DNA of 64,000 nt. Source: Lytechinus pictus (taxonomy: Eukaryota). Made by a program: the position numbers and the translations under genes. Position 1 is the first letter of the stretch. The number at the start of each line of letters is the position of its first letter. The notes beneath the pieces are model-generated. The model ran no database searches and was not told where the DNA came from. It was given only the letters and a program-made list of their open reading frames with translations. The stretch spans positions 26,662,001-26,726,000 of the forward strand of contig NC_087250.1 in NCBI RefSeq assembly GCF_037042905.1, read 5' to 3'. Below, piece by piece: positions 1-64,000 of this stretch.

Positions 1-143
1 AACCGGGTCTGGAAAAAGACTTTGGACGTATATTATAATTTTGAAACAACCGGGTTTGGAAAAAAGACTTTGGACTTGTACTATATGAACGCATTACTAT
101 AGGATTTTAGTTTAGAACGAATTCGCAAAAAATCCCTTCAAAT

Positions 144-335
144 TTATTACATTTGTGGGTAAAGTCATTATTACATTTGTGGGAGATCAAAAATTATTAC
201 TTTTGTGGGTAAAGTGCATTATTACATTTGTGGGTAAAGTGTTATTACATTTGTGGGCGTTATTACATTTGCGGGTAAAGTGTTATTACATTTGTGGGCG
301 TTATTACATTTGTGGGCGTTATTACATTTGTGGAT
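144..335. repeat. Minisatellite-like array of TTATTACATTTGTGGG(TAAAGTG or CG)
   Basis: About eight copies of a 16 nt core with short variable linkers. Confidence 0.85.
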
Positions 336-513
336 GCAACAGGGGGACGCACTTTACAGTGTATAATATAATCATAATGAATGTTAATGTGTGCAATAGA
401 AAGAATACTTTATGAGGTGAAATAATTTATGAATTTGGATGCAAATACAAATGCAGTATGAGCGATGTATGTTGATCGTTGTACACATGCACGGTGTAAA
501 CTTTTTTTTTCTT

Positions 514-1068
514 GGTTACACTTCGTAATTCCGAAGGTTCGTAATTCCGAAACACGCAAATTGCCTATACCTCGATGTTCGTTAATCCGAAAACGTAAAA
601 GGGTTCATTAATCAGAACATTTGTGGTGTTATTCCGAAGGTTCGTTATTCCAAAGGTTCGATAATCCGAAAACGAAATAAGGTTCGATGTTCCGAAGGTT
701 CGTTAATCCGAAAACGAAATAAGGTACGTTATTTCGAAGGTTCGTTAATTCGAAAACGAAATAAGGTTCGTTGTTCCGAAGGTTTGTTAGTCCGAAAACG
801 AAATAAGGTTAGTTAATCATTTAGTTTTCGGACTAACAAACCTTCGGAATTATGAACCTCATTTCTTTTTCGGATTAACGAACCTTCGGAATTACGAACC
901 TCACTTCGTTTTCGGACTAAGAACCTTCGGAATTACGAACCTAATTTCGTTTTCGGACTAACAAACCTTCGGAATTAAGAACCTTAGGAAATACGAACCT
1001 TCGGAATAACGACCCTTCGGAATATCCGAACCTTCGGAATAACGAAGCTTCGAAATTACGATTGTATG
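514..1068. mobile_element. Palindromic MITE-like repeat built from TTCCGAAGGTTCG and CGAACCTTCGGAA subunits
   Basis: The left half is tandem (TAAT)TCCGAAGGTTCG units; from about 820 the right half is their reverse complement. Ends ACACTTCGTAATTCCGAAG and CTTCGAAATTACGATTGT are inverted. Confidence 0.75.
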
Positions 1069-1259
1069 CGTTTTTTTTTTACGTGTAGCCCTGGAGCACC
1101 TCGGCGATCTTAAGGCCCGTGCAATGTACAGATTTGTATGGGTGCAAAATCGCACAAATGATGTAATTGCAAAATGGGCTGTAAAATCGATATCAAACCA
1201 CCAATGAAATGTCAAAGGTCTATCTAGGGGTCATATCAGAGTCAATTAAAGTAATATAC

Positions 1260-1420
1260 CTTGATAGTAGCTTCGTGAGGTGGCAACATCTCCAGTTTTG
1301 CAAGATGTTGTTTACCAATCATGATAGTGATCTGACGATAGAATAAGCTATTAACTGATTGATTATACGTCTCCATCATCCATCGCACTGCTCTAGTCAT
1401 TAGACGATGAAACAAACCAT
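1260..1420 (-). CDS. Roco COR exon (DGLFHRLMTRAVRW..EATIK)
   Basis: tgtccacag| acceptor and AAG|GTATAT donor; 161 nt, phase 1 to 0; completes FLP-DGLFHRL across the splice. Confidence 0.9.
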
Positions 1421-3006
1421 CTGTGGACAGCAAAAATCATATTCATACTAACAAGAACAATAATAGTTATAACAATAATGACAATAGTTAAAATAATAAT
1501 AATAAATAACAGATGATTTATTTTTTTGCTCATCACATAAGAAAAACAATCTCGAATAGTCACCTTGATTTTTTTTCGGCTACTGACCGCAGCCGTCCTC
1601 AAATATATGCTCTATATTGGAAAGGGTGTGCACAGTCCTTTGAGGGAATTGTGAAAGGATCAATCTACATCCGGGCATTTAAACTTTTTTTCAATAAGGA
1701 CGAAGGGCAATACAAGTGTCCGAATGTTTATGACCCGATTATCGATTTGTCACTATATCATGTCACATAGCTGCTGAAGGCTGAAGTCAGCCGAAAATGC
1801 TGATGTAACTTTGAAAAAAAATCTTCAGTTGAGAGCAAGAAATTGGTAATTTGTGTTATTTCAACCAACACAGATACACTTTCATAATAATGATAACATG
1901 TTAGTGTCAGGCAAATCTTTTTGAAGTTACAAATATATTGAAAATCAAAAATGAATATAATTTTAGGAGAAAAATAAAATGTTTCCAACAATAGAGATAT
2001 ATACATGTATATACTGACAACCAAATCGTTAAAACCACAGATTTCAAACATCAATGAATCTCTTATTTCTAGGTTGAACATTATGGTAAATCTGCCATTT
2101 TATTGATTTTCGTTGGCTTTAGAGGATTTTCAATATTTTAACTACCACTGGCAAAAAGCATTTCATTCTACATATAATACACCTGGTCCAGTGCATTAGG
2201 TAACTTTTGCATTACATGTATGTACCTTCATGACCTTGGACCTGTTCTAGCATTAGGACTAGTTCAATTGTAAAAAGCGGGTGTAATTATGCTAATACCT
2301 GTGCAAGATGAGGAGTATTGTTTTCTTAAATGGAGGTTGAGTTGAGGGAGGGGATGAATGAAATAGAGTAAAGTGAAGGTAGTGGGCTTTCTGTGAGTCA
2401 GATGTGAATCTGGCCATCCCCATAGCAAGAGACTAAACCCGGGTTGAAAAATGGATTAGCACTATGTTGGATGTGGATTCTTGTTATACCTGATAAATCA
2501 TCAATATCTCAAAGCCATGACATACCAATATGAATAGTCATAATTTGTACATGAACCATTAGCATATATGCATGTTAACTAAAATGAATTCAGTTCAGTT
2601 CAGTTTATTTCCAAAGTTCACATTTATACAAACACATTACATTAGTTGACATGGTTATAACATATTATGAAATGAAATAAATGGTTCTTGAGGCAAATAG
2701 GAGTTTATACACAATATGGAGGACCAAAGTAGAATGCTTAGTTTGTGATTTATAGGCGCCAGATGAGAATATAAAAATTGGTGAGGATGGAAAATGGATT
2801 GTCCGATGAGGATCCTCGATCATCTTTATCTCAAAGCCATATGACTGGTAAATTTAACTAGACATGTGAATATGAATCATTAATATATATTCTTGTTAGC
2901 TAAAAAAAATGATTGGCCTTGTGATACATGTACATGTATTTTTCAGCAATCATATCATTACTAGGACTTTTTTGTTACAACTTCTTTTCAACAGATCACA
3001 GCTCAC

Positions 3007-3145
3007 CTGGTAGAAACCCTCTAAAGTCAATATAGAAGTCTGTGGAAGATTTGATCTGTCCAATATCCTCTGGAGAGCAACGAGCAGAGAACCTGGATGG
3101 AACGTAATAGCGCTTCTTAATGTCCCTCTCCGCGTCATCTGACAC
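3007..3145 (-). CDS. Roco COR exon (VSDDAERDIKKRYYVPSRFSARCSPEDIGQIKSSTDFYIDFRGFLP)
   Basis: ttctgatag| acceptor and CAG|GTGAGC donor; 139 nt, phase 0 to 1; a different frame from the listed ORF 2950..3261. Confidence 0.9.
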
Positions 3146-4266
3146 CTATCAGAACAAATCAAACCATGAATTATCAACTGATAAACTTTATTGATCTCTT
3201 CAGGAGAATTCTTCCTCCAAGAAATGAGGTAAATGTGCCTAAAGGGAAAGCTTGTCCTCAAAGTACATTCTTAAAAAAATACTTGTGGGATGGCAATGCA
3301 GATGTCAGAGAGCAAGGCTTCTTAATGTCCACCTGATACATACCATAATAAACAAAACAACGATTAATTAACAGATAAATGGATAGTAACGTGTGATTGT
3401 CAATACACTAAAAGAACACGGGAATAAAATCCTGAAAATAATCTTAAGCAATTAAACATTACACTTTATAGCATTAAATAAGAGTACTAATGCAGCCTTC
3501 TTCTCGATAAGATAAGGCCAAATAGGCATATGATGAATACAACATAAGTGGGAAAATTTTCTCTTGCAGCAAATTCACTAAAATTCATTCTGTAATCGGT
3601 AGCTGTGTAACAGTGAACGTTGCCCTTGAAATGATATTACTTAGTCCATAAGCATGACAAGAGCTTTAACTTATCCTCTACTTCTGCCAAGTTTTCTTTT
3701 TTGAACTACCTTGACGAAAAGATCAAAATTAGTCAGGAATTGGACTACATTAAGATCGCTTCGGGCCAAGGTAACCTTCTTGCCAACTATAACGGTTTAA
3801 TCTATTTCCAGAGGAGAAGACTTCCCTTTATCAAGCAAAGTTACCAAATAACTTCATTTGGTAATTGCACTTTAAGTGAAAATTTCCCCCTAGAGCATAA
3901 TATTCTCTAAAATCTAATGAATAATAGGAAAATTTACCTTCAAGCACAATACCCATTTAACCCTTTACCATGGCAAAAATCTTACATCAGAATTTATTAA
4001 ATCCCATGTTTGTTGCTAAGTGTGTTCTAAGGAAGATTCACAGATGAGTTCAAATTTGTTCATGCAATTGACTAACACTTCCATCTCTTCTAGAAACAAT
4101 GCAACAAAAATATGGATTTATCTATCCGTCAAGAGAGAGTTTCTTTATTGAGTGAATTAACTAGAAATGTTTCATTTCATAAATGTTGATAAAGGGGAAC
4201 TTTCCCCTTAGTAAATCACATTCACTGAATTTCTTATTTTATTCATGATAATGACAAGAACTTTAC

Positions 4267-4467
4267 CTTGGAATATCTTGTCTTCTCCTCTTCTGGTTGG
4301 AATTGTTCTCCTGGCATGACTGGAGCCTCACAAATGAGATCAAACTTGGCCATGAGTTGGACCAAGGCTTCCTTCTGCTCAAGGAAACCTGTCCACATAT
4401 GTTGAATCAACCTATCGTCCAGGATGCCATCTTCAAGGGTTGTCCAAGCATCGCTCACGATCCCATC
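4267..4467 (-). CDS. Roco COR exon (DGIVSDAWTTLEDGILDDRLIQHMW..LMAKFDLICE..RYSK)
   Basis: tttttcag| acceptor and AAG|GTAAAG donor; 201 nt. Confidence 0.92.
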
Positions 4468-5259
4468 CTGAAAAAAAAGGATCATTATGTGACAAGCCAT
4501 CCCAAAACCAATGCGAGACCAATAAATTTTCATAAAAGTTAGATTATGAAATAAGCTGTTTTAATCATGTACATTTCATTGAAAATACTACCACATTTTG
4601 GAATTACTTAGCCCTATGTCAGAGGGACATTTTTGGGACGTGCTGTACAGCTCCTTTTCCCAGTGCATGATCGATTTTGAATTGACCAAGTACGCCAAGT
4701 ATAAGTGCAACTACCCCTACATTTCGGCGATACTGAAACAAAATTTGCGGTAACTTTACTTGTGTTGCAAATTCCAGTTTTCTATATATGGAAATCGCAA
4801 TACTGAGTAAATAGATTAATATTATAAAATATGTCATATCATTTCTCACTCTCATGCACTCGTTGCCTCTCTCATTATATCTACCTATCTCTCATTCTCT
4901 CTCCTTTATATCTGATTTCAGGGGTGGTGCAAAAATGTCCAGCACTTCATTTGGCAATGGTTGCCAGGTAACAAAATTATCCTAACGAAATGGATAACTG
5001 GTAGGAAAGAATTCCTTGAAAACTTGAGCACCCCGTCAGGTTATCCGTGCTAATACCGGAGTAATAGGATATAGCGCTTAGAAACATTGTATCAAGCGCT
5101 ACTTAAATGTTGGATATAATTCATTTCATTCACCAGTTCTTTGGGGTCAAAAATCGTTATAAATTGAGGACATCGTTTAACCATTGAGGATTCAAGCTGA
5201 CAGTGTCTCTGAAAGGAGGCCTTTGATCATCAATTGCCCAAGGTATTTGTATTACTTAC

Positions 5260-5466
5260 CTGTTCGTTATGGTCCAATATTGTTATGACTTGCTTGAAGA
5301 CATCGATTAGCCACTGGGGATTCAAGATGACTATGTTTCTGAGGAGAGACTCTTTGTCATCAATATCTCCATAGTAAACTATGTATCCAAGTTCATGATA
5401 GAAGGTTAGCATGGCAAAAAGCTCATGCTCAGATTCCACTCCGATATTCCGCGTCAGTTCCTTGGT
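5260..5466 (-). CDS. Roco COR exon (TKELTRNIG..FYHELGYIVYYG..IVILNPQWLIDVFKQVITILDHNEQ)
   Basis: ttcttccag| acceptor and CAG|GTAAGT donor; 207 nt; COR signature. Confidence 0.94.
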
Positions 5467-5815
5467 CTGGAAGAATAATACATGGATTATAAATTCTCTG
5501 CAGAAACATTGTACTGCTTGATCAGTGACAATTTTGCTTGTACTCTTAAGCGATTGTTTTTGAAGGGTGAGGTATTTTATGTTATGCTACAAAACAGATT
5601 TCTACAAAAAAGGGTTTTATTTCGTGAAAAGTATAAGCTGAAATGCAAGCCATATCCCCAGAAATATACACATATAGGCTCAATTACTTTTGTTTTTTCC
5701 TTCATAAAAAACTATGAAACACTATAATGATGTTCTTGTCATCAGAGCAATATTAATTCGTTTACCCCTGAACTGTATTACACATGTAAAGTTGGATTTA
5801 ATAACTGACATTTAC

Positions 5816-5950
5816 CTCGTCTAAAGACATATAATGAATCTTATCCGCTGCTAGTGCCTTTTCAAATAAGAGCCATCTGATAGGAATCTCTTCACCCATA
5901 TAAGGCTCGTCCACAGCAACCTCTGTTATACGTGTCCTTAATGCAATCAG
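5816..5950 (-). CDS. Roco exon at the Roc/COR junction (LIALRTRITEVAVDEPYMGEEIPIRWLLFEKALAADKIHYMSLDE)
   Basis: ccttttag| acceptor and GAG|GTAAAT donor; 135 nt. Confidence 0.92.
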
Positions 5951-6538
5951 CTAAAAGGCAAATACAATATAAAACATCAATAATAGTGAACGAGGTTCAT
6001 ATGAATTATCACAAGTTTATTCAAGAAATGCAGACGCATATTTAAAGATGTTTAAAAATTGACATATATTGCAGAGAGAGATAACCCTATAGGTAATATT
6101 GCACAATACTCTCAATGAAAGATAATTATGTTGATGAACAGTATGCTAGCGGAAATGACAGGATCAATATGTAATATAACGCATATCTTTCAAAAGCATG
6201 GCCATAACATCGGAATCTTCAGGCTTTATTTTTTTTTTTTCTTTGAGTTTACGAGGCCTCTATATTCTTTCTTTTTAAAGATTTCGATCCATAGCAGACC
6301 ACAGTTATTGTACAATACTTCTACGAGCATTATTAAAAGTATCTGTTAACTACACCCAATGCGCTGGACCTATCCATACTGACACATCTCTTGAGCTACT
6401 CGAACGGTCATGAATATTCATGACGCATTGTCTGAGAGAATAAACCTTAATGATAACAGTTTTCTCGTGGATTTTAACATCGCCCTATCATCAAAAGTAA
6501 AAACGCCTCCCATTTTTCATTTTTAGAATTAACGTACC

Positions 6539-7083
6539 TGGTGTTTCATAAAGCCGTTCGTAAGTTACAAGTAACTTCACAGGTGAACCTTTCTTGTGCT
6601 TAATAATATATCTATGGTGACTCTGAAGTCCGGTCGCTCATACAGGAATTTAGTTGTGAAGTTCACGATTTTTGTTGCTGACTTCGCAATTTCAGTCGTT
6701 GCAAAAAAGGACTAGTTAGCATGCGGTAACTATGGGACTAGTCTAAACCCACTTGGCTGCACATCATGGGTTTAACAGTTCTATAGTTACCTTATGCTCA
6801 CAAAACCTACCGTTGCACTCACATCTGTGCATCATTTGTATACTATTATACCCCTATGTAGATGACTTGGAGCCTGCAAACATGCTCCAGTAGTGCCTTA
6901 ATTCATACATAACTTTACCAACAATACGCACCTGGCGTGTGTTTCATAACGCCGTGTGTAAGTAAATTATCGAACACATAAACCAAGTTTTTATTAAAGT
7001 TGATACACTTCATAGCGACTGAGAGGAGATCACCAGTCGCGCTTAAAGTCGTTCATAACTTTCAAACAACTTTATGAAACACC
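6539..7083. mobile_element. MITE with GGTGTTTCATAAAG ... CTTTATGAAACACC termini
   Basis: 14 bp perfect inverted repeat plus imperfect subterminal similarity. Confidence 0.6.
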
Positions 7084-7105
7084 TATCTGGTTATAGTTCA
7101 TATAC

Positions 7106-7219
7106 CTCTTCATCTTTATCCTCTAAGCTGTTTTCAACGGCATAGTACTGGGGGACCACATGGCATTGAAATGGCTTTCCCTTGATCGTGTTCCGAATCT
7201 TCTTGAAAGCAGATTCAAT
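7106..7219 (-). CDS. Roco exon (IESAFKKIRNTIKGKPFQCHVVPQYYAVENSLEDKDEE), G5 region
   Basis: ttcctcccag| acceptor and GAG|GTATAT donor; 114 nt. Confidence 0.9.
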
Positions 7220-7337
7220 CTGGGAGGAAAATGAAAACCAAAATATGTATATATGTATATATATATATATATATATCAAAAGGATACTGAGTTTACTGAG
7301 TTTTTTTAAATATGCCTATTTTATCAAAATTAACAGC

Positions 7338-7474
7338 TGGGGAGCATTTCATCAATATTTTTGTCAGATAAATTGGTTTATTTTGATTGGCTGAGATGCA
7401 TAGTTCTTATTTGTCGAATGAAACAGGACTTGTCAGATAAAATGTGTGACAACTTCTTTCATGAAACACTCCCC
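7338..7474. mobile_element. Small MITE (GGGGAGCATTTCATCAA ... TTCATGAAACACTCCCC)
   Basis: Imperfect terminal inverted repeats. Confidence 0.5.
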
Positions 7475-9082
7475 GGGACCGGCATTTCATTCAAAATTTA
7501 AGCATAAGGTTTAAGTATTTTACCCAGAATCCTGCGAAAGTAAAATATCCTCCCTTTTTAAAGATATAATTACATGTATCATAAGTATTTGTATAACTCA
7601 CGTCAGCCCCATATGACGAATATAAAAAACAATTGAGGGACCTGCTTACGATTTACAGATTACATAAATGCCATCACCGTAAATTCGGCCCAAGCCGTGG
7701 GGGGGGGGAGGATAGTAATATATTGACCAGAAAATATAAAAACAATTGAGGGACATCCCAAGACCCAGGGCTTGTATAATCGGGTATAAAACCGTGGACA
7801 TAATAACAGTTAAAAGTTCAAAATGCAAACGAGCAAATTTTCAGGAATTGGAAGACGGAAACCAAAAACCTCTTTCCAGTGGCGTGTAATAATCATAATT
7901 AGCACGTGCAACGTGTTCGTAATACTACCATATTTCGGTTAAAGGCCGATCAGGTTTTTTTTTTCGACGGCTTATGTTCTTATTGATTTGTTATGATATT
8001 AACTACTGAATAGCAGTTAATAATCAAATGCGAGAGAGCTAAGACAGAGTGATGATCAAAATAGTCTGTCAAGGGGTATGTAATTATTCAAAGAAATGTG
8101 GCAAATGAGCGAAATGAGTGAGTTGCTTCAGTCTTTTGAAATAATATGCATACATTACAGAGCCTGATAAGGGTAGATTACCAATAACGTAAACTTTAGA
8201 AGAATATGCTTAAAACACCCCAGTTTTTACTGGTAAAAGGTAGGATGAAAATTAAAAAATGGGATCATGATTATCGGGATTAAGGGTGGTTTACATTGCT
8301 AATTATTTGGTTAGTTTTCACGACGTCGCAAAGGTTATTATCAGGTATTTGGCTTAACTTTGGCTTGATAAACTAAAATAAATAACAGTGATCTGTATAA
8401 AAAGTATGCTTGTTTGCTTAGCCAAGAGATATACTGACAATAAACCTAGCAATTCAGTGCTCTTAAAACCCACCCAGGCCTGTAAATGAAATTCTATCAA
8501 AAAATGATTTTTTAAATAAATTCAATCTAATGAGTTCCCAATAATGCGTTTTTGAAATTCACTTATATATCAGTACCTTTCTTTACACAAATAGGTTAAT
8601 GGAATCAAAGCTTTTATTGAGTTGAGTAAGGTTTAGAGTTGGTCATTAGAGGAAATTTACATGCATGGAGAAGTATCCTTTGTTCGAACATTTTGAATAA
8701 ATGGACACATGCATACCACCAAAAAGAATCGTCAAAATACAAATGGAAAATACAAATAAAAATACAAAAATATATACAGGAAATAAATATTTACAACTTT
8801 TGCTAATATCCAATATGTAAGGATTGTTAAAACGTTGTGTAAGTTTATGGTGTATATATTTTTCATATGACTTGTCAGTGTCCATGTTTGGTATAAATAA
8901 TGGTCGTCAGATATACAATTATCATGTCAAGAAGATGTGCATTTGTATTTGCCATTTTGTGCATATTGTAAAGGTGAGAGAACTAAATTATATACCATAA
9001 AATAACTATAAATGTATAGTCTTGTTATGTTAACAGAATTAAAATTGTATTATGAATGCACATGAAAGTACTAACTAATTAC

Positions 9083-9283
9083 CTTCTTCTTTTGTTCATT
9101 TGCATCTCCCGTCACACTGTCTCGATGCGTTCCAACAATGAATATTGGTGGAGATTTCTGTTTGGCTTTGGATGTGTTCTTATTCAGGACTGATGGGGGC
9201 GGCACAGCATGGGCAAAGATGGAGCACAACCAGAAGTTGATGAATTCGAGACATGTCAACTCTGCCTTGGCACCTCCTTTAGC
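9083..9283 (-). CDS. Roco exon with Roc G4 (AKGGAKAELTCLEFINFWLCSIFAH..SPPIFIVGTHRD..EQKK)
   Basis: actatcag| acceptor and AAG|GTAATT donor; 201 nt. Confidence 0.93.
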
Positions 9284-11399
9284 CTGATAGTGGGTTATAA
9301 GAAATAATGAGAATGATGGATCGGATCCTAATCAAATAATTAGTTGAGAGCGGTCATGTGACCGTGCATTCATTTTGGCTAATGTCCAATTTTATCATTG
9401 GTAAAAAATCAATAACTTTGGGGGGAAGGTGAAATGTAACTTGCCATATCTCCGCTTGCATATGTCATAAATACGTCATTCATGTATCAAAAATGTTGCT
9501 GGGTGACAGCTCTAACGCTACAAAAGTGAAAGTGAGATATCGAATATAGGAATACACCAATGGCAAGTGTCCATTTCCACTGATCTCAAGCAGATATGAA
9601 AAAAATGAGAAAAAAAAATCTATTTTTGTGTTTATATATAACACGCTCTTTAAAACTGTACTTGTATAAAATATGCATTATTCATAACAAAATTAAGCTT
9701 TCTTAAAAATTTTCAGATATGCTTGACCTAGCCTGCGGGCTACTATTTACAATCTTGCAGTCCCGTTAGTTTGGGATTCAACGCTGCTTAAATCAATTAG
9801 AATTACTTTTTAGTGGCGATATAATCTGATCCAAACCAAATTCATTACCACTGGCGTAGGATCCTGCCCTCAAAAATTAAAATTATGGGGCCAGACATGG
9901 AGTATGGGGCAAAATGTCTAAGGAACTGTGTGCGACTGAAGCAATTGAGCCAAAAATACGTTTTTGATACACTGATATGTTGTTTGACGGATTATAACAT
10001 ATTATCCAGAAAATACAATATTTCCTCCTCCTCCTTTCCTTCACTTTCTTCTAACTTATTTTTTTTCGTGAAATGTGTTTAGGGGTCAACGGCCCCACCC
10101 CCGCCCCATTTTTTACAGCAGTATTCATTACTGAACGTCATGATATGTAAATATTTTCAAGTCGAGTTTCCCCTTATCGTCTTTGTTTATATCAATCCCC
10201 CGGCCCCCGTAAGTATGATGATCTCCGCCACCTAAATAACAAGTACAGTGTACCAAAATAATACTGGATGATAGGCCCAGTGATACGACAAAGATTTCAT
10301 AGTGAAAATCATTATTTCGTGATAATTTTCAAGCGAAGTTTACATTTCAATTTTTGATAATCAAGTTCAATTCTCAGATAAATGTTACTATACTCAGTAT
10401 TCCCACTCATTTTAAAAGTAATAACGTTATTGAGGGAATGTTGCAGTTTTTTGTTGTTTAATTTAACTTCATTTAAAATAAAGTAAACATCTATTTCATT
10501 CAAAATGACATTTAATACATTTTCATGTATAAATATACACATAAATGACTTCATTAATATAGTAAAGAAAACAATTAATGTAAAATACATTATAGAAATT
10601 GTACATGGAAGAATGTGTAAGAACCAAGAAAGCAGGTGCCTTCGTCGGAAATTGGGATACCTTAAAGATCATGAGTAAACAACAATTAAAAAAAAAAGGG
10701 CTTAGAGAAGGGAAATGAAGAAAAGAGAAGAGAGAAGATAAGAGCATAGCCATGATAGCGAGGCGAGCAAGCAAGTACAATAATAAAGGGCATGAATTTA
10801 TGATGCGAAAGACCTACAGTAGGAGTAGATTTAACGCATATTTTAGTGAAGCAGCTTTTTATTTTTATTGATATCTTGTAAATTATTGAAGAGATATTTG
10901 CTCACAATATAATCCTGGCATATTAAAGCCTATTTTTACAGAAACCTGTTAAAAGTTACCTCACCCTCTTTCGTACTTGACATGTATTTGGAAATATCGT
11001 CTTTTTTCTATCTTTCTATCTTTTTTCGATTCACACTGTCTCTCTTAACCCCATACTATTTGCTTATCAGGGGTTAACGCCTTAACCCCTGGCTATCACA
11101 CAGCTCATGAATATTGATGATGTTACCTTACAGAGCACAATTAACGTTCAATTTCGACTTATTTGATTGGCTAATGCTTAGCCCTACTCTTCCTTAGCTC
11201 AGTTTCGTTTCACACTGCATCTCCTAGCACCACAATTATGGTGCTAGCACCACAATTAACACCCCCCCCTCTCACTTAGCCCTATCAATTTCCCTGGGTT
11301 ACGAAACAAAGTGCAGTGTGAAAAACATATAAGGGGGTAGGCTCAATTTCCTATCACTTCTTTGTATGCAGCTAATAGAAAAATAATTACTCTTTTGAG

Positions 11400-11950
11400 C
11401 CCAAGTAGATATAAGAGACATTTAATTGACATTTTTGCTGTATCGGAAACAGCTTTTTGCCTCGATGGGGACTCCAAACTGGCAGTTTTTCCCATGAATA
11501 TGCAAAATACGGAAAGGGGTAGGTAACTTCGGCAGCCCCTCTGTGTGGTATAGGCTTCGATGTCTCAGCACTTCTTTATAAAAACCTACTATTTTGTCTT
11601 CAAATGATTTTATTACAATAACAGTGGTTTTACTACATACCAGATATTTCCTTTTTGCCTCAACGGGGCCCAAAAATGGTAGATTTTTACATAAATATGT
11701 AAAATACTGAAAATGGCTGGGTGACTTTGGCAGTCCCTCTGAGCGAGAAGGTTGCCAGCACCTCTTTATTTATAACAGATGGATAAAAGATTACTCCTTT
11801 GTCTTAAAGTGGTTTCAAATGAATAAAAGACGGTTTACTATGTAGTAGAAATGCTATGTGCCTCTATAGGGACTTCAAAATGGCAGAATTTCCAAGAAAT
11901 AGAAAAACTTCGGAAAAAAGATGGGGTGAATTTGGCAGCCCCCCCCCCCC
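11400..11950. repeat. Diverged tandem repeat, about 200 bp period, about 3 copies
   Basis: TGCCTC..GGGACT.CAAA.TGGCAG..GGT.A.TTTGGCAG.CC recurs near 11458, 11656 and 11859. Confidence 0.6.
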
Positions 11951-12663
11951 CTGGGCCAATGAGCCCTATAAAAGAATTCAAAATTTAAAGAAATTAGAAA
12001 CAAAATTAGTTTGAAGAGAGAAAATGGAATATGGTTGGGATCAGATTATATCCCCAATGAACAAGAAATGCTAATTGATTCACGCAGCGTTGGATCTCAA
12101 ATTGATGGCACTACAAGATTGTGAAAAGTAGCACATATTATAGTAGTTAAAATTAAAACATATCTGAAATGTTTAGAAATATTGCCTAAATATTAATTCT
12201 GTTATAAATAATCATTATTAGGCACACTGTTGTTATATAGAGCGCCTCATGTTTAAGAACACAAAATCACTTTATCGTATCATTTTTTTCATATCTACTT
12301 GAGATGGAACTGGATATTGGCCATGAGTGTATTCCCATTTTGAAAGATTGATATCTAAATTTCACTTTTAAATGTTAATGTAGCGTTAGAGCTATCACCC
12401 AGCAACATTTCAATACATGAATGGCGTACCAATGACATATACAAGCGGAGATATGGCAACTTACATTTCACCTTACCCTTAAAGGTTATTGATCTTTTCA
12501 TTTTTTTTTTGCTTTTTTACATCGCTCTTTAAATTTGACTGTAGAAAAAAGGTGATACCCCCAATTTGAGACTACTACCTACCTAGCAGTAATCTAGAGG
12601 GTCCACAATATCCCCCTATGGTATCAAACATATTCTGTGGTGTGGGTTGTACGAACTCCTTAA

Positions 12664-13434
12664 CCCTAATTCTCCCGGGGGGGGGGGCCATAATGGCCCC
12701 CCCCCTCGAACAATTTTCGCGATATATCCGCTGCGCAAATTTTTTTGACCTCGCCGCTCACTGACTTTTTACTTTCAAGTCTCGCGCAAATTTTGAGACC
12801 AAATTTGTGACGACCGGATACGCGGTTACGACATTACGCAACATTATGTAAGTGCATGTCAGACCCAAAATTGCTCACAAATGTGATTTCATGTACAAAT
12901 CCAATGCAAATTGTGTATTTAGCCAAAATTCATAAATGTATCATTATTTCTACTTTTACTGATTGAATTTAATTAATTTTGCCTTGCTTTTATGATCGGA
13001 ATTAAGTCTGGAACGATTTCCATTGAAAAAACAATAAAAAAACAAAAAGTAAAAAAACAATGAAATACATAAGAAATTCATAAAACAATAAAATACATAA
13101 GAAATTGATTTCCAAACTGAAGTTTTTTTTAATTGCGATTGTTAAGAATGCTACAAAGAATATTTTAACCCAAAATTAGCATTCTTGGAGCTTTATTTAG
13201 TGAATTAGAGCAAAAAGTATGATTTATGCATAAATTAGCATAATTAATTCATATAAAATAAAATCTCATTATTTTGGAAAATTTTACCATACAGCCTTGT
13301 AGATTACATCGCACACAACCAGCGTGCAAATTTTTGCGTCGCTCGAGCGATCATCGGCCGAGATCTTAAGGGGGGGCCATAATGGCCCCCCCCCCGGGAA
13401 TGACAAGAATCAAAATACCCCGGGAGATTGAGGG
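12664..13434. mobile_element. piggyBac-type non-autonomous element
   Basis: TTAA at 12660-12663 and 13435-13438. TIRs CCCTAATTCTCCCGGGG and CCCCGGGAGATTGAGGG match 15/17. Subterminal GGGGCCATAATGGCCCC palindromes at both ends. Confidence 0.88.
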
Positions 13435-14073
13435 TTAAATAGGGCCCTTGAGATTTTGCTCCCGGACTATGATAATCAAAACTATTAGGATAGTCGTGCT
13501 TTTTTGGATGAGGGTGGTTTTTGAGATAACATTGATCTATGCATTGTATCATTTTATGAAAAGTTCACATCATATAAAAAAATACTTATCATTTTGTTCT
13601 GTCGTTGCTCTATTCACGGACATGATCCCTCGTGTACATAATTTGTTTAGAGACATTTTCCATGTACTGTGCTAATTCAACTCACAATAACTTTCTAAAG
13701 AAAAACTTTTACTGATGTACAGTAGTCTCCAGGTACTCTGCATGTATTGTAGAGTTGAAGTTGACTGTCCGCTTTGTACTACTCTAGTAAACCATGTTGA
13801 ACAAATTGGGCAAAGAGCTTTAATTGGCATCAATATCAATTCTTGAAAATTCCAAAACAACAGGGCCATGAAAATTATTCAAAATATAACAGAATAATAT
13901 GTACTGCATCAGTATGGAGATACTGAATTTTCAAACTATAACAATTTCTACAATTCTTAAATTGGCAAGATTTTGGAATTGAGAAAATTATTGTCTATGC
14001 AAACGCCAAATTCTAACTGTGCATTGTCAAATCTTATTCTACATTATCAGGTACTAAAAAAACTAAAAAGCAG

Positions 14074-14512
14074 CAGGGTTGGCACGTTTTAAATGGTGTG
14101 TTTTAAAAATACATTTTTTAACACCACTTTTTACTTTTTCTTTTTTTTTACAAAAAAGCGTGTTTTAAAAATAACGTGACTGATGGATGATATCCAAATC
14201 AAATAATTGGTTGAGAGCGGTCATGTGACCATGCACTTATGTTTTACGTTTTGAAACACCCGGGTTTTTTTAACGTGTTTTAAACATCGCAAATTTGCAT
14301 GGATGGGATTTTAGATACATGTAAGATATTTGTTTGTATTTTATTTCTTAAATGGTGTATTATTTTCTTATAAAACTCTTTCTCAACACCACTCTTTTTC
14401 TCCTCTTTCTCACCCCCCCCCCTTATTCTCCCATTCTCCATTGCTTTGTCATTCTCGATATTAATTAAAACCAATAAAACGATTTTTTGAACGTTTTTTT
14501 ATTACAAACCTG
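14074..14512. mobile_element. hAT-type non-autonomous element (short copy)
   Basis: 8 bp TSD AAAAGCAG at 14066-14073 and 14513-14520; termini CAGGGTTG / CAAACCTG; same family as the 32290-41694 element. Confidence 0.8.
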
Positions 14513-14663
14513 AAAAGCAGCAATTAATTGTGAATTTGAAGCATAAAGGTTAAAGATATGTCATTATATCAAATGAGCTAAGCACTATTTACTTTTTTTT
14601 TATTCATATAAGTGTTTTTTTTTTCTTTTTTGGGGGATGGGGTAAAGTAAAATAAAGAAATAC

Positions 14664-14765
14664 CATCTCATAGTAGTCGTCTCTGGACTCCGGGGGGACA
14701 ACTGAATCCAAACTTTTACTCAGATCGAAGACAACCACATAGATGGCTCGCCAATTTAGAAAAAC
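14664..14765 (-). CDS. Roco exon (VFLNWRAIYVVVFDLSKSLDSVVPPESRDDYYEM)
   Basis: tatttcag| acceptor and ATG|GTATTT donor; 102 nt; Roc pattern FLxxRAIYxxVFDLS. Confidence 0.93.
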
Positions 14766-15845
14766 CTGAAATAGAATGGAATCGAAATGATGAATAAGTG
14801 GTTATACGAGCAATGCCTACTGATATATCTGCGTAGACCAGGTGTCGCGTAAATATACTACCTACAAGTATTCTCATGTGCTGAATCATCTATAGGGATG
14901 TATCATTCAGGAAAAGAAAGGGTTACAAGTCATGTGTAAAGTTATTTATATCTGAAACACCTAACAAAGACCCCGTACGATATGAAAATAAAAATTAAAA
15001 AAATCGTCATCTTTTCACAATCAATTTGGTTTTTACCTTGTGAGCTTCCGACTACTCAATTCTGCAGGCTTCTACAGACTAGTGCTAAATCGCTCTAGAT
15101 GGGGGAAGTATCGGCAGCGCGGCAGCCCGTAAGAATTGGAATGATCGTAGTAGAAAGTTTGTATTGTCCATTGTCTCGGTTCATGGATTTTGCCTGGTTA
15201 TTCTAGATGTGAATTGCCTCTGTAAACCATCCTGTGCATTTATTGTCATCTTTAGCTCGGATCTGGCTTATTATATGGTTTATTTGAGCTACATGGTCAC
15301 TAATAGCATACTTAAAAACGGTTGGTTCAGCCTCCCTCTTCCTTTATCTTGTAATCTTGGAATATAAGTGATTGTTGTTTGTGCTCAGCCTTCCTTATTC
15401 CCAACCTCATTGCAGTTTCTCCAACATACACCTCGTTGCGATCATGGCAAGGAAGTTATCCCTGTTGAGTCGTCAGATGATCGTTTGTCCTTTGGAAGGA
15501 CTAAGGAGCCCTAAGTTTCTAGAGCGGGCGCATAGTCATGATAGTAGCGGATACATTACACTTATTGGAGGTCCTCTGTATGGCTAGAGATTAAACTTTA
15601 TATTAAGAACAGTCAGCATATTTCTTTATCCTGGTGTCCAGGCTATCGGCTTCATCTGCTCTGTATTAAAAAAAAAAAAACAGTCTGGTTAGGCCTATTT
15701 CTTGAGGCTTGTTTTGATGAAGTCTTCCTCATCATCTGGTTCTGAGACAATGTTGTGTGCCTTGTCAAAAAGACTGCAATAGACTCCAAGTTTCTGATAG
15801 AGGATGTGATGTGAAGTGAGATGCAGATATTTGCCGTTGTGCCTT

Positions 15846-15997
15846 TGTAGTGTCGTAGCACGTACGCACGTGGCGTTCCATAGTTTTGAACGGGATTACC
15901 TTAACACACATGTCAGAGTTATGATTAAAGCATTGCTGTGAACGTTACAAATGATGCCTTAAGCCTATTAACTGTTTGTCCTGTTGACTACTTTACA
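15846..15997 (+). repeat. 5' LTR
   Basis: TGTAGTG...CTTTACA, followed by the PBS. Confidence 0.95.
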
Positions 15998-16013
15998 TTG
16001 GCGACGAGAGAAA

Positions 16014-17661
16014 ATGGCAACCTTCACCATTCCACCGCCTCTCCCTCTGGAGATTGACTCGACAAATCTGGCAACGAGCTTCAAGAAGTTCAAACAGGCA
16101 TTCGGCAATTTTGAGCTGGCGACGGGGATAGCGAGCCGCGACGACTCCCTGCGGGTAACCACTCTACTGGCCGTAATCGGGCAGCCGGCGGTAGACCTCT
16201 ATAACACCTTCACCTGGGACATGGCAGCTGACTCCAAAGTGTTCCAAAAGATACTCGATAAATTTGAGGAACACTGCAAAGGGCATGCCAACACCACTTA
16301 TGGACGCTATATTTTCAACACTAGAGTTCAGAGAGAGGGCGAATCGTTTGAAAGCTTTGTCACGTCCCTCAAATCGTTAGCTGAAACCAGGGGCGTAGAC
16401 AACGGGGGGATGAGGGGGATGCATCCCCCCCCCCACCTCACAAGGTGGGGGGGGATGGCATGTACAATCATCCCCCCCCCCCCCCAGGTTTTGGGGAATG
16501 ATATTTGGTTACTTAATAAGTCATAATGATGATAATAATAGTAATAATAATAATGATAACAATTATAATATTAATAATAATAATAATTATGATGATGATA
16601 ATAATAATCCTCATCATTATTGTAATTGTGTTTATTGTTATTAGCCGCATTCACACGGTGAAAGCCAATTCAGACGGTAAAAAAAGAAAATCTTACAAGT
16701 ATTTACTGGGCAGGAACGAAAAGAGGCACAAGATATTTGGTTTCTAAGACACAAATTTGCAAGACTACAAAAGTAAAACTGACTAAGAGACCGATATGTT
16801 TGTTTGTTGAGCCATGAATGCTCCTTAAGTAAGTTTACCAACTTACCGCATGTCTCTATTATCTGATTAGCAACTGTTAATCAAGCTGTTTTTGGTATGG
16901 GAATGAAGCAACAACTTTTTTTCTTTTCATCGAGACTACTTTTCAGGCACGAACCGAGTACTAGCAATACCTTCTCATATATGATATGTATTATATTTAT
17001 TTATTTATTAGTTTATATCAGATTATATTACAGGTATATGATATTTATACATATATATATACATTATATGCATTTATTTATTTATTTATTTATATATCTA
17101 TATACTCGGTTTTTATTGAAATACATGTGTGGTCTGGCCCACTCGTGTTATAGGCATTATACATTGTGTGCAAAATGCATCAGCGCAATCTAAAACAGAA
17201 TAGAAAATGAATGTGATACAACAGTATACATAATAATTCGTGACAGAGAGTACCATACTACTATCTTTATAACAAGTATTATTCAAACAAACATATATAA
17301 TTATGTATAATCATGAATTGTTCAACTTCATGCTCCCACTATATGACTATTGTTACACTAATACTGATATCAGGACTGACTGGTATACATTAGTTTGTTG
17401 TTAAGCTTGCAGCAGCTACATCTTTTCTGTCTTGTTAACTATTTATTCATTTTTGTTTTATTTAAGATGCACTTTGTTTTGTATTCATTTAAAGTATGTT
17501 GATTGATGCATGAAGACATAAGTTTGACATGTTTAAAGAAGTTTGTTTCATGTAAAGCGCAGTGTGAATTTACCCTGTCTTGAAATGCGAGATAAAAGGA
17601 ACCTATTAGTATTAGCATTATTATTTGTATTAGTATTATTTTTTATTTGTATTATTATTAC

Positions 17662-17697
<36 letters not shown>

Positions 17698-20600
17698 TAT
17701 AAGACTGAGATCAAATAGAAGTAAATAATGCCCTAATTTGAAACGATGCAATGCCGTTATGGTTCCGATTTCTTCACAAACTTACAGAGCAGTATTGTTA
17801 CTCCATGGATCATAGTGATACTGTTTATGTTTTTTGTATCTGTATGTTAATGAGCCGCCAGCCAATATCCATCTATGGATACTATGCCTGTTTCTTTGAG
17901 GTAAAAAAAAAAGCATAGTATGTACGTATTCATTATGCTTTATAATGAACAGACATATTGTTATTTGTTTGTTGTTTACATGTATGTGTTCTATTCACAA
18001 ATGGCCACAGAGGCTGTTTTCATTCATAACCACATACCCATATCAAGACAACAAAGACTATACCTGCGTGTACACAGTTGACATTGTTTTTTTTTTCTGA
18101 AGAGGTGTAACAGCAAAATTCACAGAGATCAATAAATACGTAGTGTGGTTCAATATGCAATACTATGTGTCAGTCCATTCTGTATTCGTATGCCACGGTG
18201 TGTAGATCTTGTCGATGTATGTCTGTCCATTCAAGGCGTAGTATGTGTGTGGTGCGCGCACCCGTGTGTGTGTGTGTGGGGGGGGTGAGTATGTGTGTGT
18301 GTGCGTGCGCGCTTGTGTGTGTTATTTTACCTCATTAAGTATGCATCAGATTGCACGATTTCAAGTTCAAAATTGCAAAAGCTCCCTACCATGGGATGGG
18401 GGACACCCCCCTCCCACACCCTCCCCCCGCTCGGTCGCTTCGCTCCCTCGCTCGGGCGCTACGCGCCCTCACTAGCGTTGGCAGCCCAGTCATCCCCCCA
18501 GGTGTACGAACCTGTCTACGCCACTGGCTGAAACATGTGAGTTTGAATTGCTGACAGAATAATCCTAGGAATGCGAAATTCCAACATTCGTCAGCGACTT
18601 CTTCGCGAAGCAAATTTGACATTGGAGCAAACAGTTACAATCGTCAGGGCTGCTGAAGCAGCTACTGCACATGCCAGCGAAATCTCGAAAAGTGCGGCAA
18701 CAACCTCTGATGTGCACTACGTCAACAGACATCAACCGAATCGGAAACCTAAAGGTAAACCACATCAGCAATCGTCCAAAGTCTGTCGCAACTGTGGTGA
18801 CAAGTATCCTCACAGTGATCAATGCCCGGCACAAGGAAAAACGTGTTCATTCTGCAAGAAACCAAATCACTTTGCAAAAATGTGCCGAAGTAAGCTCAAA
18901 CAAGCAGAAGTCAATGTCATGGATCAAATGTCCCAGCAACCATCGTCACAACCACAATTAGCTCAAGATTCAACCTCTGAGGACTATCTGTTTTCTCTTG
19001 GCTCATCTGACGAGAGTAATCAATTGCTCAGAGTGTCAGTGCTCATCAACAATGTTATGACATCTGTCGTCATTGACACCGGTGCTTCTGTGAATATTAT
19101 GAGCAAAGAAACATTCAACACTATCTCCAAACAAGAGCTACTACTTGAACCAACAGACAGACAAGTCTATGCATTTGGTTCTAACAGTCCCATTGATGTT
19201 CTGGGGAAAATCTCTCTTCCAGTACGCCACAAGACACAGACGCAAACGGCTGTATTCTTTGTCACTGAGCACAATGGTCCAACACTCCTACGCTTGAACA
19301 AATGATCGTTGTAACGTACAATGTTCATGCTGCACCATCGATTATCGATGAATTCAGTGATCGATTCAGTGGACTTGGCAAGCTCACTGGAGTCACATGC
19401 AAGCTGCATGTAAATCCATCCGTCACTCCTGTAACTCAGCCACATCGCAGAATACCCTTTCACGTTAGGCGTAGTGTTGAAGCTGAACTGAAACGTTTGC
19501 AAGACTTGGACATTATTGAGCCCGTGCACCAAGAGCCTACGCCATGGGTTCCTCCAATTCGAGTTGTGCCTAAACCAAAGCAACCAGGCAAAATCAGACT
19601 TTATGTCGACATGAGAGCTGTCAACAAGGCTATTGAGAGGGAACGACATGTCACTCCAACTATCGACAACATATTAGCTCAACTCAATGGAGCAACAGTC
19701 TTCACGAAGCTTGATCTTAATGCAGGGTATCATCAGATTGAGCTAGATCAAGCATCACGCTATCTCACTGTCTTCTCGACCCATGTTGGTTTGTATCAGT
19801 ACAAGCGATTGAATTTTGGAGTAAACAGCGGAGCGGAGCAATTCCAAAATCTAATTCAATCTGCACTTGCAGGTCTTCAAGGCGTGATCAACATCAGTGA
19901 TGACATCTTGGTGTATGCCAAAGCTGAACAAGAACACAACGAACGACTTATGAGGTGCATGCAACGTCTACGAGAAAAGAACTTAACTCGTGACAAGTGC
20001 GAATTCAACAAGTCTTCAGTTGAGTTTTTTGGGCATATCTTCAGTTCATCAGGCATATCTCCCAGCCCAACAAAAGTCAAGTCATATATTGGATCGATCA
20101 TCGTAGCACTAGCAAGCCGTTCACTTACATCTGTTGAGAAGCGTTATTCACAGACTGAACGCGAAGCCCTAGCCGTCACTTGGGGCATTACACACTTCCA
20201 TATCTACTTATATGGCAGCAGGTTCAAGGTTATCACAGACCATAAGCCACTTGTGCCATTATTCAATAGATCTCATTCATCTCCACCAGCGAGAATAGAA
20301 AGATGGATGCTTCATCTTCAGCAGTATGAGTTTGTACTAGAATATCAACCAGGAGCAACCAACCCAGCCGACTACTTATCGCGACATCCATCGTCTAGTA
20401 CATTGATTGTTGAGCCAAACGCGGAAGAGCACATCAACTTCATCATCGAGAATGCAGTGCCAAAGTCGATCATCATGGATGAAATAGTGGAAGCGACCAC
20501 ATCTGATCATGTCTTGCAAGCATGCATCAAGGCAATTGAAGAGAATAGTTGGCACTCAGTCGCACAAGAGTTGCAGTGTTTCAAAAATGTGAAGAATGAG

Positions 20601-21597
20601 CTTAGTGTCGCAAAAGACGGAAAAGTGTTACTCCGTGATCACAGAATTGTGATTCCGTCTACGCTTCGAGATCGCATCATCACAATCGCACACCAAGGGC
20701 ACCAAGGTGTAGTTCGCACAAAGCAGCTGATTCGCGAAAAAGTCTGGTTCCCCGGTATTGATGCGTGTGGAAGACAAGATCAGTCAGTGTATTCCATGCC
20801 AAGCAACGAGCAATTCTACAACACGTGAGCCAATACAAATGTCTACACTTCCAACCCACCCGTGGAAGGAAGTCAGCATTGACTTCTCTGATCTTCCAAC
20901 TGGAGAGCATTTGCTTGTCATTATTGATGATTATAGTCGATTTCCAGTAGTTGAAATTCTTACGTCTGTTTCGAGCAAAGCTGTTATTCCTCACTTGGAT
21001 CGCGTTTTCGCAATATTCGGTGTTCCAGAGGTAGTCCGCACAGATAATGGACCACCTTTCAACAGTGAATATTTCAGCAAGTTTGCGCAATACCTCGGAT
21101 TCCACCATCGCAGAGTTACTCCACGATGGCCACAAACCAACGGAGAAGTTGAGCGTTTCATGAGAGTCCTAAAGAAAGTGATTCGCACATCCACTGCAGA
21201 GCGTAAATCTTGGAAACAAGAGCTGTACACGTTTCTTCGAAACTACCGAGCTACTCCACATAGCACACCCGGCATGCCACCAGCAACGGTCATGTTCCAG
21301 CGTCCGATCCGCACTCGCCTACCTGAACCGCAATCGCAAGTGGAAAACGACAGTCCAATTCGTAATCGCGATAAGTCTATGAAGGAGAAGCAAAAAGCAA
21401 ACGCAGAAAAGCATCAGAGAATCAGTGAATCGAAAATCAAAGTTAGTGATTATGTCCTCGTCAAGCAAGATGGGCATATTGGTAAATACACCACTCCTTT
21501 TGATACCAGACGACTGAAGGTCGTAGCGATAAAACGTTCGCAAATCGTTGCATCTCGTAGCTCATACCGCGAAATTCATCATGCTTCAAAGTCCTGA
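16014..21597 (+). pseudogene. Disrupted gag-pol polyprotein
   Basis: Gag with two CCHC knuckles; protease IDTGAS; RT (KLDLNAGYHQ, ISDDIL); partial RNase H (YSQTEREALA, TDHKPL); integrase (HQGH..CIPC, SIDF, TDNGPPF, NGEVER). Interrupted by a 2.1 kb insertion and frameshifts near 18555, 19300 and 20760. Confidence 0.92.
16388..18526. mobile_element. hAT-type non-autonomous DNA transposon inserted in gag
   Basis: TIRs CAGGGGCGTAGACA and TGTCTACGCCACTG match 13/14. Perfect 8 bp TSD GCTGAAAC at 16380-16387 and 18527-18534. Removing it restores LKSLAETCEF. Confidence 0.92.
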
Positions 21598-23089
21598 AAG
21601 GTTGACATGACACTTGTGTGACAACAGGTGATTACGATGTGCCATTGCCACAAATAGCGAACCCCCATCCTCAAAACCAAACTCCTCCTATGGTAGCACG
21701 AAGAAATCCCACTCGCGTTCGTGCTCCTCCACGATATCTGAATGACTATTATACTTGACTGTATAACAATTGATATTGTGTTTATTGCATGTACCTGTAT
21801 ACTTGATGATTGCAGTCCCTCATTTTATTCAATGTTATCATTTTGGCCTTATATCTCAGGTTGCGATGTAAGTTTAATGTTATTCATACGTGATCATATC
21901 AATATGCATAATTTGTACATACACCGCATGCAAGATTCATTACGGTCAACCAGCATTGTTTCAGTAAAAATGCAGAATCCAATATCTGAAGTTATTGTTA
22001 GAATACCAAGACAAATAGACCTATTTCAAAGAGCAACAGTTTGGCAACTGAGCTTGATGGCACATGTACATGCATATGCATACAATATGCCTTATTTCAT
22101 TTGTTGTTAAAAAAAAAAATACATTTGTGAAAGAAAACTCAATTCTATGTGTTAAGGAGAAAGATGTTATTTCTTATGTCAACATGTACATGTAACAGGT
22201 TGAATTAGATTATGTATGTGCATGATTTGTATTATATGCAAGATGAAACATGTACAATGTATCTAGATAGCCAGAAATAGTTAGAAATTGAATGGTAGAC
22301 AAACATGCTGATTGTTGGTACATGTATATCATGTTTTGTGTTAAAGGAAGTAATATCTATATGTATATGAACATGATACCAGAGTAGAACAAACTAACAG
22401 AAGAAAGTTTCTTTATGATTATTTTGGAATTTAGTCCTGTGCTATTATTCGTGTCAAGGAAAAGACATGTGCTAACAGTGTTATTTGCTTTAGCGTTAAG
22501 GAAAAAAGTCAAAAGACATTATTTGTGTATCCTATAAGAGAAAAGTCTCTCTGCATTAAATTTAAACAAGCAAAAATTTTATTTGTAGTATAGTTTAAAA
22601 GAGGTCAGATAGTTTGTTGTTAGCTTAGTTTGAAATGAATTTGTTCTGACATTTGTAGTCAGTATGTTTGATACAAAACTATTTTGTGTTCACACAATCC
22701 ACGCAGCTTGTTTCTACAGTAAAATTGAAGCACACAGTCTATGAAAATATGAAGTTTCAAATACATACATGTAGCATAATTAAGAGAAACAATGACAACT
22801 CACTACATGTATTATTAATTTCATGAATGCAAATGATAGCATTATTCTCATCAAGTGACATATCTTCTCATATAGTCAAGTGATACAGATTTATCAAACA
22901 ATCAATTTCTGTTTTTGTTTATATTCTGGTTTACTTATATGCGTTGTGCATGCAATGGCTCAGTAGCTAACAAGTTAATAAGCTAACCAAACAGTACTTG
23001 CACAACGTTAACAATGTTTCTCAAGTGTTAAAGATAAAGAGCAAATCACATATTTGTGTTGTTGAGTTCAATCCGCAAGATAGGAGGAT

Positions 23090-23241
23090 TGTAGTGTCGT
23101 AGCACGTACACACGTGGCGTTCCATAGTTTTGAACGGGATTACCTTAACACACATGTCAAAGTTATGATTAAAGCATTGCTGTGAACGTTACAAATGATG
23201 CCTTAAGCCTATTAACTGTTTGTCCTGTTGACTACTTTACA
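23090..23241 (+). repeat. 3' LTR
   Basis: 150/152 identical to the 5' LTR; preceded by the PPT. Confidence 0.95.
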
Positions 23242-23829
23242 GCTTTCTTCCTAGACAACAATTTCTTCACACCTGCTTCTTCTTTTTTTCACTGTTCAGG
23301 TGTCTAGAAAAGGTATTGAGTGATCTTTCTCCAATTCGTGTGTGAAAGGTTTGAAAAAGGGCACATTTCCTAAAGCGCTATCCAAACAAAACATAATCAG
23401 TTATGAATTCGCAAAAGAAATTTGCAATCGATTACAAATATATTCTTGCCACATCCCATAAGTGGTTGATTGGCCAAGGAGTAATCAACAATACTTTCAC
23501 GTCAAAATTGAAGTTGAAAAATGCCACTTGGTCTAAAACCCCCTTTTCTAATTTCTGTTTGGTCTCTTACTTCGCCTATAGTCAGTTCGTCTACTAACCG
23601 TTTGGTCTAATTGCAATCAAGTCCAATGACTACTTTGGGTTATCTCCAGTTAATACTATACAACTTTCACCTTATATCAACTTGGCCTAATATTACTATA
23701 CATAAGTTATACATTTATATTTATGTGTATTATTTTTAGTATATTTAAAATGAACTTTTTACGAGACTTTGCAATAAACATGACAAATCAAAATGAATTA
23801 CTGTTTTATTCTTAGAAAAAGAAAATCAC

Positions 23830-23928
23830 CTGGTGAGTCGTGTAGTATACGTCTTGTCCAGCGAAGTCCCATATATTTAGTGAGACACCCTCGTCTTTAC
23901 CACCATGAGTACTGTCAGTTTCCTCCTC
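23830..23928 (-). CDS. Roco exon with Roc G3 (EEETDSTHGGKDEGVSLNIWDFAGQDVYYTTHQ)
   Basis: tgtttcag| acceptor and CAG|GTGATT donor; 99 nt; diagnostic WDFAGQxxYYxTHQ; absent from the ORF track. Confidence 0.95.
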
Positions 23929-24066
23929 CTGAAACATAAAGAAAAATAATACAGCCATAATGAACGAGAACATGCTAAAACTATTCCAGTATGTATTTCC
24001 CTAAGACAAATACGAACGATGTGTATAACAAAGACATACGTTCATTCACCATATATAAAAAGATTA

Positions 24067-25529
24067 GGGTCATTCCATGCCAATTCACCCAATGAATGTG
24101 CAATTTTGCACCCGACCCTCTCAGAATTCGTTGTAAATTGGTACACATAAAATTCACCATGGCCCATGCACAAAACAAAAAAAATAAGTCCAATTGGTCC
24201 GTCGGTTCTCGCGCTACGGCCTGCCCTTTTCTCCTTGTTTTGACAAATGTGGGCGTGACCTTCAACTTTCAATGGCCACTGCGTCGTAATGTGTTGACCA
24301 ATTTTCATGAAACTGGTACCATTTATTAGGTAATTCAGAGAGGAATCCAAAACATGCATCAAATAATGTATTGGAGCGATTTATAGGGTCATGACCTTTG
24401 ACTTTTACTTTGACCTTGAGTTTGACCCCGGACAAATAATTTTTTAACTTGATTTTCTTATATGTTAATTATTAGTATGATATTGACAAAATATGTTAAA
24501 ATCAATGATGATATTTTATTTCTTCACCTTTTAAAACTCTTCCAAAGATACCATGAAATTTCACTCTAGTCCTACATACTGATATTCATGTTAGTAAAGT
24601 GTTTACCAGTTACATGATTTCTTCCAATCTTAAGTTACAGTATGCATGCACATGAAAAGAAATTAAGCTCATCAGTTCACAAATGAAACATTAAACATTT
24701 ATGCTCAAGAATAGGTATCTGTTTAGGCATTTTGATGTTCAGCAATATATATCATATATATATATATTCTTGTTAGTAAATAGGCATATACTCAACAATT
24801 TGATGATAAAAGTAAACACTTTACTAACAAGAATGTATATATATATATGATATATATTGCTGAACACCAAAATGCCTAAACAAATACCTATTCATGAGCA
24901 TAAATGTTTAATGTTTCATTTGTGAACTGATGAGCTTAATTTCCTTTCATGTGTTTGCATACTGTAACGTATAATAACGGAAGAAATCATGTAACTGGTA
25001 AACACTTTTACTAACATGAATATTAGTATGTGGGACTAGAGTGAAATTTCATGGTATCTTTGGAAGAGTTTTAAAAGGTGAAGAAATAAAATATCATCAT
25101 TGGTTTTAACATGTTTTGTCAATATCATACAAATAATTAACATACACGAAAATCAAGTTAAAAAATTATTTGTCCGGGGGTCAAACTCAAGGTCAAAGTA
25201 AAGGTCAAAGGTCACAACCTTATAAATCGCTCCAATACATTATTTGATGCATGTTTTGGATTCCTCTCTGAATTTCCTAATAAATGGTACCAGTTTCATG
25301 AAAATTGGTCAACACATTACGACGCAGTGGCCATTGAAAGTTGAAGGTCACGCCCATTTTTGTCAAAACAAGGAGAAAAGGGCAGGCCGTAGCGCGAGAA
25401 CCGACGGACCAATTGGACTTATTTTTTTTGTTTTGTACGTGGGCCATGGTGAATTTTATGTGTACCAAATTACAAGGAATTCTGAGACGGTCGGGTGCAA
25501 CCACTGGGTGAATCCAGATGGAATGACCC
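24067..25529. mobile_element. Fold-back non-autonomous DNA transposon (about 710 bp arms, about 40 bp loop), possibly Sola2-type
   Basis: 24067-24780 is the reverse complement of about 24820-25529. Termini GGGTCATTCCAT / ATGGAATGACCC, with ATTA on both flanks. Superfamily is inferred only from GRG ends and a 4 bp TSD. Confidence 0.88.
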
Positions 25530-27562
25530 ATTAATGAAATAAATAAATGGCATTGAAATTGTTCATTAAGGGTGATATGTCTTGCTTTTGCTTTAGGTGT
25601 ATAATAGTGTAACGGATCATAATTAGTTTACAAGGTAGGCCTATATTTTGGCTTAAAAGTTTTAAAACCCAATCTTATATTATTGCTGGTGACCTCGATG
25701 CAAAGTTGCCTGACTGTTTAGAGTCAGACCTTGTTAATTTATTTTTTTTTCAATTAGGTTTGCCAAATGTTTGGCCTAAGCAAATGACGGTATGGCCATC
25801 TAGGTACATCAAAGTATACTCGTCATGCGCATTGGATGCAGTTGTCATCGTTAATGTGCGTTATTAATGGTAGACGTTTTAATAATCTTCGACGCTCAGT
25901 CAAGAATCTTCCGCACCAGGATTCCGTCACTTGCAAATTACACACATCATGATCATGATGTTACAGTGTCGGACGGATGACCAAAGCAAATGATGAGCAA
26001 GTCGAATTGAAAACTGGTGAAAGGAGAAACAGGATAGTAGCTCCATAAAAACAAAAGCACACCGACAGGATTCGATTGAAGAGTAGAGTAAATTATTCTT
26101 GAATATACCCTTGAATAAGAATTTTAAAAATGCTCCACAATCTTTCTTTTACTTACTTTAATGACATGATTATTCTTTCTACCAACATCCAGGCAGTTCA
26201 GCAAATATAAGAAGAAACCACAAATGACAAAAGAATAACACAATCAGCACCTATCTATCATCACTATAGTGAGAACTGGTATAAAAAGTTTGGTTTCACA
26301 TAGTATGCTGTGGGAAAGGTGCTTGATAAATTTTGACAAGTCGTGTTAATGGCATCGCATGATCAGGAATGGGTTTTACTTCTTCGCTCCAGAAATCAAT
26401 AGTCATATACCACATCAGTACACCAAATAAAATTAACGTTGTAGTAACGATCTCAAAATGAGTTAGAACAAAAGCCGAAAAAATGACCTCCCAAGTGTTC
26501 GTAAGTATACATGAAAAATATGTGCCAAATGCGTCTGGAAAATGTGTAATTGCTGAGAAATGAACAAAATAAGGAAAGGATTCCACAATAAGTCGGATAT
26601 TTTTCCAAAAAAATATTTATACACTGTCCCACATATGCCATTTGTGTTAGTGATAATCACAATTATAAGAATAGTTATTTTCAGCTAATATTTCCTGATT
26701 TCGCAAATATGATGTGGTAAAATTTAATCTTGATTTTAAAGACTTTCTTCATTAATATATTAAGATGCATATACTTTCCCTACATTTAAACTTGAATTGA
26801 ATGGAATTCCTTAATAAGGAATCTCCGAAAGACACTCACATGACTAAAAACATCGTTAACATGGTTAAATTTTAAGGCCACATACAATTTGCTGGTGAGG
26901 GTTTGTCAAGTCGTTTCAAGACATTTCTGCAATATCCTGATACCTCACTCAATATATTCGACGTCTAACTCTTTATATGTGTTTTGTTTCTAAATAAGCT
27001 CCTTTAACCCCATTGTTAGTCTTCTAGAAAAAGGGCTTCTCAGATAGATACTTTCACACACAAAAAAGCTAAGATCCCACAAAAAATGAGTTTTCAAACC
27101 GATTTTAGTGTATGTTATCTTCAAATGAAAGTTCGTTGACCTTTTGACTCATAACTTTTTAACGGGAGGTCAAGGATATATGGTCCCTTTTTTGTGTTTA
27201 ACATAACAAGACAACCCATTTTACGTGTTACCCAACATAATCGGGGCATTAAAAATAACCCCATATTGACCGCTCACATGGTCAAGATAACCATTAGAAA
27301 TTTGACACCCAGTTCAAGGGTTTTTTTGTCATGTTTGTGATGTCATCGATCAACTTAAAAGTTGAATTGGTTCAACCGTCGAAGTAGCCGTTAAATCATG
27401 TGCTATGCTGCCCGACTAGAATACATTTTTATTTATCATGGAAAAAATAATAATTAGTCAATATAATTTGCTTCATTGTTTCACACTGATAAATTTTTCA
27501 GAAAATTTTCATTCAAGAATACATGTAGCTATTCTTCAAAGTTCAAGGTAGCAAGTTCTTAC

Positions 27563-27684
27563 CTTCAAGCGAACCTGTTCCTTCAGCATTTCCTCGACCA
27601 GGCTACCAATCTCATTTTGCTTACTAGCGTTTACATGTTCTTCTCCAGCGTCGGGCACCTCCACTCCGTCCGAAATAGATTCAG
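27563..27684 (-). CDS. Roco exon (AESISDGVEVPDAGEEHVNASKQNEIGSLVEEMLKEQVRLK)
   Basis: ttttttgtag| acceptor and AAG|GTAAGA donor; 122 nt, phase 1 to 0. Confidence 0.85.
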
Positions 27685-27903
27685 CTACAAAAAAGATAAA
27701 TTGACGAATTGATAAAAGCAGGCATGTATCGAGCATGTCACAATACAGTATTACACATGATATTTGAATGCAGGAGCAGTGAAATGCAGCTCGAGCCATA
27801 GCCGGGGTAATAATGATAATAAAAGCGCGCCTTGGAATGATATATTTCTAGATAGATAGCGCTATATAAATGCCTAAGCAGATTCATAATCCGATTGCAA
27901 TGG

Positions 27904-30900
27904 TAGTCAGGTCCAGATTTGAGAAAAGTAGACTGCCTTAGGCAAATCGTGTTAATGCTGAATTGAGAAGTGTTTTAGCATAATTCGAGGGCGCTGAGTC
28001 CAAATTTGCTGTTTGCCAACCTTGATTTTGATGTTAAAATCCTCAAATTGGCAAAAACAATATGGCCGCAATTCTACACCCATTTTTACTCTATTCTGAC
28101 CCCCAAAACTTGTAACAAAAATGTTTGTCAACGATTTTTGGTACTATTTGATCTCAGGAATAACATACTAAAAATCCATCGAAATCCGGATCCGGGAAAG
28201 TGGTTATTTTTAAGATGGCGTCTAAGATGGCCGCCATCAACTGAAAATTAAAATAACCGGCATTTTTCTACCCTAGACACCTTTTTTTCGGTGCATACAT
28301 GTATTCAATGGTGTAGGGGATGAAAGGAAAGAGTGAACATATGCACTCCATGGTACCTGAAAATCAAAGATTGCGTAAAAATGGCTGCCATGGCCTAAAA
28401 ATTCACAATTCATCTATTACCTATTTTAGTGTCTTTTATTTCGGTTTTATTCATTGGTGATTTTCAAGGGTCAAGAAGTAAACTGGGACAAGTTATAAGG
28501 ACAGTCAACGGTCCACTATTTCCAAAAATCCAAGATGGCTTTCAAAATTGGAGTCTAAAATAGCTGTTGTTATCTAAAAACCCTAAAACCCGACATAGTT
28601 TGTTTAATATCTGCCTTGGGGTATGATGTTGGTGCCTAACCTATCATTTAATGGGTCAAGAAATACGTTGGGACAAGTAACAAAGATAGTCTATGGTCCT
28701 CCATGTCCAAAAATCCAAGATTGTTTGCAAAAATGGAGTATAAAATGTGTGTCGTTAATTACAAACCGACATAGTTTGTTTAATAATCGCCTGGAGAATA
28801 TGATGTTTTAGTATAAAGCATGGTTTAAAGGGTCAAGTATTAGATTGGGACAAGTTACAAGGACAGTTAGTGGTTCCAGTATGTCCAAAAATCAATAATG
28901 GCTCCAAAAAATGGAGTCTATATAGGCCGTTCTTACCGAAAAAGTGACATAGTTTGTTTAATATCAGCCTGGGGTATATGATTTGGTGTTGTAACCCATG
29001 GTTTAAAGGGTCAAGTAATAAATTAGGACAAGTTACATGGACAGCCAGAGGTCCAGCATGTCCAGGAATTCAAAAAGACTTCCAAAATTGGAGTCTAAAA
29101 TGGCTATTGTTACCCAAAAACTGACATAGTTTGTTTAATATCCGCCTGGGGTGTATGATTATGTTGTCTAAACCTTGGTTTAAATGGTCAAGTAATACAT
29201 TAGGATAAGTTACAAGGGCAATCAATGGTCCCGTATGTCTAAAAATCAAAGATGGCTTCCAATTAAGGAGTCTAAAATGGCAGAGCTATACTTAAAAATT
29301 GACATAATCTATTTAGAATCCATCCGGGAGATATGATTTTGGTGTCTACACTACGGTTTCAAGGGTTAAATAATACTTTTTTGATTAATTAACATTGGCA
29401 TGAAGCTGCCTATTTTACCTATTATTTAAAGATCGCTTTCAATGAGTCTAAAAGACTTCCGTCACCTAAACATAGTCATAATTAGGTGAACAAAATCTAC
29501 ACTATTGTGGTTCGAAGGCTGAAATAATAAATCGGGACAAATCAAAAGGATGGTCAGTTTTTCTTTTTGTCGTAAAAAGTCCAAATCGACTACTAAAATT
29601 GCGTAAAAATGACTTATGTCCCCTAATCTTGAAACCATAGGATGGTCCTAAGCACATAAATGACATGTCTTGAAATACTTAACAGTGAATTATGGAACTT
29701 TTTAGGCAAAGTGTACCTTAGTTTTAAAGTTTGTTTTTCGGATGTTTGCTTATTGTTGCACCACCATCTAATGATATTATGTCACTAATTCTTGTAAAAC
29801 GTATTTAAAAAGTCTTAAAAACAGAGACACCAAAATAGTGGCACTAGAATGGATATGAAGTATTGTCATTTTTGTATTAATGGTGGCCAATTCAAATGTA
29901 ATTTTTTGAGCTTTCTTCATTATTTTACAAAATGGACAACGTTGTATCCATGTGATTCGTCTTCACCTATATTATTTGAACTTTGAAACCATGAGGAAGA
30001 CACAAAAATGTTTCTAGGTAGATAGTATATGCACTCAGTGCAGCCAGATTTTTAAGAAACAACTATCTTTTAGGCCATCATCATTTTTTTTGCAACACTG
30101 CACCACTGATAAACCTTGAAATTTTTCCATTGTAAGTTTTTCCCTTTGGAACCATGATTTTTTTATATGTTTTATTTTATTCTCGGTAGACCCCAAAGGT
30201 ATTTCTACCAGGTGTATATATTATGAATTTGGACCATTTCAAAGATACAATGTCCAGACGTCCATTATAGACGTCAGTTTGGAAGGTCATCTTGGATTCG
30301 CTGACACACTCACTATCTTGTAAACCTGTCCTGATTCATTATTTGCCTAGAAAGCTTTTTGGTGGTTTTGATTTTGAGGATTCACTTTATTTTTGGAGGT
30401 AATGGTACAACGGCTGCCGTTGTGGACGCCATGCTGGCCTTTTCCATGTAACCTTGACGACCCTTTTTAACTATATTACCTGTCTCAATAGATTTTTAAA
30501 ATCCTAACATGCCTAAGTTTCATGAAAAAGACATCTATACCCTAAAAGTTATGACATTTCAAAAACTTAATCCCGGTTAAGATTTGATGTTGATTTCGCC
30601 GCCGCCATGATCATCGCCGCCGTCGGAAAAGCGACGTCCATATCATGCTTCTGCTGTGCAGGCAAGGAAAAAATGGCGGACACGTTAAAGATATCACAAT
30701 GTGAATATGCCAAAATTATCAAACATTGGCCATATTATTTATCAATCAGCAGCTGTGAATCATGGCAGCCATCTTGGAATTAAAGATGGCTGACGAATCA
30801 ATCGATCGGACACATTATGTTTTCAACCCTGGGTATCGAAAATAACGCGTAGATCCCAATTTCTGAAATACAATCACCCATAAAAATCGTTTAATATGGG

Positions 30901-31092
30901 AAATTGCTTTAAGAATGCCGCCATTTTGTTTTTTGCCGATTTGAGGATGAAAACGTCGGAATCAAGTTTGGCAAACAGCATTTTTGGATTCAGCACCCCT
31001 GAATTACCTTAAAACAATTGATAAATCAGCATTAACACAAAATGCCTAAAGCACTTTTTCTGAGCACATTTTTTAAAATCTGGACCTGACTA
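27904..31092. mobile_element. Academ-like non-autonomous element with an internal tandem array
   Basis: TAGTCAGGTCCAGATTT / AAATCTGGACCTGACTA termini, about 170 bp imperfect TIRs, 3 bp TSD TGG. Confidence 0.8.
28460..29400. repeat. Tandem array, about 178 bp unit, about 5 copies
   Basis: GGGTCAAG..GGACAAGTTACAAGG..TCCAAAAATC..GACATAGTTTGTTTAATA recurs near 28468, 28652, 28830, 29008 and 29186. Confidence 0.85.
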
Positions 31093-32473
31093 TGGTGGTG
31101 ATAATGATAATGAGGATGATTATGAGGTCGATGATGATGATCATGATGGATCATGATATTATATTTGATAAACACATAATTATATTCACAGGCAGGCATC
31201 ATACTTATACAGATAGATTGGTTATGCAGATGAATAAATTTATTGATAGTTAGAAAGACATCCTGTACATAGATCAACAAACATACAAACATTACAAGAA
31301 GTTGAATTAATGAATAGACTGCTATAAAGATAGTTTGTCATCTTATTTTATTCTATTTTTTTTTTGTTGAACGAAAATCACTTACAGATTAACTCCTTGA
31401 TGTCCTTCATAATAATCATGAGAATAAATGTAGACCATGATAATGACAGTCATTGTGATGCAGACAAACTAGAATTGATCTAACCCCTTTTATGTTCACT
31501 TATTAATGGTAAATTCAACTTTTCTTTGTGTCATCTTATTTAGCTATTTAAGTCTATACACTGAGACAAAAAACATAAATTTGATGAAGAGTTGATCTAA
31601 CATCTTTTGCAATTGAGCTCTTCAATTGCTTAGTTTCTACTTATGGAAACAAATATTCAATGCTAAAGATAGTATCTTAAAATAATAATTCAAGTAAATG
31701 AATAGATTTGTAAATGGTTTGTACAGCATACTTAGAAAACTATGGAAAAAATAATGAAAAGGAAATTTACTAATTAGCAAGAAGTCTGATGATCAATATA
31801 TTAATATTTTTTTGACATTTAGCGCAAGCCTTTTTTGAAAACCTGACAGAAATGCTCCTTGTTCGCTCAACCTTAACCAAACATTGTCCTTTCTTCATGG
31901 CATTTGAAAGACAGGACTTTAGATCATCTATTGACAACAAAATATAGACATCATAATTTGAAAAAAAAATGATAAACTTAAAAACTGTCCCATTTTTTTT
32001 TTTTGGGGGGGGATACGCTCTTATTTGAAATCAGACATCATTAACTTGAAGTTACCTTTTTCCAAAGATAGATTCAAATTTTCCTATTATTGGTGCATTA
32101 TGTAGTTCCAGATCCAGTCTCAAATATGTATAATGATGTTGCTTATTTATAATGGTGGCTTTATCTTCAGTATGATTCCTTTTCATTCTCTTATCTCTCC
32201 TCTCCCTCCAGCCCCCCCCCCCACACTCACTCTCTCTCTCTCTCTCTTTCCCCCTCCTCTTTCGTTTTTATACTACGTTCTTAGAGCACCAGGGTTGTAA
32301 TTAAAAACTTTTTTATCAAAAAAACAAATAAAACGTTTTTTTATAAAAAAAAAAAAAAACGTTTTTTATTGTTTTAAAACGTTTTTTTTTTCCAACGAAC
32401 GTATACATTTTCTGTAAATCAATTAAACTATACACTTAATACAGTGCAATTTAAGCGTTTGATTACAGATAAA

Positions 32474-34915
32474 AAGATTTATTAAAAGTTTTAGACAAGA
32501 TCTCTTTATTTTTGATTGGTCATTTCTTTACACATTGACAAATGCAGATGAGTCTTATAATTATTTTTTGTCTATCTTTTCTCGGGTGTATGATATTCAT
32601 TTCCCCATCGTTAAACTGAATAAGAAACGCAAATGTAGAAAACCATGGATTACTAAGAGTCTCTTAAAATCTATTAATCATAAATATAAATTATACTGTA
32701 CGTACATTAAATGTAAAAATGAGAGAAATAAAAAGAAGTATCTTGCTTATAAGAATGCGTTGACAATTCTAGTTCGAAAAAGCAAAAAAGATTATTACGA
32801 CAATGTTTTTAAAAATACACAGAAGGATATTAGGAAGACTTGGACTCACATAAATGAGCTGCTTGGAAGAGGGAAAAGGGATCTTATACCAGATGAAATG
32901 TATCATGGTGAAAATTTACTCACTACAGATCTGCAGAAAGTTGAGTATTTTAATAAATATTTTATTAATTTGCCTGAAAATATCAGTAAAGAAATTCCAG
33001 AAGCCCAAACATCTTTCAAAGATTACATGCCAAGGCAAAATTATGCATCATCTCTATTTCTGAGACCAACATCAGTTTATGAAATCACAAGGTTAGTGTC
33101 ATCATTGAAGGCTTCTAAATCAAGTGGTTCAGATGACATTTCCCCTAAAGTTATCAAAGGTTGCATTCATGTCATTGCTGACCCACTGTGTCATGTTTTC
33201 AATAAGTCAATATCTCAAGGTATTGTTCCCATTAAGTTAAAAATCGCTAAAATCGTTCCTGTCTACAAAAAGAGTGATCGTAAATGCATTGAAAATTATA
33301 GACCAATTGCTTTGTTGCCTATCTTCTCAAAGATCTTAGAGAAAATAATGTACAAAAGATTAAATGATTATTTGCTGCATTATGATATCATGACACCACA
33401 TCAATTTGGCTTCAGGAAAAATTGCTCTACTAGCATGGGTGTATTAAACTTGATTAACACGATTATCACTGCTATGAATGATGGAAAATTTTGCCTTGGT
33501 GCATTCCTTGATTTAAGTAAAGCCTTTGACACCATTGATCACAGTATACTCTTAATTAAACTTGAATATTATGGCATTCGTGGGATGGCTTTAAACTGGT
33601 TTAAAAGCTATCTAGAAAACCGGTCACAATTTGTAGTTATCAATGGTGTCAGCTCAGAATATAGAAATATTAAATTTGGAGTACCGCAAGGATCGGTTCT
33701 TGGTCCGCTGCTTTTCCTAATTTATATTAATGATATTGTTAATTCTTCCAAATTGCTTACATATTCTTTATATGCTGATGACACCTGTTTATTACATTCT
33801 CATAAGAACTTGCAAAGTCTTATTCGGGAGGTAAATACTGAAATTTGTCATGTTTTTGCCTGGTTTTGTTGTAATAAGCTGTTACTGAATACAAGTAAAA
33901 CAAAATGTGTTTTATTTAGAACAAAGGGAAAGAGGGTCTTTGATAATATAGATCCAATAATAGTTGGTGGTCGACAAATTGAATTCAGCTCAAGTGTGCA
34001 ATTTCTTGGTGTCACAGTTGATGAATACTTGTCATGGAATTATCACCTTAATAATGTGTGTTCTAAAGTATCTCGTAATGTTGGTGTGATATCAAAAGTA
34101 AGATATTTCTTACCTCAACGAACATTGGTTTCTTTATATAATGCTCTAATTGTGCCACATTTAATGTATTGCAATATTGCTTGGGGGAATACATATAGGA
34201 CTCATGTACGTAAACTACAAGTTCTTCAAAAGAAAGCTATAAGATATGTAACAAATTCAAATTATCTGGCTCCAAGTTCCCCGCTCTTTTTGCAGTTGAA
34301 TATGTTACCATTTAATGAAATGGTCTCGCTGAATTGTGTTATTTTCATGTATAAATACCAATCCCTGCATTGTTCTTTTTTACAAGAAACTTTTGTGGTT
34401 AATTCTAAGATTCATAATTATAACACACGTCAGAGACATCTTATTCACCAACCTTATGCTAGAATTAATGCTACATTGAAATCCTTCAGAACAATTTGCG
34501 TTAAAGAATGGAATATGTGTCCTGCTGATATAAGAAGTAGCAGTACCCTGTCTCGGTTTAAGAAATTATGTCATAAATACCTACTTGATAAATTTAAGAC
34601 CAGTTGTTAGTTGCACCAGGGGGTGACATGTTTGGAGTGTGAATGTGTGTGTTTGTCTGCGTGAGTGTGTGTATGCTTGCGTGTGGGTAGTGTTCCTGTT
34701 GTGATCTTTAAATACCTTGTATTTTTTTTTCTTCTTTTCATAGTTTTTCCATGTTTGAGTAAAATATCTTATGCAGGGGCCCCTGATTACAAGCTGTGCT
34801 TCTTTGGGGTCCCAAACCTGTCATTTGTTTTAGTTCTTTATAATGTAACCATTTATTTTGTTTGTATTTTGTTCTCCTTTGACTGGTTTGAATAAATTCA
34901 ATTCAATTCAATTCA
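32474..34915 (+). mobile_element. 5'-truncated CR1/L2-group (Crack/Daphne-like) LINE
   Basis: Long RT ORF, then a 3' UTR, AATAAA and an (ATTCA)n tail; possible short TSD ATAAA. Confidence 0.92.
32535..34610 (+). CDS. LINE ORF2 reverse transcriptase (endonuclease lost by truncation)
   Basis: 691 codons without stops; [38 protein letters not shown]. Confidence 0.92.
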   Translation: MTNADESYNYFLSIFSRVYDIHFPIVKLNKKRKCRKPWITKSLLKSINHKYKLYCTYIKCKNERNKKKYLAYKNALTILVRKSKKDYYDNVFKNTQKDIRKTWTHINELLGRGKRDLIPDEMYHGENLLTTDLQKVEYFNKYFINLPENISKEIPEAQTSFKDYMPRQNYASSLFLRPTSVYEITRLVSSLKASKSSGSDDISPKVIKGCIHVIADPLCHVFNKSISQGIVPIKLKIAKIVPVYKKSDRKCIENYRPIALLPIFSKILEKIMYKRLNDYLLHYDIMTPHQFGFRKNCSTSMGVLNLINTIITAMNDGKFCLGAFLDLSKAFDTIDHSILLIKLEYYGIRGMALNWFKSYLENRSQFVVINGVSSEYRNIKFGVPQGSVLGPLLFLIYINDIVNSSKLLTYSLYADDTCLLHSHKNLQSLIREVNTEICHVFAWFCCNKLLLNTSKTKCVLFRTKGKRVFDNIDPIIVGGRQIEFSSSVQFLGVTVDEYLSWNYHLNNVCSKVSRNVGVISKVRYFLPQRTLVSLYNALIVPHLMYCNIAWGNTYRTHVRKLQVLQKKAIRYVTNSNYLAPSSPLFLQLNMLPFNEMVSLNCVIFMYKYQSLHCSFLQETFVVNSKIHNYNTRQRHLIHQPYARINATLKSFRTICVKEWNMCPADIRSSSTLSRFKKLCHKYLLDKFKTSC

Positions 34916-36721
34916 ATAAATACATTTTTGGAGTAAGTACATGTAAGATATAACTACAAGGGGTGAGAAGAAATTTGCACAATGTAAGAAAAGGACATAA
35001 TCTATATAGACTATGGGCTTTCAAAACTTGATTTTATTTAATCAATATGCTTTATTTAATTTCAAGTAATTATAGCAATTTTAGTGCACGAAATACAAGT
35101 TTAGGTTTAAATCTAAAATATAGCCCTTGAACTGCTTATTTCTTTAATTGAGGAATTCTGATCAAAATTTTTTTGAAGGTTTTTTTTTTCAATTTGTTAA
35201 AAATATTTCTTATATATAGTTTTTTGGTTAGTTTTTTTTCATTTTTTCCGGTTTTTTTTAATGGACAATATGGGCAATAATTTTCCAATCATGTAAAATA
35301 TTGATACAGATACAAATGTTGGCGAAAATTTTGCATTGGCTTTATACATGAAAAATCATGTTATTGAGCAATTCTGGGTCTGACATGCACTTGTGTAATA
35401 TAATAATCTAATACCCATGCATGCATCCCCAAAATAGTCTCGAACAATATGGCATAGCCCTGTCGTGCTTTAATATGGATATATCATTTTTTTAGGGGGC
35501 CATTACAATCCCCTGGGATTGTAAGGGTTGAAGGTCAAGTCCATCCCTATAAAATGTTGATTTCAATCAGTAGAGAAAATTCAAACAAGCATAATGCTGA
35601 AAATTTCATCGAAATCAGATATAGAATAAGTTATGACATTTAAAGTTTCGCTTATTTTTTCACAAAACAGTAATAACATCTCAGTGATATGCAAATGAGA
35701 GAGTTGATGATGTCCCTCACTCACTACTTCTTTTGTTTCTTTATTGCTTGAACAAATATAGATTTTAATAGATTCCATAATAATGACCTACTTGACTGAA
35801 CCAAAAGTGTTTTAACAATGGTAGTTCCACATTTTCAGGGAGGAATAAAACTGTATTTCACATGACAATGAGAAAATAATGAAATACAAAATAAATAGTG
35901 AGTGATGTTATCAGTCCCCTCATTTGCATACCGACCAAGATGGGCATTAACTGTTTTGCAAAATTAAGCAAAACTTTAAAATTTCAAAAATTTTAATGAA
36001 AATTTCATTATAAAGTGCGTATCAAAAAAAGTTTACACTTACAAAAAATCCTGTAAAATTATTCATTTGTAATATCCTGAAGATTTTTCCATATTCTAAC
36101 ATTGGTACAGGTCCATTTAAGCAAATGACGACATAACTGTTAAAAATATTTCCGCTTGAGTGAGCACTGTTTACTTTTGAAAAGTTAGTAAAAAATGATT
36201 TGCGCAGAACTTTGAAATAGTTATGCGAATAAAAGTAGACCTTTATCATGAAAAACACGTTGAACTTGGCTAATAAAATTGATTCGTAGATATCTTTTAT
36301 TTTTTAAACTTGTTTCTTTGCCCAAAACACCTCGAAGAGTGCATTGCGCCCCACCCCACTCCCCCTCACACCAAGGCCTTCGTGATGGTATTTGCTTTGC
36401 ACTGAGCTGTGATCCACATGAAATGGCTTATGCTTGATTTTCATTTTGTTTATCACTGTCAAGCTTGGTAAAAGTCTGGAGAAGCAAGTATTAAATGAAA
36501 AATGAAATGTAAACCCACATTAAATGATAAAAACTTAGTGAAACAAATTCTGGAGATGTCTGATATAAACTTTTGGTCAGATTCAGTTATGTGTTCAGAT
36601 CCAGCTGGCACAAAAAGGGTAGAGGTTGTGCTTAATAAGTGATACAATATCAAATTTGGTGGCAAAATTGTTCTAAAATGCTTTAATGTATCTGTTTTAT
36701 TTCAATTGATTAAAAGTGCAA

Positions 36722-39700
36722 TAGTCTAGTCAATCTAGCCAGAATAGGGGGGTAACCCACCACTAATTGCAACACGAGATATTCCACTGAAATGCTTTCC
36801 AGGAAGGTCCCCTGAACAACATACTAAAAGTCCCAAGAAATCCAAGAAGTGGAAATTTATGAAATTTGCATATTATGCAAATTAGCCTTTGAAAATTAGA
36901 AAAAGAAGGGAATTAATCCAAAGATTACAAATTAAATGTCCAAAACAATTTAATTTGAATGGAAATTCATGATAAATAACTGAATTCAATGTTTTTAATC
37001 AGAAGTGCAAAAAATTCTACCTCATTTGCATATTATGCAAATATTAAGCATCCTTATATGGAAAAAAATTCAAGATATTGTGATTTTTCTCATATAGACT
37101 GCTTGAAAACATTTCATTAATGTTGACATTATTATGCTACTACTAGTATCACTAAGCATGAAAATTTATCTCAATGCCTGAAAATTAATTTGCATATTAT
37201 GCAAATTAGCCATTTAAAAAAATAGACAACGAGGAAATTAATCCAAAGATTACAAATTAAATGTCCACAGCGAGTAACTTTGAACAAAAGTTCATGAAAA
37301 AATGAATAAATAAGTTCAATGTCTTTATTTAAAAAAAGCTAGCAAATCTGCCTCATTTGCATATAATGCAAATAAGTATCCGTATATGGAAAATGTCAAG
37401 AAATTTTGATTTTTATCACATTGACTGCAGTGAAAACATTTCAGTTTTTTCAAATTAATATGCTGCTATCACTAAGCATTCGAATCTATCCTAATATGAT
37501 TTATATTCAAGGAAAAATACTGGAAATATGTTCTTCGCTTCCTAAGCCGCGTTGTTAGTCTAACAAGATGATGGGATTGGCAAGAACAAAGCACAGTATT
37601 TGAATTGGTGTGCAGTTTGTTAGAGTTGACAACCCTTTCTTATATGGATGAGACTTAGACTTTCTTGAAATTTCACCGAACAAACATGATAAAGGGAGGC
37701 CAGGAAAAGCAAACCTATGGCAGGTAAGATCTGATGAGTAGTCTCATTAAGAAGTGTAGCAGAGATTCCGTCTGGTTTAGTAGCTATAAGCAGGGTTTTT
37801 TTTCTTTAACAACTTCTTCAGTAAGTCTGGCTACACCTGCCTGACTAAACAAGATATTATCTGGCCATATCTGAGTCAGGACTGTGTCCCAGGACTTTTA
37901 GATCAGCGTCATCATCATCATGATCAGTGGTGAATACTAAGACTAAAAATCTTTGCTTTAATAATGTTATTCCAATGTAGTCATAGCTATTGATATTAAG
38001 GGCTCCCAACATGCTAATTGTTACAGCCTGGATCATTGTCAATCTGGTCAACAAATTATGCATTATAGGCTTGTCTACAAACCCTCTTATGGTCCTCTTT
38101 AATGCACTGTATCAATACTTAGCTTTACCTTACTGATGTAAGGTAAACCTTTAACTTAAACTTTTTAACGTAAACTTTACCTCTAAAATGTGCAAGCCTT
38201 CCTAGCCTTTCTCTAAAACTCTTGACATCTTCCGACACAACCTATGTCCATTTTCTCATTGAGGCAACTTGTGTCGGAAGATGTGGTTAACGGTGTGTTC
38301 TTGTAAAATTCCTTTTGATTGACATTCAGTATCCTATGCCCGACTTGTCGGATTAGAGTACAGAGAGTTGTATGATTGTCCAAAATACATCTGCATGACA
38401 CTTTCAAAGTCAGCATTCCTCCAGAAGAACATCCTTAGTCGTAACATGATTACTAAGGTTTATTCCTCTGGATAACTTCACAGTATACCCATGAGTAACA
38501 CATTGTGGCAAATAAATCCTGGAAGTGGTACACACTGTCTAATCAATGTTGGATGGAATTTGATGGTGATGTTAAGGGTGTTCCATTTTGTTGTGTTTTT
38601 GTTGGAAAGGCAATAATCAGTCCTCCGTCTGGTTTGTCCATTGTATCACTGAGGAATTTCTGTTTACCATAAATATCAGGAAATAAATATTATTATTTGC
38701 ATACGACTTACTTAGAAACTATAGCTTTAATATATGGAGATGGTTGCCATAGGAGATTCATCAAAGAGGAAAGAACAGAAAATGGATGCTTCATCATGAA
38801 GCAGCAACTGGATTCAGCAAGAACGTCTAATCACGATTCCTGTATCTGAGAAAGATGCCTATAATGCATTTTAAGCCTTCATCATTAATTTATGAATGGC
38901 TTTCATGTCGCTCGTATGGGCAAATGCCCATTGTTACTCTTATTAACCATGCCCAGAGATCTTGTGATCCAAGCAATTACTAATATTCACCACCAAGACA
39001 AGTGATGATGATGATGATGGGTTCTTGTAAAGCGCCGGTATCCGCCTCAGCTGGGCGCTCATGGCGCTTGCTCAAAAATAGGAAATATCTCACAAATTTC
39101 AATGTCTTCAAACAGTGCTTATAGGATCATCATTCAGTTCAAGTACTGTCCTAGTAATGCTACAATTGAGTTATTCTTGGGATAATGTTGGAGTGGGGAA
39201 CCGAAAGGTCTTCAGGTAAGACTCAAAAGTTAGTTGTCTCTGCTCTCCTGATAAATTGGGAAATGCTATTCCACAGCTTTGGTCCAGAGATGTAGAGGGT
39301 CTGTCACCCCAGGTTGTGTGGCTGAGAGATTCCCTCAGCAATGCTTGATCTGCTGATCTGAGACTGCGTGTTGGTCAATGTTGATATAAGAGCTCTGATA
39401 TGTAGGGTGGCGATTTATCGTTAAGCGCTTTAAATACAAGGACCCCAAGTTTATAAGCTAAGTGGTGTGCTACAAGGACCAATATCAAAAGCTTCTGGCC
39501 TTTTATTTGTACGGGTGTGACATCTTGTGCTAATCACTTGGCAATCCAGGAACTTGCTAGCGTGGACTATACTCGCAAGAAACGCAGGGTCTCTACAAAG
39601 TCAAGAAGAGAGCAAGACTTGGATGGAAATAATGAAGCATTCAAACAGTGGGATCCATGTAGAATGGACTCATCATTGTACAATATGAGTGGAGTAACTG

Positions 39701-40812
39701 CTCGTGACAAATGTCAATATCAACCAAGCAGGGAGTGTAGCGAAGGTCATCATGGTTAATACACATAATCTACCTGGAATTTTAGAGGAAAGTATCACGT
39801 ATGTGTTTCCTTGAATATGTATAACATATCGGATGCTTATTTGCATAATATGTAAATTATACTTCATATACTAGTACTATATTAAGCTGATTATTAATGT
39901 ACTGTATTTGTCATTCTTAGTGATTTCATCATATTGATCAAGACTGAAATGTTTTCATAACTGTTTTTGTGAGAAAAGTCAAATTGCTGGATTTTTTCCA
40001 TATATAGATGCTCATATGTATAATAAAAATGAGGTAGACTTATTTACGATTTTTTATTTTTTTAAATAAATAAATTTGTAAAACTTATGAGCTTCAGTTC
40101 AATTCGTATTGTTTCCTGCACTTGATGTCCAATATTTGGATTACTTTCCTTATTTGTAATTTATTATATTATGGCTAGTGATTTTCCTAAATGCTTGTAC
40201 ATTTTAGCACTTTTAATATGGTGTTTAGGAAACCTTCTTGTATTGCCATATTCCAATTTCAATAGATAATCTACTTGCAATTTTTTAGGGGGGTATCACC
40301 AGTGTGTTTTCTTGAATATTTATAACATATTAGATACTTTTATTTGCATAATATGCAAATTACACTATAGACACTAAGCTGAATACAAATGTATTCAACA
40401 TCCTTAGTGATAGCAGCATGTAAATTTCAACATCAATGAAATTTTCAAGCAGTTAATGAAAGAAAATCAAATACCTTGTCATTTTCCGTATAAGGATGCT
40501 TATTTGCTTATTATGCAAATGAGGTAGATTTTTTGCACTTTTGATTAAAAACATTGAATACAGTTATTTATCATGAAGTTTCGCTCAAATTAAATTTGTT
40601 TTGGACACTCAATTTGTAATCTTTGGGCTATTTTCCTTATTTTTCTAACTTTTTATGGCTAATTTGCATAATATGCAAATTTAATAAATTTCTACTGCTT
40701 GGATTTCTTGGGACTTTTAGTATGTTGTTTAGGGAACCTTCCTTGAAAACATTGCAGTGGAATATCTCGTGTTGCAATTAGTGGTGGGTCAAACCCTATA
40801 TTGACTGGACTA
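36722..40812. mobile_element. Academ-like element with about 430 bp TIRs and decayed internal sequence
   Basis: TAGTCTAGTCAAT / ATTGACTGGACTA termini and 3 bp TSD CAA; removing it restores AAAAGTGCAAGGGAAA. Long inverted arms 36745-37170 and 40390-40800. Confidence 0.78.
39004..39470 (-). mobile_element. L2-clade LINE 3' fragment
   Basis: Minus strand reads YKLGVLVFKALNDKSPPYISELL..PTRSLRS..WGDR, typical of an L2 ORF2 C-terminus, and ends in a (CAT)n tail. Confidence 0.75.
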
Positions 40813-42160
40813 CAAGGGAAATATATGAGAAATGTTTCGCAGGATAAGTTTGATTTCGCCCTTTCCCCTCGACACAGCGTGAAAACTGGCATTTCTGCGC
40901 AAACAGTTTTCTGCGAGCTTTACAAAAATGGACAGTGTTCACTCAAGTGTAACATTCTGTCAAAACTTTTACTTTCATTGGATAGATGAGACCCAAATCC
41001 AGGAATATATATGAAAAAATTACCCATACAGTATGTTGTATATTTTTTAATTCCCAGGGCTTTTTCAAAGTGTAAACTTTTTTTGATACGCACTGTATAT
41101 ATATTTTTCTTGGGGTCTACTTGTCCTTTACGGTTTACTAGCTAGCTTGTACTGACTTAAAGTATGTGTCTTCATCTTTACGAAGCGCGAAAATTTCACT
41201 TGCTTTCGTGTGTACCTCAAGAATACAATGTCAGTTTTACAGTCGATTATTATGTTTGTGCAACACTTCCATTTCTTTTACTACTAATATATTACACATT
41301 AGAACTTATTTTAAATAGTGTTTCTTTCCCTGTCTAAAAAGTGAGCACAACACTCAGATGTTGGTTATAATGTGAATATTCTATAGATTGATGTGCACAA
41401 TTGAACAAGAGAATTTCAAGGAACACGATAAAGTGATGGATAAAGAGAGAATAGGGGGGGAAAGAGAAGGGGGAATAAGAGTGGTGTTGAGAAAGAGATT
41501 TAGTTAAAAGAAATCAAAAAAGAAAAGTATTTAAAAAAAAATTCATCAAAAATCTTTTCCACGACCATGCATATTTATAACACACAAGTCTATGAGGTGT
41601 TTTAAAACATGTTTTTTTTGTAAAAAAAACGGGTGTTTTAAAACGGGTTTTAAAACATGTTTTAAAACACACCGTTTAAAACGTGCCAACCCTGTTAAGA
41701 GCACTAAGAAACTTAGCTGTAATTTGTGCCATTGAGTATTACTACTATTAGTATTACTATTAAAATTAGCATTATTAATCAATACATAAAATATCCCTTT
41801 TGAGCAACTGCAATCATCAATTATAATCAAATACATTATTTAAAGTATAAAAGAAATCATTCCGGATTTGCACAAGAAGCCACTATTTTGCACATTCTGC
41901 ACCATTATGTATAAAATAAATTTACTGAACCATATACTTACTATACTGCTGCTTGTTTTTTTTCTTTTGAAGTATCTGAATTTATGTATAATTTATTCGG
42001 AACTTCAAAATGCAATTAAACGCCATTCATCAAAGCTATTATCTATATTATCAACATTGTTTTATCAGTATTACTTCTTTGTTGTCAGTATGATCACTGT
42101 CATTATACTGTCAAAATTATAATAATTATCATTTTCCAATGAATAGAAATATGGACAAAC

Positions 42161-42227
42161 CTGCTTCTTGTGGATTTAAGTCTCCGTCATCGGTACCATT
42201 TCTTTGCGATTCCAAACTCTGTTGATC
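42161..42227 (-). CDS. Roco small exon (DQQSLESQRNGTDDGDLNPQEA)
   Basis: gtgtacag| acceptor and CAG|GTTTGT donor; 67 nt, phase 0 to 1; needed to bridge the phases of the flanking exons. Confidence 0.78.
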
Positions 42228-42426
42228 CTGTACACATAACACATCATAATTTGACATCTGAAATAATCATTAGAAAGCCAAAAGTATGTTTATAATTTTC
42301 ATATATCCTCTATTCATATGTCTCTCTCATTTGTTTACTTCCATTAAACAAAATGTTATTTTGAAAATACCAAAGGCCTAGATTTAATTCAGTCATGAAA
42401 AGGGCAATCCTATTAACAAGGAAGAT

Positions 42427-45400
42427 TTTTTTTTCTATTTATCCTCAATTGAGGTAATTTATTATTCATAAAATGTCAAAAGATACAGATTTTTACAATA
42501 ACAAAATTCACATCATATCACACAACAATATTTTACAAGAAATACAAAAAATACAATAAAATATGTTACTTACACTACCAGTCACAATTCCTCGGCCCGC
42601 TGTCACCCGTCGAGAACCAGAGAACAATAGATTCAGTGGACTGAATCCATTATTCTCCGGCTCCAACAGGCCAGCCAACAGCGGACCAAAAAACCGTGAC
42701 TGGTAGTGTATTCACACAAAGTAAAAACGTATCTTACGCAACTCAGTTTCATTAAATCTTTTCTGATTATATTTTAAACTTAGGTGAAATCTTATTTCTG
42801 CTTTAAAATATTTAAATAGATAGTTTCCATGTAACACATGTTTCTCTTTATCATTACATTCTTTGACATAATTCTTATATACAGTATATTGGGCATAATT
42901 AAGGATGAAATTGACGAGTTTTGTTTTTCGGTTGCCTATATCATATCCTATAATAATCCTTTTTTCATTAATGTCAATATCAAGGCCAAGAATATTCCGA
43001 ATAAGACACGGAACTATTTTCCAAAATAACCTTACATTTTTGCATGTCAATAAAAAATGACATATAGTTTCCTTGCAATTGCAAGTACGACATGAATTAT
43101 CATTCGAAATTCCCCATTTGCATAAATTGTCTTTACTGGGCAATATTCTGTGAAAAGTTTGAAATTAAATTGTTTTATTTTATTGTCATTAATTTGCTGA
43201 AATTTGAATTTAAATACTTCGCTCCAATCAAATTCGTTTGACAAGTCTGAACGATCTTGCCAAAAATATAAACAAACGGGAACTTCTTTATATTTATACA
43301 AACTATAATAGTGTTTAGCTAACATTTTCTCGACATTTATTGAGTCACCTGTTGCTAACTCAATCACATTTGGTTCTTCTGTTTGTAGCCGTTGTGGGGT
43401 TCTTGTATTACGTAATTTCTCTAACCAGAAGTGTGGAAATGCCTTTTTGAGTTTTGACAATTCGAAAGAAGTAAGCAATTGTCTGCGGTTAGAATAGTTG
43501 CTAATACATGAAAAATCTTTCCAATTCCCATCTTTTATAATCTGTCCCACTTTATAAATCCCCTCTTTGATCCAGTTTTGAAAAAATAACGTTTCTTTCT
43601 CATGTTTTATATTACTATTATACCAGATAATTTCTTGGTTTACATTGCAAACATTAAACATATGAATATACTTTACAGTGTATTTCAGACCACGATTTAA
43701 AAATGTCAATGTAAAACACTGGTAACTGTTTTCTTTCGCATATTCTTATATCATTTTTTTGGCAATTAAATCTCAAATACATAGGAAAGTCAGAAATTTT
43801 ACTGATCCAATAATTGAATAAAATTTTCCATGGTGTTTTTTCACCTGAGATATATTTTTGAATCCATGATAAACGAAGAGAAGAACATTTGTAAAGTAAA
43901 TTGACCTTCTGATGCCTCCTTCTATTTCAGAATTACAGCATACATTTCGCTTGACCTTTTCAGCTTTGGAATTCCATAAAAAAAGTATATTAATCTATTT
44001 ACCAATTTAATTATTTTCAATGGTACTGGGACTGCTATTGCTGTATATACTGATTAAGAAGTGACTAAATGCTTTATGACAGTCACCTTCCCATACAAAG
44101 TTAGTTTTCGCATTTTCCATAAATCTAAAGTACTTTTAATTTTCTTCACTTTACCTTCCCAATTTAAGTTTTCAACTTCTCTATGAAATTTTCCAACGTA
44201 AACCCCGAGACATTTTATAGCATTATCTGTAAATTCTAAATCCTCAGTGTTTGGACATTGATATTTAATCTCATGTACTTAGATTTTGACTGATTAATTT
44301 CGGGACCGGCATTTTTACCAAAATGTTATATTTCTCTCATTATTTCTTTGACAGAGTTGACAGAATCTGCAAAAATTGTAGTATCATCTGCAAACTGAAC
44401 TTTGCGAATATCTATGAAATCTGAACAATCTGATTCAGGGTTAGGTACTTGAATACCTCTAATTTGTTGAATTCTGTTTAATTTTTGCTCATAAAACTTC
44501 TGCCAAAATAATAAACAAAAGGGCAGACAATGGACATCCTTGTCTTAAACCCTGTTAATCGAAAACCTTTTAGATATCCAACCATAATTCATTATTTTAC
44601 CACTGGCGTTATTATTCAAAGTCTTAATCCATTTAATACACAAATTTTTAAAACCAAGTTATTCTAGTAAAGTGAATAAGAAATTATGATTAACGGTGTC
44701 AAAGGCTTTCTTAAAGTCTAATGACATAATGATACCATGTGTCTCAGTACTTTGACAAAAATCAATTATGTCCTGTACAAGTCTAATGCATTCAAGTGCA
44801 GAACGATTTTTCATAAAACCAAACTGATCTTCAGATACAATGCAATGAATAATTTTCTTCAATCTAACAGTCAAAACACGAGCTGCTAATTTGTAGTCTA
44901 TATTAAGAAGTGATATGGGCCGCCAATTATCTAGAGGATTTTTGTTGCCCTTTTTATACAAAAGAGTAAGGATGGCTTGACTTTGAGTTGAGGACAATTG
45001 TGTTTTGTCATATCCCTGATTCAGGCTGGCAACTACCATCTGTTTCAAGTCCTCCCAAAAACATTTATACAATTCAAAACTTAGGCCGTCACTACCAGGA
45101 GATTTGTTCAGATTCATTGACTTTAGTGCAAGCCAACATTCATTTTCTGTAAGCTTTCCCTCACATATATTTAATAGCTTCTTCATCATTCAAAACATAT
45201 AACTTTAAGTTACCTATATATTCTTTAAAATCAGATCTTACATAATCTTTTTGATACAGTTTAGTATAGAATTCATGTATATTTGACTCTAGTCACCTTG
45301 CTCTTGATCGAACATACGCACCTTTGCATTGATATTCATACCCTTTATTGATCTTACGTTTTAAACGACTAATTTCGTCTACATCTTTGCTACGTTGATC

Positions 45401-45781
45401 TTTATCTAGTTTTTCACAAAGTTGATTATATCTTTTTTCAATGTGTGTTTATGTTCCCTCTTCTTCCTTGACACATCAGAAGCATACTTAATGCTGAACT
45501 CCTTTATTTTAACTTTACACATCTCCCACTTCAATTGATTATCAAAATTGTTATAATCCATTTTGATCTTTTTAGTAACATTTGTTATGCCTTTTTTATA
45601 TATTTCATCATCAAGTAAGGAATTGTTCAATTTCCAAAAACCCTTTCCCCTCTTTTTTGTTGTCACCTGAAGTTTCATCGAAACAGCATTATGATCACAC
45701 TTTAATACTGGTTTAATATCAAGAGAATGCACATACGGAACAAATGCCTTGGAGACTAGCCAATAATCAAGCCGTGAATAG
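42427..45781 (-). mobile_element. 5'-truncated, disrupted L1/Tx1-clade LINE
   Basis: End of endonuclease (SRLDYWLVS, DHNAV, GKGFWKLNNSLL); RT (KSPGSDGL, NWRPISLLNIDYK, LDFKKAFD, QGCPLS, QFADD); C-terminal CCHC (CRTC..HFLLTC); poly(A) tail; flanked by an identical 38 bp direct repeat. Confidence 0.92.
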
Positions 45782-45825
45782 TCAGTCATGAAAAGGGCAA
45801 TCCTATTAACAAGGAAGATATTATG

Positions 45826-46118
45826 TGGAGCGTTGTGGCCCAGTGGATTAGTCTTCGGACTTCGAAACTGAGGATCGTTGGTTCAAATCCCAGCCATGGC
45901 GTAATTTCCTTCAGCAAGGAATTCATTCACAGTGTGCTGCACTCGACCCAGGTGAGGTAAATGGGTACCGGCAGGAAGTAAGTCCTCAAAAGGTTGTGTG
46001 CACCTGAATATGTAGCCTAGCTTAGCCGGGTAATAATAATAGCAGGGCCCACTGGGAGAACAGTTTTCGGAACTGAAGTGGCTATCCTTGGTGAATATGC
46101 CGTTATTATTATTATTAC
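45826..46118 (+). mobile_element. tRNA-derived SINE with Deu/Nin-like core
   Basis: A box TGGCCCAGTGG, B box GGTTCAAATCC, core CACTCGACCCAGGTGAGGTAAATGGGTACC, (TTA)n tail. Confidence 0.85.
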
Positions 46119-47336
46119 TTCTAAGCATTGCGGATGCACAAATGTATTAATGGATTTGTTCCCACCAGAATGTGCAAGAACGATGAAATCAACTTTGATA
46201 AACATGGTTTTAACACCAGACTTGCCGATGCTCTTAATGTAATCTTGCCAAAACCCTAGTTTAGAATGTTTTAAATATGGTTGTATCTATGCAGGAGCTA
46301 ATTAGCGGTGGAGCAACTTGTCATATGCTATAAAACTCAACATCTTTACTTTTTTTTTTTTTTTTTTTTTGGCCGATATGCCATATCTAGTCAATTCAAA
46401 ATATTTGGCTCATTCCACCATTGATTTGTTTCATCACACTCCTATGCAAATGATAATCTATTAATATATTCTTCTTTTTTCTTCTAATTATTAATGGCGT
46501 AATGAGCCCAAAATTTTGAGGGGGTCAGATATGTCGTTTCGGGGAAAATTCAATAAAAGTTGTGAGCGAGCAAGACAAAGTTCGAAATTTCCATTAAAAA
46601 AAATATCAAATTTTGTATTAGATTTTGACATAAACATACTCAGAAAATGGTATCACATTTCACCTTTCTCTCTTTTCTTTTTTTTTGTAATTATTTTCGG
46701 GGTGGGAAGCGCCCCAAGCAACCCTCCCCCCCCCTCCACACCTCTACCATTAAATTATTGTTATCATTTGATGAACAATTTTCATAGAAACGGCTTATTC
46801 AAAAAACTATTAAACAATCTTCCGTGCAAAGCTCCCCCGGTTGTCCCGACTAGGTTCGTTTATTTGACTCCCCATCCTCAACCCACCCTTTCAAGAATAG
46901 CTTCCCCAGTTTTCTCGAAAGGGTTCGGCCATCCCCGCTCTGCGAACGCAGACGACCGTAACTAGCCCATGGATGCGTAGTCTGTGTTAGCTCCTCTAAT
47001 GGGTTATAAAGTTTGCAACTGACTTCGAGTTCCTCTTTTTTTTTTTCTTCTTAACTTGTAATACTATTGAATCAATTTTGTAAATACGAGTTGCCAGTGT
47101 CATTCTCTTTTTCTTTTTTTTTTTTGCTTAACATGTAATATGTACCTCATCAGGTTTGATTGGTATGTAACCTCTCAATCTTTTCAGGACCTTGATGTAA
47201 ACAGTGTTTTATATACTGATATTGTGTTCTCCTGTTCATGTTTCACTCAAACCCTATTCGATGTCTCATTTTAAAACCATTAGTTTGGGGAGTCTTCTAT
47301 GATTCAAAGTCATGAAATTAGAATTGACATATCTAC

Positions 47337-47401
47337 CTGTGTTGGAGCTACACTCAGTTTCTTCGCTGCTTCATCTGCAAGGGCTTTATTGTATTCACGG
47401 T
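47337..47401 (-). CDS. Roco small exon (DREYNKALADEAAKKLSVAPTQ)
   Basis: ttccacag| acceptor and CAG|GTAGAT donor; 65 nt, phase 1 to 0; absent from the ORF track. Confidence 0.82.
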
Positions 47402-47588
47402 CTGTGGAAGTCAAATCATATATAACGACCTAATTATATGGCCAAACAAACAATAAGTCCCAAGAGAATTTTCTCTGTAAATAATAACATTAACTAGATT
47501 TTAAATCGTCGTAAGGACGAATTAGACGGTCTGTCATCAATTTTCATAGAGTTCAGTAATTTCAAATACATATTGCTCAAATCACTAA

Positions 47589-47768
47589 CTGGGCGTTGTG
47601 GCGTGCGCCTGTAATCCAAGCTGTGGGGAAGTTACAAATTGATGCAGAGGTTCGAGGTTCGAGCCCTGGTCACGTCTTTCGGATGGTGACGTTAAAGGTC
47701 GGTCCCAGACGTAAACAATCATATCTGATTGATACACGTCTGACAAAACTCAAATACACACAAACACA
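47589..47768 (+). mobile_element. Putative 7SL-headed SINE, or a 7SL pseudogene chimera
   Basis: CTGGGCGTTGTGGCGTGCGCCTGTAATCCAAGCT matches the 7SL/Alu 5' end. It is followed by a B-box-like GGTTCGAGCCC (47656-47666), an unrelated body and a CA-rich tail. Confidence 0.65.
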
Positions 47769-48154
47769 TTATCATCACCATCATCATCATCATCCTTACT
47801 ACTATCATCATCATAGTCATCAGCATTATTACCATCCTAATTATCATTTAAGAAATGCCATCACCCATACAGCTAGATTACAAGTAAAACAAGAACAAGT
47901 GGATCTCGTCGGACAGTCTCCCTTGCATTGCACGACTCGATATAGCAGCAGTGCTGACTTTGAAAACAGCTATTAAATAATTATTACTAAAAAACACTCA
48001 TATGATAATGAAATAATATAAATCGTACCTGGCAAATGATCAAATCAATATTAAATAAAAGAAAAAAAATCACCCCCAACACCATAGTTTGTGATGAAGG
48101 TCGATCGTCCGACCCGTTCCAAATAGCAAATACTTTTATTTATTTATTTATTTT

Positions 48155-50750
<2,596 letters not shown>

Positions 50751-51902
50751 AAAAATATCATGTCGGTAGACCTTAAATGACTTTTGATTCATGATCATGT
50801 TACCTAGCACGCGCGCAGAACAATCATGCACACGTGATTACCCTCATGTCTATGTTTCATGAACTACATGTGTAGATCCATAAACCCTCTACACTGTAGG
50901 TTGCGATGCCAATTAAACAAATGAAGAGCTTGATTCCAAAAGGGGATAAACACAGTTTGACCAAATTTGAATCCTTGTCATCAAGATATGGTTTTTAGAC
51001 ATGAGAATGAAATGCACCACATCGCATCTAAAAACAAAATGGGAAGGTACTAATTTATTGCAAATTTGAGTTTCATTCCAAAAGACCTAAATCCAAAACT
51101 GTTTTGTTCCAAAAGGAGCTTAATCCACTACCACTTTGTGTTATGTGTTACTTTAGGATTGACCAGAGTGAATGTTGGTTTATGCTTCTCACATGCCTAA
51201 GAAGTGTGTATGAGATCCTGAAAATAATTTTATGGCATCAAAATGATCATTAAAAAAAATACTTAGAAATTTGAAAAATATTAACCGAGCTTTATCGAGC
51301 GGTGTAGACTCGGGTAAAACGCAATGTATGTAACACCACAAATGTTTTACTATGATGAGGGTTTTTGGCTGAAATTATTCTACAAGTAACTTTTATCTCT
51401 AAAAGGGGGGCGGGTAGCCATTATATACGTTATCAACCTTTATTTTGTTTGCATTATGTCTGGAGTTCATGTCATTTTCATGGAATGGAAGAGGAATCGT
51501 CCTCGCCGTGCAAAAATGAACGGCAATGCACACCCCACACGCGCTGCGATGACTGCGAGGAATAAGAATTACTGTTTTTGATCAGGTTTTGGGGGAGGGG
51601 GGGGGGTTGTGCCAAGTAAAATCAGCTCTAACATGAAAACGGGCAAAAATGGGCAGCGTAAATAGACATTTGGCAAATGATGATGACAGAATTTAAACGG
51701 AAATCCATGGAAATCTTAACGTTTTTAATGGAAATTTAAAAAATTTATTATCCGCCTCTTTCGAGGAATAATTATCCTATAATCCTCCTGAAATGTTGAC
51801 ATTTTGATCTGGAAAAAAAATTGACAGCTTAATGGACTCTTTAATAAAGAACAAGATATTTATCAAAAAAAAATTATTGCAAATCAAAGCGGGAGTTCTT
51901 TT

Positions 51903-52180
51903 GATAATAATAATATATAGCTGTATTTATAAAGCGCTTTTTGCCTGAGGATACAAAGCGCTGCTATTATTACTCCAGCTTTAGCTCGAGCTACCATCAC
52001 CGGCGCTCAGTGCATACAAGGAATTAATCCTGCCGGGTACCCATTCACCTCACCTGGGTAGAGTGCAGCACAGTGTGGATAGATTTCTTGCTGAAGGAAA
52101 ACATGCCATGATGAGGATTCGAACCCACGACCCTCTGTTTAAAAGGCGAGAATCAGAACCACTAGAACACGACGCACCCG
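51903..52180 (-). mobile_element. tRNA-derived SINE with the same head and core as the 45826 copy but a different tail
   Basis: Minus strand: B box GGTTCGAATCC, core CACTCTACCCAGGTGAGGTGAATGGGTACC, tail AGCGCTTTG..AAGCGCTTTATAAAT then (TTA)n. Confidence 0.85.
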
Positions 52181-52806
52181 CACCCTTTTGAGGTTTATAA
52201 CTGAAAATGGGACATTCTATTCACCTATTTAATCATAAAAGTATAAATTTTTGCTACTGAAATGATGCGAGCGTGAAGCCATGAAAAGTGGACATTTTGA
52301 GCACGATTTTAAATAAAGAACGAGTTGTGTATTTCGATCTCGCTTGCTGATTCATGTGTAACATTACAGTCTTATTTTATTCTTTCACATGCGGAATTAT
52401 TGGGGGGGGGACAAAACGGTATGTTTGCCCCACCCCCAACTATTTTCATTGGTGGGACGATCGCCCCCCCCCCACCCCACCCCAGGATCGACGTCTCTGA
52501 TAGTGGAGATTTGTCTTCCCAGTTCAGCTTTTATTGCATTGTTTACATTATGTAATGTTATTTTGAATGTATTTCATCTGTAAATATCTTGTGTTGCATT
52601 CTTGTTTATAGGGGCTCCATGGAAGATCAACAAATAATACAACTAATCGATCGTTCAACTGCTCTGAATTGTGACTGAAGCCTCAGTGGAATTAGTATAT
52701 AATGGATTTCCGTCCGACATTTTTAATTATGAGGTTAAAGTTAAACTCCCATGAGAATATTAACAAATTTTAGGTCATGATTTTACTTTGATGGAAAAGT
52801 GTTTAC

Positions 52807-52940
52807 CTTTAGTTTCTTCATTGTCATGTCCTTTCTTGTGAACAGACCAAAGTTTACCACCAGCTTTTGCGACCTGGATGTTTATGTCGCAAATGTTTGT
52901 CGTATCTACGCCGTCTGTTTTTCCTTCATTCTTATCAAAC
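52807..52940 (-). CDS. Roco exon with Roc G2 (GFDKNEGKTDGVDTTNICDINIQVAKAGGKLWSVHKKGHDNEETK)
   Basis: ttctgctctag| acceptor and AAG|GTAAAC donor; 134 nt, phase 2 to 1, fitting both neighbours. Confidence 0.9.
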
Positions 52941-54740
52941 CTAGAGCAGAAAATATAAAATACCAATACAAATTGTATTATGTCTGATAACATATAGGCC
53001 TTCTTGTACAGGCAATAGCTGAAATGAACTAAAATAAACAGGTAGAAATATGACTGAGCGAATTACTGATTGTATTGATACAAAGTAGTTAATTGGGCAA
53101 AGGGCATTAGGTAAAAAAATGCCTTAAACATTTTTGGGGAACCAACCTGGACTTTTGGAATACTTGACCACTGACTGTCCTTAAAACTTGTCCCGATGTA
53201 TTACTTGAAACTCCAAACCATTGAATAGAAACAAAATTAAAAACAGTAGAATAATTAATTGATGTTTTTTTATGTCTAGGTTTTGGCAGCAATTTTTGAA
53301 GTCATCTTGGACTTTTAATTACCTTTGTCTGCTTGTGTTTACTCTAATTGAATTAATAGATCTTTTACCCTTTATAACCGAGAAATGTACACTGAAATGT
53401 GATATGAAGGTTGGATAATGAGTGAGTTATTTCCATTTTCTGTCAATGTTGGCTGAGTTCGACGCCACCTTGGATTACGGAAAACCCTCAAAAAGGATGT
53501 AAAAGGCATTTTAGTATGTTATTTTAGACATATTACTGGATCTATCCTGGAAAATTATCAGCTTGTAACCACAAATTTTCATGTTCAACCTAATGTTCTT
53601 GGCCTAATTAATTTCATTGTTATTATGCATGGTATTTATCATCATGGTTTTAAAGATTATTTGTATAACTCTTATTATTACTAATATTATTATCAATATT
53701 AGTATTTTACCAGTATATTTTAGAGATTAAAACGAGCAGTATTAGTACATTATAATCGTTATTATTAGGAGTAGTATTATTATTCCTATTATTATTGTTG
53801 TAACTATTATTTACACGTGTTATCATCATTATTGCAATCTTTATTATTATCAATAATACTAATAACTATTAATGTAATCACCATTATACTTCTTTTCATT
53901 ACTAATATTTCTTAATGTAATCATTATTACCAATATTGTTACAGAGAAGTTGAAAACATTTCATGCATTATTTTATTGTATTGACTTCAACTGCTGTTGT
54001 AAGAAACAATTATTAATTGTTTCGTTCCATTCTGGACTTGAGATATTCTTAGTTTTATTTAAAGTTGCTAGAATCGAGCAAGTATGTTCATTCTATGGAC
54101 AGTGAAGTACGGAGGACGAGACAAGCATCATTTTACTGAGCTTGTCCTGAAACCTACGCTACTTCATGCTTAATCATTAATTATAATGATGATGATGATG
54201 ATAATGATAAGAACGACAATTATGAAAAAAATAATAATTGTCACTTCCTTCTGCCTTCATAATTATTTAGGACAGCGTCCAGTGATTTTGCCAGTAGCAA
54301 AATGATTTCGAAATGTTCCTCTTTGACCCTGAACCACTGACTATTAAAATATAATTATTGTAATTATACAAATATAAGCCATTTTAAAATTCATCCAACA
54401 ATTGTGTTGAAGTCTTCATAAAAAATCAGATTGCATATGATATTATACTACATGTACGACCTTCATGGACATTTGACCTTTGATCTTTTGAGCATATATG
54501 CTTTATGTGATCATCATTACTCCTGTATAAATGGATAGGGATTATGATCGATTCATTTATTTCATTTCAACTCTCCCACCAATAAGAGCAATACCGTCTC
54601 AATCCTCTCTGATCCTTATCTTTGTCAATTTTCTTTTCAAACCAGCACCTCTTTGTCGAAAATCGTTCCCAGGTCCATGAAAATGATATATAGTTGGAGA
54701 AAAAAGAAAAAAAGGATAGTGAGAGAAAAAAAAAACTTAC

Positions 54741-54996
54741 CCTTGACCTGTAAGACTTTTCTTCAAGCTTGTCTTCCCAACGCGCTCTTGTCCCACAAGC
54801 ATAAGACGGGTTCGGAAGACTTTCTTTCTTCCATCTTGAGCAGCTTCGGCATATGCTTGACGAACCCTCGGGTCCCGAGCAAGGATTTCCGGCGGTGCCG
54901 AAAGACAGCCGAACGAAATATCGTCCCCTCTGTTATCCGTTTCAGGTTTGAGAGGAGCAGCCTGGTAGTCTCTTTCATCGAGTTTACCTGCATCAT
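54741..54996 (-). CDS. Roco exon with Roc G1/P-loop (..APPEILARDPRVRQAYAEAAQDGRKKVFRTRLMLVGQERVGKTSLKKSLTGQG)
   Basis: Donor GG|GTAAG at 54741. Acceptor is either AAG|54996 or CAG|54987; both are phase 1. Confidence 0.9.
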
Positions 54997-55161
54997 CTTT
55001 AGAATTAACAAACTTGAGAATGGTAATGAATGAAATACTTATAAGTAGGATACCCATTACATTCTTGATCTGGTAGAGTTACTACAACTAATAAGACGCA
55101 ACCGAGAATGAGCCACTGAAACTCAGTTGACACTTGCACGCATTGTGGTTCGCACATTGGG

Positions 55162-55800
55162 CCGTATGCATAAAGACAAGCAATTGCTTATAAGCAAATG
55201 CTTTAAGCAAAAGCAAGAGCTGGTCAAGCAAAAGGGCAAGTTCAAGCAATTGCTTAAATTCGTATGCACAAGCTTTTGCTTGTGCTGAAACCTTTTGCTT
55301 GCACTGCCTAAGCAATTGCTTATGTGTTGGACAAAGGATCGTTACGGCTGTGCGAACATCGCACAGTAGGACAACGACGCTTCGTTCCCGACCTGGCAGA
55401 AGTATTTTTTATTACGCAAATAGGGGGAAAACAGCGCAGAGCATCAGGGGGGTTTCTGTGTAGATCGATGGACACAAATTGCTGTAAAAAGTCTAAAATA
55501 ACAGGAATTTGATTAGATATGAAATCACAACATAACCTCTGGAATATGGAGCTTGAAACGGCATGAAAATTTAATCCTTAAACGAGAATGCCATGAGTAA
55601 GCAAGAGCTCAAGCTGGTCTGGAGGTGCTTGAAAAAACGCAAGCAATTGCTTATCAAGACAAGTAAAAGGATTGTTTTATGCATACGGTTTTAAGCAATT
55701 GCTTGTTTGGTAAGCATTTGCTTACGAGTAGTAAGCAATTGCTTGTGCTTGCTAGCAAAAGCATTTGCTTGCAAGCAATTGCTTATGTTTATGCATACGG
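55162..55800. mobile_element. MITE with CCGTATGCATAAA termini and AAGCAATTGCTT palindromes
   Basis: About 60 bp imperfect TIRs (CCGTATGCATAAAGACAAGCAATTGCTT / AAGCAATTGCTTATGTTTATGCATACGG). Confidence 0.7.
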
Positions 55801-56637
55801 ATTCAAGTAAAAGGCTAGCTTTTGTTTGCGCATGGAAACGCACTGTTACGATCTTATAAGCGACTCGGTCTTAACATGCAACTCGCAGCGTAAGTTCTCG
55901 AAAAAGTGTTCTATTGCAAATAACGTCTGCTACCGGTTTCACGCCTGAACTTGAGGCGATCTTCAGGCAGACTGACGTTGTTGACTATTTATGTGGTGTG
56001 GCGGGTCAATTTGACGCTTCGGTGGTTTCCGGTTTAGTCTCGTTTGGTGTCTGCACTTTGAAATAAGTTCCAACCTTTTGTTTAGTGAGTTTCTGTTTGT
56101 TTTTATGGATACTTTTCAATGTTCTTTTCCTTCAGATTCCAGGGGCGGATCCAGCGTTCACCAAGGGGGGTGGCCCGGATTTTTTTCAGCCACATTTTCC
56201 CCGATCGGCCGCTCGAAGCTAAATTTTGTTTGTTTATATATAAATATATATAAATATGTTAATATAATATCATAAGCCTTATTTAAAAAGTACGAGCGCA
56301 AAGCGCGAGCAGAAATTTTTAATATACGTTTTGATCTGATGAAAAAGGATCTGTTAACGGCAGCTTGTAGGCCATGGAGACGTTACACATTTCAAGTATC
56401 AAATAATGCGACCGCGAAGCGCGAGCTGAAATTTTGACATTTTAACCTAGAGAATGGAAAAGGAAAAGTTTAACTAAATAATCTAATTAAACTCGAGATA
56501 TTTGTAAATCATAAAAAGGATGAGTAATTGGAAATCTTCCTGCTTAATAATGCGAGCGCAAAGCGCGAGCAGACAATTTTTGATATTGTGATCTGAAATT
56601 GGATAATGATTTATATTTATATTTATTTTTAATATAT

Positions 56638-59600
56638 GTGGGCCATCCTGGGAAAATGGGTATTATAGGTGAAATTTGGGATTTTTGTTTTTTTATGTTT
56701 TCTGGTACCTGGACACATGTACAATGTGTATAAAAAATATTAGAGTCTAATTCATATTTAAATTAGAGATATGGCCAATTGAATCAGGGGTACCCCCCCC
56801 CCTGCCTGCCTGTATGGGTCGTCATGGTAGTCGGGCTTATTATTCATCTTTTCATGATAGGGAAATGTTGGTGCTTTTGTAACGCCCAACATACCTGGCA
56901 TACGCGAGGTGATCTTTTGTAGTGCAGACATAATTTCATATATATACACAGCTAGGTGAATACAATAAAACAAATTATTCTACATATTCAACCACACCCA
57001 CACTAGAACCCACACCCACACACTCACATTACATGCAAAAAAAACCCTTATGGAGACTATTTGTAATACTATATATAGTTCGTCATAGCGCGTAGTTTTA
57101 ACATGGGAGGAGGTTCCCAGATCCAATGACCAGGGGCAGATGGTGTTGGATTATTCATCTGATTTTGTTGTTGTTGGGGGGGGGCAGCTTATCTTTTTTT
57201 TGGGGGGGGGTGCCCACCCCCACAGGCGCCGCAGAAATTTTTTTTGAAAATGGGAGGGGCTAACCATGCAAAAAAAAATCACAATCAAATGGTATTTTTT
57301 TTTACATGTTTATACATGCGTTCTGGGGGGAAAAAAGTGGGGCCAAAGCCCCTGCCCACCTCCATCCTAGATTTGTCCCTACCCATAACCCCCCCCCAAA
57401 AAAAAAAAATAGACACCACCTTGCTGTTTGTCCATACTTCACTTTCTCGTACAATCTAAAAAAAGAATCATGCTTAAGCTTTGGAAAATAAACACAAACA
57501 AAATTCAATTTTGTAAAACCAAGTTTTTTCGGTGGCAATAAACAATAGTGAAAAGCTGATGCGAGCTACATTTCATAAAGATTTAATATGACAGCAACTC
57601 TTCAAGAAATATCAACTCTCTTTGAAGTAGCGAATCAGGAAGCAGAAGGTTCACTGTTTTCATTCGAGCAAGGGATCATATCAACATTTCATGAAATGGG
57701 CCACATTTGGTTTCTTTTTAGGGATGGGGAAGTCATGAAAATATATTTCACAAATTGCTGCCTTGTCCTCATCTAAGATCTTTCCATATATCATATTCCC
57801 TCTATTTGGAAAATCCAGTTGATAGCTTATCTGGGAGTATCTGAGAGAGTATGTCAGCAGGATTCACCAAAGGGGATAATTTTCTTCCTCTGCATTGTTT
57901 GTTTTCTTCATGTTCCAGTCTTAAAAATGCCACGTTCCGATGACTCGAATCTGCATGTTTGATGAATACATACATAAAAACAATCACAGTTCACCGATAT
58001 TAATGTGTTATAAAAACAGGCACATTATACTCTCATTTCTTCATGATTCATGGACATTTATCAACAACATGATATTTAACATACATTACCTTTTCACTCT
58101 TTGACTTTGTGTAAATGTTACTTATAAAGGTGGAAGTACTCCCTGATGTCATATTTTTCTACCAAAAATAATAAGATTAAACTATTGTTGGGTAAAAAAA
58201 AATCCCTCCTAAATTCATGAGATGTTCATATTTAAATGTTTAATTTTGATATATCACTTGCAAAAAGTTTTCTCTGCATGAGCCTTTATCCAAATTCTAT
58301 ATTTTTTCATTTTTTATGGTTTTTATCATTTTATATTTTTTTATATTTTCCATAATTCTAGATTTTATGTACTAATAGTGGTAAAATTAATTTTAAAACA
58401 ATATCTTATAAAACGGCAATTAACCAAATTCGTGGAAAAATCGGTTACAACTGACATGATAAAGTCAAAACTGGCACACTATTTCCATACAGAAAATGGA
58501 TAAAGCATGGAAAGCTACCTGAAGCTGTGGTAATGGTGAATCCCATATCAGAGTCTTAAAGTACTTCTTGAAGGGCTGCTGTCAGCTGTATGTTGGTTCT
58601 GAGATGTCTTGTCCTCACTGCACTAATACAGTTGCTCTGTAGATACCGTGCCTTTAACATGTTTAACAGAACGAAAGAAAACAAGGCCAATTAGTTAACA
58701 AATTTTCAGAGTTAAAGTTTATTTTAAAAAAAAACTACTTAAGAAAAAAAAAAAAAAAAAAAAACAATTAAAACTATAATAATTTTTTTTTATTTTCAAA
58801 AATATGCCTTTTCATTTTTTTTTTAATATTGAATGATTTTGTGTAGAAAGTTGGCGAACCTCATGTAATGTAGCTCGACCAGATTGTAGATAAAAATAAG
58901 AAATACCCCCCCCCCCCTCCCACCCGCCCCCAAAATATATTGTTATTTTTTAATTAATTTCTTATAAATTGTGACAATCTGTTTTCTAGTTATAATTTCG
59001 ATATCATTTGCACAGCTTTGGTGAACCTCATACCAAATGGACCCCACTCCCTCCGAAAAAAAACCAAATTTATAATCAGAAGTCCGACAAATAAGAATTT
59101 GTTAGGAGAGGGGATTTGAAAAATGTCCATAATTAACCGATTTAAAAGGGTACTCCGAGCTGAAAATAATTTCATCAAATGTAAGCAAATGCTGCAAATT
59201 TCATCAAAATCTGATAACAACTAGATCTAAAAGGGTTTTCCATGCATTATAAAAACAGTTATATGCACGTCTTAATAAATATTCGTTAGATGGGCTGATG
59301 ATGACACCCCACTTTAACTTTTCTTATATCAAAACATGAAATCATAGGATGGGGGGTTGGGTGTCAGGACACTTTATATTTTTGAAGCCTTCTTTTTTGT
59401 CTTTGGATTACACTAAAAATACGAATTCAATACTTGTAATCATCTTCTATTTTGTTCTTTATAATATTTCCTAACATTTTGTACTAAAAATTGATGAAAC
59501 TTCACTTGTAATTTTTTCCAAATGACTTTCTAAAATTGATCGTCCGGACACACAACCTGTCCGGACACACAACAACTGGGTATACTTATTTTATTTGGTC

Positions 59601-60428
59601 ATACGTGTGTGAATGATATGTCACCCTTTTGCATTAATTAATATCTAGTCTTGGAGGGGGGGGGGAATAGAACAAACATAATTTCATGTAACAAGGTGAG
59701 ACATCTTTGCATCAGTTTGTCAAGTAAATTCATAAAAACATGCATAGAACTGTTTCACCGAAATCCATATCTTTAAATTATCATAGCTCTTTTACTCCTT
59801 GTCCAATTTTGATTTTTTTTATATACATTTTTTACAAACTTGTTGCATGTGATAGATTTATCTTACATGGTTACAAGTATGTAACAAAGGCCTATCTAAG
59901 TAGGTGCAGATCTAAATCTAGTTGATAGCCTAGGCAGACATAAGTTAGATGTTAAAAAGGCCGTCAAAGTCCTGGACAAATACCGCAAATCGCTGCAGCA
60001 GTCGCATGTAATTTGACGTTTAAAGTCGTTCCTAAAAAAGCTCTCTCTCGATCGATCCATATAAACACGCAACACAAAATTCACATTCACACGTTTAGTT
60101 GCCATGTTCCTCGCATCGCAATTATCAATTAATTTAACAAAACAACTCAATCTGCAATATAGTTTAACTTACCTTCATGGATTTCAGCCAAGGGAATTAA
60201 ATCCAATCAACATATATCCGAACCCGCCACCAAATATATCGAGCCGATATCCACAGTTCTGAAAAATAAAAATGCGCCTGACATTTTTTTTTATTTCCCG
60301 CCGGTTGTTTGTTTTGTTTTTCCTCGCGACGCGCGCCAGACAAAAGTTTGATGACACGCGTATTTAAATGACGTCCTAGCGCATTTATTGTCTCTCACCA
60401 ATAGTCTGGTTTTCGCGCGACGCCATAC
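56638..60428 (-). mobile_element. Decayed DNA transposon with an intron-containing transposase relic (Sola1-like)
   Basis: ATAT on both flanks and weak TIRs (12/19). Relic exons 58519-58651 and about 57600-57950 splice to TYS*QQPFKKYFKTL/GIHHYHSFRFESSERG. Confidence 0.5.
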
Positions 60429-61697
60429 ATATGTTTTGATCTGATCAAAAAAGGATCTTTTAACGGCTGCTTGTTAGCCATGAAGACGTTACATTTTTTA
60501 TCTATCAAATAAAGCGAGCGCGAAGCGCAAGCTAACAATTTTGACATTTCTACCTGAAGAATTGAAATTCTAAGAACTTTTTGTAATCGTGAAAAGGATA
60601 AGTATATAACTAAACAATTGACGCGAGCGCGAAGGGCGAGCGAAAAAAATCTGGAGACTCCATTCATGTTTTTAAATCATGAGAAGGAGGAGTAATTTGA
60701 GATTTCCCTACATTAATAACGTGAGCGCAAAGCGCGAGCAGACAATTTTTGATATTGTGATCTGAAATTGGATAATGATTTAAATAGAGAACAATCTGCA
60801 GATCTAAATCAACGCGTGTTTCAGATTTCGACACAGTATATGGGTATTCTAAATACCTTTATTTTCATGAAAATCAATAAAGCGAGTGCAAAGCGGTAGC
60901 TAAAAATATTTGATATTCGCATCTAGACAGAGTCAATTTAAGCTCTGTATTTCAAGCACTTTGTGGGAAAATTGTAAGGTGGATATGGATCACAGTTAAA
61001 AAAGGGATGATGTCTAATTGATATTACTTTGAGTTTTTGGTATAAGACCGGGACATTATGTCATCATATGAAAATGATGACTATCTTCCTATTTCTCTTC
61101 TTAAGAATGATGGCGCGAAATCTGTAAATATTATGGCCTGAAAACTGGACGTTTAAAACACTTTTGTAATTATGAATAAGATGCATGAGTTAAATATCTC
61201 TTAACAATCAATGCGAGCAGAAATTGCGAGCCGAAATTTTTGATAAACTATTATCAAATTGGAAATTTGAATATAAATGTACATAACTCACCCATCAAAA
61301 TGTGAGAGTGCAGCGCTAGCTGATACGTTTTTACAATCTGACCCGAATAGGAATATTTTGATAACTTTATGGAATACAGGAAAATAATAGGTACCTGACA
61401 TATCAAAGTTTGCGAGCGCGCAGCGCAAGCAGAAAATGTTAATATTCAGACCATAAAACATAAATTTTTACAGAGAATTTTTTATATCAATTTGTAAATA
61501 AAAAAAATAATGAAATTACTATTTCTGAGCTGAAATATGTTTTGTATATTGACTTTAATATTTGATATTTTAAGCTCCATATTGAGCAAGATATGTAAAT
61601 CACCTAAATGGCAATGCGAGTGCAAAGTGCGAGCGAAAATGTTATATCCCGACATGAAAGATTTTTTAATCATTTTCCAAGTCTTCCCCTCAACTTA

Positions 61698-63857
61698 ATA
61701 TTATGGTCAAATCTAATAAAAAGAAATATTTTCATAAGAAAATTTTTTATTGTAAAAATAACAGCAGCGAATTATGGAAATGTATTAAAGAATTATTACC
61801 TTCAAAACATAAATCTTCCTTGAATAAGATTGTTTTTGATGGAAATGAATATGATGATCCACTGAATATTGCCAACCATTTTAATGATTATTTTGTGTCA
61901 GTTACTAAAGACTTGATTGAAGATTTTAGTGATGTCACTGATATTAATTCTTCACCACATCAAACTGATCATCCAAACTCATCCCAAGAAAATTTTCTTT
62001 TTAACTTACCGATAGTAAATTCCGATAAAGTCACAAAGGCTATTAAAACTTTAAATACAAATTCGTCTTGTGGCCTTGATGGAATAAGTTGTAAAATGAT
62101 TAAATTATGTGGTCACGTTTTGATTCCTTCTTTAGTATCTTTGATAAAAAATTCTTTTTCATCCTGCTCTTTTCCAAAGGAATGGAAGGAAGCTAAAAAT
62201 TTTCCCCTTCATAAATAGGGTAGTACTGAAGAAATTAATAATTATAGGCCGATTTCAGTGTTAAGTATTGTTTCCAAGATTGTAGAATAGATTGTTAATA
62301 CAGAACTAGATTCGTTTCTGAATGTTTCTGGATTATTATGTGAAAGCCAATTCGGGTTTAGAAAAAAACATTCAACTGAAACTGCATTAGTGTATATGGT
62401 TAATGATTGGTATACAAGTATTAGTAATGGGAAAATGGTCGGTGTAATTTTAAAAGGCCTTCGATTTGGTAGATTTGGATTTGCTGTTATTAAAATTGCA
62501 AAAATGTGGTTTCTCATCAGACTCAATCAAATGGTTTAATTCTTATCTATTTAATAGATCACAACGTGTTAATATAAATGGGGTACTTTCTGAAACTAAA
62601 GAGATGCGGAAAGGAGTACCGCAGGGATCCATATTGGGCCCAAAATTATTTTCCATATTTATAAATGATATGCCTAATGTAATGAAACACTCTAAAATAG
62701 TTACGTACGCAGACGATACATCTATTTATGCTGAAGGTGATAGTTTAACTGAAATACAAAATAAATTACAATTGGATTTAGAAAATGTAGCCTGCTGGTT
62801 AGAAAAAAACCGTATGATGATGAATTATGAAAAAACAAAATGTATGATTATTGGTACACGTGTTCGACTTGCAAACTCTATTCATTCCAATGAATCTCAG
62901 TTAAAAATAATTTGTAATGGTCACGAGATTATACAAGTTCAATCCTTTGAATGTTTAGGTATTCTTATTGATAATGAATTATCATGGAAAGAACATGTAT
63001 CTAAAGTAGCCAATAATGTTAGCAGGGAGTTAGGTATCCTACGAAGGTTAAAAGGTTGTGTCAATGAAAATACTTTACTCACTTTATATAATGCTATGGT
63101 TTTGCCATTTCTAGATTATTGTTGTATTGTCTGGGGGGATAAATTCAAAGAAGATACCGAAAGATTGAATAAGTTACAGAAAAGAGCTGCAAGGATAATT
63201 TTAAATGCCCATTTCTTGACCCCTTCGGAAAATTTATTTGCCCTCTTAGACTGGAAAAGATTTGAAGATAGAGTTCGCATATTTAGATTTATTTTAATGT
63301 TCAAATGTATGAAATGTATTTCTCCCACTTGTCTGTCCAAACTATTTACTTTTAGGAAAGAAATTCATTCACACTGTACAAGAAGTTCCTCACAAAATAA
63401 GTTACACTTCCCAAAATGTCATATTGAATCATTCAAACACTCATTTCATTATCAAGCCGTCTCATTATGGAATAGTCTTCAACCTGAACCTCAAAACATA
63501 AATTCCCTCACAATTTTTAAGAAATATTTAAACGGTAACCTTTAAATCCAGTTGCAGCTTCTTCTTTTTTCCAATAGTAGATATCTCCAATGTCAATTTC
63601 GATTATTATGTTCTATGTATGTATATTCCCTTCTTTCCAATGATGTGCGTAGTTAATAGTTATTTATAGTTTCATTTATATCTTACTTCAACTATTATGT
63701 TATATTACAATGTATGTATATTTTCTGTTAATTTTACTGTGTATAATAAGATATATTGTGATTGTTTTTTTATATGCAGGACCCCAAGGGAGAGCAATTT
63801 TTATGTTGATTGGGTATCCTGTTGAAATATTGTTAATAAATAAATAAATAAAATAAA
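61698..63857 (+). mobile_element. 5'-truncated CR1/L2-group LINE with a disrupted RT ORF
   Basis: NYRPISVL, QFGFRK, GVPQGSILGP, YADD; in-frame stops at about 62216 and 62288 and a frameshift near 62455; (TAAA)n tail; AACTTA on both flanks. Confidence 0.9.
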
Positions 63858-64000
63858 CTTATTTTATTAACTCGTCTTCCTCTTCTTATGTTTTACTTTT
63901 TTCTCCTCTCTTTTCCCTTTTTTGTCTCTTTTTGCTCCGCCTATAGGGGGGCCGGGCCCCTGGGGGCCCCCTGGATCCGCTTATAGATTCCATATGAATT

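Follow-up and report, generated by a model that had tools for sequence, protein, structure and literature searches.

In the available text of papers from 2020, 2024 and 2026 (among them PMC7245038 and PMC13023118), SINEs derived from 7SL RNA are counted from no groups other than Euarchontoglires, hagfish and shrew moles. Those reported all keep both ends of 7SL RNA over nearly the same deletion. In Alu, FLAM and B1 of Euarchontoglires and in Urop of the shrew mole (PMC13023118), the Alu 5′ domain comes first, with the A box inside it, the 5′ and 3′ parts of 7SL RNA are joined over a central deletion, and the elements terminate in poly(A), with L1 as their partner. SINE1-1_EBu of the hagfish Eptatretus burgeri (Kojima, 2020; PMC7245038) joins a 7SL head to a body and tail that come from an older tRNA SINE; it contains 96 nt of the 7SL 5′ part, the 7SL B box and the 7SL 3′ end, and has a bipartite RTE tail rather than poly(A), with target-site duplications (TSDs) of ~17 bp. 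Further literature drawn on comprises PMC3531059, PMC10886601, PMC5786205 and PMC11481361.

Two other systems are close in part. The 46-nt 5′ domain of 7SL RNA is sufficient for Alu retrotransposition: as the engineered minimal Alu domain SA46 (Moldovan, Yin and Moran; PMC11760393), with an external promoter and poly(A) in a human L1 assay, it binds SRP9/14 and supported ~86% of full Alu retrotransposition, against 7% for the 3′ domain. SA46 is without a B box and cannot amplify further, and the same paper's ribosome model for Alu depends on competition by poly(A) for L1 ORF2p. In the composite-head DeuSINEs AmnSINE1, SINE3-1 and OS-SINE1, 5S rRNA precedes a partial tRNA, after which the Deu/Nin domain starts, and the fusion of 5S rRNA to partial tRNA is ascribed to template switching (PMC4824008, PMC4758252, PMC4494074, PMC5804259, PMC3747384). 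Nin is described in the DeuSINE papers as a part of Deu, with versions that hold only its 5′ end known from other animals.

The element described here has, like SINE1-1_EBu, a 7SL-like head on what appears to be an older tRNA SINE body, and a tail that is not poly(A); unlike it, the element has 46 nt of 7SL, a B box of tRNA type, a putative Deu start, a different tail, no clear TSD and an invertebrate host. It shares with Alu, FLAM, B1 and Urop the leading Alu 5′ domain and the A box within, but is without the 7SL 3′ part and carries three non-7SL modules after the head. The head is the same 46-nt unit as SA46; here the fusion is natural, the B box is the element's own and the tail carries a hairpin. 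As in the composite-head DeuSINEs, a probable Deu/Nin start follows an apparent tRNA remnant, but 7SL rather than 5S rRNA stands before the remnant, and only ~37 nt of Deu are kept. SINE2-3_SP, a sea-urchin DeuSINE, has according to its listing a tRNA head and CR1 as partner.

Modules of the element and its host intron

A sequence check of the window (the whole 64-kb stretch of DNA analysed) located the 180-base element on the + strand at 47589..47768, where the sequence-only reading had placed it, with the head beginning at 47588. Its modules and surroundings are as follows.

47588..47633, + strand: head of 46 nt, 5′ sub-domain of the 7SL (SRP) RNA Alu domain by likeness (RF00017 model positions 1-45), aligned as a closing helix and two hairpins with a U-turn motif between the hairpins
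~47593-47602, + strand: A-box equivalent, placed by analogy with human 7SL positions 6-15 (PMC7245038)
47634..47646, + strand: AT-rich linker of 13 bases that contains the head-body junction, without likeness to RF00017 positions 46-60
47647..47669, + strand: tRNA-like 3′ half, with variable-loop-like bases and a T-arm, recognised by eye
47647-47660, + strand: 7-base direct repeat within the tRNA-like 3′ half
47656-47666, + strand: B box by pattern match (9 such matches in the window)
47669..47705, + strand: putative conserved SINE domain of Deu/Nin type, represented by a shortened 5′ start, from a by-eye alignment with AmnSINE1
47706..47742, + strand: 3′ hairpin with a 7-bp outer and a 6-bp inner stem (−14.4 kcal/mol), a candidate LINE-recognition signal
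47743..47770, + strand: A/CA-rich tail, 3′ end approximate
47771..47835, + strand: degenerate trinucleotide (CAT-type) repeat, either an extension of the tail or a pre-existing target
47409..52792, − strand: intron of a Roco (ROC-COR) gene that hosts the element, bounded by flanking P0001 exons

The order of the modules (head, B box, conserved body domain, hairpin, simple-repeat tail) is canonical for a SINE. What was observed directly is the four modules in this order, together with the host and the position in the intron. Repeats resembling the CAT-type repeat are also present at other sites of the window that have no element.

The window is AT-rich animal DNA. A Lytechinus pictus protein matches the exon at 54740-55057 with 100% identity and ranks first of 53 matches among 328 candidates; the next 23 species-named matches all come from sea urchins. 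By tblastn, the P0001 exons map to the − strand at 54740-55057, 52793-52939, 47337-47408 and 42132-42242, on both sides of the element, which is therefore antisense in the Roco intron, ~180 bases from the next exon; the COR-A domain is encoded further down the gene. The Roco gene spans ~1227-55075 (−) in at least 14 exons, with longer relatives mapping down to ~1.2 kb. P0001 (204 aa) covers only four of these exons, whereas relatives of 1,000-1,300 aa map over the whole span, so the public annotation of this gene may be split.

Likeness of the head to 7SL RNA

In a permissive Rfam cmscan of 47400-47950, Metazoa_SRP (RF00017) at 47588-47680 was the best of 11 matches, with 31.6 bits and E = 1.7e-6 in the 551 bases scanned, which by our own arithmetic corresponds to ~2e-4 for 64 kb. 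The other ten were set aside: a Mir-1268 match (E = 0.013) overlaps the SRP match, and nine snoRNA matches had E = 0.087 or worse. A strict Rfam scan of the window at gathering level gave 0 matches, as 31.6 bits is below the RF00017 gathering score of 70. No SRP match at E ≤ 0.1 was found elsewhere in the window (1-47500 and 47634-64000). Since two plant-miRNA models score E = 3.5e-6 and 1.5e-4 at other window sites, the size of the SRP E-value alone is no proof, and the case for a 7SL head rests on identity together with kept pairing.

Counted by eye against the RF00017 consensus, which is not the host's 7SL gene, the head is identical at 29 of its first 35 bases and at 35 of 45 over model positions 1-45, with one inserted base (47588-47633). 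By eye, 28 of the first 30 bases agree with the hagfish SINE1-1_EBu 5′ end that the supplement of PMC7245038 prints. All three pairs of the closing helix are kept, two of them (1:44 and 3:42) through changes on both sides, and so are the three pairs of the second hairpin; pair 10:17 of the first hairpin is broken. The U-turn motif and the bases of the inter-loop pairing equal the consensus. The head folded no better than its shuffles (z +0.62; 150 of 200 equally good). After model position 45 the 7SL likeness ends: pairing is broken in many places where positions 46-60 align, the alignment skips 221 model positions, and the segment aligned to the 3′ end of the model, with low posterior and broken pairs, is better read as a probable T-arm and Deu start than as 7SL.

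These results confirm what the sequence-only reading observed and support its interpretation in part. It had put the first 35 nt at 27/35 by eye against the vertebrate 7SL 5′ end, had described a kept helix, a UGUNR motif and loop-loop bases there, with likeness stopping thereafter, and had named the Rfam metazoan SRP model as a check. The model does match, under its gathering score. The likeness starts at 47588 as described, but continues to ~47633 rather than 47622, so that the closing helix is included. With the RF00017 match and the sea-urchin protein match, the central claim, a 7SL Alu-domain 5′ head (47588-47633) on a non-7SL SINE body in an invertebrate, is supported as far as sequence likeness goes.

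The body and the predicted promoter

A B box, a SINE-like segment and a CA-rich tail had also been proposed, and each is present. The T-arm region has, by eye, a 7-base T loop with the invariant positions and four of five T-stem pairs, and the T-arm/B-box segment resembles, again by eye, the B-box regions of tRNA-headed hagfish SINEs (Fig. S3 of PMC7245038). Neither ARAGORN nor the Rfam models called a tRNA in this segment, and as no tRNA model matches it, we infer the tRNA origin of this 3′ half from these features. The SINE-like segment is indeed SINE-like, and can be named more closely as a probable 5′ start of the Deu/Nin domain: 28 of 37 positions at 47669-47705 are identical to the start of the AmnSINE1 Deu domain, with one gap (a by-eye alignment to Fig. 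S4 of PMC7245038, with no statistic). Since the Deu domains printed in that paper are 131-142 nt long, about three quarters of the domain would be absent from the element. The Meta domain (66 bp) was rejected for the same segment, which by eye has no likeness to the Meta consensus printed there, and the element is accordingly no MetaSINE.

Of 200 shuffles, 199 fold less well than the body at 47636-47768 (z −2.64), and 194 of 200 less well than its part at 47672-47750. The predicted internal Pol III promoter consists of an A-box motif plus a B-box motif only (~47593-47602 and 47656-47666), spaced by 53 bases; SINEBase treats such boxes as an indication only. There is no run of four T between 47625 and 48133, the first being at 48134, so Pol III could transcribe through the body.

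Copies, insertion hallmarks and partner LINE

The window contains one copy of the element. Weak likeness to the Deu start and tail at 60005-60092 (+) was rejected as a second copy (nhmmer E = 0.58) and may be an old relative or chance. The search for a target-site duplication gave a longest exact flank repeat of 9 bases, a length that 112 of 2000 random pairs reach. The element has no poly(A) tail, its tail matched none of the 3′ regions of four LINEs of the window above background, and no parent with a tRNA head and the same body was found in the window.

In a run word index queried with 47380-47775 (38 words), 20 of the 24 listed runs (9 studies) contain 0.26-0.40 of the words; none of the 24 contains half of them, and no RNA run is among those listed. 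Six of the 20 have only 1-6 million letters and one is labelled as a second organism, and 'organism A' of the index need not be the window's species. This pattern is what a repeat would give, yet we do not take it as evidence for one, because which words were matched is unspecified. A gapped head-plus-body pattern had 0 matches in viral contigs and four in metagenome contigs, all four of them chance, with no likeness between the anchors; neither set is expected to contain sea-urchin DNA.

A SINE of ordinary type, with a tRNA head and both promoter boxes (A and B), occurs in two copies, at 45828-46040 (+) and ~51990-52180 (−), which are 82% alike over 123 nt. Its head and body are unlike those of the studied element.

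Comparison with known SINE classes

By likeness, the element is SINE1-like in its head and Deu-type SINE-like in its body. Kojima's broad definition of SINE1 is a 5′ head homologous to 7SL RNA, and the head (35/45, against the consensus) agrees with it; the element would fit the definition only once its copy number is shown. Membership of the Alu/B1/Urop/SINE1-1_EBu type was rejected, as the likeness ends at model position 45 and there is no whole Alu domain. For a DeuSINE or Nin assignment there are the 28 of 37 identities to the AmnSINE1 domain start, by eye and with no statistic, with about three quarters of the domain absent. SINEBase asks for at least 100 interspersed copies of one structure, and its rule, which asks for 60% or more identity with tRNA, 5S or 7SL along 60 nt or more, leaves the element out at 78% to 7SL over only 46 nt; because the head is composite, this rule suits the element poorly. 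Finally, a 7SL gene or a plain retrocopy of one (~300 nt with the S domain, or 7SL plus poly(A)) does not agree with the 221 skipped model positions and the non-7SL modules that follow.

No 7SL-headed SINE in an echinoderm or other invertebrate was found in the literature searched, which was mostly open-access, with Repbase and Dfam outside its scope; an unpublished repeat-library entry for the element is possible. An Alu-like SINE was reportedly described from amphioxus in 2006. It is not counted in the available text of the 2020, 2024 and 2026 papers on 7SL-derived SINEs; if that report stands, the element would not be the first invertebrate case, yet it would still be the first outside chordates. 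The literature agrees with the sequence-only reading that 7SL-derived SINEs are rare, but its list of Euarchontoglires, hagfish and amphioxus omits Urop of the shrew mole.

Origin of the head and competing explanations

We consider it quite probable that the element belongs to a multi-copy SINE family whose head derives from 7SL, and its multi-copy status is likely. This reading has in its favour the head's likeness to 7SL with kept pairing and a body that Pol III could transcribe through; a family is favoured because the module order is intact and canonical, and because any one 64-kb window would rarely happen to contain a one-off chimera but often a family member. Points against it are the single copy in the window, a TSD search no better than background, a tail unmatched among the four LINE 3′ regions, a B-box segment that no tRNA model matches, the broken helix pair and shuffle-like fold of the head, the shortness of the by-eye Deu match and the missing poly(A). 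In the proposed route, the first 46 nt of 7SL RNA would have taken the place of the tRNA 5′ half in a tRNA-headed Deu/Nin-type SINE, with template switching during reverse transcription as the most likely mechanism; precedents are the 5S rRNA fused to partial tRNA in DeuSINEs and SINE2-3_SP, a DeuSINE of another sea urchin. RNA polymerase III would then read a hybrid promoter, judging by its motifs, with an A box from 7SL and a B box from the tRNA remnant, which would supply the box that SA46 is without. The 5′ end of the transcript may fold as an Alu 5′ domain and bind SRP9/14, which would bring it to ribosomes making LINE reverse transcriptase, and some LINE could recognise the 3′ hairpin and CA-rich tail and copy the RNA to new sites. 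We infer the capture of LINE machinery via the Alu domain from PMC11760393 and PMC7245038, and give the step through SRP9/14 and the ribosome about an even chance. That the 46-nt graft spread because SRP9/14 helps to capture a non-L1 LINE reverse transcriptase, without poly(A) or the 7SL 3′ segment, and that this is the first 7SL-headed family outside vertebrates, is a fuller claim that we would put somewhat short of even.

The SRP9/14 step, though not the family itself, is opposed by the explanation that the 7SL piece is an A-box donor only (perhaps also protecting the 5′ end), with no SRP9/14 role and LINE capture by the 3′ hairpin alone. Because the Alu model needs poly(A) competing for L1 ORF2p and the element has none, this rival remains strong, and we regard it as a substantial possibility, if below even. 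A tail of hairpin and simple repeat is of a type tied to stringent LINE recognition, 5S heads took over from tRNA heads as promoters in other DeuSINEs, and the head may retain its fold merely as a recent copy of 7SL. Against it, the junction lies at the end of the 5′ Alu sub-domain, ~30 bases past the A box, at the boundary of the minimal active unit, and in hagfish SINE1 the Alu fold is retained alongside a partner other than L1 (PMC7245038). The family itself would be absent if a LINE enzyme copying a tRNA/Deu SINE had switched once to 7SL RNA, leaving a single chimeric retrocopy that never amplified. The one copy in the window agrees with this, but all modules look intact, no tRNA-headed parent with the same body is present in the window, and the sampling argument above runs against it; we consider it unlikely.

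Two explanations remain. The decayed 5′ half of a tRNA-headed Deu SINE might mimic an Alu domain through the shared A box, by chance or convergence, as the 31.6 bits against a threshold of 70 and the similar E-values of unrelated models on other window hairpins would allow. The 35 of 45 identities nevertheless extend over both hairpins and the U-turn motif, far past the 10-base A box, 28 of 30 bases agree with hagfish SINE1, no tRNA was called on the element, and the tRNA-headed SINE at 45828-46040 carries a different head, which makes this very improbable. Slighter still is the chance of a vertebrate origin, whether as a contaminant, as an Alu read joined in by mis-assembly or as an Alu/SINE1 piece gained horizontally. 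The closeness of the head to vertebrate 7SL-derived sequence speaks for it, but the 5′ domain ranks with the best-conserved parts that the RF00017 consensus has, the element lies within a sea-urchin intron whose flanking exons match a Lytechinus protein, and the sequence after the head is not 7SL, nor is it the RTE-type end that hagfish SINE1 has.

If the reading as a family with a 7SL-derived head is true, it would represent a further independent origin of 7SL-headed SINEs and the first in an invertebrate. The 3′ part of 7SL would then be dispensable when another RNA provides the B box, and the family would be a natural test of the minimal-domain model, in which the 46-nt SRP9/14-binding unit is enough. 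Such a case would also allow a test, in an embryo model that is tractable, of whether the Alu 5′ domain boosts LINE capture generally through SRP9/14 or acts as a promoter piece only.

Other repeats in the window

Fragments of LINE reverse transcriptase frames lie at 32463-34610 (+), 62454-63545 (+), 49709-50663 (+) and 42712-45882 (−). The one at 32463-34610 (+) is an open frame of 715 aa, and the 3′ region after it ends with a repeat of five bases. Gag-pol remains of an LTR retrotransposon occupy 18547-21597 (+) in three frames (RT, RNase H and integrase zinc finger), and its LTRs may be the two copies of a 153-nt direct repeat (15845-15997 and 23089-23241), which are 98.7% alike. Two hairpin-forming stretches, 747-918 and 24713-24889, match plant miRNA models below their gathering scores and are probably inverted-repeat elements. 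A tandem array at 28462-29379 has a unit of ~180 bases, with units ~74% alike.
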